This document shows positions 1 through 45,952 of a stretch of 45,952 nucleotides of DNA, piece after piece (within the stretch, counting starts at the first letter, position 1; every line of letters starts with the position of its first letter). The translations under genes were made by a program, and so were the position numbers. The notes beneath the pieces are model-generated. The model was not told the DNA's origin. It saw only the letters and a program-made list of their open reading frames with translations, and did not search any database. Source of the stretch: Candidatus Doudnabacteria bacterium (lineage in GTDB: Bacteria > Patescibacteriota > Doudnabacteria > UBA920); contig JAEUSF010000007.1 of the NCBI GenBank assembly GCA_016788665.1, positions 1 to 45,952 of the forward strand, read 5' to 3'.

Positions 1-58
1 AAGCGAGGGAATTTGATGTAATGAGGCACGGGATTTTGTTTTAAGGAAAGGAGGAGTC

Positions 59-151
59 GTGGCAGCCAAGAAGAGAAATGGCAGACGTCCACCCAAGTCA
101 CCGAAGACCTTGTTTGTCACCATAATTGTGCAAAAACCAGCCAAGCCCTAG
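59..151 (+). CDS. small basic peptide, 30 aa (MAAKKRNGRRPPKSPKTLFVTIIVQKPAKP)
   Basis: GTG start preceded by AAGGAGGAG; followed by a hairpin plus T-tract at 143-176; below the ORF-track length cutoff. Confidence 0.45.
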   Translation: MAAKKRNGRRPPKSPKTLFVTIIVQKPAKP

Positions 152-212
152 CACATTGTACTTCTTGGGCTTTTTATTTGTCTTGATTATAACCATCCTA
201 TATAATTAGTCT

Positions 213-503
213 ATGGATTCAATAAAAAATGCTTTTAAAATAACCAAAAAAGCAGTTCAGCCTAAACCAAGCAAATACTTACACTCCCCTGCCCACCTGT
301 TAGCAGACGAGCTTTGTTTAAGGTTTAATGATAAGAGGCATTTTGGTTTTTATTTAAAACTCGCCGTAACTTATGACCATGCCTTTTTGAGGAAGCTATG
401 TGGTGAAGTTATGGAGAATAAGAATGTTAAAACTCCAGGCAAGCTCTTCGCCTACCTTATAAAAAAACACAACGAGACTTTAAAAAAGTCGGCAGCACAA
501 TAG
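213..503 (+). CDS. hypothetical protein
   Basis: 96-aa ORF, co-oriented with def and ending 11 nt before it. Confidence 0.7.
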   Translation: MDSIKNAFKITKKAVQPKPSKYLHSPAHLLADELCLRFNDKRHFGFYLKLAVTYDHAFLRKLCGEVMENKNVKTPGKLFAYLIKKHNETLKKSAAQ

Positions 504-514
504 TTTATAATTTT

Positions 515-997
515 ATGAAATTACCCATAAAAAAATATCCAGATCCTGTTTTAAGGGCTAAAACTCAGCCTGTCGTTTTTCCCTTGTCTGCCGAAATACA
601 AAAACTGACAAAAGATATGATAGATACAGTTCGAAGTGCGGATGGTATAGGCTTAGCTGCTCCCCAGGTGGGAAAGTCGGTTAAGCTGGTTATTATAAAT
701 TTGGAGAAGTCGGGTATTCCAATTTTTGCACTTTATAATCCACGGGTTGTTTCTAAAGGTTTTAAAAAAATAGAGCTTGAAGAAGGTTGTTTGTCTATAC
801 CGGGAGTTTATGGGTATGTTAGAAGGCCTAAAAAAGTTACTATTAAGGCCGAAAACCATTTGGGTGAAACTGTGCAAATAACCGACGAGGGGTGGGTGGC
901 TCGGGTTGCTCAGCATGAAATTGACCATATAAACGGAGTGTTAATAACGGACCTAATAAAAAAATACACAAAGGGAGAAGAATTGGTTAAAAAATAG
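515..997 (+). CDS. def: peptide deformylase
   Basis: GIGLAAPQVG, EGCLS and QHEIDH motifs. Confidence 0.97.
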   Translation: MKLPIKKYPDPVLRAKTQPVVFPLSAEIQKLTKDMIDTVRSADGIGLAAPQVGKSVKLVIINLEKSGIPIFALYNPRVVSKGFKKIELEEGCLSIPGVYGYVRRPKKVTIKAENHLGETVQITDEGWVARVAQHEIDHINGVLITDLIKKYTKGEELVKK

Positions 998-1063
998 TTT
1001 ATGTGATTTTTGTTTTTAATTGGGCTCGAGAGTTTCTTTATAATTTGTTAAGGGGAAATTTTT

Positions 1064-1603
1064 ATGCGTTTCATTAAAGATTTATTATTTTTTGAGCTTA
1101 ATACCACTGGTCCTGATTTGGACAAGGACAATGTTATTCAGTTGTCGGCAATAGTTGTAGATAAAGACAATTTATTAGAAAAAGATTTTTTTAATACGTA
1201 TGTTCGTATAAGTTATTTAGACAGTTTACTTTTGGCTCATTCTAAGCTTTTGCAGGTTGAGTACGAAGTTGTAAAAAAAAGTCCAAAAGTTGCCGATGCA
1301 GTAAAACTATTTCATGGAAAATTTAATCCAGGCCAAATATTGCTTGTTACTCATGGCACAAGTAATTTATTTTTTCTAAAGGCAATGTTTAAAAAAGTTT
1401 TAGTTCCTTTTGATTACAATACTCACGCAATAGATCTTTGGACTTTGGGTTATATATATACCTTAAATTACGGTATAAAAAAAATGCCTTCTTTCCATAC
1501 TTTTATTGAATACTTCAAGCTAAAACAGAAACAGCCGGCAGATGCCTTGGAAAAGGTTCGTCTGGAAGCCGAGGTGTTTAGAAAAATAATTAAAGAAGTT
1601 TAG
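1064..1603 (+). CDS. DEDDh/DnaQ-like 3'-5' exonuclease homolog, catalytically degenerate
   Basis: ExoI reads FFELNTTG (E-x-N instead of D-x-E); ExoIII reads PADALEK (no His, no final Asp); paralog of the next gene. Confidence 0.75.
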   Translation: MRFIKDLLFFELNTTGPDLDKDNVIQLSAIVVDKDNLLEKDFFNTYVRISYLDSLLLAHSKLLQVEYEVVKKSPKVADAVKLFHGKFNPGQILLVTHGTSNLFFLKAMFKKVLVPFDYNTHAIDLWTLGYIYTLNYGIKKMPSFHTFIEYFKLKQKQPADALEKVRLEAEVFRKIIKEV

Positions 1604-1716
1604 TTTGTAGGTGTGTTTTTAAGGCAAGCTGTTGGTAGGTGCAGCTGTCAGTGAAATATTGCATGATTTTAAGTTCTGCTTCTGTATAAATTTAAAAGTT
1701 TTATTAAGTTTGAATT

Positions 1717-2277
1717 ATGAATTTTAAAAAAGACATTTTGCTTATAGACCTAGAAATGACGGGGCTCGATGTAAGCAAGCACGAAATTATACAACTTTCG
1801 GCGGTTTTGCTGGACAAAAAAAGTTTAGAGGAGAAAGCATATTTTAATGCATATGCAAAAAGCCGTAGGTGGAAAGACAGGGATCTGGAGTCAATGCGGG
1901 TAAATGGGGTCAAAAAAGAATGGTTGGATGCTTCCCCGGATTTAGTCAGTGTGCTTAGGGAGTTTAGTTTGAAATTCAATCCGCGGGATGTAATTTTAAG
2001 TTATTATGGCGGTCCTTTGGATATGGATTTTTTGAGAGCGGCCTACGGGAAGCATAAAATTCAATGGCTTTTTGATTATCATTATTTTAATTTATGGTCA
2101 TTTTTTTATGGTTATTTGGCAGCCGTCAACCAATTAAAAAATACTCGTAAATTTACCGGTTTTTCACTGGAAGATTTGATGAGAAAATATAAAGTTAAGT
2201 CAGTTAACCGTCATGATGGTTTGGAAGACTGCAGAGTGGAGGCGGAAATATTGAGAAAGATTATTAAACATACATAA
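1717..2277 (+). CDS. DEDDh 3'-5' exonuclease (DnaQ/oligoribonuclease-like)
   Basis: IDLEMTG, LDMDFL and HDGLEDC motifs intact. Confidence 0.88.
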   Translation: MNFKKDILLIDLEMTGLDVSKHEIIQLSAVLLDKKSLEEKAYFNAYAKSRRWKDRDLESMRVNGVKKEWLDASPDLVSVLREFSLKFNPRDVILSYYGGPLDMDFLRAAYGKHKIQWLFDYHYFNLWSFFYGYLAAVNQLKNTRKFTGFSLEDLMRKYKVKSVNRHDGLEDCRVEAEILRKIIKHT

Positions 2278-2327
2278 TTCGTCCGAATTATTTAAATTCG
2301 AACGCTGCCCGAGTTTATGATTGAGCT

Positions 2328-3263
2328 ATGAAAATAATATTTTTTGGAACTTCGAACGTTGCTTTGCCAATTTTGGAAGCTTTGAGCAAAAAGCATGAGA
2401 TAGTAGCAGTCGTTACTAGTCCTGATGCTAAAGTTGGTCGAAAACAGGAGTTAAAGGAGTCGCCGGTTTCTGTGCTGGCCACGGAAATGAAGCTGAAGCT
2501 TTTAAAACCTGTAAAAGTTAAAGGAGAGGCTGGTTTCGTTGAGGAACTATCTGCCTTAGGCGCAGATATGTTTGTAGTGGTGTCTTACGGGAAAATTTTG
2601 CCTTTACAAGTAATAAATTTGCCAAAATACAAGACTGTCAATGTTCACTTTTCTCCACTTCCAAAATATCGAGGACCTTCACCTATACAAGCTGCTTTGC
2701 AAAATGGCGACGAGTATACCGGAAGTTCTGTATTTATTTTAGATGAAAAGGTGGATAATGGGCCTTTGCTGTCTACGGAAATTATAAAAATTGACTCCGA
2801 CGATAACTATTTAACACTTTCTCAAAAGCTGGCTTATAAGGCGGCTGGCTCAATAAACCAAGTGCTTGAAGATTACGTGACTGGAAAAACCACTCCCCTA
2901 CCCCAAGACGAAGCCTCGGCTACTTATACAAAAATTATTTCAAAAACAGACGGACAGATAGATTGGAATAAGTCTGCGTATGAAATTTATAATCAGTTTC
3001 GTGCTTTTTTTCCTTGGCCGGGGGTTTGGACAAGGTGGAATGGCAAGGTGCTTAAAATAATTGATTTAGAACCTGCTTTAAAATCTCAGGCAGAGCCTGG
3101 GTCTGCAAAAAATTGTGGATTGGTTTTGGACGGTGGAAAAATTGCCTGCGGCCAGGATACCTTTCTTTGGCTTAAAATGGTTCAGTTAGAAGGAAAAAAA
3201 GAAACTCTTATTCAGGATTTTTTAAATGGCTATTCAGAATTTGTCGGTAGCGAATTAAAATAA
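2328..3263 (+). CDS. fmt: methionyl-tRNA formyltransferase
   Basis: IIFFGT, NVHFSPLPKYRGPSPIQ and PWPG motifs. Confidence 0.96.
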   Translation: MKIIFFGTSNVALPILEALSKKHEIVAVVTSPDAKVGRKQELKESPVSVLATEMKLKLLKPVKVKGEAGFVEELSALGADMFVVVSYGKILPLQVINLPKYKTVNVHFSPLPKYRGPSPIQAALQNGDEYTGSSVFILDEKVDNGPLLSTEIIKIDSDDNYLTLSQKLAYKAAGSINQVLEDYVTGKTTPLPQDEASATYTKIISKTDGQIDWNKSAYEIYNQFRAFFPWPGVWTRWNGKVLKIIDLEPALKSQAEPGSAKNCGLVLDGGKIACGQDTFLWLKMVQLEGKKETLIQDFLNGYSEFVGSELK

Positions 3264-3283
3264 AAAACTAGCTTCAAAATCAG

Positions 3284-3529
3284 CTAGTTAGGTTTACGTG
3301 GATAAAATATTGGTTGGGTGACCATAATTATTCCCGCTAGTATAACAACTATACAAACGCAGAGCACTATGGCGCCTGTTACTAGCGACAGTATTATGGC
3401 CGTTAATTGTTCGGATCCTGTCTCCGCCAGCGAGTTTCCCTTCAGTCGGGTACCGATTAATTGTACAATCGTGATGGCCTCCCAACACCCGGCCAAAATA
3501 AGCAAGAGCCCGTAGCAGAAGTTCTTCAT
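3284..3529 (-). CDS. small orphan membrane protein (2 TM)
   Basis: AAGGAGG SD at 3534-3540; two hydrophobic segments. Confidence 0.65.
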   Translation of the reverse strand: MKNFCYGLLLILAGCWEAITIVQLIGTRLKGNSLAETGSEQLTAIILSLVTGAIVLCVCIVVILAGIIMVTQPIFYPRKPN

Positions 3530-3579
3530 GGGACCTCCTTAAAAGCAATTATACTCAGATTAATGAATTCTGGCAATTT

Positions 3580-3610
3580 AAAATAAGCACCGCTTAGGGT
3601 GCTTATTTTA
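3580..3610 (-). terminator. intrinsic terminator after mltG
   Basis: AAAATAAGCACC-loop-GGTGCTTATTTT. Confidence 0.65.
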
Positions 3611-4457
3611 AATGCTTTTGTTTGTTTTTAATATGTTCTTCAAAGGTCTTTGAGTATATAGGTTCCCCAGTTGTTTGGTTATGTAGGTAGAAAAAATAGT
3701 CGGTGGTTTTAGGGTTTAAGACGGCCTTAATGGAATATATGGACGGGTTAGTTATAGGCGTTGGAGGCAGCCCCTTAATTTTGTACGTATTGTATGGAGA
3801 ATCGGTTTCTAAGTCTTTTAGGGACGGAGATGCTTCGCTTTTGCCGGTGGCATAGTTTACTGTTGCGTCGCTTTGGAGAGGCATGCCTATTTTTAAACGG
3901 TTGTAAAAAATTCCTGCTATAATATTTTTTTCTTCAGGAAAATCGTTAGATTCTTTTTCTACAATAGAGGCAAGTATTATGGCTTCGTAAAGATTTATGC
4001 CTTGCGCTAAGGATTTTTCTTTGGCATTGGCTGGTAGTTTTGTAACAAAATTAGTCAGCATTTTTTCGGCTATGGCGTGGGTTGCCTGCTCTGCGGTAGT
4101 TACTTTGCGGTCGCCTAGGCTTTTAAATACACGATATGTGTCCGGATACAAAAATCCCTGCCAGTCTTTATATGCTTCCTCGGGTAATATGTTTTTATAA
4201 AGGTCAGGTGAAAAAGTTTTAAGGTTTTTTGTGAATTCTGTAGCGGTTAAAATATTTTGAGTTTCCAAAAATTTTCCAATTTCTTTATTGTTCCAACCTT
4301 CTAAAAAGGTTAGAGAAATTTCCTCGGCCTTCTGTTCCTGGGCTTTTTGGTAAAATTTCTGCCTCGCTTTTCTTGCCTGAAATTTTGAATAAAATACGAA
4401 CAGGCTGCTAAGTAGCAGCCCGGTTAAAAGAATTGTTATAATCGTTTTTTTACGCAT
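3603..4457 (-). CDS. mltG: endolytic transglycosylase MltG (YceG family)
   Basis: N-terminal TM; GFLYPDTY, LASIVEKE, LQSDAT, SPYNTY and GLPPTPI motifs. Confidence 0.95.
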   Translation of the reverse strand: MRKKTIITILLTGLLLSSLFVFYSKFQARKARQKFYQKAQEQKAEEISLTFLEGWNNKEIGKFLETQNILTATEFTKNLKTFSPDLYKNILPEEAYKDWQGFLYPDTYRVFKSLGDRKVTTAEQATHAIAEKMLTNFVTKLPANAKEKSLAQGINLYEAIILASIVEKESNDFPEEKNIIAGIFYNRLKIGMPLQSDATVNYATGKSEASPSLKDLETDSPYNTYKIKGLPPTPITNPSIYSIKAVLNPKTTDYFFYLHNQTTGEPIYSKTFEEHIKNKQKHLK

Positions 4458-4507
4458 TTAAACAACCATTAATGGTTTATAGATTATAACATGTTTTATT
4501 TATTCCT

Positions 4508-5188
4508 TTAATTTTTGCGAGTCAAGTTTGCCTCAACTTCATCTAAAACCTTTTTTGCATGCTCTTTTCCGCCAAGACCAAAGGCTATACCTCCCGCAAT
4601 GGCGAGCATGGCCACAATTGCTCTAAACAGGTCATGCAAAAATTCAGTGGCTATTTGAAGTTGTGAGAGAGCTGCTATTATGCTGAACGAAACTATTGCC
4701 CAGCGTGTTATGGCGCCTAAAGCTTGGGAACTGTGCAGCCCGCTGGCTTTTACAGATGAGCTGACAATGCCGGAGAAAAAGTTTGCAGCTAAAACACCCA
4801 AAAGTAAAATAGCCATAGCAACAACTACCTGGCCTGCATATGTTAAGACGCCTTCGTACAAAAATTCGCTAACTTGGCGTAAGCCCAAAATTTCAGCGGC
4901 AGCTATAAAACTCCCTAAAAAGAAAAACCATTTTACTACCCAGGCTCCAAGACCTGCCAAGCTAAGTTTTTTTCCAGTTTTCTCTGACAACTGGCCTAAA
5001 CCCAGTTGGTTTGCTAAATTGTCAATTTTAATGGAGCTTAAAATCTTATGTACTAAGCCACTTAAAATGCTGCCTAAAAGCCAGCCGAGTATAAGAACAA
5101 TAATAACTGCTAGTACATTTGGTAAAACCCATATTATCCTTTGGTACAGGTCCGTAAGCGAGTTTAATACCGTGGTTTGATATGTCAT
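4508..5188 (-). CDS. MscS-associated TM-helix repeat membrane protein (CmpX-like)
   Basis: LPNVLAVIIVLILGW and GIAFGLGGKE; multiple TM segments; no MscS cytoplasmic domain. Confidence 0.75.
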   Translation of the reverse strand: MTYQTTVLNSLTDLYQRIIWVLPNVLAVIIVLILGWLLGSILSGLVHKILSSIKIDNLANQLGLGQLSEKTGKKLSLAGLGAWVVKWFFFLGSFIAAAEILGLRQVSEFLYEGVLTYAGQVVVAMAILLLGVLAANFFSGIVSSSVKASGLHSSQALGAITRWAIVSFSIIAALSQLQIATEFLHDLFRAIVAMLAIAGGIAFGLGGKEHAKKVLDEVEANLTRKN

Positions 5189-5230
5189 ATTTTTATTTTT
5201 TATGCGACTTAGTCGCTTAATAATTTTGTT

Positions 5231-5671
5231 TTATTCGCCTAAAATTTTTATCCAAGCCTCTCTGTGTCTGCCACCATCTAGTTCAATAAAAAATATACTT
5301 TGTTTTTCTCCCAACAATATTTCACTTCGCTGAACTATTAAATTTTCCGAAGAGCCCAGCAAAAAAGCTTTCACGTGAGCGTGGCCGTTGCTTCTTTCGT
5401 TAGGGGCGACATTTTGCCTGACTTCAAATAAGTCATGGCTGTAGCTAATATCTAAGGGTACCAGTCTATAAATGGTTTTCATCAGGTCTTGTAACAGCAG
5501 GGGCTCAAAGTGATTGAGCTTAATTGAGGCGGTTGTGTGTGGGCTGAAAACGGTAACCATCCCCTCTTTTACTCCCGATTCAATCACTGCAGTTCTGACG
5601 TGGCTGGTAATGTCTAGCATTTCAAATTGTTTTTTGGTTTCTAGTTGAATTTTTTTTTGGTAGGTTTTCAT
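5231..5671 (-). CDS. yjbQ: YjbQ/UPF0047 family protein
   Basis: PHTTASI, NGHAH and ELDGGR motifs. Confidence 0.9.
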   Translation of the reverse strand: MKTYQKKIQLETKKQFEMLDITSHVRTAVIESGVKEGMVTVFSPHTTASIKLNHFEPLLLQDLMKTIYRLVPLDISYSHDLFEVRQNVAPNERSNGHAHVKAFLLGSSENLIVQRSEILLGEKQSIFFIELDGGRHREAWIKILGE

Positions 5672-5699
5672 GGTTTTTATTTTGGAAATTTTTGGAGGG

Positions 5700-6005
5700 T
5701 TATGCTTTACTGTCTTTTTTTGATTCCAGTTTAAATTTTTCAGAAATTTTTGTTAAACGGGAAGTAACAATTACCGCAATAAGAGTGACTATTAGCGTGT
5801 AAGCGAATCTGGAAGCGAGACCTCTGCCGGTGCTGAAATATTGGGCAATAAGCTCTTTTATGGTGTCGTTCCAAGCCAATGCTGCCACCAGAACAAATGC
5901 TGAGCTAATAAATCCTGCTGTTTGGCTAACGACTAGCCGGTTTGCTTCTTTTAAATTTTCTTTAGTTTTGTCAATTAGAATATTTTTATCAATATTTCTA
6001 AGCAT
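5700..6005 (-). CDS. small membrane protein (DUF5654-like)
   Basis: SAFVLVAALAWNDTIK motif, 2 TM. Confidence 0.75.
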   Translation of the reverse strand: MLRNIDKNILIDKTKENLKEANRLVVSQTAGFISSAFVLVAALAWNDTIKELIAQYFSTGRGLASRFAYTLIVTLIAVIVTSRLTKISEKFKLESKKDSKA

Positions 6006-6065
6006 GATTTATATTGTTATATTATACCATATTTGGAATATAACCACACAATCATTAGAGAAAAA

Positions 6066-7739
6066 TTAACCTTTGGTCAGGTCTAAGAGCGTTGTTGCGT
6101 GTAAATCTGTATGTACGGGTAAGCTAAAAGCAAAAACTGACCCTTTGCCTTGACCTTGGCTCTCTGCCCAAATTTTGCCTTTATGCTGTTCTATAATAAC
6201 TTTGGCAACATAAAGCCCCAGGCCCAATCCTGCGCTTTGCTTAACAGATTCATTTCCCCTTTTGAATTTCTGGAAGATTTCTTCTCCTTCTTCTTTAGAG
6301 AAGCCCTTACCAGTATCTTTGACTGAAAAAACTATTTCGTCGTTTTTCTGTTCTAACGATACATTTATATCTCCTTGTTTTGTGTATTTGAGTGCGTTGT
6401 CGATTAAATTATTCATAACCTGCCTTAGCTTTTCTTTGTCGGCCATAATTTTTGGTAAGAAGCCTGACGGGCGTTTGAATTGCAGGTTTAAGTTTTTCTC
6501 TTTTGACATGGGTGTAAGTTGCTCAATTGTTATATCTGCGAGTGATAATGCGTCGGTTTCTTCGAACAAAAATTCCATTTTGCCACGTTCAATACGTGAG
6601 ACATTGAGCATGTCGTCTATAAGAGAAATTTGCGAATTGTTGGTACGGTTAGCTTTGTCTATTACATTTTTTTGTTCGTCGGTTAGTTTGCCAAAATCAC
6701 CAGCCAGCACGGCGCTTAGGTACCATTTTATGGTTGCAGGTGGGGTTCTGAGTTGATGGCTAGCAATGGTAATGAATTCGCTCCTGGCCTGGTCCAGAGC
6801 TTTGAGTTTTTCGTTGGCATCTGCAAGTTGGGTGCTTAAAATTTGAAGCTGGTCCTTTTGTTCTATTTCGTTTCTGACACTTTTATTTAGTAGAAAACTA
6901 ATATTTAAAATTAGAAAAAATATTATAAACCTGAAAGCGGCAGATTGAATGTCTTCGGAAATTAAGACTTCGAAAAGACTACTTATGGCCAATAGAAAAG
7001 TTAAAAATTCCGTTGTAATTATTTTGGCGTTAAGCAGGTGGTAGCGGACTATGGCGACGGCCGTGAAAGCTATAAAAGGAAGAATAAAAACCGGAGCTAA
7101 AGGTATGAATTTTAGGTTATTGAATACAACCGGTAAAAAGAAATTAAAACACAAGATAAGTAAAAAGGTTATGCTGGTTCCGGCAGCTATGGTGTTGTAC
7201 TGCTGTCTTTCCAGCTTTTGTGCTGCGGATCTTTTTTTCCATAAAATAACTAAACTGCCAAGAACTAAGAAAACTACAGCAATTCCAAATAAGGCAATAG
7301 CGGGTCCTCTTTCCGGGTTTGTTACTTGTCCTTCTACGGCAATTTTGTCTATGCGGTTAAATACCAGTGGCGTTAGGGTAAGGATAGAAGTTATAATAGT
7401 TCCCGGTATTAGGATTTTCTTGTACCATTTCGAAAATTTAACTTCTTCTTTGGGGAAAACATAGAAAAATTGAAATAAGGCAAAAGCGTGCCAAACGGCA
7501 GAAAAAATTGTGAGTCGTAAAAACCACAAAATTAATTCCGGTGAGCGAACCTTGTAATTAATGTAGTTAAAAATACCGTAAACCGCGGTTAAGAACGCAA
7601 AAATAAGAAACGTTTTATTGGTAATACTTTTTTTGTTGTTAAAGTATACGACAAAACCTAAAATTCCTATTGCCGCTATGGCAATTCCTACCGCAAGGAG
7701 GTCCAAGTTATTTAAATTTAAAAGTTGTAGAATTTTCAT
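6066..7739 (-). CDS. sensor histidine kinase with N-terminal multi-pass (7TM-type) membrane sensor
   Basis: about 8-9 TM helices; H-box ASHQLRTP, N-box NLIDNALKYT, G1 DTGKG, G2 GLGLGL. Confidence 0.93.
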   Translation of the reverse strand: MKILQLLNLNNLDLLAVGIAIAAIGILGFVVYFNNKKSITNKTFLIFAFLTAVYGIFNYINYKVRSPELILWFLRLTIFSAVWHAFALFQFFYVFPKEEVKFSKWYKKILIPGTIITSILTLTPLVFNRIDKIAVEGQVTNPERGPAIALFGIAVVFLVLGSLVILWKKRSAAQKLERQQYNTIAAGTSITFLLILCFNFFLPVVFNNLKFIPLAPVFILPFIAFTAVAIVRYHLLNAKIITTEFLTFLLAISSLFEVLISEDIQSAAFRFIIFFLILNISFLLNKSVRNEIEQKDQLQILSTQLADANEKLKALDQARSEFITIASHQLRTPPATIKWYLSAVLAGDFGKLTDEQKNVIDKANRTNNSQISLIDDMLNVSRIERGKMEFLFEETDALSLADITIEQLTPMSKEKNLNLQFKRPSGFLPKIMADKEKLRQVMNNLIDNALKYTKQGDINVSLEQKNDEIVFSVKDTGKGFSKEEGEEIFQKFKRGNESVKQSAGLGLGLYVAKVIIEQHKGKIWAESQGQGKGSVFAFSLPVHTDLHATTLLDLTKG

Positions 7740-8804
7740 TTACTTCCAAATAATTTTGGCGGGTTGTCTAAGTGTTCGGGCGCTGGGCTCTCCCCCGTCC
7801 CCTATTCTGAACATTAACAGAGCGTGTTCGTTTTTTAGCTGAAAAGTCTTTTTAATTTCATTATAAGAGTCCTCAATGACTCTTATGTGTTTTTTAGACA
7901 AACCAGGATCGGAAAGGTTTTTAATTCGTTGGTATAAAAAACATATACCAGTTAACGGTTGGAAAGAAAGCTTAAGTGCGGTGGTTTTTAGCCATATTTC
8001 TTCAAGCAGTTTTCCTGCACTAAGGTAGTCCTTTCCAGTAATGCCTTGGCTGGTAATTACACCATGCAGATATGAGCTTTCATAAATTTGGGCATTTTGC
8101 TTTGCAATGAAATTGGCAAAGCCCAAAGCCCCTAGTACGCGCATAATCTGCCAGTTTTGTGCGAGCTTAAAGCCAGGCAACGCAGGACCTGGTATTTCAA
8201 GAGTTTTAATATAGAAACCTTTTTTATGTTTAATTTCTTCACTTGTAGACCAGTTAATATGCGAATAGAAAAAATTGTGCATATGCTGGTTTTCAAACAG
8301 GATTTTTTCGTTTGCTGCCACAGCTTTGCCTAAGGTTTTCTTTGATAGTTTATCGCTAATAAATTTTACGTTTGCGTGATGGGTTTCGTTGGGCTTTAAA
8401 TTTTCTTGTAAATTCTGAATAAAAATATCCGCTTTATTTTCGTTGGAATATTTTTTTCGATTGGTACACCTTTCAAACACAGCTTCGAACAGCGCAGGGC
8501 GGCCTTTTTTATCCGAAGGACTTAAGTTTAATACTGCCACTGGTTTTTCCGGGCTTTGGTATTCAAAAAATTCAGTTTGGCAGCTAAGGCTGGAGTTTTC
8601 CGCGGCAATTGCCATATTTTCTACGCAGGCTCCAATTGCCAGCAAAGAAGCTTTGTGACCCCAGCTGTATAAAGAGTTATCAGCTTCTTCAACTAAAAAA
8701 ATTGAAATACTGTTTGTGCTAGCTTCAAAGCGCCAAGGTTGGCAGTTGTCTCCTGAGGGTGCGTGGATTCCAGCGTCGATTATTTTTTCTATTTTTTCTT
8801 TCAT
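7740..8804 (-). CDS. nitroreductase-fold protein (Acg/Rv1355c C-terminal-like)
   Basis: APSGDNCQPW, IGACVENM, RCTNRK and FRIG motifs. Confidence 0.8.
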   Translation of the reverse strand: MKEKIEKIIDAGIHAPSGDNCQPWRFEASTNSISIFLVEEADNSLYSWGHKASLLAIGACVENMAIAAENSSLSCQTEFFEYQSPEKPVAVLNLSPSDKKGRPALFEAVFERCTNRKKYSNENKADIFIQNLQENLKPNETHHANVKFISDKLSKKTLGKAVAANEKILFENQHMHNFFYSHINWSTSEEIKHKKGFYIKTLEIPGPALPGFKLAQNWQIMRVLGALGFANFIAKQNAQIYESSYLHGVITSQGITGKDYLSAGKLLEEIWLKTTALKLSFQPLTGICFLYQRIKNLSDPGLSKKHIRVIEDSYNEIKKTFQLKNEHALLMFRIGDGGEPSARTLRQPAKIIWK

Positions 8805-8810
8805 TTTGTT

Positions 8811-9899
8811 TTAAGCTAAAAGTTCCTTTAGGTTTATTATATACCTATTTTTATTTAGCCGCTGCTTCGTTATTATCATTCTGGCAATATAAGAGAGTGC
8901 GGAAGCGTTAAGAATTGCTGTTCCGCCCAGTTGGGGCCAGGAAACTATGCTTTTCCCGATTTCTGACAATGACTCAAGCATTCTGTTTTCATGGTTTTGT
9001 TTGCCTAGTAATTTTGCAATATACTCCCCTGTTTTCTGTTTGGTGAGATTAAAAAAAGTTTTAGAGGTCACTTTTCCTAGTCGTCCGTTAAAGTAAGGAG
9101 TTTTTTGGTTTAGGTCGTAACGTTCAATGTCCACAATTGCACTATTGCCGACGTCGGCTCCCATAATAACAGGTTTTTTTTGTTTTTTTGCCTCTTCCCG
9201 CAAAAAAATTTTTGCCGGAAAGCTGTCTAACTCGTCTATTACAATATCTAAGTCCTTTACAAAACTTTTAATATTATGTTTTGTGAGGCCTTCGGAAAAG
9301 ATTTCAATTTTTTGGTAGGGATTTATTTCATACAGCTGTTTTGCTAAAATTTCTGTTTTGGGTTCTCCTAAGTTATTTATGCTGGCACGTATGCGGTTTG
9401 TATTGGAAAGAGCAAGTCGGTCAAAGTCAGCAATTTTTATAGACTTTGCTCCCCCTTGTATAATCAGTGCTGTAGCCACACTGCTGCCAATGCTTAAGCC
9501 GCCAATACCTACTTTGGCATTATAAAAGGCTTTTTGTTCCTGGGGGTAAATTAATTTTTGGTTTCGTGAAGTTCTGACTTTAAAATAATCTTCTTCTTCT
9601 AAAATATGAGTTAAGGTATTTAGCCATGGAAAAAAAACCCAGGTTCCAAGTTGTTTTTCCTTTTGCTTGTTTGTTAGGCTGAAATAGTAGAACCTAAAGG
9701 CTTTTTCGGCTTCATTAGGTGTTAAAACCAAATGGGGGTTTTTTAAATAAAACAATTCTTTTTGCTGTTCCAGGTAATCGTCGCAAACTTTAATATTTTT
9801 ATGCTGCGCTAAAAGATGACTCAATTTTTTTTGGTCAAATTTATTGGAAAGCTTATAGAATTTGGGTGGAGCAAAAACTGGCCTTTGTTTTTTGGGCAT
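8811..9899 (-). CDS. ThiF/E1-like adenylyltransferase (Rv1355c N-terminal-like)
   Basis: WVFFPW, RTSRN, VGIGGLSIG, ADFDRLALSNTNR, EINPY and SWPQL motifs. Confidence 0.85.
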   Translation of the reverse strand: MPKKQRPVFAPPKFYKLSNKFDQKKLSHLLAQHKNIKVCDDYLEQQKELFYLKNPHLVLTPNEAEKAFRFYYFSLTNKQKEKQLGTWVFFPWLNTLTHILEEEDYFKVRTSRNQKLIYPQEQKAFYNAKVGIGGLSIGSSVATALIIQGGAKSIKIADFDRLALSNTNRIRASINNLGEPKTEILAKQLYEINPYQKIEIFSEGLTKHNIKSFVKDLDIVIDELDSFPAKIFLREEAKKQKKPVIMGADVGNSAIVDIERYDLNQKTPYFNGRLGKVTSKTFFNLTKQKTGEYIAKLLGKQNHENRMLESLSEIGKSIVSWPQLGGTAILNASALSYIARMIITKQRLNKNRYIINLKELLA

Positions 9900-9900
9900 T

Positions 9901-11379
9901 TTACTGAATGTATTTTGGTTTTAGTCCGGGCTTAAAGTACTTTTCGTGGCTGTACGGCCAAAGTTTAATTTTGGGTGTTAAATCTTTTTGCAGATTTTCG
10001 GTTAAAAATTTGTATTCGGAGTTTAAGTATTTTAACTCCCGAACCACTTCTTGTTGAATTTTTTTTATAAGCGCGCCGCTCGCGGTACTATGCGCTCTAA
10101 GTTCTATGTTTATTTCCAAAAATTCATCGAGGTTTTTTAAGTAGCCCTTCGTCATACTGAATTTCCCGGTAATTTCTTTCAAAAAGATTTTTTTGCTTAG
10201 AGCCTTATGTATATGCTGCGGATAAATATTGGCCGCATAAAATACTATTGCGTAGTCGCTGCGGCCGAAAAGAGCAATGTAGGGCAAATTCCAGTTGGGT
10301 TTATGGGCAGGAAAAAAATCAAGTATCTGCTGCTGCTTAACAATTCTGCCCTTGTCGTGTAAATTAAATCTGACTAAAGGAATGCCACTGTTGGAAGTAA
10401 ACAATAATTCCGAATTTTCCTCTTCTATGTATCTTAATGCGGGATTGTATTGGAAAAAGTTAAATAATTCCGTGCTATTCAACAACTTTTTTTCAAAGCC
10501 CAGACTTTCAATTTTTTTCTTTAAACCCACGGAGTCTGGTGTTTCGTATGCCATAAGAAGCATTTCAGAGGATCCGTAGGTGTTGAAAGCTCGGCAATTT
10601 TTCCCTCCCGCTTCCTGAATTATGTACTCTCGCCATTCTTCGCTAAAGCCTTCGCTGCAAAACATTAGGTTTAAGTGGTAGTTTTTCCATTTTATACCTT
10701 CTAACTTACCTGTCTCTATTACGTCTTTTAGGAAAAAAGGATGGCCTACTAAAATTAGCTGTTTAAAGTTTTGGCCTAAATTTTTTACTGCCTTTAAAAA
10801 TTCCTGTTTGTTGTTGCCTGGACAAATTACGCTAGCGTTGTATTTGTTTATAAGTTGCCAGACAGGCAGGGTGGTTGCTATACCTGACACATACACACCC
10901 ATTGGAAAGCCTATAATTACTAAGGTGCTGTGTTTTTCTATGGCAAATAAATTTCTAAACAGTAATTCGTGAGTTAAGACGGCTTCGTTTTCTTGTTCTT
11001 GGGACCTGGGCCAGTAGCTTGGTACGCCTTTGGTGCCTGAGCTTGAGGCTATAAGTTTAATATTGTCTAATTTTCCGTCCCAGCATCGGTCTTTGAGCTC
11101 GTATGACTGAATGTAATTTTGCTTGTCTGTATGAGGAATTGAAGACAGGTCGGTAATAGTTTTTATTTTGTCCGGGTTTACTTTGTTTTTTTTAAGAAAA
11201 TTTTTATAGGCTGGTACTCTTTTAGAAGCCGATTTAAAAATATTTAGTGCTATCTTTTCACCGGATTTATTCCAAAATTGTTCTGGTTTTTCTCTAAGAA
11301 GTTTTTCGGCCATGTGGGCTGGGTTTGGAGTGTTGGGCTTAGGCGTAACGGCGGAATGCGGAGAAAAAACATTTTTCAT
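9901..11379 (-). CDS. phenylacetate-CoA ligase (PaaK)-like adenylate-forming enzyme
   Basis: VPAY, P-loop SSSGTKG, YGSSE, PLVRFNLHD, GRSD and NIYP motifs. Confidence 0.85.
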   Translation of the reverse strand: MKNVFSPHSAVTPKPNTPNPAHMAEKLLREKPEQFWNKSGEKIALNIFKSASKRVPAYKNFLKKNKVNPDKIKTITDLSSIPHTDKQNYIQSYELKDRCWDGKLDNIKLIASSSGTKGVPSYWPRSQEQENEAVLTHELLFRNLFAIEKHSTLVIIGFPMGVYVSGIATTLPVWQLINKYNASVICPGNNKQEFLKAVKNLGQNFKQLILVGHPFFLKDVIETGKLEGIKWKNYHLNLMFCSEGFSEEWREYIIQEAGGKNCRAFNTYGSSEMLLMAYETPDSVGLKKKIESLGFEKKLLNSTELFNFFQYNPALRYIEEENSELLFTSNSGIPLVRFNLHDKGRIVKQQQILDFFPAHKPNWNLPYIALFGRSDYAIVFYAANIYPQHIHKALSKKIFLKEITGKFSMTKGYLKNLDEFLEINIELRAHSTASGALIKKIQQEVVRELKYLNSEYKFLTENLQKDLTPKIKLWPYSHEKYFKPGLKPKYIQ

Positions 11380-11381
11380 AA

Positions 11382-12932
11382 CTATATGTTTTTTAATTCT
11401 TGGACAATTTGGCTAAGTTCCGAAGTTATTTCGTTGTCAGAGTCAATAACAGGCAAGATTTTTCGGACAGCGTTGTAAAGTTGCTTGGTTTCGTTGGACA
11501 GACTATTTTTGATTTTAAGTATGTCGACGGCTTGGGCAAGCGCTACGGCCTCGATAGATAAAACAATAAATGCATTTTCTATAATTTTATGAGTAAATAA
11601 GGCTGCATCTGTTCCCATACTTACCACGTCTTGGTTGTCGCCATTGGTAGAAATAGAATGTGCGCTCATGGGATAAGCTAAAGTTTGGCTGTTCGCTGTT
11701 GTAGATGTGGCTACAAACTGTAAGCCTTGTAGAGCTAATGTAAGTCCCGGGGTATTTATGTTCAAAAATGGCGGCAAATTTTTTTCTATGTTGGGGTTTA
11801 AAAAGAAATTGACTCGCCTTTCCGACAGCATGGTTAATTTGACCAAGCTAGTTTTCAAATGATCCATGGTTTGTGCTATGTATTCGCCGTGGAAATTTCC
11901 GCCATGCAAAAAATCTTTACTTTCCAAATCTACAATCGGGTTGTCTGTAACGGAGTTTATTTCTACTTCTGTTTCCAGAGAAGATTTTTGTAATGCATCA
12001 TATATAGGTCCGAGTATTTGGGAAATGCACCTTAAAGAATAAACTTCTTGGACTTTTTCTGAAATATGGTTAACCTCTTTGCCCGTGTTAACTTGCGAGT
12101 AGAGTGCTTTTCTATTTTTTATACGTTTGGAAGAGGCAAGAATTCTTCGCATTTCGGAAGCTATTGCAACTTGGCCTTTGTGGGGTCTTAAGCTGTGGAG
12201 TTTTTCTGAAAAACTGTCATTGTAGCCGCCTACTATTTCCAAAGCCATACAACCGAGTGTGGTTGAGAGTTTTAAAAGCCTAGAAGCTTCCGCGCACGCT
12301 AAGGCGGCTATGCCCGACATCATGCTAGTACCGTTAATAAGCGAAAGACCTTCTTTTGGCCCTAGGTTATGAGACTGTAGCTTAAAGCTCTTTAAGGCTT
12401 CGGAGGCTTTTTGAATTTTGTTGTTTATGGATACCTGTCCTTTGCCAATAAATGCCAAGGCTATGTGTGCAAGCTGAACGAGGTCTCCGCTTGTACCAAC
12501 TGCGCCGTGTTCGGGTACTATGGGTATAATTCGGTTATTTACAAATTGTTCAAGGCGTATTAAAAGTTCTTCAGATACGCCTGAATAGCCTTTTAACAGA
12601 GTATTTAGCCTAACCACCATTGCCGCTAACACGAACTGGTCTGGAAGCTTGGGGCCCATTCCGACCGCATGACTGTTAATTAGGTTGTACTGAAGTTTTA
12701 TTAGGTCGGCTTTGGGTAATATGTAGCTCGCCATAGGACCGAACCCTGTGTTTATGCCGTATGTAATTTTTTTGTTTTCGGTCGCGGCCTGCTCGACAAA
12801 TTTTCTAGTTTTCTTTACGAAGCCCAGGCTTTTTATATCTAAGCTGACTTTAAGGGAATTATTTTTGGTAATTTCAGCAATTTTTTCAACAGTTAAATTT
12901 TTACCGTCTAGGGTATATGTTTTTTGTTTCAA
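11382..12932 (-). CDS. MIO-dependent aromatic amino acid ammonia-lyase, likely tyrosine/phenylalanine ammonia-lyase
   Basis: YGINTGFG, MIO triad in GTSGDL, NGT, YSLRC, HGGNFHG; NQD (not HAL-type NQED); TTG start. Confidence 0.88.
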   Translation of the reverse strand: MKQKTYTLDGKNLTVEKIAEITKNNSLKVSLDIKSLGFVKKTRKFVEQAATENKKITYGINTGFGPMASYILPKADLIKLQYNLINSHAVGMGPKLPDQFVLAAMVVRLNTLLKGYSGVSEELLIRLEQFVNNRIIPIVPEHGAVGTSGDLVQLAHIALAFIGKGQVSINNKIQKASEALKSFKLQSHNLGPKEGLSLINGTSMMSGIAALACAEASRLLKLSTTLGCMALEIVGGYNDSFSEKLHSLRPHKGQVAIASEMRRILASSKRIKNRKALYSQVNTGKEVNHISEKVQEVYSLRCISQILGPIYDALQKSSLETEVEINSVTDNPIVDLESKDFLHGGNFHGEYIAQTMDHLKTSLVKLTMLSERRVNFFLNPNIEKNLPPFLNINTPGLTLALQGLQFVATSTTANSQTLAYPMSAHSISTNGDNQDVVSMGTDAALFTHKIIENAFIVLSIEAVALAQAVDILKIKNSLSNETKQLYNAVRKILPVIDSDNEITSELSQIVQELKNI

Positions 12933-12987
12933 GTTTGTTTCTTTAAATATGAGTAATTATATCATATTCCGCTTACCTTCCCTATTA

Positions 12988-13016
12988 TTGACGACCGGTT
13001 TGTAAAATAGTAATAT
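12988..13016 (+). promoter_or_regulatory. sigma70-like promoter of the 13045 orphan
   Basis: TTGACG-17 nt-TAATAT. Confidence 0.5.
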
Positions 13017-13044
13017 AAGTGGTTCGGGATTTACAGGAGGGCTT

Positions 13045-13569
13045 ATGCTGAAGAAAATTCTGTGGGCTTTATTGGCCGCGTGGACGGTATTTACAACCGC
13101 GGCTACTTACCTTTTCCTTTATGGAGGGCCAAAAAATATCCCCTTCCCTTTCCCTGACCAGGGGCACTGCACGCTGGAGGCGTCCAGTGATAAGGCCAGG
13201 AAGGATCTGGCGGCTTCGCTCGAAACCGCGGGTGTAGTAAGGCTAAATTACTCGTTTCTTGCCGGTCAAACCCGGCAGACACTTATGACAGACAACAGAA
13301 CGGTTGTACTGTCAAAAGAAATAGAGGGTATTATTGGCAGGTTGCCTGGCAACTCCAGGTCATTTGTGGTGGAGGATCCGAGCGCGTCGGCGCTGGGCTT
13401 CTCTGCCGACTTGATTGGTCGGGGGTGGGAGTCGGTTGTTTATGACATGACGCCCAACACTTCCCCGCCAAGGAGTTTGATGGTAGTGGAAACCGAGGCG
13501 CTCAAAAACGCCGTGATTGTATTTAGGCGCCATAGCATGAATATGGGCCAGCTCTACATACTCCCCTAA
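13045..13569 (+). CDS. orphan protein with N-terminal signal/TM segment
   Basis: AGGAGG SD; GC-richer than flanks; followed by a terminator at 13569-13600. Confidence 0.75.
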   Translation: MLKKILWALLAAWTVFTTAATYLFLYGGPKNIPFPFPDQGHCTLEASSDKARKDLAASLETAGVVRLNYSFLAGQTRQTLMTDNRTVVLSKEIEGIIGRLPGNSRSFVVEDPSASALGFSADLIGRGWESVVYDMTPNTSPPRSLMVVETEALKNAVIVFRRHSMNMGQLYILP

Positions 13570-13623
13570 AGGTGCTTTTTTATAAGCGCCTTATTTTTTT
13601 GTGCTATAATAAAAACAATATAT

Positions 13624-14016
13624 ATGCCAGATTTGAAACAGACAAAAATTTTGGTTGCCGAAGACGACCCTGCTATGGCAGAAATTGTGGTTCATAAATT
13701 GACCACAACGGGTTTCAGTGTAAGGCACGCCTCCGACGGCGCAAAGGCTTTGGAGATGTTTAAGGCAGAAACTCCAGATATTATGCTTTTAGACCTTATG
13801 ATGCCCGAAATGGATGGCTTTCAGGTGCTAGAAGCTATTCGAGGAGACTCCGACAAGAAAAAGGCAGAAACACCTGTTATTGTCTTGAGTAACCTTTGGA
13901 GTAACCAAGATATTCTAAAGGCCAAAAGCCTTAAGGCCGACGATTATATGGTTAAAGCGTACTTTACAACCGAAGAGATCTTAAACAAAATAAACGCAAT
14001 ACTGCATTTGCACTAA
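13624..14016 (+). CDS. single-domain response regulator (receiver)
   Basis: AEDD, LLDLMMPEMDG, VIVLSN and MVKA motifs; TGcTATAAT extended -10 at 13602-13610. Confidence 0.93.
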   Translation: MPDLKQTKILVAEDDPAMAEIVVHKLTTTGFSVRHASDGAKALEMFKAETPDIMLLDLMMPEMDGFQVLEAIRGDSDKKKAETPVIVLSNLWSNQDILKAKSLKADDYMVKAYFTTEEILNKINAILHLH

Positions 14017-14057
14017 AAAAATACCGCCTCCTTTACAGGTAGGGCGGTATTTTTTTT
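14016..14057. terminator. bidirectional terminator between the response regulator and HU
   Basis: A-tract, ATACCGCC-loop-GGCGGTAT, T-tract. Confidence 0.8.
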
Positions 14058-14062
14058 ATTAA

Positions 14063-14335
14063 CTAGAGAATCGCATCTTTGGCGGCTTTGAGTACACGGA
14101 ATTTGATAACAGTCTTGGCAGGGATTTGTATAGACTCACCAGTTGCCGGATTGCGACCCATTCTGGCTTCGCGGCGCTTTTTAATAAGCTTGCCCAAACC
14201 TGGGATGGTGAATTCGCCTTCTTTTTTTGTAACCTGGTAAGCCATTTCAACCAAGGCTTCTACATATTCGTTGACTTCTTTGCGGGTCTTGCCCAATTTG
14301 TCGGCCAAGGCTTGCAAAATTTCTGACTTTGTCAT
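14063..14335 (-). CDS. hup: DNA-binding protein HU
   Basis: MTKSE start with AAGGA SD; GRNPATGE motif. Confidence 0.95.
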   Translation of the reverse strand: MTKSEILQALADKLGKTRKEVNEYVEALVEMAYQVTKKEGEFTIPGLGKLIKKRREARMGRNPATGESIQIPAKTVIKFRVLKAAKDAIL

Positions 14336-14548
14336 TGTTTTATTTCCTTTTTCCAACAACACTGTTGTTGGAGTTAAATTACTTTTTTAACTTATATTAA
14401 GTTAATATTAACAAAAACCCTATTAAAATCAAGGGTTTTTGTACACATGTCAAGACTCTGCAAGAATATTTTCATAATTATTCAGTTTGGCAAACTACTA
14501 TTTTGGCTTAAATAAAAGAAAAAAGCCTCAAGAGTGGAAGAAGGCTTT

Positions 14549-14686
14549 TTAGTCCAGGCCGTTGCCTATTGCGGTTGTAATTCTGGGTTTTTTTTGTTTA
14601 GGTTTTAAGTTAATTAGCTTTTCGCTAACCCGTTCCATAAAGTCTGAAACGTGGCCCAGAACAAACATGAATATAAGCCAGCCCAT
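14549..14686 (-). CDS. small orphan protein, 45 aa (MGWLIFMFVLGHVSDFMERVSEKLINLKPKQKKPRITTAIGNGLD)
   Basis: AAGGGGGA SD-like site; downstream hairpin at about 14520-14550. Confidence 0.45.
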   Translation of the reverse strand: MGWLIFMFVLGHVSDFMERVSEKLINLKPKQKKPRITTAIGNGLD

Positions 14687-14705
14687 CGTGACATCCCCCT
14701 TTTTT

Positions 14706-15731
14706 TTATTTAACTAGCATTCCGTCGCCAAATGAAAAGAATCGTAACTTCTTTTCAATAGCATCATTGTAAAGTTTAAGAAGCTCTTTTCTGCCCGTCA
14801 GTGCTGAGACTAGCATAAGCAGACTGCTCTCAGGTACGTGAAAATTTGTAATTAGACAGTCGGTCATTTTAAATTTATAACCAGGTGAAATAAATAAGTC
14901 TGTGCTGTTTTTAAGCTTTCTGGATTTCGCAAAAGATTCCAAAGTCCTTACGACGGTTGTTCCAACGGCTACAATTGGCTTTTTTTGCTTTTTTGCATTA
15001 ATTAAAAATTCAGCCGTTTTTTTATCAATATAATAATTTTCCAGATGAAGTTTTTGCTTTTTTAGCTGTTCTTCAGTGAGTTTGGCAAAAGTTCCTAGAT
15101 TTACGTCCAGTCTAACGTATTTTAGTTGAATGCCTTTTTTCTTAATTTCTTTTAAAAGGTTTTGAGTAAAATGAAGAGAGGCCGTGGGCGCTGCAACAGA
15201 CTCACCTTTTTTGGCAAAAATTGTTTGGTAGGCTCCCCTTCTTTGTTTTTCTGTGAGCGGTGAATCTTTCATGTAAGGAGGTAAGGGCGTGAGTCCATGC
15301 TGTAGCAGTATGGATTGTATTTTATTTTTTGAAATAGGCGTTTTAATAAAATAAACGCCGTTATGCTTTTTTTCTACCCTGAACTTATGTGAAGTATTTT
15401 CAAAAAATAATTCTTCGCCCGGATTTAAATTTTTGTTTGCAAGTATTTTTAAATATTTTTCTTCGAAACTTAAATACAGGGCATTAACTTTTCCCCCGGT
15501 TGGCTTATAAAGGTTAAATCTGGCCGGTATTACACGAGTTTGGTTAAAAACTAAAATTGCATTTGCGGGTAAGAAATTTGCCAGGTTTTTAAAAGTGCTA
15601 TAAGTAGTTATTTTAGAATTTCTGTCATATACTAAAAGCCGGGCTGCATCGCGCGGCTCGGAAGGTTTTTTAGCTATTAGCTCTTTCGGTAGGTTGTAAT
15701 TGTAGAGCTTATTTACTTGATTTATTTTCAC
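14706..15731 (-). CDS. queA: S-adenosylmethionine:tRNA ribosyltransferase-isomerase
   Basis: PLPPY, YQT, SVAAPTASLHF, VGTTVVRTLE, TNFH and FFSFGD motifs. Confidence 0.96.
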   Translation of the reverse strand: MKINQVNKLYNYNLPKELIAKKPSEPRDAARLLVYDRNSKITTYSTFKNLANFLPANAILVFNQTRVIPARFNLYKPTGGKVNALYLSFEEKYLKILANKNLNPGEELFFENTSHKFRVEKKHNGVYFIKTPISKNKIQSILLQHGLTPLPPYMKDSPLTEKQRRGAYQTIFAKKGESVAAPTASLHFTQNLLKEIKKKGIQLKYVRLDVNLGTFAKLTEEQLKKQKLHLENYYIDKKTAEFLINAKKQKKPIVAVGTTVVRTLESFAKSRKLKNSTDLFISPGYKFKMTDCLITNFHVPESSLLMLVSALTGRKELLKLYNDAIEKKLRFFSFGDGMLVK

Positions 15732-16161
15732 CGCTTTGTAATAAAGTTAGGGCCTTTTCTAATTCTGTCAGATACTCTTGCAAAAAAAACATTTTGCTAT
15801 TTTCTTCACGAAAATTTTCGAAAATTTTCGAAAATTTTTCCGAAGTAGCATGCTGGATAATTTTTTCTAGGATTTCAAATATATTTTTTAAGGAAGTAAA
15901 AATATAAATACGAGGATTGATTTTGCGATCTGCCCCCGGGCCTGCCATATTAGCTAGATGGCCCATGGGATTATGGTCTGAGTGCGCCCATTGTTCGTTA
16001 ATATTGTTCAGCCGAAGTTGGTTAGCAGAATTTTTTGCGTAAAGGAGTAATTCTTGTATATTTTTGAGTTCTTCAGACAGCTTGTTTAAATTAGTTTCGA
16101 AACCGGCTTCTTTTGTCGTAAACTCTTGAAATAAACCAATAAATCTTTCGAAACGGGACAT
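15709..16161 (-). CDS. hypothetical protein
   Basis: 150-aa ORF overlapping the queA start. Confidence 0.65.
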   Translation of the reverse strand: MSRFERFIGLFQEFTTKEAGFETNLNKLSEELKNIQELLLYAKNSANQLRLNNINEQWAHSDHNPMGHLANMAGPGADRKINPRIYIFTSLKNIFEILEKIIQHATSEKFSKIFENFREENSKMFFLQEYLTELEKALTLLQSGENKSSK

Positions 16162-16196
16162 AATTTTATTCTGAATTATTTTTTACAGTTTAGCCT

Positions 16197-16239
16197 AATT
16201 TAAAACACCCGTCCATACTTTGAACGGGTGTTTTAAATT
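16197..16239 (-). terminator. intrinsic terminator after the 35-aa peptide
   Basis: AATTTAAAACACCCGT-loop-ACGGGTGTTTTAAATT. Confidence 0.7.
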
Positions 16240-16345
16240 ATCTGCCGTATTCGCCAAAGCCGCTTCCAGCGGCACCAGGGTCAACCTGGGTTGAGCCAAA
16301 ACCCTGTCCCTGACCCGATTCGACTTCTGCCATATAAATAGTCAT
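16238..16345 (-). CDS. Gly-rich peptide, 35 aa (MTIYMAEVESGQGQGFGSTQVDPGAAGSGFGEYGR)
   Basis: AAGGAG SD; own terminator; GC-richer; missed by the ORF track. Confidence 0.6.
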   Translation of the reverse strand: MTIYMAEVESGQGQGFGSTQVDPGAAGSGFGEYGR

Positions 16346-16448
16346 GCGTTTTACTCCTTTGTACCTTAATTCTTAAATTTAGAGAAGGTAAGGTATTAAT
16401 GACTATTTGTACTTTACCATGCAGGGCTTAAAAATATCTGAAAAACTG

Positions 16449-17465
16449 CTAAAGATTTCTACGGAAAAAATCTACACAGTCTTGCATAAAATTGTTCCAG
16501 GTAGGAGGTGTAAATTCGTGTGGCTGATTTTCATATTCCACAAGTTCCGCTTGTTTTCCGAGTTCTTGGAGTATTTTTACGCTCCGCCTGCTCCAGTCTA
16601 TAGGCACATCTTTGTCGTTGTTACCGTGGAAATATAGCATCGGTGTTTGAATTTGACTATAAAAATTTTCGGCGGAAATATTTTTCCAAAAATCTAAGGT
16701 TTCTGTTGGCAAGCCGTATTTATTTGCAATTGCTTGGGCTATTTCAGGCCGGGACTTAGTCCATCTTTCGTAGCTTTCTTCGGCTTGACCGCTAACCGGA
16801 GCGTATAGTACCGCTGCTTTTATTAGATCCGGCTTTGTAACTAAAATATTCTGGGTTATTCCTCCTCCCATACTGTGTCCGAGCATGCCAAATTTTTCTT
16901 TACTTAGATTAGAAAAGTTGCTGTTTTTTACAGCCATAACGGCATTTATAACATCTTCTGTATAGCCGAGGCGGAAATTGTATTCTTCGTTTGGGTCCTT
17001 GTCACTTTCGGCATGGTTTCTGTAATCACTATGTAACACAGCAAAGCCATTTTTTGCCAAAAAGTCCTGCTCGCGTCTAAGTCCCCTGCCGTTTGTGTAT
17101 ACGGAGGTGTCAATATAGCCATGGTTCAAAAATAGAACAGGCCATCCGTCTTTTGGAGGGGTGCCTTTGGGAATGTTTAGAATTCCAGAAATTAGCAGGC
17201 TTCCGCTCTGGTAAGTAATATAGCGTCTTGTGTAGCTGGTTGTTTCCGCTAGCGTTTTACCTAAGGTTAGACTGTTACCGTTTAATTCCTTACCTGCTAA
17301 AGTTTGCAGAGACGTTTCGTCGAAATTTTTTGGCACAGCTGGCTCGTCAGATATAGTTGAATTAATATTTGTATTTTGAATTGAGCCGGGTTTCTGACTT
17401 GCTAGGTTAGAACAGCTAGCGCCAATCAAAAACAACGCTAAAATAAGATAGGTGCTTTTATTCAT
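16449..17465 (-). CDS. lipoprotein alpha/beta hydrolase (S9 peptidase-like)
   Basis: lipobox IGASC; HGY, GHSMGG, HGNNDKDVP and HEF. Confidence 0.88.
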   Translation of the reverse strand: MNKSTYLILALFLIGASCSNLASQKPGSIQNTNINSTISDEPAVPKNFDETSLQTLAGKELNGNSLTLGKTLAETTSYTRRYITYQSGSLLISGILNIPKGTPPKDGWPVLFLNHGYIDTSVYTNGRGLRREQDFLAKNGFAVLHSDYRNHAESDKDPNEEYNFRLGYTEDVINAVMAVKNSNFSNLSKEKFGMLGHSMGGGITQNILVTKPDLIKAAVLYAPVSGQAEESYERWTKSRPEIAQAIANKYGLPTETLDFWKNISAENFYSQIQTPMLYFHGNNDKDVPIDWSRRSVKILQELGKQAELVEYENQPHEFTPPTWNNFMQDCVDFFRRNL

Positions 17466-17522
17466 AACTCAATTTTATAAATAGATAGTTAAAAATAAAT
17501 TAGCGCAATAAAACACAGTTGT

Positions 17523-18695
17523 TTAAAAGTAGGTTTTGCCCTTTAGTTCATCTGGCAGGTAGTCTTCAGTTTCAGGATACATTTCGTAAGATTTTCCATA
17601 ACCTAAATCTTTTAGGAGTTTTGTCGGGGCATTTCGTAAATATAGGGGTATTGGTAGATTGCCGTAAGTTTTTGCATCATCCAAGGCTTTGAAGTATGCG
17701 TCGTATGAGGATCTGTCTTTTTTGCATTGGCTTAGGTAGCATGTTCCATGAGCCAGGTTTATTGCGCATTCTGGGTAACCAATTTTTTGACAAGCTTCAA
17801 AAACTGCGTTAGTAACCACCAAAGCGGTGGGCTGTGCCAGGCCTATGTCTTCGCTGGCAAATATTACCATTCTTCTTGCAATAAAAAGAGGGTCCTCGCC
17901 AGATTCTAGCATTCGAGCTAAATAATATAGTGCCGCATTAGTATTGCTTGCCCTCATGGATTTTATGAAGGCGGAGATTGTGTTGTAGTGTTCTTCTCCG
18001 TTTTTATCGTAGCGCAAAGTTTTGGACTGAAAAGTATTTTTCAGGGTTTCGGTCGTAACTTTTCCGTGCAGACTAAATGTGTTGTCTAAAAGAGTTAATG
18101 CCTGGCGGGCATCGCCGCCTGACATTTGAACGATTAAGTCCACGGCATCGGTAACTACCGAGGACGGCTCTCTGCTATTTTGGAGAGGATCGTTCTTTGC
18201 AAAACTAAGAGCTGTTGTAATTATCTGTTTCATTTCCTCGGGCGTTAGCTCGTTTAAGACAAATACACGGCAGCGGGAAATAAGAGCTGGTATTATTTCA
18301 AAAGACGGGTTTTCTGTGGTGGCTCCAATTATGTAGAGCTTTCCGTTTTCTACGTGTGGAAGTAAAAAATCTTGCTGAGCTTTGTTGAAGCGGTGGATTT
18401 CATCTAAGAACAAAATTTTAGGTTGGCCAAGCATTGAGGGTTTATCCACAATTTTCCTTATATCCTCTTTACCTGCGCTGACGGCGGAGAGCTCGTGGTA
18501 TTCAGCGTTAACGGCTTTTGCATAAATCCGGGCTAAGGTGGTTTTGCCTACCCCTGGTGGTCCCCACAGAATAAAGCTAAATAAATGTTTTTGCCCAATA
18601 GCAAGATTTAAAGGCTTTCCGGGCCCTACTAAATGGGCTTGCCCGACATAAGCGTTTAAAGTTGTGGGCCTAAGTTTGCTCGCGAGAGGTTCCAT
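17523..18695 (-). CDS. rarA: replication-associated recombination protein A (AAA+)
   Basis: PLASKLRP, GPPGVGKT, DEIHRFNKAQQD and ASEDIG motifs. Confidence 0.96.
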   Translation of the reverse strand: MEPLASKLRPTTLNAYVGQAHLVGPGKPLNLAIGQKHLFSFILWGPPGVGKTTLARIYAKAVNAEYHELSAVSAGKEDIRKIVDKPSMLGQPKILFLDEIHRFNKAQQDFLLPHVENGKLYIIGATTENPSFEIIPALISRCRVFVLNELTPEEMKQIITTALSFAKNDPLQNSREPSSVVTDAVDLIVQMSGGDARQALTLLDNTFSLHGKVTTETLKNTFQSKTLRYDKNGEEHYNTISAFIKSMRASNTNAALYYLARMLESGEDPLFIARRMVIFASEDIGLAQPTALVVTNAVFEACQKIGYPECAINLAHGTCYLSQCKKDRSSYDAYFKALDDAKTYGNLPIPLYLRNAPTKLLKDLGYGKSYEMYPETEDYLPDELKGKTYF

Positions 18696-18831
18696 AAAAA
18701 GATTGAGTTTGTATATAGTATACGAATGTATACCTTATAAAAATATCATTTTAATAACCTGTAGTCAATTCATAAAAAATACCGCTTAATTTATAGCGGT
18801 AAAATTTACTATTTTGAAAATAAAATATTGT

Positions 18832-20298
18832 TTATTTAAGTTTAGAAAGATCTAATATTTGGTCAATGCGTACCTGGCTGACGAAATCAGGAATGTGGCT
18901 GACCATAACTATTGCGCCTTCGTAGTCGCTTAAAGCTTGGGCAATAATTGGTAGGTGTCTGAAGTTTATATGGTTAGTGGGCTCGTCTAAAATTAAAAGA
19001 CCCGGCTTCATTAAGACCAGCTGGCAAAAAGCTAAAAGTCCCTTCTGACCTTCAGATAATACTTCTATTTTTTGGTCTAGCAGCCTTCCGTCTAGTAAAA
19101 AGCCCGCTGCTGTAGAGCGTAATAGGTGTTCGTCTCGTTTTTCCATAACCTCTGCTAAAGCATCGAAGGCTTTTTGGTTAAAGTCGAGCCCTGAAAAATC
19201 TTGTCGATAAAAACCCACTCTAACTTCGTCGGAAATTTTTGCCCCTTCCGCTTGGCCACTGGCCAAAGCATTTAGGAACGAACTTTTTCCTATGCCGTTT
19301 GGACCCGCTACTAAAACGTGTATGTTTTTCCTAACTGTGAACTCCAGTTCGTGTTTGACAGGTTCGTGGTTTAAAAAAGTGTGAATTGACGTAAGGTTTA
19401 AAATTTTGCCGTCAAAAAATGAACCAAATTCTTGGCAAGGAATATTAAATTCGCGAATGGTTTTGTCTTCTTGTCTTACTTCCACAATCCCCTCTTCTGC
19501 TTCTTCCGCCGCTTCGCGCATGCGTTTGGCAACAGCGCGCAGTTTTCCGCCTTTGTGTGCAAAGACTTCCGCTTGGGAGCGTTTTTCTTTTATTTGGGTT
19601 TGCATGCGGGCGTTTTGCAAATTTTCTCTTTCTATGCGATTTTTTATTTCTTCTACCACGTCGTAGTAGTTACCGGCGTACTGTTCAATTTTGTGAGTAT
19701 GGACATCGAGGTATAAAACTCCGTCGGTAAAAGCGTTTAAAAAGTCTGCATCGTGCGAAATGACTAGGCAGGTTTTTTCGTACAGCATTAAAAAACCGGT
19801 TAAGTGTTCTATCCCCGCTTGGTCTAAATTGTTGGTTGGTTCGTCTAAAAGTAAAATGTCGGGGTTTTGTATTAGCGCGTGGGCTAGTAAGAGTCTCGCC
19901 TGTTGGCCACCCGAAAAAGCTTTGACCTGTTTGTCTAAAGGCACTTTTAAATTTACAACTTCAAAAATATCGGCAATCAGTTTGTCCAGATTATATTTTA
20001 TTTCAGTAAATGCAGTGGCAAAGTATTCTCTCACTGTCATTTCCATAAACTCTTTGGGCATAACTTGCCTGGCTATGGCTATGCTAGCATCTTTGGGGGT
20101 TATGTGTATTTCTCCATCTGTGGGTTGTCTTTCTTTCAATATTAGGGAAAATAAAGTAGATTTTCCCGCCCCGTTTTGTCCCATGAGTGCAAATTTTGAA
20201 CCCGCGCGCATAGAAAAACTAGCCTCGTCCAAAGTTTGTTTGTCGTGGCTATATTCAAAATTTACTTTACTGAATCTTAAAATTACGTTGTCTGCCAT
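18832..20298 (-). CDS. ABC-F family ATP-binding protein
   Basis: two ABC cassettes (GQNGAGKS, GPNGIGKS; LDEPTN twice), no TM domain. Confidence 0.92.
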   Translation of the reverse strand: MADNVILRFSKVNFEYSHDKQTLDEASFSMRAGSKFALMGQNGAGKSTLFSLILKERQPTDGEIHITPKDASIAIARQVMPKEFMEMTVREYFATAFTEIKYNLDKLIADIFEVVNLKVPLDKQVKAFSGGQQARLLLAHALIQNPDILLLDEPTNNLDQAGIEHLTGFLMLYEKTCLVISHDADFLNAFTDGVLYLDVHTHKIEQYAGNYYDVVEEIKNRIERENLQNARMQTQIKEKRSQAEVFAHKGGKLRAVAKRMREAAEEAEEGIVEVRQEDKTIREFNIPCQEFGSFFDGKILNLTSIHTFLNHEPVKHELEFTVRKNIHVLVAGPNGIGKSSFLNALASGQAEGAKISDEVRVGFYRQDFSGLDFNQKAFDALAEVMEKRDEHLLRSTAAGFLLDGRLLDQKIEVLSEGQKGLLAFCQLVLMKPGLLILDEPTNHINFRHLPIIAQALSDYEGAIVMVSHIPDFVSQVRIDQILDLSKLK

Positions 20299-20375
20299 AT
20301 ATGTTTACAATACTGTCAATTATACTTTAAAATTTTATCTAAATCAAGGGGCTTTAGGTCTAAACATATAAAAGT

Positions 20376-20414
20376 AGAGGACGGTCCTCTGCTGTGGCAG
20401 TGGACCGTCCTCTT
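20376..20414 (-). terminator. hairpin/terminator after the pilin gene
   Basis: AGAGGACGGTCC-loop-GGACCGTCCTCT. Confidence 0.65.
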
Positions 20415-20436
20415 TAATTTATAGCTTGGTTTTATT

Positions 20437-20958
20437 CTACTTTACTCCCGAAGGTGAGGCGAAGCGTATTCCAGCTGGCCAACTCTCGGTGCCTTTGCCC
20501 AAACAAAAGGTTAGGGTATAGTTGGAACCGTCCAATGCGGATTCGTACCAATATTCGTTTCCTCCCCCGCCACTGCCGGCACAATTGCCGTCTGGCGGAG
20601 TGGGCGAAACTGGAACCATAGGTATGTAACTGGGTATCATGGGTTCCGCAGATGAATTAAAAGCTCCAGGGTCAGAAAGTTTGCCTCCTCCAGCCGCAGC
20701 TGATACTGTGCCAGTCGGGTAGCTGCCATTTTGTATGTAATATTGGTCAAATGCGGTAATAAGCTGGCGGATATCTCCTGTGCGTTTAGCGTCGCGTCCC
20801 TTTATTCGAGCTTGGTTTACAGCAACCGAAACAACGCCGGCTAATGCTCCGATAATGGCAATAACCACTAAAAGTTCTAACAGAGTAAACCCGCTTTCTT
20901 TGTTTTGTTCTTTATCTTTTATCTTTTGGTGGAGAAAATAAAGTTTTTTATTTTGCAT
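20437..20958 (-). CDS. type IV pilin/pseudopilin
   Basis: GFTLLELLVVIAIIG prepilin motif; ARIKGRDAKR; two Cys. Confidence 0.92.
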   Translation of the reverse strand: MQNKKLYFLHQKIKDKEQNKESGFTLLELLVVIAIIGALAGVVSVAVNQARIKGRDAKRTGDIRQLITAFDQYYIQNGSYPTGTVSAAAGGGKLSDPGAFNSSAEPMIPSYIPMVPVSPTPPDGNCAGSGGGGNEYWYESALDGSNYTLTFCLGKGTESWPAGIRFASPSGVK

Positions 20959-21037
20959 TTTTATTTTCAGAAATTATTTTATTTATTATATCACATTCAC
21001 AAGGAGAATCCATGTATAGTGAGTCTGATAATAATTT

Positions 21038-22789
21038 TTAAGCGAAACTTCCAGCTTGAATGCCCCAAAGTTTCTGGTAAATACCTTTTTTTGCTTTTAG
21101 GAGTTCGGAGTGTTTTCCCTGTTCGGCGATACGACCATTTTCAACAACAACTATTCTGTCCATTTGCATTATGGTAGAGAGTCTGTGGGCAACTACAATA
21201 ACTGTTTTATCTTGCATTAAATTCTTTAAAGCTTGTTGGATATACATTTCACTTTCACTATCTAAAGAAGAAGTTGCTTCGTCCAAAACCAATACCGGTG
21301 CATTTTTGAGTATCGCCCTAGCAATAGCTACCCTCTGTCTTTCTCCGCCCGAAAGTTTTATTCCCCTTTCGCCCACCAGAGTAGAATATCCGTTTTTGAG
21401 TTTGGAAATAAATTCATGGGCGTAAGACTTCTCAGCGGCTGCGAAAACCTCTTTATCTGTAGCGTCAGGTTTGCCATACCTAATGTTTTCCATAAGACTT
21501 CTGTGAAAAAGTATGGGCTCTTGGGGTACCAGAGAAATATTTTGTCGTAAAGAATCTTGGGTTACCGAATTAATATTTTGCCCGTCAACTGAAATTTCTC
21601 CGCCTTGTATGTCGTAAAATCTGAACAAAAGCTTGATCAATGTGGTTTTTCCTCCCCCGGAAGGACCTACTAGAGCAATTTTTTCTTTGGGTAATATTTT
21701 AAAATTAAAGTTGTTAAGTATAGGTCTTCCGTCTTTGTAGCCAAAGGTGACGTTGTTAAAATTTATTTGGCCTGCGCTTTTTTTCATGTAAGCGGCGTTA
21801 GGCGCGTCTTTAATATCATGCTCTTTTTCAAGTATTTCGGTCATTTCATTTGCGTCTGCTATTGCCTCGTATAGGTTTCTTATGTTTTTTCCCATACCCC
21901 AGAATTTGTCGAACAGCCTTAAAAAGTAGCTTTGTATTAGAGCTATAGTGCCTACGGTTATTGCGTTTTGTTGCCAGAGTGAAACAGCGTAATACATTAC
22001 AGCAAGTTCTAAGGTTATCATTGACACTGACTGAAAAATTTCGCTGACAGTGGCTAAGTCCCAGCTTTTTCTACGGATTCTAAAATGTGAGTTCGAGACT
22101 TTTATAAACTCTTTATCTTCTAGGTTATAAGCCGAAAAAGTTTTAATGTTAGTGTTGTTGGTGACGCTGTCGGCAAGCTGGGCCGTGACTTTACTGTCAG
22201 CTTCAGCTCGTTTAATGTCATATGGTAGCTTGTAGAGCGCGAAAAAATAACTAAAAGCAATATATATAACTGCCCAAATACTTACAATTATGGCGACATT
22301 TTTATTTTGCGTGAACAGTATGGTCAGTATAATTAGCATTTCTAGAATGGTGCGTCCAAGTTCAAAACATAGTTGGTCGGAGACCTGCTCAAAAGATTTT
22401 TCATAACGCTTGACTTTGGTAACCAAGCCGCCTACGAAACTATTGGAAAAAAAATCGTAAGAATGTTTTTGTAGGTATTTAAAGCAGCTCTGGCTTAAGT
22501 CGGCCATTACTCTTGGTTGGAAATAGTTGTTGGTGAATTGGAATATCCGGGCAATTACAATGCGGATTATAGAAACAAAGAAAATTGCTTTAACTATAGA
22601 AATTAAAGGCGCTGCTTCTCTGGCCTGGGAAGAGGCGGCTAGGTCTATAAGTTTTTTGTAGAGTAATGGTAGATAATTTTGTAAAATAATATGTCCCAAT
22701 ACGCCTAAGATAATTACAAAAACATGCCAGGGATACCTTCTGGCATGTTGCCAAAAAATTTGTAGAGTTTTGGTGGTTAGCGATTTCAT
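21038..22789 (-). CDS. ABC exporter, fused TM + ATPase
   Basis: TM domain; GPSGGGKT, LSGGERQR and LDEATS motifs. Confidence 0.93.
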   Translation of the reverse strand: MKSLTTKTLQIFWQHARRYPWHVFVIILGVLGHIILQNYLPLLYKKLIDLAASSQAREAAPLISIVKAIFFVSIIRIVIARIFQFTNNYFQPRVMADLSQSCFKYLQKHSYDFFSNSFVGGLVTKVKRYEKSFEQVSDQLCFELGRTILEMLIILTILFTQNKNVAIIVSIWAVIYIAFSYFFALYKLPYDIKRAEADSKVTAQLADSVTNNTNIKTFSAYNLEDKEFIKVSNSHFRIRRKSWDLATVSEIFQSVSMITLELAVMYYAVSLWQQNAITVGTIALIQSYFLRLFDKFWGMGKNIRNLYEAIADANEMTEILEKEHDIKDAPNAAYMKKSAGQINFNNVTFGYKDGRPILNNFNFKILPKEKIALVGPSGGGKTTLIKLLFRFYDIQGGEISVDGQNINSVTQDSLRQNISLVPQEPILFHRSLMENIRYGKPDATDKEVFAAAEKSYAHEFISKLKNGYSTLVGERGIKLSGGERQRVAIARAILKNAPVLVLDEATSSLDSESEMYIQQALKNLMQDKTVIVVAHRLSTIMQMDRIVVVENGRIAEQGKHSELLKAKKGIYQKLWGIQAGSFA

Positions 22790-23439
22790 TCGTGAGGTCT
22801 TTTAAATTGAATATTAGGTTTATTTCCTGGGCTTATTTTTTTTGCCGTTTCGTAAATTGTTTGCATGCTATCTTCCGCTACAACAAAAGTTAAGGAATTA
22901 AAACCTGCCTTAATAGTTTTTTCTATAAGATTGCTTTCGGCTACTTTTTTTAAAAATTCTTCTTCGCTTATAGAGCCTAATTCGTAGGCTTCTTTGGCAG
23001 CGAGTATCGCCTGTCTGGTTTTTGGGTGTTCTATTACAGAAGTCAGTTTCCAGCCTACAGGAAAGTTTTCGGCAATTAGTTTTAGAATCTGTTCGTAAAC
23101 GCCTTTGCCTAAAAGTTCCGGGTCGGTAAATTTGGCGTAGTTTATGTTTATTTCTTCAGTGTCAGTATATGTTTCCAGCTCGACATAATTTTGCGGAATT
23201 AGGTCTTTTTCGGAATATGGTCCCTTTGGATCGTAATTTTCAAATTCAATAACCCAAGCAGCCCGGTCGCTTTTTGGTATGCTGTTTTTATTTATTGTAA
23301 AACTTGTGTTTTCCTGCCTTATTTTAAGTTTTATTATTTTTCCCTTGCTGTTTTTTAGCATAGCTCCTCTGAAAGATTCGAAAAAATTATGTAGAGCAGG
23401 ATTTTCTTGACCTTGCCTTGCCTCGAAGCGTGTTTCCAT
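22786..23439 (-). CDS. hypothetical protein
   Basis: 217-aa ORF with ATGA overlap with the ABC exporter. Confidence 0.7.
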   Translation of the reverse strand: METRFEARQGQENPALHNFFESFRGAMLKNSKGKIIKLKIRQENTSFTINKNSIPKSDRAAWVIEFENYDPKGPYSEKDLIPQNYVELETYTDTEEININYAKFTDPELLGKGVYEQILKLIAENFPVGWKLTSVIEHPKTRQAILAAKEAYELGSISEEEFLKKVAESNLIEKTIKAGFNSLTFVVAEDSMQTIYETAKKISPGNKPNIQFKRPHE

Positions 23440-23595
23440 ATAAATATGTATTAATACAGCTTTATAAGTATAGCAGAATTTTTTTGTTAGTAATTTTGAA
23501 ACCGGGAACCATTAAAAAGAACGAATCGGCCCTTAAAATTGACAATGTTACCATGTTATGAGAACATCAGTCTATTCTTTGTCCTAAGGAGGCCG

Positions 23596-24210
23596 ATGAA
23601 ACGGCTTGTGCTGGCTTTGTTTTGTGTTATGGGTTTGCTGTTTGCCCAGCAGCCCAAAGCTTCCAAAAAGTCCGAGCAGTCCAAAAAAGAGCGGAAGCAC
23701 CAGGTGTTCCGCAACTTTGTTGGGGACGACACTTTCTACATTGAGTACTGTCTTCCCGGTCGTGTGGAAGACGGCAAGAAGGGCATGACCAAGGGCGTGC
23801 CGTGCGGCTGCATAGGCATGTACCAACAGTATTGGGAAGGCGCTTCGTCCGATTGCCACCGCGAGGCAAAGGGCGACAAAAGGGCTTTTATGGACTGTGC
23901 CAAAGAGATTCAAGGCTGCTCCGAGTTTATGGAGCACGGCGGAGACAGTGCATTGTTTGGCGACAAGGAGAAGCAAAAGTGTCAGGTATACTGCTACGAA
24001 AGGCAGTCGTGCGGATGCTGCGACGACAAAGTTGCAGGGGGTCGCATGTACCGATGGCATATGGGCACCCTGGCCGGTATGGTGGCACTTAAGACCCGGT
24101 TTCGGGCTTTGACCAGGGCCCAGGCTTGTCACGAGCCGACACTTTTTTCTTATGAGCCGCTTACCCGCGCCGACCTGTTCTACGTTGCCGGCGCTATGTT
24201 GCTTCGGTAA
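23596..24210 (+). CDS. secreted Cys-rich orphan protein
   Basis: AAGGAGG SD before ATG 23596; signal peptide MKRLVLALFCVMGLLFA; many Cys; terminator at 24222-24256. Confidence 0.75.
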   Translation: MKRLVLALFCVMGLLFAQQPKASKKSEQSKKERKHQVFRNFVGDDTFYIEYCLPGRVEDGKKGMTKGVPCGCIGMYQQYWEGASSDCHREAKGDKRAFMDCAKEIQGCSEFMEHGGDSALFGDKEKQKCQVYCYERQSCGCCDDKVAGGRMYRWHMGTLAGMVALKTRFRALTRAQACHEPTLFSYEPLTRADLFYVAGAMLLR

Positions 24211-24365
24211 CCAAAACCAAAAGCCAAGACCATACAGGGTCTTGGCTATTTTTTTATTTATTTTACTTGCGACTTGGTTAGTGTAAAGACTTGGTAGAGA
24301 ACCTGATTATAATAAATTAAGCGAAAAATATTTCAGTTTGTGTTAAGCTTGAAAAAGGAGGCCCA

Positions 24366-24953
24366 ATGAAGTTGCTTGTTAGGCTGGCGATTTTGATGCT
24401 GGCGGCTCTTGAAGGGGTTGCTCAAAAAGTAGAAGAGTACCCTGCCATTTTTGAAGCCCGTATTCGTTACGCGCACACGGTTACTCTGGATTTGCTCGAC
24501 ATGTGCGCGGCTGTTCAATACCACGGTGATTTTGACTGGGGTGAGCAGTATTATGACCCTGGAAAAATTCGCGAAGCGAAAACGGTTTTGGGCAAAAAGC
24601 TTGTCCGGGCAGTATACGAAATTCTCCGCCGAAACGTCACTACACGGCTTAACGTGTGTTCGTTTTACCTGGACCTTACCAGCTTTTACTGGACACACGA
24701 GTATTTGGACCAGCTGATGTTTTGGTATCCCGATGTCTTAAGTAACCACGAGCGTGCATCGCTTTCGGCTGCTTGGGAAAAGCGTTTTCTGTCTGAGCAA
24801 AAAGAGTACATAAGGCTCTGTGCCGAGTCTGTCCGTGGCTTGTATTCGTGCAGCAGGCTCGCGAACGCAGTTGCCAGAGGTCTTAACGTGGAACTCTCTT
24901 TGCTCCCACACAGCAGAAGAGCAATGGTGCTTTTGTCAGCCAGCATATACTGA
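24366..24953 (+). CDS. secreted orphan protein
   Basis: AAGGAGG SD; signal peptide MKLLVRLAILMLAALEGVA; terminator at 24968-24990. Confidence 0.75.
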   Translation: MKLLVRLAILMLAALEGVAQKVEEYPAIFEARIRYAHTVTLDLLDMCAAVQYHGDFDWGEQYYDPGKIREAKTVLGKKLVRAVYEILRRNVTTRLNVCSFYLDLTSFYWTHEYLDQLMFWYPDVLSNHERASLSAAWEKRFLSEQKEYIRLCAESVRGLYSCSRLANAVARGLNVELSLLPHSRRAMVLLSASIY

Positions 24954-25061
24954 CGCGCAGAACCTTAAACCATGATGACTCATGGTTTTTTATTTGATTT
25001 GGTCTATTTGGACTAGACAGAAATTACTTTAAAATAATAAAATCAAAAATCTTGTTATGTT

Positions 25062-25105
25062 CTCGGTGTCCACTTTCTCACGGCCGTGAAAAAGTGGACA
25101 CCGAG
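25062..25105. repeat. 44-bp near-perfect palindrome (REP-like)
   Basis: CTCGGTGTCCACTTT-C-TCACGG/CCGTGA-A-AAAGTGGACACCGAG; no T-tract. Confidence 0.7.
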
Positions 25106-25154
25106 TGAAATTATTTAAAAAACAGAATAGATAATTTTTTGTTAATGATGTTAA

Positions 25155-25184
25155 TGATGGGAGTCTTCGGGAAGACTCCCATCA
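25155..25184. repeat. palindrome family copy 1
   Basis: TGATGGGAGTCTTC-GG-GAAGACTCCCATCA. Confidence 0.9.
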
Positions 25185-25198
25185 GTGGATCGTTTTTA

Positions 25199-25217
25199 TG
25201 GCAGGGCGGTAGGAATC
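25199..25217 (-). repeat. duplicated 3' end of tRNA-Trp (att-like)
   Basis: TGGCAGGGCGGTAGGAATC versus TGGCAGGGGCGGTAGGAATC at 25371 (one G missing). Confidence 0.75.
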
Positions 25218-25370
25218 CTTTTTGCTCCGACAAAAAGCCGGGGTGCTAGACTCAAGAAGCTGTACTAGCTCGCTTCTTTCCGCTCGCTGACTAGCTATCT
25301 CCCACCCTTCGATTCCTTTGTCTACTATTATAAAGCAAAATGCCTCACCACAAGGGTGAGGCTCTTTGCT

Positions 25371-25444
25371 TGGCAGGGGCGGTAGGAATCGAACCCACGC
25401 AAGCGGTTTTGGAGACCGCTGTACTACCATTATACGACGCCCCC
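25371..25444 (-). tRNA. tRNA-Trp (CCA)
   Basis: cloverleaf; anticodon arm GCGGT-CTCCAAA-ACCGC; GGTTCGATTCC T-arm; encoded CCA. Confidence 0.96.
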
Positions 25445-25450
25445 AAAAGA

Positions 25451-25537
25451 AAGTAGTAAGTACGTGGTATTAAGTATAAAGTTGTGATCTTACAAATGTA
25501 AGTTGACTCTATACTTACTACTTAATACTTACTACTT
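25451..25537. repeat. heptamer-based imperfect inverted microrepeat
   Basis: AAGTAGTAAGTA...TTAAGTAT / ATACTTACTACTTAATACTTACTACTT. Confidence 0.6.
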
Positions 25538-25545
25538 ATTAACAC

Positions 25546-25713
25546 TTACTTTGTTTCTTTGTGCATTACTTGTTTTTTGCAGAATTTGCAGAATTTCTTT
25601 AGCTCTAAGCGCTTACGTATTTGTGCGCCTGGGCTTTTTTTATTGCGCTTGGTTTGGTAGTTTATGTTGTGGCAAACCGTGCACTCCATGTTAAGTAAAT
25701 GGTCTTGTGACAT
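25546..25713 (-). CDS. rpmG: 50S ribosomal protein L33 (Zn-binding form)
   Basis: manual translation MSQDHLLNMECTVCHNINYQTKRNKKSPGAQIRKRLELKKFCKFCKKQVMHKETK; two CxxC; lies between tRNA-Thr and tRNA-Trp. Confidence 0.95.
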   Translation of the reverse strand: MSQDHLLNMECTVCHNINYQTKRNKKSPGAQIRKRLELKKFCKFCKKQVMHKETK

Positions 25714-25901
25714 ATAGATAGAATTAAGAATTATAGAGTAGGAATTAAGAATAAAAATTTCTGGGCGTCAGAAATTTTTTAGCATTATCTTGATCCAGAA
25801 GATAATGTTTATTTTGATAGCCCGCCTTTGTATGAAGCTTCGGCGGACAGACTTCGCTAAATCTGCAAGTGGCGTAAGCCAGACGTAGCTTTAGCGAAGT
25901 T

Positions 25902-25943
25902 TGGAGCCGGCTGCCCCGCCTTGGCGGGACCACCTGCGGTTTA
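25902..25943 (-). pseudogene. degenerate duplicate of the tRNA-Thr 3' half with the T-loop replaced by a GC hairpin
   Basis: TGGAGCCGGCTGCC-CCGCCTTGGCGGG-ACCACCTGCGGTTTA versus tRNA TGGAGCCGGCTGCC-GGACTCGAACCGG-CCACCTACGGTTTA. Confidence 0.7.
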
Positions 25944-25961
25944 TTTGCATGCCTTAATTTA

Positions 25962-26037
25962 TGGAGCCGGCTGCCGGACTCGAACCGGCCACCTACGGTT
26001 TACAAAACCGTTGCTCTACCAGATGAGCTAAGCCGGC
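25962..26037 (-). tRNA. tRNA-Thr (TGT)
   Basis: GCCGGCT acceptor; anticodon arm ACGGT-TTTGTAA-ACCGT; encoded CCA. Confidence 0.95.
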
Positions 26038-26111
26038 AAGTTGTTAAGGGTGTCAACTTAAAAGATTTTAACATAAATTGCTTAAATAGTCCAGACTCTA
26101 TGTTTTATGGA

Positions 26112-26140
26112 TTGACTAACAGGCTAGATACTAGTACTAT
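26112..26140 (+). promoter_or_regulatory. sigma70-like promoter of the 26227 orphan
   Basis: TTGACT-17 nt-TACTAT. Confidence 0.55.
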
Positions 26141-26226
26141 GTGGTACTTGGGCGTATTGTTATAAGCTCGTAAAATTTTATGGGCTTAAAAGGGTATGCG
26201 TGTAGGTGTAGAAAGGAGGTTGGCGA

Positions 26227-26739
26227 ATGGAAAGAGGTCTGTTAGAGGCCTTGGGCAAAACAGATATCCCTCTTGTCGGAAAGCATCTGCTTGAAGCGTT
26301 TGAGGGGGCCCGTAGGGCTTTAGGTCACCGAGTAGTTTTGGGCCAAAAAGAGATAGAAGGGATGACAACCTGGGACGAGGTTGTAGGCTGCTGGATTAAA
26401 GCTAAGGGCGCAAGTCTGAAAACGGCTATTCCGGCTGTCGAACTGTCCGGGGGCTATCTGGCTGCGGAATACCGCACGGCCCGGGCAGTGCTTACTGTTT
26501 CGGACCTGGTTTTTCGGGCAGAAGTAAAAAACAGAGCTGGCGAGATTATTTGCAAGCTTTGTTTGCTGGCTGACCGCCACAGGGAGGTTCAGTTTAACAG
26601 CGTGGCGTACCAAGACTTCGTGGACTCCGAGGTTGGTGACGGCAAAGACCTATACCGGCGTCGGACGTATATGGCCTTGTTGCAATACCTGCTTAAGGGC
26701 TCGCAGTATGAGTCCCAAATTTCTGCTCAAGAAGAGTAG
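26227..26739 (+). CDS. orphan protein, paralog A
   Basis: AAGGAGG SD; FEGARRALGHRVVLGQKE; terminator at 26752-26781. Confidence 0.78.
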   Translation: MERGLLEALGKTDIPLVGKHLLEAFEGARRALGHRVVLGQKEIEGMTTWDEVVGCWIKAKGASLKTAIPAVELSGGYLAAEYRTARAVLTVSDLVFRAEVKNRAGEIICKLCLLADRHREVQFNSVAYQDFVDSEVGDGKDLYRRRTYMALLQYLLKGSQYESQISAQEE

Positions 26740-26880
26740 CTATTATCCCCTGACGGTCGCTTGTAACGACCGTCTTTTTTTATGAATTGTTATTCAGCCT
26801 ATTTTAAGATTTAACTGTTAAACTGAATTAATTTACAGCAGTTTTTCCAATTATACGATGTCTTGTGAAGGAGGATTTTT

Positions 26881-27402
26881 ATGAAGGACGAAGACTTGTT
26901 AGATGTTCTGTTCCAACTCCCTTTGCTGAATAAACCACTTATATATAAATTCGAAGCGGCTAGAAAGGCTTTGGGTCAAAAGATTGTTTTAGGCCAAGAG
27001 GAGGTTGGTGTTTTACAAACTTGGGGCGAGTTGGTGGTTTTGTGGGAGAGGATGTTTGAAGCAACGGACCCCAAAGATCATTGCGCATATATTGTACCCT
27101 TCGTTTCGACCACTAACCGAACAGTGGTTGTGTGGCACAAAACAAGTCACTCTGAGCTCAGCTTAACAAACGGGGAGCTTGAATTTATTTTAAGAGATTT
27201 TGAAGGTGAAGTTGCGTTTTACTACGCACTGCAAGCTAACGGCAGTCAGTTTTCTGAGCTTAGAGCAGAACGGTGTGAATGCTTATTGGGCAGTGAGCCG
27301 CCCGGGCTCTTGCAATACTCCAAAGGTTACTTTAAGCGGGTTTACGGTGGTTTGGTGAATTACTTACTTCAAGGCACAGAATATCTTTCAGAAATCTCAT
27401 AG
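26881..27402 (+). CDS. orphan protein, paralog B
   Basis: AAGGAGG SD; FEAARKALGQKIVLGQEE; terminator at 27402-27427. Confidence 0.78.
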   Translation: MKDEDLLDVLFQLPLLNKPLIYKFEAARKALGQKIVLGQEEVGVLQTWGELVVLWERMFEATDPKDHCAYIVPFVSTTNRTVVVWHKTSHSELSLTNGELEFILRDFEGEVAFYYALQANGSQFSELRAERCECLLGSEPPGLLQYSKGYFKRVYGGLVNYLLQGTEYLSEIS

Positions 27403-27462
27403 CGGTCGTATGAAACGACCGTTTTTTATTTTTGCAAAAAAACCACAACGTAACAGTTGTGG

Positions 27463-27588
27463 TTAGGGTTTTGAGTTCTGTATGAACGATAAAACAAGAC
27501 CGAGTAATGGGGATATCAAAAACAGAACAAAACCAGCGGTTCGCCAGTTGGGCGAATGTCGCGAGTGTATCCTCGTGTTTCGACTCAT
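27463..27588 (-). CDS. possible 41-aa single-TM peptide
   Basis: MSRNTRIHSRHSPNWRTAGFVLFLISPLLGLVLSFIQNSKP, followed by a hairpin and A-tract; no clear SD. Confidence 0.3.
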   Translation of the reverse strand: MSRNTRIHSRHSPNWRTAGFVLFLISPLLGLVLSFIQNSKP

Positions 27589-27701
27589 AGGCGAAATATT
27601 AACATATTCCCCTATTTTTGAAAAGGTGGTATATTTATAGGGTTATATTAAACTTATATGCTCCATAAGTGGGGTGACTACAAAAAATAATAAGGAAAAA
27701 T

Positions 27702-28955
27702 ATGCCATACAAAGTAAAAGACATAGCACTTGCAAAACAAGGAAAAAGCAAAATAGCTTTGGCGGAAAAAGAAATGCCGGTTTTGCAAAGTATAAAAGCA
27801 GAGTTCGAAAAAACTAAGCCGTTTGAAGGTTTAACTATTTCTGCCTGCTTACACGTAACCAAAGAAACCGCGGTGCTTATGAAGGCCTTAAAAGCCGGTG
27901 GAGCCCGCATTGGTTTATGCGGTTCCAATCCCCTTTCTACTCAGGACGATATTTCTGCGGCACTGGCCGAAGAAGGTATAAATATTTTTGCCTGGCGCGG
28001 AATAAAAGAAGACAAGTATTACTGGTGCGTAGACAAAATTTTGGATATGAAGCCTGAGCTTATAATAGACGACGGCGCGGACTTGATTTCTGTTTTGCAT
28101 AAAGAACGAAAAGCACAGCTTAAAGAAATATGGAGTTGCCAAGAAGAAACAACCACCGGTGTTATACGGCTTAAGGCCATGGAAAAAGATGGCAAATTAA
28201 AGTTGCCGGTTGTGGCTATAAACGACACACCTACTAAGCATATGTTTGACAACTACTATGGCACTGGACAGTCTACAATAGACGGACTGTTGCGTGCTAC
28301 CAACGTATTACTTGCCGGTAAAACTTTGGTGGTTGCCGGGTATGGTTTTTGTGGAAAAGGTATTGCTCTCAGAGCAAAAGGTTTAGGCGCCAAAGTTGTT
28401 GTAACGGAAGTCGATGCTCTCCCCGCTCTTCAGGCTGCCATGGATGGTTTTGAAGTTATGCCCATGACAAAGGCTGCTCGTTTGGGTGATATTTTTATTA
28501 CTGTTACTGGTAACAAAGACGTTATTACCAAAGAGCACTATGCTGTTATGAAAGATGGCGCAATTTTGGGCAACAGCGGACACTTTAATGTAGAAATTAA
28601 CGAACAGCAGTTAAAACAATCTTCAAAAAATATAAAAACCGTTCGAGATAATTTGGCAGAGTACGAACAAAAAGACGGACGCAAAATTTACCTTATTGGT
28701 GAAGGTAGGCTTATGAACCTTGCGGCGGCGGAAGGTCACCCAAGCGCTGTTATGGACTTGTCTTTTGCAGACCAAGCCTTAAGCTGCGAGTGGCTGGCAA
28801 AGAACCACGAAAGTCTAGAACATAAAGTTTATAACGTGCCTACTGAAATAGACGTGAAAGTCGCAAAATTGAAGCTTGCGTCTATGGGGGTTAAAATAGA
28901 TACTCTTACTCCTGCTCAGGCCAAATATTTGGCAAGTTGGCAAGAAGGAACTTAA
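27702..28955 (+). CDS. ahcY: adenosylhomocysteinase
   Basis: ACLHVTKET, SNPLSTQD, EETTTG, KHMFDN, GHFNVEI and EGHP motifs. Confidence 0.97.
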   Translation: MPYKVKDIALAKQGKSKIALAEKEMPVLQSIKAEFEKTKPFEGLTISACLHVTKETAVLMKALKAGGARIGLCGSNPLSTQDDISAALAEEGINIFAWRGIKEDKYYWCVDKILDMKPELIIDDGADLISVLHKERKAQLKEIWSCQEETTTGVIRLKAMEKDGKLKLPVVAINDTPTKHMFDNYYGTGQSTIDGLLRATNVLLAGKTLVVAGYGFCGKGIALRAKGLGAKVVVTEVDALPALQAAMDGFEVMPMTKAARLGDIFITVTGNKDVITKEHYAVMKDGAILGNSGHFNVEINEQQLKQSSKNIKTVRDNLAEYEQKDGRKIYLIGEGRLMNLAAAEGHPSAVMDLSFADQALSCEWLAKNHESLEHKVYNVPTEIDVKVAKLKLASMGVKIDTLTPAQAKYLASWQEGT

Positions 28956-29026
28956 TAGAAAATTCAAATTTCAAATTCCAAATTTCAAAAATAAGAATGA
29001 AGAAGCAGTTCGTTAAGCTTATAAAA

Positions 29027-29056
29027 AAAGAACCACTCCGCTATGGGGTGGTTTTT
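29027..29056. terminator. bidirectional terminator between ahcY and the 29058 orphan
   Basis: AACCACTCC-loop-GGGGTGGTT with A/T tracts. Confidence 0.65.
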
Positions 29057-29057
29057 G

Positions 29058-29480
29058 CTAGGCGGGGCGGGCGTTAAAGCCCTGTCCACATTTGCTGCAC
29101 TTAAAGTAAAAGTCAACGAGCGTGTAGGCGCCGGGGAACTGGCGCCAATTTTGGCAGTTTGGGCAACAGATGTAATCCTCGGGGGTAATCCGGGCGGTGA
29201 CCCTGGTTTTCAACGGCGCTGAAAGCCGGGTTACGGGCGCCTGGTAGTTGTCCCGGTGTACCCGGGCAACAATGTGCCGTTTGGGCCACAACTGTTTGCG
29301 CAGTGTTTCGGCCCGTTTACTGCTCATCCGCCCTAACTCCGGCAGCTGGTTGCAGACCAGCTTGCCTTTTGTTACGGGCCTGAAGGTGAAGCCGCCCTGA
29401 AGGCGGATTTGCTGGAGCATGTTACTGCTCAAGCTGAGTTGCGGTGTCTTTTGGTCCACCGCTCTTCCGTATGCTCGCAT
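29058..29480 (-). CDS. basic orphan protein with C-terminal Zn ribbon
   Basis: AAGGAGG SD; CPNC...CSKC; promoter TTGACT-17-TAAAGT at 29500-29528; GC-rich. Confidence 0.72.
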   Translation of the reverse strand: MRAYGRAVDQKTPQLSLSSNMLQQIRLQGGFTFRPVTKGKLVCNQLPELGRMSSKRAETLRKQLWPKRHIVARVHRDNYQAPVTRLSAPLKTRVTARITPEDYICCPNCQNWRQFPGAYTLVDFYFKCSKCGQGFNARPA

Positions 29481-29538
29481 GGAGCCTCCTTAGCCGTGTA
29501 CTTTACCGTAAGCATTGCAAAAAGTCAACGGTTGCATA

Positions 29539-29567
29539 TTGACCAAAGTATATAAAAATTGTAAAAT
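29539..29567 (+). promoter_or_regulatory. promoter of tRNA-Tyr
   Basis: TTGACC-17 nt-TAAAAT. Confidence 0.6.
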
Positions 29568-29585
29568 ACTTAAGTTGTAAAATAT

Positions 29586-29672
29586 GGGCAGGTAGCGAAG
29601 TGGTCAAACGCGACTGACTGTAAATCAGTTGGCCTTGCGCCTTCATAGGTTCGAATCCTATCCTGCCCACCA
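29586..29672 (+). tRNA. tRNA-Tyr (GTA)
   Basis: GGGCAGG acceptor; ACTGA-CTGTAAA-TCAGT; long variable arm; encoded CCA; terminator at 29674-29710. Confidence 0.96.
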
Positions 29673-29717
29673 TAAAATAACCGGTGCTAACTCGCCGGTT
29701 ATTTTATTTTAGATTTT

Positions 29718-29745
29718 GATGGGAGTCTTCCAGAAGACTCCCATC
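29718..29745. repeat. palindrome family copy 2
   Basis: GATGGGAGTCTTC-CA-GAAGACTCCCATC. Confidence 0.9.
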
Positions 29746-29796
29746 TTTCACATCTTTAAGGTTGGATTATGATTATATAGATGATAAAATATTTAT

Positions 29797-30225
29797 ATGT
29801 CTTATACAAACAAAACACAGCCAACGCAAGTAAGTCCTGAAGAGTACTTAAAAGAAAATTTTAAGGGTAAGGAAAGCACGCAAACCACAGCTTTAAAGTT
29901 AATAGGTTTATATTCAAAAGCTACGGGTTTTCCATGTGTTATGTGGAATAAAATTTTTGGTTTTGGGAAGTATACTTATTTAGACAGCAAAGGTGGGAAA
30001 CATGAGTTTCTAATAACTGGTTTTGCTGTGTCCTCTACTGGGTTCACTCTTTACAACATGCTGGGCTGGAAAACATTTAGCACCGAAATTAAAAACCTGG
30101 GAAAGTTTAAGTTGTCTGGGGGTTCGTGTCTTAAAATAAAAAACTTGGAAGATGTAGACCAAAAGCTCCTTATGAGCATAATAAAAAAGTCTTTCACTGC
30201 TACGCAAAAGAAATATAAAACTTAA
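29797..30225 (+). CDS. DUF1801 (YdhG-like) protein
   Basis: NKTQPT, MWNKIFGFGKYTY and LGKFKLSGGSCLKIK patterns. Confidence 0.8.
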   Translation: MSYTNKTQPTQVSPEEYLKENFKGKESTQTTALKLIGLYSKATGFPCVMWNKIFGFGKYTYLDSKGGKHEFLITGFAVSSTGFTLYNMLGWKTFSTEIKNLGKFKLSGGSCLKIKNLEDVDQKLLMSIIKKSFTATQKKYKT

Positions 30226-30237
30226 AGGTTTTATATT

Positions 30238-33180
30238 CTAGGGTAAAATATTCCATTCAAAATCCCCTGCTAGGGTTTTTAGTTCAAAAGTCTTAAGTCC
30301 TGTAAGTATTTTGTTTATTTTACCATGTTGGTCCCGCCCGGTAAGTTTGGTTTTGTTATTTTCAAAGTGAAGCTCCAGGTTAAAGTCTTTTTTTGACCTC
30401 GCGTGTTGTTCTAAACTTTTTAAGACTCCTTTTTTGTCTAAGTTCCAGGAAGTTTTAAAAACAGTTTTCGTTATGTTGGCAGATTTGTTGTTATACGACA
30501 AAGCTATTATTTCTGCTCGTGAGTTTTGCTTCCTGTTTTTTTCTTTGAAGAGTATCTCGGCTTTGTTGCCCGCTTTGTCAGTTGCAACTATTCTACTGTC
30601 CTGGTCTTGCAGTGTGTCGAGAGTGTTTTGGGTTTTAAATTCTAAGTCTTTTTTGGTTAGATTAAAACCAATAAGAAATTCTGGAGGCGTTTTGTCTATT
30701 GTAAATTTAATTTGTTTTATTGCCTCGTTATTACCCGCTTTGTCAGTAGAAAAAAACTTTAATACGTGTTCTGTTTCTTGTGTGACTTCTAAACTAATTG
30801 AGCTAGTCGAAGCAGACTGCCAGGGGCTGTTGTCTAATTGGTAGTTAATTTTCAAAATGTCCGATGCTGGTGATATGGACGAGATTGTATCAGTTGCCGA
30901 AAGCAAAACCAATATGTTACTCAAATAAAAATTTTCATTTCCTTTTGTTCCCACTATAGTGGAGGTCGAAACAGGTGGTAAAATATCTGTCGCTGTTTCA
31001 GGGCTGAGTACAGACGAAGGGTTAATGGTTTGGTCCGGCATATTGTTTCCGTCCGTATCTAAAGTGAGTTTGGAATCTTCTGTATTGAGTTCTGCCTTTA
31101 AATTCATAGTTACTGGAATGTTTGAAAAAACTTCTGTTGTTTTGGGCGCGTTATTTTCTATGTTAAGACTTGTGAGAGTAAAAGTTCCCTCCCCTGTCCC
31201 TTTAAGTCGTATATTGTAAACCTGGTTTTCGTCTTCGGGTAAAAATATAAACTTTACATGTCCAAAGATGCTTAGTTCGGCATTTGGGATGTTGTTTTCT
31301 ACGCTTCCATCTTCGGCAAAACCTGCTCTGTTGCCCATTTGGTCATATGCTTCTATGTTCACCGGGCTATATACTGAAATTGCTCTTCCGTTAAGTTTGC
31401 AGTCACTTTCGTTTTGGGAAAGAGAGGGTGTTTCAAGTGAGCTGTCGGTTAAAATATTTACCACCTTTTGCCTAATACCGTTTTGAGACGGCATTTTTCC
31501 GTGGTCTGCCTTAAGTGCATAGAATTTATTGTTTTGACTGGTCGGTAAGTTAGTTGCGCTTTCTAAAGGTACTGTTCCGTCGCCCGGCACAAATATTGGA
31601 GCTTTGTAGCTGGTACTGGTTTCGCCCAAAAGGTTTGTGTATTGATATTCTTGAATTTTGCCCAGGGTGGCCTTTTTACAGCCGACTATGTTGTACAGGT
31701 CTATTCCGTAGTTTCTTAGGTCCGCATTGTCGAATTCTGGGGAATGTAGTAATGCGGAGTTTTCAAAAGCGGTTTGGTTGTAGCCCTTTTGGTTTAGTAA
31801 ATTGTCCCAAACTTCGTTGAAATTTAGGTCTTGAGTTGTGGGCGGTTTTAAAAATTTTTCTTGAGTTAAGTTATAAAAGCTTCCTTTAGCGTTATAATAA
31901 GTTTGGCTCGGAGTTAGGTCGTACACCACAGGAAGGTTTAAGGCAATTTTCTTCATTTCTTCGTCACTTAATCCCACAACTCCAAAGTTGTCTCCTTCCA
32001 GTAATACTTTTATTGCCTTAGGCGCGCCGGTGTTGGGCACGCCCAAAAGAACAGCTTTGTTTACCGAATGGCTACTTGGGTTTTCTAATACATATTTTTT
32101 TAAAAGAAGTCCACCGTTGCTGTGGGCAATAATATTTATTTTGTTGCTACCTGTTATGTTTAAAATTTCGGTAATTTTTTCTTGTAGCAAATTAACATTA
32201 GTTTTGTTATTCGATTGGTCTATAATTCCACTAACTCCATATCGCCAGTCATAAGGGAAAGTGAAAAAATTTTGGTTTTCTGTATAACCTTGGTCTGTAA
32301 ATTCAGATATTAATCCGGAGGTGTAGTCGAATAATTCAAGTTCGATCCCGCCAATCGTTGCTGAGATAGTTTTGATTACATTAGTATATCTAGTAGAATT
32401 TGATGTTGGTTTGAGCAGCGAAGTGAAACTTAAAGGATCCATAAAGTTGTCTGAATTGGCTGGTATAGTCATTTTAGGGTTCGCCCATAATAATTCATCA
32501 TTTTCAGCAATTTCTGTTCCTAAAATTCCTGGTATAAAAAGTATGGGAATTTTAGTGTTTTCCAGGTCTTCAATTCTAGTTGCCATTACGTTACTGCTGG
32601 TAAAGTTAGTACTGGGGTCAGCGTACCAGAAAAGTATATTGCTGGGGTTTTGGTCGGTTCCACCCAATTCAAAAAAAGCTTGGCTACCAAAGCCAAAGCC
32701 ACCGCACGAACCATAGTCTTCTTCTATAAATATGTTTTGTATTTTTTCTCCCCCCGCAAAGTTTACTGTGGTACTTGTAGAGGTGTTGTCGAAAGCAAAT
32801 GTAAAGGGTTTGTATTCGTCTGTGGGCAAAGCGGAAAATGGTACTTTGCTTAAGTTGGTAGAAAAGAAGTTTTTGCCCGAAGTTGTAACTCTGGCATAAA
32901 GCAGGCAGTTGCCATAGGTTTCTTTGGTGCTAGGGTTAGTTTTTAAGTAAACGGTTATAGAGGCCAGCTGGCTTCTGCTGCCAAAGTTGTTGCCTGTGTT
33001 GCCCAGGTTGGGACCGGTGCCGTCTAGAACTTGGGTTGCTTGCCTGTACCAGTATTGATCTTGAAAGATTCTGTTTGGCGGAGTGTTATCGAATAGAATC
33101 TTTGCACTACTAGAATTGGGTGCAAGTATAAAAGCACTTAGAGTCAAGAGAAATGAAATTGAATAAAAACACGACTTCAT
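30238..33180 (-). CDS. large secreted lipase/acyltransferase (LCAT/PGAP1-like alpha/beta hydrolase) with beta-rich flanking domains
   Basis: signal peptide; FIPGILGT, FPYDWR, AHSNGG, GDGTVP, DHG; C-terminal Ig-like DKAGN/IDKTPP. Confidence 0.85.
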   Translation of the reverse strand: MKSCFYSISFLLTLSAFILAPNSSSAKILFDNTPPNRIFQDQYWYRQATQVLDGTGPNLGNTGNNFGSRSQLASITVYLKTNPSTKETYGNCLLYARVTTSGKNFFSTNLSKVPFSALPTDEYKPFTFAFDNTSTSTTVNFAGGEKIQNIFIEEDYGSCGGFGFGSQAFFELGGTDQNPSNILFWYADPSTNFTSSNVMATRIEDLENTKIPILFIPGILGTEIAENDELLWANPKMTIPANSDNFMDPLSFTSLLKPTSNSTRYTNVIKTISATIGGIELELFDYTSGLISEFTDQGYTENQNFFTFPYDWRYGVSGIIDQSNNKTNVNLLQEKITEILNITGSNKINIIAHSNGGLLLKKYVLENPSSHSVNKAVLLGVPNTGAPKAIKVLLEGDNFGVVGLSDEEMKKIALNLPVVYDLTPSQTYYNAKGSFYNLTQEKFLKPPTTQDLNFNEVWDNLLNQKGYNQTAFENSALLHSPEFDNADLRNYGIDLYNIVGCKKATLGKIQEYQYTNLLGETSTSYKAPIFVPGDGTVPLESATNLPTSQNNKFYALKADHGKMPSQNGIRQKVVNILTDSSLETPSLSQNESDCKLNGRAISVYSPVNIEAYDQMGNRAGFAEDGSVENNIPNAELSIFGHVKFIFLPEDENQVYNIRLKGTGEGTFTLTSLNIENNAPKTTEVFSNIPVTMNLKAELNTEDSKLTLDTDGNNMPDQTINPSSVLSPETATDILPPVSTSTIVGTKGNENFYLSNILVLLSATDTISSISPASDILKINYQLDNSPWQSASTSSISLEVTQETEHVLKFFSTDKAGNNEAIKQIKFTIDKTPPEFLIGFNLTKKDLEFKTQNTLDTLQDQDSRIVATDKAGNKAEILFKEKNRKQNSRAEIIALSYNNKSANITKTVFKTSWNLDKKGVLKSLEQHARSKKDFNLELHFENNKTKLTGRDQHGKINKILTGLKTFELKTLAGDFEWNILP

Positions 33181-33470
33181 GCTCCAAAGTTTTTAAAAGC
33201 AATAAATAAATATAATATTATTCCCGAATATAAGGAAATTAAAAGTCCGCCAAAAAGAATTAACAAGCTAAAATACTTTGTTTTTTGCGTTGATTTAAAA
33301 TGCTGGGCATATGAAAAATAAGTTGCTGACAGTCCGGACAAAAGCATGGCAATAATTAAAATTAGCTTGCTAGTTTTTGAATAATCAAAACTCTGTAAAG
33401 CCCCATAAATAAATAATGATATTATAAAGCTGGTTATGCTTGTAAGAGTTGTTAATCTATCTTTTTTCAT
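33177..33470 (-). CDS. small 3-TM membrane protein
   Basis: hydrophobic ORF with ATGA overlap with the lipase start. Confidence 0.7.
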   Translation of the reverse strand: MKKDRLTTLTSITSFIISLFIYGALQSFDYSKTSKLILIIAMLLSGLSATYFSYAQHFKSTQKTKYFSLLILFGGLLISLYSGIILYLFIAFKNFGA

Positions 33471-33574
33471 CTATATTATCTTAAATATAAGTTACTTTTA
33501 GCATAACACCAGAAAAGGTTTTGTCAAAAAACTTTTCCACACTAACTAAAACCCGTCACAAAAGGTGACGGGTT

Positions 33575-34501
33575 TTAGTCTTGGAGCGCAATTTGTTCAA
33601 ATTGGTTAAGTATTTCCCCAAACTGTGTATATTTATCTTTTAGTATTTGGTGTCGGGAAATTTCTCGGTACTCTGTAAGCTGTTCCTTTAAAGATGCTAC
33701 CAGAAGTGCAAAAGACTCTTTTTCTTTCTGGCTGATATGGTGTGAGTTGGGTTGCATGGCATGAATGAGCTCTTTTAACTGGCTGTCAGTAATGCCTAAA
33801 AAGAACATCGGTAAATTTGTCATTTTTGCTCTTTGCAGTTGTCCGCGATTAACCATAAGGCCATATTTTGCATAACCGCCTCGACCTTGAAGAATGTGAC
33901 TTTTCACTTGATCCCTTTTTAAATTCCCTTTGGAAACTACTCCTTGCAGGGAAGATGTGTTTTCGTCTTCTACGGCGTCATCTAGTCCGCACACGGCCTC
34001 TCCGGTTTCTTTATTTACTATAATAGTGTCCACTCCAAATTTATTGTCGTCGTACTCGCTTGACCTAACTACCCAAAAATTTTTTCCCAAAATTTTTTGT
34101 AATAGCACTGTTAGTGTAATTTCCGCACGATACCCAACTTTTTCTTTTTTAAGAGTTTCCTGCTTTTTTACAATACTGTCGACTCCTTCTATTCCGTAAG
34201 TTTGCTTGTAATGCTCTTGGACGGCTGTTATGTTTGCACGGCTGTTAAGTATTTGTTTCTCCCTAAGTTCTTTTTGGTCTTGCTCAATGCTCTCTTGGTT
34301 GAATATGCCCCCGGCTTTGTTAGTATAGTTTTGCATGTTTATTCGTCCTTCCGAGTCCAGCAAGTTTCGTACACCGTGCTTAGACGCTTCGGCGTTTATT
34401 TCCTGTGAAAACATGCTTAAAAGCGTTTCTAGTTTTTGTCGACTTTCGCGCTCAGACTCCAGTCGGTTTATTTGTGTTTCAAAATGTAACGGCCTCCCCA
34501 T
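33575..34501 (-). CDS. hypothetical protein (possibly PD-(D/E)xK-like)
   Basis: 308-aa ORF; VVRSSEYDDNKFGVDTIIV motif; terminator at 33548-33576. Confidence 0.7.
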   Translation of the reverse strand: MGRPLHFETQINRLESERESRQKLETLLSMFSQEINAEASKHGVRNLLDSEGRINMQNYTNKAGGIFNQESIEQDQKELREKQILNSRANITAVQEHYKQTYGIEGVDSIVKKQETLKKEKVGYRAEITLTVLLQKILGKNFWVVRSSEYDDNKFGVDTIIVNKETGEAVCGLDDAVEDENTSSLQGVVSKGNLKRDQVKSHILQGRGGYAKYGLMVNRGQLQRAKMTNLPMFFLGITDSQLKELIHAMQPNSHHISQKEKESFALLVASLKEQLTEYREISRHQILKDKYTQFGEILNQFEQIALQD

Positions 34502-34594
34502 AGTGCTTTTGTTTCGTTGACTTTTTACTGTCCCTTAATTGTAAACTGAGGGGTTTTTATTGTAAAGATGTGTATAAAAAAATACCCAGAACTA

Positions 34595-35023
34595 TTAAGT
34601 TCTGGGCGCGGCCTTAAACACAACTGCGTAAAAATGGGGCAGGAGCTTTTGCTCCGAGTGGCAGCTGCCAAAAACCCATTTATTATTGGCGGGGTCAAAG
34701 CGTATGTAGATATAACGTACGCTTTTGTCGTCGCTTCGGTACAAACGGGTTCCTGGAAAGATTACGCATTTCCCTTCCCAGGTTGGTGGGATCAGTGCCG
34801 GGCTTTGCAGTAGTGTCTCGGCGTGGCGTACGCCCGGTAGAGATCGGCGCACTAGTTGCCGAATCTTTATTCTTGCCTTTTTATTTTCCCCCTTTTCTGC
34901 CCCTACCCGGAGCAACAAGATGTCACTCAGGTCGAAGCGACCGATTTTTGCACTGCGGCTGTCATCGGTCACATAACCTTTAAAACCTGTCCAATGTTTA
35001 GGGTTAGACGAAATTACAATCAT
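34595..35023 (-). CDS. basic orphan protein, paralog C
   Basis: AAGGAGG SD before ATG 35023; IPPTWEGKCVIFPGT. Confidence 0.7.
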   Translation of the reverse strand: MIVISSNPKHWTGFKGYVTDDSRSAKIGRFDLSDILLLRVGAEKGENKKARIKIRQLVRRSLPGVRHAETLLQSPALIPPTWEGKCVIFPGTRLYRSDDKSVRYIYIRFDPANNKWVFGSCHSEQKLLPHFYAVVFKAAPRT

Positions 35024-35134
35024 CCATCCCCTCCTTTCGAAAACTCCAACTAAACATTTAACCATAAAAATGAAAATTAAGCAATAGCTATAGGGTAAAT
35101 AAAAAAACCTATTAAAAGCTAAGGCTTTATAGGT

Positions 35135-35509
35135 TTAGGAGAGAGTAATAACTCTGTATTTCCCTGCGGCTGTGTAAGAGCCGTTTACGTAGGCTATTTT
35201 CCACGAGCCTAGGGCCTCGTCAAACAGTACGACGACTGCCTGGAAGCACTTCTTGCCTGGAGCCGAGCTTTTCCGGATGGTCCCGGGAAAGATGATGTAA
35301 AAACCTTTCCACTCGCTGGGCAGTTTTCTCTGCTCGATGGCTTGCTTGGCCTGCTTAAGGCCTAGTTTCTTTTTTAGTCTGCAGGCCACGCCGTGCTTTA
35401 CTCGGGGCTTTTGGGTAGGTGAGCTAACTTCGAGCAGCCCGAGTCGTGAATGCGTTATGTCTACTGGACAACTGGTATCAACCAGCTTCCATTCTCCGGC
35501 GTTTTCCAT
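35135..35509 (-). CDS. basic orphan protein, paralog D
   Basis: AAGGAGG SD before ATG 35509; LPSEWKGFYIIFPGT. Confidence 0.7.
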   Translation of the reverse strand: MENAGEWKLVDTSCPVDITHSRLGLLEVSSPTQKPRVKHGVACRLKKKLGLKQAKQAIEQRKLPSEWKGFYIIFPGTIRKSSAPGKKCFQAVVVLFDEALGSWKIAYVNGSYTAAGKYRVITLS

Positions 35510-35583
35510 ACGCCTCCTTCGTTTTGATAACAATGCATTTTATATTTTTTTCATAATAAAATCAAGGCTCTAGACCTTTTTAA

Positions 35584-35648
35584 AGTAAACTGTTAAGGCA
35601 TTTAAAGTATACAAAAGATGGGAGTCTTCTGGAAGACTCCCATCTTTT
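35584..35648 (+). repeat. 61-bp direct repeat, left copy, containing palindrome copy 3 (35613-35648)
   Basis: 35584-35644 matches 36206-36266 at 55/61 by manual alignment; AAAAGATGGGAGTCTTC-TG-GAAGACTCCCATCTTTT. Confidence 0.88.
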
Positions 35649-35739
35649 AGTATAATTCGTCGTATTTTTAATGAGAACAAAACGCCTTTAGCTTGACGTT
35701 AAAAAGGCTCATGTGAGAATATGGTAAAGAGGAGGTAGT

Positions 35740-36159
35740 ATGATATCTGCAGACTTCATCAGGCAGGCTCGATTTTTTTTCTGGGGCGCGCCTTCGGTTC
35801 AGGTGTTGATAGTCCGCCCAGGAATACCGAGGCGAATTATTAACCGCAAAAGCTTTAAGGTAGATCTGGTGCCTTCGGGTATGTGTTCTCCTTTTTCAAC
35901 GCATTACGACCTGATTTGTGTTGAGGGGCGGTACAGCGCGGAGACAGTAAGGCATTTTGACCAAATGTACTTTTGTGTATTTCGCGTCGTCTTTGTGGCT
36001 TATAATCACGAAGATACAATACAAGTCCTGTCTAGGTCAGATCGGCAGTTCCCAAAGCTGTTTTCGGTTTTTGTGGCAGAACCAGCAGATGTGTTTTTGC
36101 AAAAAACCTGCTTTGAGCTTGGTCGCGCTTTCGCTTTAGAGCACTATAATTTTGACTGA
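35740..36159 (+). CDS. orphan protein flanked by direct repeats
   Basis: GAGGAGGT SD; terminator at 36166-36193. Confidence 0.7.
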   Translation: MISADFIRQARFFFWGAPSVQVLIVRPGIPRRIINRKSFKVDLVPSGMCSPFSTHYDLICVEGRYSAETVRHFDQMYFCVFRVVFVAYNHEDTIQVLSRSDRQFPKLFSVFVAEPADVFLQKTCFELGRAFALEHYNFD

Positions 36160-36205
36160 GTCTTTACCGCCCGTGGAAGCGTGCGGTTTTTTTATACTTT
36201 TTCTT

Positions 36206-36271
36206 AGTTAACTGTTAAGGTATTTAAAATATATAAATGATGGGAGTCTTCTAGAAGACTCCCATCATTTA
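36206..36271 (+). repeat. 61-bp direct repeat, right copy, containing palindrome copy 4 (36234-36271)
   Basis: TAAATGATGGGAGTCTTC-TA-GAAGACTCCCATCATTTA is a perfect 38-bp palindrome. Confidence 0.88.
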
Positions 36272-36277
36272 CTTTTA

Positions 36278-38128
36278 TTATACCTTTTCAAAATTAACTC
36301 TTAGTGCGTTTAAAATAACTATGACATCTAAAACTTCTTGTAAAAGAGCGCCGTAAACAGGCATAATTTTTCCGGCAGCTGCAATAAACATGAGTAATAT
36401 ACTTACTCCCATGCCAATAAAAATTCCTTGTTTTGCTATGCGCATAACTTGGCGGGCGATTTTGTATGCTTCCCCTACTCTTTCTAGGTTGTCTACGGTT
36501 ATGACAATATCGCTGGTGTCGGAGCTGGCGGTGGAGCCGTGTCCGCCTAAAGCTATACCCACGTCTGCCGCGGCTAGGGCTGGTGCGTCGTTTACCCCGT
36601 CCCCAATCATTGCAACTTTACCAAATTGTTTTTTGTGGTCCTTTACTTCATTTACTTTGTCTTCGGGCAAAGATTCGGCATGAATATCTGTAAGTCCTAA
36701 CTGCCTGCCAATGTTGTCGGCAACCGATTGCTTGTCGCCAGTTAGCATAACAATTTTTTCCATGCCCAAATTCTTTAAATCCCTAAACACGTTTTTTATT
36801 TCAGGCCTTATTTTGTCGGCAAACATTACACTGCCTAAAAGCTTTTCGCCTTGTCCCAAGTAAACGGCAATAGTGCCACTGCCTTGTAGTTGGTCGTGAG
36901 ATTTTTTAATGCTTTCATCTACCTTTATGCCGTTGCTTTGCAAAAATTTGAGTTTGCCAAAATAATATTGTTTTCCTTCTATCTCTCCAGTCACGCCTTC
37001 CCCAAAAACTTCCTTAAAGTTTTTTGGATAAGAAATTTTAACATTATTTTTCTGTGAATAGGTTACTAATGAGCGCGCCAAAATGTGGGCGGAAAGTTGG
37101 TCTAAAGACGTCGCAATTTCTAAAACCTGTTTTTCTTCGGAGCTGACTTTAAATACCTCCGGCGTGCCTAGTGTTAAGGTTCCTGTTTTGTCGAAAATAA
37201 AAGCATCTGCTTCGGCCAAGTTTTCCAAAGCTGATCCACTTTTGATTATAATTCCCCGGCTGGCAGATTTAGCCAAACCCGAAATTATGGCAATAGGCGT
37301 GGCTAAAATAAGCGGACAAGGCGTTGCTACTACTAATACTGCTAAAAGCCTAACCGGATCGTGCGAAACTAGCCAAGCCAGAAGAGCTATAAAAAAAGTT
37401 ATGGCTGTAAACCATACGCTGTACCTGTCGGCCAGTCTTACAACTGGTGCCCTGCTTTCTTCCGCGTCTTTAATGAGTTTAATAATCTGTTCGTATTTGC
37501 TTTCATTTGCTTGTCTCACCGCTTTTATTTCAAGAGGGTTTTCTTTGTTTATACTTCCCGAAAGTAGTAAGCTGCCAGTCTGTTTTTCTTTTGGTACAGA
37601 TTCACCGGTAAGTGCGGATTCGTCAACTTCAGACTTGCCTTCTAAAACAATACCATCTACTGGAACCGCTTCCCCGGGTTTAATAACTATTATGTCTCCA
37701 ATTTTAACCTCGCTCGCTTGAACATCCAGTAAACCCGAGTTTGTTTTTATGTGTGCCACCGAAGGTGCATTGGAAATAAGTTGCGTAAGTTCCTTTCGTG
37801 CACGTCTGAGCGCGTATGCTTCCAAAGCTTCTCCGCCCGAAAGCATTAAAACTATAACAGAGCCTGCCAGATATTGCCCCAGAATAAAAGACGTTACTAT
37901 GGCGGTAATGGCTATAATATCCACACCGAAGTGCCCTCTTAAAAGGTCCTTTATAAGCCGAAACACTAAAGGCCCGGCACCAATTATAATAGTAATCATC
38001 CAAACCGTTTGGTCTAGCTTAGCATTACCGGTTAAATGGAAAAAGGCTCCTACAGCAAGTCCGGTCAGGGTTAGAAATGGAATGGTCACAAAACTTAAAA
38101 AACTTTTGTTCATAAAAAAACTCCACAT
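36278..38128 (-). CDS. heavy-metal P-type ATPase, P1B-5 subtype (start may be ATG 38113)
   Basis: TGES, TPCP, DKTGT, GDGVND; TM7 Qx4Gx3Sx3M; TM8 Px6QExxDx5N. Confidence 0.92.
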   Translation of the reverse strand: MWSFFMNKSFLSFVTIPFLTLTGLAVGAFFHLTGNAKLDQTVWMITIIIGAGPLVFRLIKDLLRGHFGVDIIAITAIVTSFILGQYLAGSVIVLMLSGGEALEAYALRRARKELTQLISNAPSVAHIKTNSGLLDVQASEVKIGDIIVIKPGEAVPVDGIVLEGKSEVDESALTGESVPKEKQTGSLLLSGSINKENPLEIKAVRQANESKYEQIIKLIKDAEESRAPVVRLADRYSVWFTAITFFIALLAWLVSHDPVRLLAVLVVATPCPLILATPIAIISGLAKSASRGIIIKSGSALENLAEADAFIFDKTGTLTLGTPEVFKVSSEEKQVLEIATSLDQLSAHILARSLVTYSQKNNVKISYPKNFKEVFGEGVTGEIEGKQYYFGKLKFLQSNGIKVDESIKKSHDQLQGSGTIAVYLGQGEKLLGSVMFADKIRPEIKNVFRDLKNLGMEKIVMLTGDKQSVADNIGRQLGLTDIHAESLPEDKVNEVKDHKKQFGKVAMIGDGVNDAPALAAADVGIALGGHGSTASSDTSDIVITVDNLERVGEAYKIARQVMRIAKQGIFIGMGVSILLMFIAAAGKIMPVYGALLQEVLDVIVILNALRVNFEKV

Positions 38129-38384
38129 TCTTGTGGGTTTTATGCCCGAACAAGAATCTTTATAAATCTAATAAATGAGATTCATATTGACTCTGCCCGG
38201 ATTGCCAATGCCTGCCCGACTTTTAGGGCCCGCCTTTACAGCCGAATATTAAGGCACCGGAGGCTGTAAAATGCATGCAGATAATTTATAAGTTAACTAT
38301 ACCATAAATTAGTAAACAAAAAAAGCGCAGGACGCTTTTTAGTTTAAACGAGGTGTGTTACGTTATTGCGATTCAATAATTGTC

Positions 38385-38460
38385 TGGAGCCGTTGTCCGG
38401 GATTGAACCGGAGACCTTCTCCTTACCATGGAGATGCTCTACCAGCTGAGCTACAACGGC
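38385..38460 (-). tRNA. tRNA-Thr (GGT)
   Basis: GCCGTTG acceptor; TCTCC-ATGGTAA-GGAGA; encoded CCA. Confidence 0.95.
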
Positions 38461-38543
38461 CCAGACAATTATTTAATCACTTGTATTTTAATATACCACT
38501 TTTAAATTTTAATTCAATGCAATCCTTAAAAACCTTTATCGGT

Positions 38544-39296
38544 TTACTGCTGAGCCATGGTTTTCGCTCGGTCGAAGCCAAGTTTATACTTCTCGTTCTG
38601 GGGTTCCATTTCTAGCGCTCTATAAAAGCTGCCGGCAGCATCTTTCCATTTTTCCTGGCATTCCTGACTTAAACCCAAATTATAATAGCGGTTTGGATGC
38701 ATTTTGTCGAGAGCAAGGGACTTGGAAAAGTGGTTTTCTGCTAAAGGAAAATCTTTCAGCAAAAAAGCTGCTTGCGCCAGGCGCGCATGGTATGTAGAGT
38801 TGCTTACTTCGTGGCCGACCAAATATAAATATATGTCTTTAGCGTCGGTATATAATTGTTTAGCAAGGTACAGTTTACCTAAGTCGTCGTAGTGCTTTCG
38901 GTTTTTAGGATCTTGTTTAATTCGTTCAAGCAAAACTTCTTCCGGTTCTTGGTTTTGTTCAGCCGGCGAAAATACAGGCTCGGGAGTCTTAGCGGCCTGG
39001 TTTTTCGTTTTGGTTTGAAAAAGCTTTTTTAAATTGTATGCCCCCGGTGCAGGCTTTAGGTCTTTGGCTTCTAAAGCCAAAGACCAAATTTTATGTAGCC
39101 AGAATTTTAACTTGGCAAGTAGGCGGTTAAATTTTTCGGCTTGTATGCCTTTTTCTTCCAGCTTGTTTGCCAAGGAATTTTTTTCTTCTCTGGGCTTGCT
39201 TAAATTTTGAGCCTCTGGTAAACGCCTAAGGATTAATACAATAACCCCCAAAATGCATAACAAGAAAATTAAGTTTGGAATGAGTTGGTAAGACAA
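38544..39296 (-). CDS. membrane-anchored TPR protein
   Basis: N-terminal TM; TPR-like LGKLY, YYNLG and ALEMEPQN; TTG start. Confidence 0.82.
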   Translation of the reverse strand: MSYQLIPNLIFLLCILGVIVLILRRLPEAQNLSKPREEKNSLANKLEEKGIQAEKFNRLLAKLKFWLHKIWSLALEAKDLKPAPGAYNLKKLFQTKTKNQAAKTPEPVFSPAEQNQEPEEVLLERIKQDPKNRKHYDDLGKLYLAKQLYTDAKDIYLYLVGHEVSNSTYHARLAQAAFLLKDFPLAENHFSKSLALDKMHPNRYYNLGLSQECQEKWKDAAGSFYRALEMEPQNEKYKLGFDRAKTMAQQ

Positions 39297-39405
39297 GTAG
39301 AAACCTGGAATATCAAATTTGTAAATTTCAAGTTATTACTTGGTTTTTGAATTTGATATTTGTAATTTTATATTTAAGGCTTTATTGGTTGTAAAGCGCT
39401 TGCGT

Positions 39406-39990
39406 TTAAGCGCCGAGTATAAACCTGGCGAATCTGCGGATTACTACATTCTCACCCATTTTGGCAACTTCGTTAGAAACGAATTCTTTTACTTTTATGT
39501 CTGGGTTTTTAACGTAAGGTTGTTCCAAAAGACAAGTTTCTTCGTAGTACTTTTGAATCTTACCGTCCAGCATTTTGTTTATAACTTCTTCCGGTTTGCC
39601 TGAGGCTTTTGCTTGTTCTTTGTAAATTTCTTTTTCCTTTTCAATTACTTCAGCTGGTACATCGGAGACGTTTACGTACAATGGGTTTGCTGCTGCAATG
39701 TGTAATGCTAATTCTTTAGCAAGATTTTTAAAGTCTTCGGTGCGGGCAACGAAATCGGTTTCGCAGTTTATTTCCAAAAGGACTCCAATCCTGCCGCCAC
39801 CGTGAATATAGCTTTCAATAATACCCTCTTTCGCAACACGGTCAGATTTTTTTCCTAGCTTTAAGGAGCCTTTTTTGCGTAAAATTTCGATTGCCTTCTC
39901 TTTGTCACCCCCTGCTTCTGTAAGGGCTTCTTTTATGTCCATAAGTCCGGCTCCGGTAGTTTCGCGGAGCTCTTTAAGTACGTCGTTCAT
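39406..39990 (-). CDS. tsf: elongation factor Ts (short form)
   Basis: LRETTGAG, NCETDFVA and LLEQPY motifs. Confidence 0.96.
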   Translation of the reverse strand: MNDVLKELRETTGAGLMDIKEALTEAGGDKEKAIEILRKKGSLKLGKKSDRVAKEGIIESYIHGGGRIGVLLEINCETDFVARTEDFKNLAKELALHIAAANPLYVNVSDVPAEVIEKEKEIYKEQAKASGKPEEVINKMLDGKIQKYYEETCLLEQPYVKNPDIKVKEFVSNEVAKMGENVVIRRFARFILGA

Positions 39991-40109
39991 ATTTTTGTGG
40001 CTGATTTATAAATTTTTAATGACTAAAAGCTTGCGGGCAAAAGAGCAGGGTTTTGCAAACAAAACGGTATACACAAGCAGTGTGTCGATATATTTATAAA
40101 TTGTTAATA

Positions 40110-40823
40110 TTAGTTTTGTACTGGTGCAGCAACTGGAGCCGCAGCACGGCCTTCGCTTATGGCGGCGGCCATAAAGTTCAATATCATTTCTACTGCTTTT
40201 GTTGCGTCGTCGTTGCAAGGAATAACAAAATCTACACCGTCTGGGCTTGCGTTAGTATCGACTATGCCAATGGTTTTAACTTTAGATTTGTTTGCTTCCT
40301 TAATGGCAATGTTTTCATGCTTTACGCCAGTAACAAAAATTGCGTCAGGTAACTTTTTTAAGTTTGTTATTCCTTCGAACAGCTTCTTTAGTTTTTCGAT
40401 TTCACGCTCTATCATGAGAGCTTCTTTTTTTGTGTACTTGGTTTGCAAGTCGCCTGAAGCTTTCAGGTTTTCAAGCTTTTCCAGTTTGCGGATTGTTTTT
40501 TGAATAGTCTTAAAATTGGTAAAGGTTCCGCCCAGCCATCGAATGTTTACAAACGGCATGTTGCAGGAAAGAGCAGATTTTTTTAAGAGCTCTCGGGTCT
40601 GTTTTTTTGTTCCAACGAATAGAATGGTTCCGCCCTTGGAAGTGGTTTCTTTGGCAAACTGGGCAGCTTTAAGCAGGCCTTGTTTGGTTTTTTCCAAGTC
40701 TAAAATATGTATGTCTCCGCGGGTTGCGAAAATATACTGTTTCATCTTTGGGTTCCATCTGGAGGTGTTATGCCCAAAGTGTGCGCCGCTCTTAAGCAGC
40801 TCTAAAAGAGAGATGTCTTTCAT
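40110..40823 (-). CDS. rpsB: 30S ribosomal protein S2
   Basis: GAHFGH, WNPKM, RWLGGTFTN and IPCNDD motifs. Confidence 0.97.
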   Translation of the reverse strand: MKDISLLELLKSGAHFGHNTSRWNPKMKQYIFATRGDIHILDLEKTKQGLLKAAQFAKETTSKGGTILFVGTKKQTRELLKKSALSCNMPFVNIRWLGGTFTNFKTIQKTIRKLEKLENLKASGDLQTKYTKKEALMIEREIEKLKKLFEGITNLKKLPDAIFVTGVKHENIAIKEANKSKVKTIGIVDTNASPDGVDFVIPCNDDATKAVEMILNFMAAAISEGRAAAPVAAPVQN

Positions 40824-40927
40824 TGTTATCCTTTATCTTTTACCCTTCGAGTCCCAAAACTCTATTGGAACAGGATATTTTAGAAGAGTATGCAAGATTA
40901 ATATTAGTTCGGTTATTATAACAAGAC

Positions 40928-40956
40928 TTGACTATTTTGGCAAGAAGAGTTAAAAT
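40928..40956 (+). promoter_or_regulatory. promoter upstream of rpmE
   Basis: TTGACT-17 nt-TAAAAT. Confidence 0.6.
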
Positions 40957-41083
40957 TAATCAGATAATTCTAGGTGCATTAAGTGCCTAAGACATATTTC
41001 CGTATAGGATTTGTAAAATTACCCAATTTAAAGGGTTTTATATGGGAATCGCCAATTAAGTTAATGATTTAGTTTTAAATACT

Positions 41084-41344
41084 ATGAAATCGAATATCCA
41101 TCCTCAATTTTATAACAATAGTACGGTTTCGTGTGCCTGTGGCAACAGTTTTGTTACTGGCTCCACCAGACAGGAATTCCATACTGAAGTTTGCTCCAGT
41201 TGCCACCCTTTTTATACCGGCAAGCAAAAGTTGCTAGATACCGCTGGTCGTGTAGACAAGTTTAAGACCAAACAGATTAAAGCAGCTGACATTAAGTCCA
41301 AAGTTGCTCCAAAGAAACCAAGAAAAACCAGGGGCGAGAAATAA
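41084..41344 (+). CDS. rpmE: 50S ribosomal protein L31 (Zn-binding form)
   Basis: [22 protein letters not shown] and GRVDKF motifs. Confidence 0.97.
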
Positions 41345-41468
41345 CACAATATCAATTTTCACTAACCGCACGTCTGTCTGGACTTGCGGTTTTGTGTTAA
41401 AATTGTATGGCAATTAAAGACAAGTGCTTTGCGGTGTTTAAACCGCACAAGCGTGTAAATACCATTTA

Positions 41469-42527
41469 ATGGAACCAGCTTTTCAAAAAATTTTAGAAGA
41501 ATACAATACGCTTACTGCTGAAATGTCCAGCGGTCAGGCTGGTTTAGATTTGGCTACTTTAGGTAAGCGCCAAGCTACCCTTTCTCCCCTTGTAGAAAAA
41601 ATTACAAGACTTTTAAAGTTTGAGCAGGACCTGCAAAACTCGGAAGAGCTAGTTAAGTCCTCAGACGCCGATCTGGCACAAATGGCTTCGGAGGAAATAC
41701 CTCAGCTGAAGCTCGAGATTTTGAGCCTTAAGTCTCAAATCGAGGAAGCATTGTTACCAAAAGACCCTAACGACGAAAAAGATTGCATTGTAGAAATTCG
41801 GGCAGGCGCTGGCGGAGACGAGTCTACTCTTTTTGCTGCCGAGTATTTTAGAGCTTTGGGAAAATTCGCAGAAGAGCATAAGCTTAGAATTCACATAGTA
41901 TCTTCCTCTAAAAGTGATGCCGGAGGGTTTAAGGAAATTATATTTGAAACTCATGGTAATGGGGCCTATGGCATTTTAAAATATGAATCGGGAGTTCACC
42001 GGGTACAGCGCGTGCCCGATACCGAAAAAAGCGGTCGCGTACATACGTCTACTATTACCGTAGCCGTGTTGCCGGAGCTGGAAGAGAATGACTATAAAAT
42101 AGCTGACAAGGACCTTAAGATTGAAGCCACTACTTCTTCTGGGCACGGTGGGCAAAGCGTGAATACCACTTATTCCGCTATTCGCATAACGCATATTCCT
42201 ACCGGCATTACCGCTCAGTGTCAGGACGAGCGAAGTCAGGCGCAAAATCGGGAAAAGGCTTTGGCGGTTATTCGCTCTCGTGTTGCGGCGCATTTTGCAG
42301 AAATTGAAAATAAAAAAATTCGTGACTTAACCAAGAGCCAAATAGGCACTGGAGACAGAAGTGAAAAAATTAGAACTTACAATTTTCCTCAGGACCGGGT
42401 GACTGACCACCGGATTAATCAAAATTTTAACCAGATTACTCTTATTATGGAAGGCAAGCTGTCCCCTATTTTTGAGGCATTAGTAAAGGCGGATCTTGAA
42501 GCAAAAAAAGAAGCTCTGAAAAAATAA
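41469..42527 (+). CDS. prfA: peptide chain release factor 1
   Basis: [12 protein letters not shown] (PxT), GGQ and IRTYNFPQ motifs. Confidence 0.96.
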
Positions 42528-42530
42528 ATT

Positions 42531-42812
42531 ATGGAAAACTCTTTCATTGTAGATAGTCAGAAAATTATATATTCTTCCGAAGAATTTTGTGACTTGGTGG
42601 ACGGCGCGGAATACAAAGGAGTTAAGCATTTTATTCACTCTAAGAGTTTTGAGGTATGGGCAAAAGAGTATTCGGACGAAGAAGGTCTTTTTGTTTATAG
42701 AGTTGGTGGTGATAACGATGCTGCGCTTAAAGCTGTAAAATATTTCGCTCTTCATATTAACCCGGTTGGCGTGGTAAAGTTGCTTAAAGAAGAAGGGTAT
42801 GTGGTTATGTAA
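42531..42812 (+). CDS. hypothetical protein
   Basis: 93-aa ORF starting 3 nt after prfA; hairpin at 42814-42843. Confidence 0.65.
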   Translation: MENSFIVDSQKIIYSSEEFCDLVDGAEYKGVKHFIHSKSFEVWAKEYSDEEGLFVYRVGGDNDAALKAVKYFALHINPVGVVKLLKEEGYVVM

Positions 42813-42841
42813 TAAAAAAACTCTCCGTTAAAGTAAGAGAG

Positions 42842-43030
42842 TTAACAGGCGCCTTGGCCCCTGTACCAGGGGTTGCGGCGACTTTCGTCGTCCACACGCT
42901 GTGTTAGTTCTGCTGCCCACAGGTCGAAAGACCACGTGGCACCGCGATGTATTGCGGTTAGCTGGGTTGGTTGAACGGGCTTTGGCTCCTCAGCCTCAGG
43001 CGGTTGATCTGCTTTGGGTTCTTCTTCCAT
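42842..43030 (-). CDS. small orphan peptide, 62 aa, acidic N-terminus, C-terminal GQGAC
   Basis: very strong SD GGAGGGAGGTGA; GC-rich; terminator shared with the convergent gene. Confidence 0.65.
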   Translation of the reverse strand: MEEEPKADQPPEAEEPKPVQPTQLTAIHRGATWSFDLWAAELTQRVDDESRRNPWYRGQGAC

Positions 43031-43068
43031 TTTATCACCTCCCTCCTTGTCGGGATACTTGGAATTTT

Positions 43069-43956
43069 ATGCGAATTGCAGAAATATTGCAAAAGTACAA
43101 AAATATAGAAATCGAAATTCTTTTGGCTCATGTACTAAAAAAGCCAAAAGAATTTTTGTATTTGCATGCTGAATATAAATTAAGCCAAAATCAAGTTAAA
43201 AAACTAAAGCTGGCAGCGGACAGAAGACTTAAGGGTGAGCCGGTGGCTTATATTTTGGGCTATAAAGATTTTATGGGGTTGAGGTTTAAGGTAAATAAGT
43301 ATGTGCTTATCCCCCGTCCGGAAACGGAAGTACTAGTAGAAAAAATTTTGAATGCAGAGTTGAAAATAAGAAATGACAGAAAAAGACTTAGTATTTTAGA
43401 TATTGGGACTGGTAGTGGCTGTATAGCAATTTCAATTGACAAGTCTTTACAAAAATCAGGACTACCAGCTACAAGCTACCAGCTACAAGCTACCGATATT
43501 TCAGAACAGGCCCTTAAAGTTGCAAGAAAAAATGCCCGAAATATTTTTAGCAAATACTCCAATACTAGCGAGTATTGGAGAAAGGCTAAAATTAGGTTTG
43601 TAAAAAGTAATTTGCTGGAAAAAGTTAAAGGCAAGTTCGATATAATTGTGGCAAATCTGCCATACGGCTGGAGAGGTGTTAAAAATAGGTTTTCATCTGT
43701 ACGTGATGGATTAAAATTTGAGCCGCAATTGGCTTTGTACACAGAAGAAAGAGGGCTTAAACTTATAAGTCAGCTTTTACAACAAATAAAAAAAACCTAT
43801 ATCTTAAATTCTAAATCTTATATTTTCCTTGAGTTTGATCCGCGGCAAAAAAAAGAGCTTGCTGCTTTAATAAAAAAAATTATTCCTAAGGCTCGGCTTA
43901 AATTTTATAAAGATCTTGGCGGGCTCTGGAGAGTGGCAGAAATATATATACCATAA
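43069..43956 (+). CDS. prmC: release factor glutamine methyltransferase
   Basis: GEPVAYILG, LIPRPETE, DIGTGSG and NLPY motifs; start corrected to ATG 43069. Confidence 0.94.
   Translation: MRIAEILQKYKNIEIEILLAHVLKKPKEFLYLHAEYKLSQNQVKKLKLAADRRLKGEPVAYILGYKDFMGLRFKVNKYVLIPRPETEVLVEKILNAELKIRNDRKRLSILDIGTGSGCIAISIDKSLQKSGLPATSYQLQATDISEQALKVARKNARNIFSKYSNTSEYWRKAKIRFVKSNLLEKVKGKFDIIVANLPYGWRGVKNRFSSVRDGLKFEPQLALYTEERGLKLISQLLQQIKKTYILNSKSYIFLEFDPRQKKELAALIKKIIPKARLKFYKDLGGLWRVAEIYIP
43461..43494 (+). repeat. in-frame heptamer tandem repeat in prmC
   Basis: ACTACC AGCTACA AGCTACC AGCTACA AGCTACC, encoding LPATSYQLQAT. Confidence 0.8.
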
Positions 43957-44025
43957 ATAAAAAGAAAAGGCTCACCTTTTCTTTTTATATATAAGCTGGT
44001 TGTTTCTTGGTAAAAAGTTTTAAAA

Positions 44026-44949
44026 TTATTCAGTTAACAGTTTTTTAAACCCTGCAATCGTCGTGCTGTTGCTTATGCGTATTCTGGGTATTTCCATTAG
44101 GTTGTCTAGTTTGACCACTTTTCCTTCAGTTGTTGTTAGGCCAATTTCGAAGCCGGCTTTTTGCGCGATTTTTATGTAGGTTGTGTCATAATGGCCGAAG
44201 GGGTAAATAAGAATTTTTGTATCAACCCCTAGTTTTGACTTTATGTCTGCCTTGGAGCCTTCTATATTTCTTAATTTAAAAGCTTCGTTATAGGTTTTAT
44301 TGGTTCCGTCGAAATGGTCCTGGGTATGAGATGCTATTTCCATTCCCGAGTTTTTTGCATTTTTTATTTGTTCCCAAGTCGCATATTTGTTTGTCCCATA
44401 AGAAATACCAGAAAATTGGGTAATTATGCCGAAGGTTCCGGTAAAGCCATATTTCTTTAGAATTGGGGGTGCGGTTAGAATGGCATCTTCGTATCCGTCG
44501 TCGAAAGTAATTACGACCGGGTTTTTTGGCATATTGAAACTTTGTTTTGTGTAATCGAGTAGGTTTTGCAGAGTTATGGAGTTAAAACCTTGGTTTTTAA
44601 GCCAGGCTATTTGAGCCTCAAAATTTTCCGGGCTCACCGTTAGGCCGACGCGTATATAGTCTGTTTTTGCTTCTTTTGGGATCTCGCCAATATGATGATA
44701 CATAAGAATAGGCAGTTTTATGGTCTTACCGCTTAAATTGCCAGTAGTAAAGTTATGTGTTTCCGCGTCGGTTTGTCCTGAGAAGTCGGCGGCGAGGTTT
44801 TTACTCTGGCTAACTTGCCAGGCATTTTTAGGATTTTTTTGCAGCATGTTCCTGTAAATAACAGACAGCAAAATTAAAACAATAAAAAGCACTATGGCTG
44901 TTAGCCAACTGTTTGGTATACCTTTGTTTTTCTGGGATTGCAGGTGCAC
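44026..44949 (-). CDS. membrane-anchored polysaccharide deacetylase (CE4)
   Basis: PILMYHHI, ITFDDG, SHTQDH and YPFG motifs. Confidence 0.92.
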   Translation of the reverse strand: MHLQSQKNKGIPNSWLTAIVLFIVLILLSVIYRNMLQKNPKNAWQVSQSKNLAADFSGQTDAETHNFTTGNLSGKTIKLPILMYHHIGEIPKEAKTDYIRVGLTVSPENFEAQIAWLKNQGFNSITLQNLLDYTKQSFNMPKNPVVITFDDGYEDAILTAPPILKKYGFTGTFGIITQFSGISYGTNKYATWEQIKNAKNSGMEIASHTQDHFDGTNKTYNEAFKLRNIEGSKADIKSKLGVDTKILIYPFGHYDTTYIKIAQKAGFEIGLTTTEGKVVKLDNLMEIPRIRISNSTTIAGFKKLLTE

Positions 44950-45046
44950 TTATATTTTTGTTTCTTTTTTCTAGCTTTTATAATTTTATTATAACATTAA
45001 AACACCGCCCTGAATAGTTTTTGGGGCGGTGTTTTGTTTAAAAGAG

Positions 45047-45724
45047 TTATTTAGCTTCTTCAGATTTGGCTTCTTCTTTTGCCGCTGCGGCCTTTGCCTT
45101 TTCAGCGTCAGTAGCTGCCAATACTGCAGCAACATCTTCGGTTGACTGTGCGGAAAGCTCTTTTTCCATATCTCTCGGAGGTTGGACTTTGGCTACGACT
45201 TCGTCGGCTGGTGCGAGTATTTTGACTTTTGCATCAACTTTCAAGTCTTTTACATAAACCGCATCTTCAAAAGTTTTTAAGGAAGAAATGTCTACCAAAA
45301 TATTGTGTGGCAAATCAGCTGGTAAGCACTCAACTTGAACTTCGTTAATTTGCTTGTTAAGTACACCACCTAAAGTTTTTACAGCAGAAGATTCGCCAGT
45401 AAACTCCAAGGCTACGTTGGCTTTTAACTTGTCGCTCATGCTGACCTGGTAGAAGTCAACATGTATAGGGGTGTTTTTTAAGTTATGATACTGCACGTCT
45501 TGAATAAGGACAGGGTGTACTTTTCCATCTTCTAAAGTTAAATTAACCAAAGTGCTTTCACCAGCTTTTCTAAATACCTTTTCAAATTCAACAGAGTTTA
45601 AAATTAGGTTTTGGTTCTGTATTTTGTTACCATACAAAACAGCAGGTATTTGACCTACTTTTCTTAAGGCGTCCAATTTAATTTTCATATCTCTGCTTTT
45701 TGCAGACAACTGTTGCTTTTCCAT
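45047..45724 (-). CDS. rplY: 50S ribosomal protein L25 (CTC form)
   Basis: IPAVLYG, HVDFY and GGVL motifs; terminator at 44999-45035. Confidence 0.95.
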   Translation of the reverse strand: MEKQQLSAKSRDMKIKLDALRKVGQIPAVLYGNKIQNQNLILNSVEFEKVFRKAGESTLVNLTLEDGKVHPVLIQDVQYHNLKNTPIHVDFYQVSMSDKLKANVALEFTGESSAVKTLGGVLNKQINEVQVECLPADLPHNILVDISSLKTFEDAVYVKDLKVDAKVKILAPADEVVAKVQPPRDMEKELSAQSTEDVAAVLAATDAEKAKAAAAKEEAKSEEAK

Positions 45725-45854
45725 TTAAGTCCTTGCTTGATTTTGCCCATAATACCTGAAAAAGTATTTACTCACAAAATCTTAATTTATTACTCTGCGC
45801 ATTATAACAAAAACCCTTGCTTTTGGCAAGGGTTTTTATTTTGAAGTAAGGTAT

Positions 45855-45952
45855 TTATTTAACGTCTTTAAGCATAATTTTTACAAAATCACCGTCAAAT
45901 TTGTTAAGCCCGTGATGCATAGAGAGTATGTCAGAGGACTTTATGGGGCTGA
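45855..45952 (-). CDS. 3' end of a gene truncated by the window edge
   Basis: open frame ...SPIKSSDILSMHHGLNKFDGDFVKIMLKDVK*, followed by a terminator at 45808-45842. Confidence 0.55.
   Translation of the reverse strand, partial: SPIKSSDILSMHHGLNKFDGDFVKIMLKDVK

Follow-up and report, generated by a model that had tools for sequence, protein, structure and literature searches.

The 45,952-nt stretch of Candidatus Doudnabacteria DNA analyzed here (hereafter the window), from a genome of 1.06 Mb, raises the question of why four enzyme genes are packed against the gene of a membrane histidine kinase. A preliminary description had read them as a circuit that makes a diffusible hydroxycinnamoyl-derived molecule and senses it. 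ORF calling reproduced exactly its five close-packed minus-strand genes (Table 1), with intergenic gaps of 2, 1, 6, and 0 nt, ending in the kinase, whose start directly abuts the oxidase stop. The receiver-only regulator reported about 0.7 kb away on the other strand was also recovered, 692 nt from the lyase start, with a clear match to Response_reg (PF00072, E=1.1e-24). As likewise described, a scan of 13 + 33 window ORFs turned up no hut or paa ring-oxidation genes and none of the fatty-acid/polyene type. The ORF lying between the operon and the receiver matched nothing in Pfam or NCBIfam and had a homologue only in the closest relative, L002 (55% identity), in which the receiver occupies the same position with 97% identity. 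A TGnTATAAT element upstream of the lyase can only weakly be taken as the operon promoter, because it was read straight from the sequence and is absent from the consensus scan list, with no -35 match.

Table 1. Features of the candidate operon and its surroundings in the window.
Feature	Coordinates	Strand	Size and remarks	Profile or family
Sensor histidine kinase, N-terminal HisKA_7TM membrane domain	6066..7739	-	557 aa	PF16927, HisKA, HATPase_c
Nitroreductase-superfamily flavin-dependent oxidase (FDO, Acg-like tandem fold)	7740..8804	-	354 aa	NF011424, NF005901, Acg family
ThiF/E1-like ATP-dependent cyclase	8811..9899	-	362 aa	ThiF Pfam, NF005901
PaaK-fold adenylate-forming ligase	9901..11379	-	492 aa, without Pfam model	NCBIfam PaaK TIGR02155
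MIO-dependent aromatic amino-acid ammonia-lyase, Tyr type (likely)	11382..12932	-	516 aa, TTG start	PF00221
Candidate operon promoter, extended -10-like element TGnTATAAT	12956..12964	-	24 nt upstream of lyase TTG start	
ORF with hydrophobic N-terminus, between operon and receiver	13045..13569	+	174 aa, membership uncertain	
Stand-alone receiver (CheY-like)	13624..14016	+	130 aa	PF00072

The gene set was found again in 47 loci from other species, a set collected with the ligase, and the relatives carrying it are all Patescibacteria. The arrangement therefore exceeds chance by far, which supports the view that these genes form one conserved module. For the phylum as a whole we used a sample of 401 Patescibacteria genomes, 43 of which contain the ligase.

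The ThiF-like protein matched ThiF in Pfam (E=1.3e-24) and ThiF proper in NCBIfam (4e-24), the latter far behind its match to NF005901, the "Rv1355c family" (E=1e-87), of which it covered profile positions 13-339 of 722. The oxidase matched Nitroreductase in Pfam (E=2.7e-6), the Acg-type FMN oxidoreductase family (E=2.6e-32), NF011424 (E=4.9e-63, positions 327-672 of 679) and again NF005901 (E=3.9e-54, positions 375-715 of 722). Joined across the TAA stop, the two reached 476.6 bits, against a curated cut-off of 476 for NF005901, and three other CPR loci (L014, L033, and L034) encode a ThiF-oxidase fusion as a single protein of 726-747 aa. The adenylation motifs G-x-G-G, D-x-D...SN-x-NR and D-E-x-D are kept in 39-40 of 40 ThiF homologues, and this is the sole ThiF-family gene detected in the genome. 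By profile coverage, the two proteins correspond to the N-terminal and C-terminal halves of the Rv1355c/TrzS/OxzB oxazolone synthetase, and not to the generic helpers of the preliminary description; this assignment is the new point of our analysis. Rv1355c, or TrzS, has been shown to cyclize and desaturate N-acyl-Trp in vitro (PMC12856293), and TyzB/TyzC and OxzB perform the same reactions on N-acyl-Tyr/Phe (PMC12856293; PMC10404671; 10.1101/2020.06.11.147165; PMC12596934), so that the predicted product class would be an N-acyl-amino-acid-derived oxazolone.

In OxzB of Pseudoalteromonas rubra, TyzB + TyzC and TrzS of Mycobacterium tuberculosis, as in the window, a ThiF-like cyclase and a flavin oxidase are fused or lie side by side, and the known scaffold is an aromatic amino acid. 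In the known systems, the acyl chains are fatty and the acylating enzyme is an acyl-CoA N-acyltransferase (OxzA/TyzA/TrzA), whereas the window has a Tyr lyase and a PaaK-fold ligase in the place of the acyltransferase, which implies an aryl-acyl chain. Moreover, the known clusters come from Proteobacteria and Actinomycetota, and a kinase of their own is missing from them (trzAS adjoins c-di-GMP genes, according to PMC12856293), whereas a 7TM kinase is part of the same operon in the window.

The lyase matched Lyase_aromatic (PF00221, E=3.9e-157), and its top NCBIfam model was the flexirubin TAL FlxA (586 bits), ahead of the HAL models (456 and 440 bits), all these scores being under the NCBIfam cut-offs (700 bits for FlxA). 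It carries the T-S-G MIO triad, the selectivity switch His88, and Gln434, which is Glu in HAL; in cluster-linked homologues, S-G and Gln are kept in 43 of 43 and His in 40 of 43. From its family and from these residues, read with the His/Gln selectivity rule given in PMC3992019, the lyase is likely of the Tyr type. A Tyr-derived hydroxycinnamoyl unit in the product, as envisaged in the preliminary description, is accordingly likely. The nearest solved structure is the tyrosine aminomutase SgTAM (307 bits), so the lyase might possibly act as an aminomutase making beta-tyrosine.

The ligase had no match in a Pfam search. It matched PaaK TIGR02155 (E=2.8e-15) and the 4-coumarate-CoA ligase FlxY (E=2e-9) in NCBIfam, FlxY giving only a weak match at 37 bits with the cut-off at 520, and only PaaK among PDB profiles. 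Its AlphaFold model (pLDDT 91.4, pTM 0.89) retrieved PaaK1 as best Foldseek hit (2y27, E=4e-24, TM 0.70/0.80), followed by NatL2, AjiA1, and ClxA of benzoxazole pathways (E=7.5e-19 to 6.3e-16). The family is Patescibacteria-wide, and the SSGTxG loop shows no variation across 32 homologues. NatL2, AjiA1, and ClxA are CoA-independent ligases of the PaaK family that adenylate an aryl acid and condense it with a nucleophilic group on another aromatic, amino-acid-like molecule; NatL2 forms an ester (PMC7204872) and ClxA is termed an "amide ligase" (PMC12519233). Unlike the window ligase, to which they are 15-17% identical, they use aminohydroxybenzoates and have neither a ThiF/oxidase partner nor a kinase. 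In the 97%-complete genome, window included, no N-acyltransferase of the FeeM type or with Acetyltransf_5 was found. Because no other acylating gene was found, and given the precedent of these enzymes, we propose that the ligase is an N-acylating, amide-forming enzyme; PaaK and FlxY, the closest relatives that have a name, are CoA ligases, and it could be one as well.

We tentatively read the operon as a synthase-receptor module in which a coumaroyl amino acid is converted to an aryl-oxazolone sensed by the 7TM kinase, a reading that we regard as quite possible, if short of probable. The MIO lyase, judging from its family and motifs, would turn L-tyrosine into 4-coumarate. The PaaK-fold ligase would then adenylate 4-coumarate and couple it to an aromatic amino acid through the amino group of the latter, a role that falls to an acyl-CoA N-acyltransferase in known oxazolone pathways, giving an N-(4-coumaroyl) amino acid, e.g., N-coumaroyl-Tyr (C18H17NO5). 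[quoted passage not shown] Finally, conserved gene linkage is what suggests that the HisKA_7TM kinase may detect the hydrophobic oxazolone, or its N-acyl-amino-acid precursor, inside the membrane and phosphorylate the stand-alone receiver, with the type IV pilus machinery as likely target. If this is true, tiny-genome CPR bacteria own a chemical signaling system, of which the window operon would be one dialect within a phylum-wide cassette family retaining the ThiF cyclase and the 7TM kinase. Saturated oxazolones hydrolyze readily and poorly fit a long-range diffusible signal, which weakens this reading.

Loss of the kinase linkage in homologous clusters had been named beforehand as a ground for refutation, and the linkage turned out to be conserved. 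The 47 ligase loci contain the lyase in 45 cases, ThiF in 42, the oxidase in 38 and the 7TM kinase in 36, six of the 11 loci without kinase being contig ends; of the 43 ligase-positive genomes in the phylum sample, 40 have a 7TM kinase downstream of the ligase, at most about 6 kb away. We counted against our reading the three remaining genomes, as well as 5 of the 41 loci with at least 6 kb of downstream DNA that lack the kinase, L019 being one of these five. The linkage persists in Microgenomates, in which ligase identity is only 34-36%, and in the 401-genome sample a strong ThiF of the Rv1355c type occurs in 39 genomes, of which 36 also have the ligase. The lyase, which the preliminary description had counted as part of the module, is so in the window and in most of the related loci but lies near the ligase in only 5/43 sample genomes, versus 35/43 for ThiF. 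It is thus an optional front end, and the coumaroyl unit is not general; the conserved core consists of an acylating enzyme, ThiF, and the 7TM kinase. These genomes are small and gene-dense and HisKA_7TM is the most frequent kinase sensor type in the phylum (173/401 genomes), so some adjacency could arise without ligand sensing.

FeeM/LuxI-like N-acyl-amino-acid synthases occur in 21 of the 401 genomes and directly precede a kinase in 19 of these 21, the 7TM score being weak in 2 of the 19. Such cassettes, with or without ThiF, are found in ligase-negative genomes, where the FeeM-type enzyme (including TIGR03694, the PEP-CTERM-associated acyltransferase), a functional analogue of lyase + ligase, takes their place upstream of ThiF and the 7TM kinase. 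Because the same kinase type follows these synthases, the pairing of an acyl-amino-acid or oxazolone synthase with a 7TM kinase seems to be a module that spans the phylum and whose front end can be exchanged: lyase + PaaK-like ligase, ligase alone, FeeM/LuxI-like synthase and, possibly, a GNAT-like enzyme. The make-and-sense logic proposed at the outset is backed by these independent cassettes, and the earlier interpretation as a whole is partly supported, its chemistry and sensing being deduced from sequence. In the kinase tree, sister kinases of one family carry the ligase cassette in one genus and the synthase cassette in another (L088/L055, support 100; L110/L069, support 99). Cassette labels changed 27 times on this tree versus 51.7 times when shuffled, a clustering confounded by kinship.

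The kinase contains HisKA_7TM (PF16927, E=2.6e-11), HisKA (1.5e-11), and HATPase_c (1.4e-27) domains, with an SHQLRTP H-box and N, G1, and G2 boxes in its translation. A Pfam scan found no extracytoplasmic or PAS domain, leaving the membrane helices as the only sensor region. This argues against the best surviving alternative, which we consider rather unlikely, namely that the product is a regulated metabolite acting directly (for instance, as an antimicrobial directed at the host or a host modulator, as an antioxidant or pigment, or as part of the membrane) and that the kinase reads an unrelated cue, such as membrane state or host contact, while sharing the transcript or controlling a simultaneous response. 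The physiological role of oxazolones is indeed debated, with stress links and antimicrobial N-acyl-tyrosines discussed in PMC12856293. Also in favor of this alternative, an ABC exporter occupies the usual kinase site in L019, HisKA_7TM kinases without any cassette adjoin SHMT, a decarboxylase or pilus genes, and the domain scan of the partner receiver found no DNA-binding domain. Nevertheless, the kinase partner stays the same across the phylum with at least three unrelated acylating front ends, and these are exchanged at orthologous kinases, a pattern difficult to account for without a functional coupling between kinase and product.

It is improbable, in our opinion, that the oxazolone (azlactone) does not diffuse but serves as a reactive acyl donor or covalent cofactor, acylating a nucleophile, such as a lysine or cysteine, in the kinase, in some other protein or in a lipid head group. 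Azlactones are activated esters of established reactivity, and the styryl-arylidene conjugate could even be a membrane-embedded chromophore, given that the chromophore supply of photoactive yellow protein likewise groups a lyase (TAL), a ligase, and a sensor. In favor of this option, the membrane region contains the invariant residues R75 and K239 in 29 cluster-linked kinases, and the module neighborhoods contain no conserved exporter, but K239 falls just past helix 7, outside the helix. In addition, cassettes without oxidase or lyase would yield non-conjugated products, and known oxazolones build up in cells as free small molecules (PMC12856293).

A similarly improbable option is that lyase and ligase produce 4-coumaroyl-CoA as a starter, whether for flexirubins or aryl polyenes or for metabolism of the phenylpropanoid type, the ThiF protein and the oxidase having another substrate. 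In Chitinophaga pinensis, flexirubin initiation combines the TAL FlxA with FlxY, a non-plant-4CL-type ligase activating 4-coumarate (PMC3992019), and this pair, together with PaaK, provides the best or near-best named models for the window proteins, although the FlxA and FlxY scores are below the cut-offs. Against this option, no type II FAS/PKS genes follow in the window, neither the window nor the conserved neighborhood contains genes for a ketosynthase, ACP or polyenes, a search of the 97%-complete genome found no CoaE, CoA dependence is doubtful, and in the sample genomes the ligase is linked to ThiF far more often than to the lyase. Histidine/urocanate or phenylacetate catabolism under two-component control, which the generic annotations "histidine ammonia-lyase" and "phenylacetate-CoA ligase" and the HAL scores would evoke, is hardly credible, since Gln replaces the HAL-specific Glu in all 43 cluster-linked lyase homologues, hutU/I/G and paa ring-oxidation genes are missing from the window, and an oxazolone synthetase makes no catabolic sense.

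The synthase-receptor reading follows the working logic of CqsA/CqsS, LuxM/LuxN, and AgrBD/AgrC, in which the synthase of a hydrophobic or lipid-like signal is paired with a kinase sensing by membrane helices only, the two genes being adjacent. LuxN detects HAI-1 and CqsS detects CAI-1 (PMC8895600). The sensor domains of CqsS, LuxN, and AgrC are unrelated in sequence to HisKA_7TM, the chemistry differs, and the window system is known from its genes alone; its output element is a stand-alone receiver, versus LuxU/LuxO or AgrA in the known pairs. The receiver translation retains the acidic pocket E13-D14-D15, D57, S89, and K111, and a small receiver gene lies at most 9 kb away in 16 of the 47 related loci; the window receiver is likely the phosphotransfer partner of the kinase. 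The downstream target in the phylum is likely the type IV pilus machinery: in four loci, a receiver-PilB fusion and PilC are encoded downstream of the kinase, and the second 7TM kinase gene of this genome is the last gene of a pilus operon.

The preliminary description had read this region as five minus-strand ORFs, and the gene order, the gaps between them (2, 1, 6, and 0 nt from lyase to kinase) and the families all proved accurate with Pfam and NCBIfam. The source genome is 1.06 Mb (97%-complete), and the window corresponds to its contig C34. An extended -10-like element (TGnTATAAT), read from the sequence, lies 24 nt upstream of the TTG start of the lyase gene, and a comparable element precedes the gene next after the kinase. 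The promoter and terminator scan gave 24 promoter-like sites for 18.5 expected and no minus-strand terminator. The GC content of positions 12001-14000, which span the 5' part of the lyase gene, the 174-aa ORF, and the receiver gene, is 0.435 vs about 0.37-0.38 in the operon body.

Genes of the operon and of its surroundings in the window, with their family matches.
Feature	Position	Strand	Family match or remark
Aromatic amino-acid lyase	11382-12932	-	PF00221, E=3.9e-157, profile positions 1-466/466
PaaK-like ligase	9901-11379	-	Without Pfam family; weak NCBIfam PaaK, E=2.8e-15; FlxY, E=2e-9
ThiF protein	8811-9899	-	NF005901, E=1e-87
Nitroreductase/Acg-like flavin oxidase	7740-8804	-	NF005901, E=3.9e-54; Acg family FMN oxidoreductase, 2.6e-32
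HisKA_7TM + HisKA + HATPase_c kinase	6066-7739	-	Pfam
Receiver without output domain	13624-14016	+	Pfam
174-aa ORF	between lyase and receiver genes		No family match; homologue in closest relative only
Pilin-like protein	20437-20958	-	N-terminal methylation motif
ABC exporter	21038-22789	-
980-aa protein	30238-33180	-	LCAT/lipase domain
ORFs beside LCAT/lipase gene	33177-36159		Several without family

The ThiF protein and the flavin oxidase resemble the two halves of an oxazolone synthetase. They matched positions 13-339 and 375-715, respectively, of the 722-position model NF005901 ("Rv1355c family"), thiamine-type ThiF reaching about 1e-24 on the first of them. When both genes were joined by reading through the single TAA stop, the product scored 476.6 bits vs a curated cut-off of 476, and a single ThiF-oxidase fusion protein of 726-747 aa is encoded at three loci of relatives (L014, L033, and L034). 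What we take, after MoeB/ThiF, to be the adenylation motifs of the window protein (G-loop, D158-x-D160, N166-x-N168-R169, and D222-E-x-D225) are intact, and they are kept in 39-40 of the 40 cluster homologues, that is, the proteins of relatives encoded at loci linked to the same gene set. The genome has no other recognised gene of the ThiF family, so that its presence is not accounted for by thiamine or molybdopterin synthesis. Rv1355c is TrzS, reported to cyclise and desaturate N-acyl-Trp (PMC12856293); TyzB and TyzC are described as performing the equivalent cyclisation and desaturation on N-acyl-tyrosine (PMC10404671), and OxzB of Pseudoalteromonas rubra is presented as the founding member (10.1101/2020.06.11.147165; PMC12596934). 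This family relationship makes oxazolone-synthetase chemistry likely for the pair. A RiPP or peptide substrate for ThiF was considered and rejected, as there is no conserved small ORF, the gaps are 0-6 nt, and the 174-aa ORF recurs in a single relative.

Known oxazolone clusters are described as beginning with an acyl-CoA:amino-acid N-acyltransferase (OxzA, TyzA, or TrzA) of AHL-synthase/FeeM-like fold (PMC10404671). No enzyme of this type was found in the operon and its conserved neighborhood, and in the whole genome FeeM (PF21926) and Acetyltransf_5 (PF13444) had zero matches and CoaE was not found. The operon is therefore not a canonical oxzAB/tyz/trz cluster and requires a different acylating step.

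The lyase is predicted to be of the Tyr type and probably acts as a lyase rather than a 2,3-aminomutase, because it carries the MIO triad T147-S148-G149 (S-G kept in 43/43 cluster homologues), the selectivity-switch His88, which aligns with the SH of SgTAM (His in 40/43), and an N-Q-D-V motif identical to that of SgTAM, with Gln (43/43) vs Glu in HAL, and because its best NCBIfam model is the flexirubin TAL FlxA (586 bits, cut-off 700; Tyr 2,3-mutase model, 389 bits); among solved structures, however, it comes closest to SgTAM itself, a tyrosine aminomutase. The selectivity rule used, a switch His together with Gln instead of the Glu of histidine ammonia-lyase, is the one given in PMC3992019. 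The predicted structure of the ligase (pLDDT 91.4) has the two-domain PaaK fold and superposes on PaaK1 2y27 (TM 0.70/0.80, E=4e-24), the next structural neighbors being the PaaK-family ligases NatL2, AjiA1, and ClxA. On aryl acids, NatL2 is described as ester-forming (PMC7204872) and ClxA as an amide ligase (PMC12519233). The phosphate-binding S-S-G-T-x-G loop is present, S113, S114, G115, and G118 being invariant among 32 sequences. The score against the PaaK equivalog model (55.8 bits) is far under the cut-off of 646, and the protein would not seem to belong to PaaK proper, the former of aryl-CoA thioesters; Pfam gave only sub-threshold matches on the 32 homologues, to AMP-binding_C_2 (12/32) and GH3 (4/32), too little to resolve its function. 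Given that no such acyltransferase was found in the genome, the Tyr-type lyase, and a PaaK-fold ligase neighboring NatL2 and ClxA, we infer that the substrate of the ThiF/oxidase pair may be an N-(4-coumaroyl) aromatic amino acid provided by lyase and ligase. We consider the chances about equal that the ligase does form amides, i.e., N-acylates an amino acid.

A ligase profile built from 32 homologues retrieved 47 loci, all from Patescibacteria; two of them, L011 and L012, are the same sequence. Using our own HMMs and counting genes within 9 kb, we found the lyase at 45/47 loci, a count to be read knowing that two peptide patterns used in retrieval favor the lyase-linked subfamily, ThiF at 42, the oxidase at 38, the HisKA_7TM kinase at 36, a small receiver at 16, and a SAM methyltransferase (Pfam), placed between oxidase and kinase, at seven. 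Six of the 11 kinase-less loci end less than 1.5 kb from the ligase; the remaining ones (L009, L015, L019, L021, and L032) have at least 6 kb of downstream DNA. At the distant Roizman- and Gottesmanbacteria loci, with ligases 34-36% identical, the kinase is again HisKA_7TM, plus a GAF domain. When the flanking ORFs were clustered to look for further partners, a methyltransferase and a TrmB-like regulator recurred, and otherwise only housekeeping genes (DnaK, DnaJ, aminoacyl-tRNA synthetases, alanine racemase, RmuC); because the flanking genes are of this kind and vary from lineage to lineage, the module moves as a unit. A recurrent Trp/Tyr-tRNA synthetase was rejected as a pathway member, its recurrence looking like synteny.

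Some loci carry additional genes. L009 (9834-12032) has a chorismate-mutase-methyltransferase fusion and a Trp/Tyr-tRNA-synthetase-like gene between ligase and oxidase, which fits aromatic amino-acid supply. Radical SAM genes lie inside the cluster at L021 (12830-17517) and L015 (9416-10360), and one of them includes a SPASM domain; at L021 there is, in addition, another ligase and ThiF pair, whose ligase is 32% identical to that of the window. At L019 (9546-11315), a lyase-ligase-ThiF-oxidase locus, an ABC exporter (ABC_membrane + ABC_tran) stands in the kinase's place, and at L031 (15472-17643) a nitroreductase-YcaO fusion of azoline/TOMM type (723 aa) directly follows the cluster kinase.

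The searches for ligase, ThiF, HisKA_7TM, and synthase (below) all covered the same 401 Patescibacteria genomes. The ligase (E<=1e-20) is present in 43 of them, the strong Rv1355c-type ThiF half (E<1e-40) in 39 (36 of these being ligase-positive), and HisKA_7TM in 173. We annotated the neighborhoods in the 42 other ligase-positive genomes together with the window. A 7TM kinase lies downstream of the ligase, within about 6 kb, in 40/43 (not in G047, G339, and the contig-1 copy of G086), ThiF is nearby in 35, and the oxidase in 24. The linkage to 7TM kinases, whose conservation the preliminary description had set as a refuting check, thus holds across genomes as it does across the loci. The lyase is near the ligase in 5/43 (the window's own genome, G015, G397, G319, and G384), always in the window's order, the locus of G135 being cut by a contig end; two genomes (G056 and G226) have a minimal methyltransferase-ligase-kinase cassette. 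Since kinase and ThiF are widespread near the ligase, the lyase is rare there, and minimal forms exist, the five-gene operon is the most elaborate form of a more widely distributed module of ligase, ThiF, and kinase.

In genomes without the ligase, genes with weak ThiF matches also adjoin 7TM kinases, the fetched loci showing three patterns. In the first (L049, L051, L052, L053, L055, L058, and L068, from genomes G012, G377, G398, G294, G086, G266, and G022, respectively), a FeeM/Acetyltransf_5/autoinducer-synthase (LuxI)-like N-acyl-amino-acid synthase is followed by a short ThiF, the HisKA_7TM kinase and often a receiver; the L051 synthase scored 122.8 bits vs a TIGR03694 cut-off of 112. As this pattern has no oxidase, it would be expected to yield either an oxazolone that is saturated or an N-acyl amino acid in activated form. 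In the second (L050:3127-5060, L054:2508-5194, and L057:3788-6536), two proteins without family (263-270 and 106-125 aa), ThiF, and a methyltransferase precede the kinase; in a protein atlas, the one of 263 aa falls next to clusters of N-acetyltransferases (score 0.97), which we regard as a lead only. In the third (L066), the synthase alone is directly 5' of the kinase. The ThiF proteins of these cassettes matched PRK08223 and the ThiF-oxidase fusion family PRK14851 best (about 1e-39; ThiF/MoeB, about 1e-25). A profile of seven synthases hit 21/401 genomes, and the kinase directly adjoins the synthase in 19 of these 21, as judged from fetched loci or coordinates in all but G380, with a weak 7TM score in G109 and G131; G389 had no kinase in the fetched 16 kb.

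A further cassette was found in the window's own family (G345; L063, 2980-7282), where the syntenic kinase is 45% identical, the divergent receiver upstream of it 60% identical, and UPF0047/YceG lie downstream as in the window. Two PlsC-like acyltransferases and a PigE-N/acyl-ACP-reductase-like protein replace the enzyme cassette, which may point to a lipid-aldehyde-type signal. The 385-aa protein of G345 was rejected as a hidden ThiF (BLASTP against the window ThiF, E=0.4); it matches PigE N-terminal and acyl-ACP reductase models.

In a FastTree phylogeny of 100 kinases, cassette labels required 27 changes vs 51.7 when shuffled, none of 200 shuffles being as low, although kinship confounds this result. 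Two pairs of sister kinases, the members of each pair belonging to one family, tell more: L088 (ligase-oxidase-ThiF) with L055 (synthase-ThiF; support 100) and L110 (ligase-ThiF-oxidase) with L069 (synthase; support 99). In both, the front end, i.e., the N-acylating enzyme(s), has been swapped and the kinase retained. At present this exchange speaks most strongly for a functional coupling of kinase and product, and likewise for the view that the PaaK-like ligase would do the job of the N-acyl-amino-acid synthase.

Taken as a whole, the statement that the enzymes build an N-acyl-amino-acid or oxazolone product which the 7TM domain would sense falls, in our estimate, slightly short of an even chance. 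Against it count the absence of the kinase from some loci and the high frequency of 7TM kinases, the most common type of sensor in a phylum with dense genomes. The main rival, that the product is a regulated metabolite and the kinase senses something else, appears rather unlikely to us, the sister-kinase exchange arguing for coupling. That the operon makes a reactive acyl donor or a chromophore is improbable. The named nearest relatives of the ligase are CoA ligases, which again counts against the make-and-sense reading; we consider an aryl-CoA starter pathway improbable, and catabolism extremely so.

The kinase comprises PF16927 at residues 21-237 (44.3 bits vs a cut-off of 28.6), HisKA at 318-386, and HATPase_c at 434-542; its H-box, SHQLRTP, is intact, and F44, N58, R75, and K239 are among the residues of the membrane region that are invariant in the cluster-linked kinases compared. 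The two papers found to mention HisKA_7TM, PMC5847659 and PMC6944256, list it only among sensor domains, and their passages on it name no ligand. The presumed partner of the window kinase, the receiver encoded at 13624-14016, has no output domain. Four loci (L017, 15334-18552; L027; L035; and L044) have genes for a receiver, for a fusion of a receiver with PilB (T2SSE; 576-583 aa), and for PilC (T2SSF) downstream of the kinase gene, which suggests that the phosphorelay feeds pilus assembly there. The second HisKA_7TM kinase of the window's genome (777 aa) closes an operon of a receiver, a PilB-like ATPase, PilC, and four small proteins without family (L059, contig C32, 25000-37000). Because PilB/PilC genes follow or precede 7TM kinases at these five loci, type IV pilus control would be a reasonable output.

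Oxazolone synthetases, TAL and PaaK-type ligase pairs, and pairs of a synthase and a multi-pass kinase (CqsA/CqsS, LuxM/LuxN) were known already. In the latter, the synthase and kinase genes are adjacent. LuxN and CqsS are described as autoinducer receptors (PMC8895600); the present kinase may be likened to CqsS, LuxN, and AgrC by working logic, as an analogy distinct from sequence membership. What is new is a predicted oxazolone synthetase without its own acyltransferase, for which lyase and PaaK-fold ligase would provide the substrate, its presence in CPR, and the systematic coupling to HisKA_7TM. Our literature searches found nothing joining oxazolone synthetases, CPR, and HisKA_7TM, while the supplementary homologue tables or similarity networks of PMC12856293 and the de Rond preprint might include CPR sequences. 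Searches for oxazolone with Patescibacteria, for ammonia-lyase with histidine kinase in CPR, and for N-acyl amino acid synthase with histidine kinase gave no relevant work among the papers listed, and none of those listed for quorum sensing dealt with the phylum.

Most CPR bacteria are uncultured, and their biosynthetic capacity is minimal. Signaling by molecules of their own, linked to pilus genes, would bear on how they find hosts or coordinate on them. The group that characterised bacterial oxazolones regards their function in the cell as a major question still to be resolved (PMC12856293), and a synthetase tied to a dedicated kinase is the first genomic argument we found for oxazolones as signals; it names a candidate receptor and gives HisKA_7TM a testable candidate ligand class. 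A PaaK-fold N-acyl-amino-acid synthase, if real, would represent enzymology not seen before, and an oxazolone with an aryl-acyl (styryl) group a new natural-product scaffold, and the module, five small genes, is testable in E. coli. More speculatively, and in our view doubtful, HisKA_7TM could be the receptor for a new autoinducer class of N-acyl amino acids and ThiF-made oxazolones, serving quorum- or host-sensing throughout the CPR phylum, with swappable synthase cassettes (lyase + PaaK-like ligase, FeeM/LuxI-like synthase, or GNAT-like enzyme, with optional oxidase and methyltransferase) yielding species-specific dialects and the output steering host-reaching type IV pili; this would answer what bacterial oxazolones are for.

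Among the other genes of the window, those for the pilin-like protein and the ABC exporter are separated from the lyase end of the operon by about 7-9 kb and lie past the receiver gene, and the gene for the large LCAT/lipase-domain protein is adjoined by several ORFs without family.
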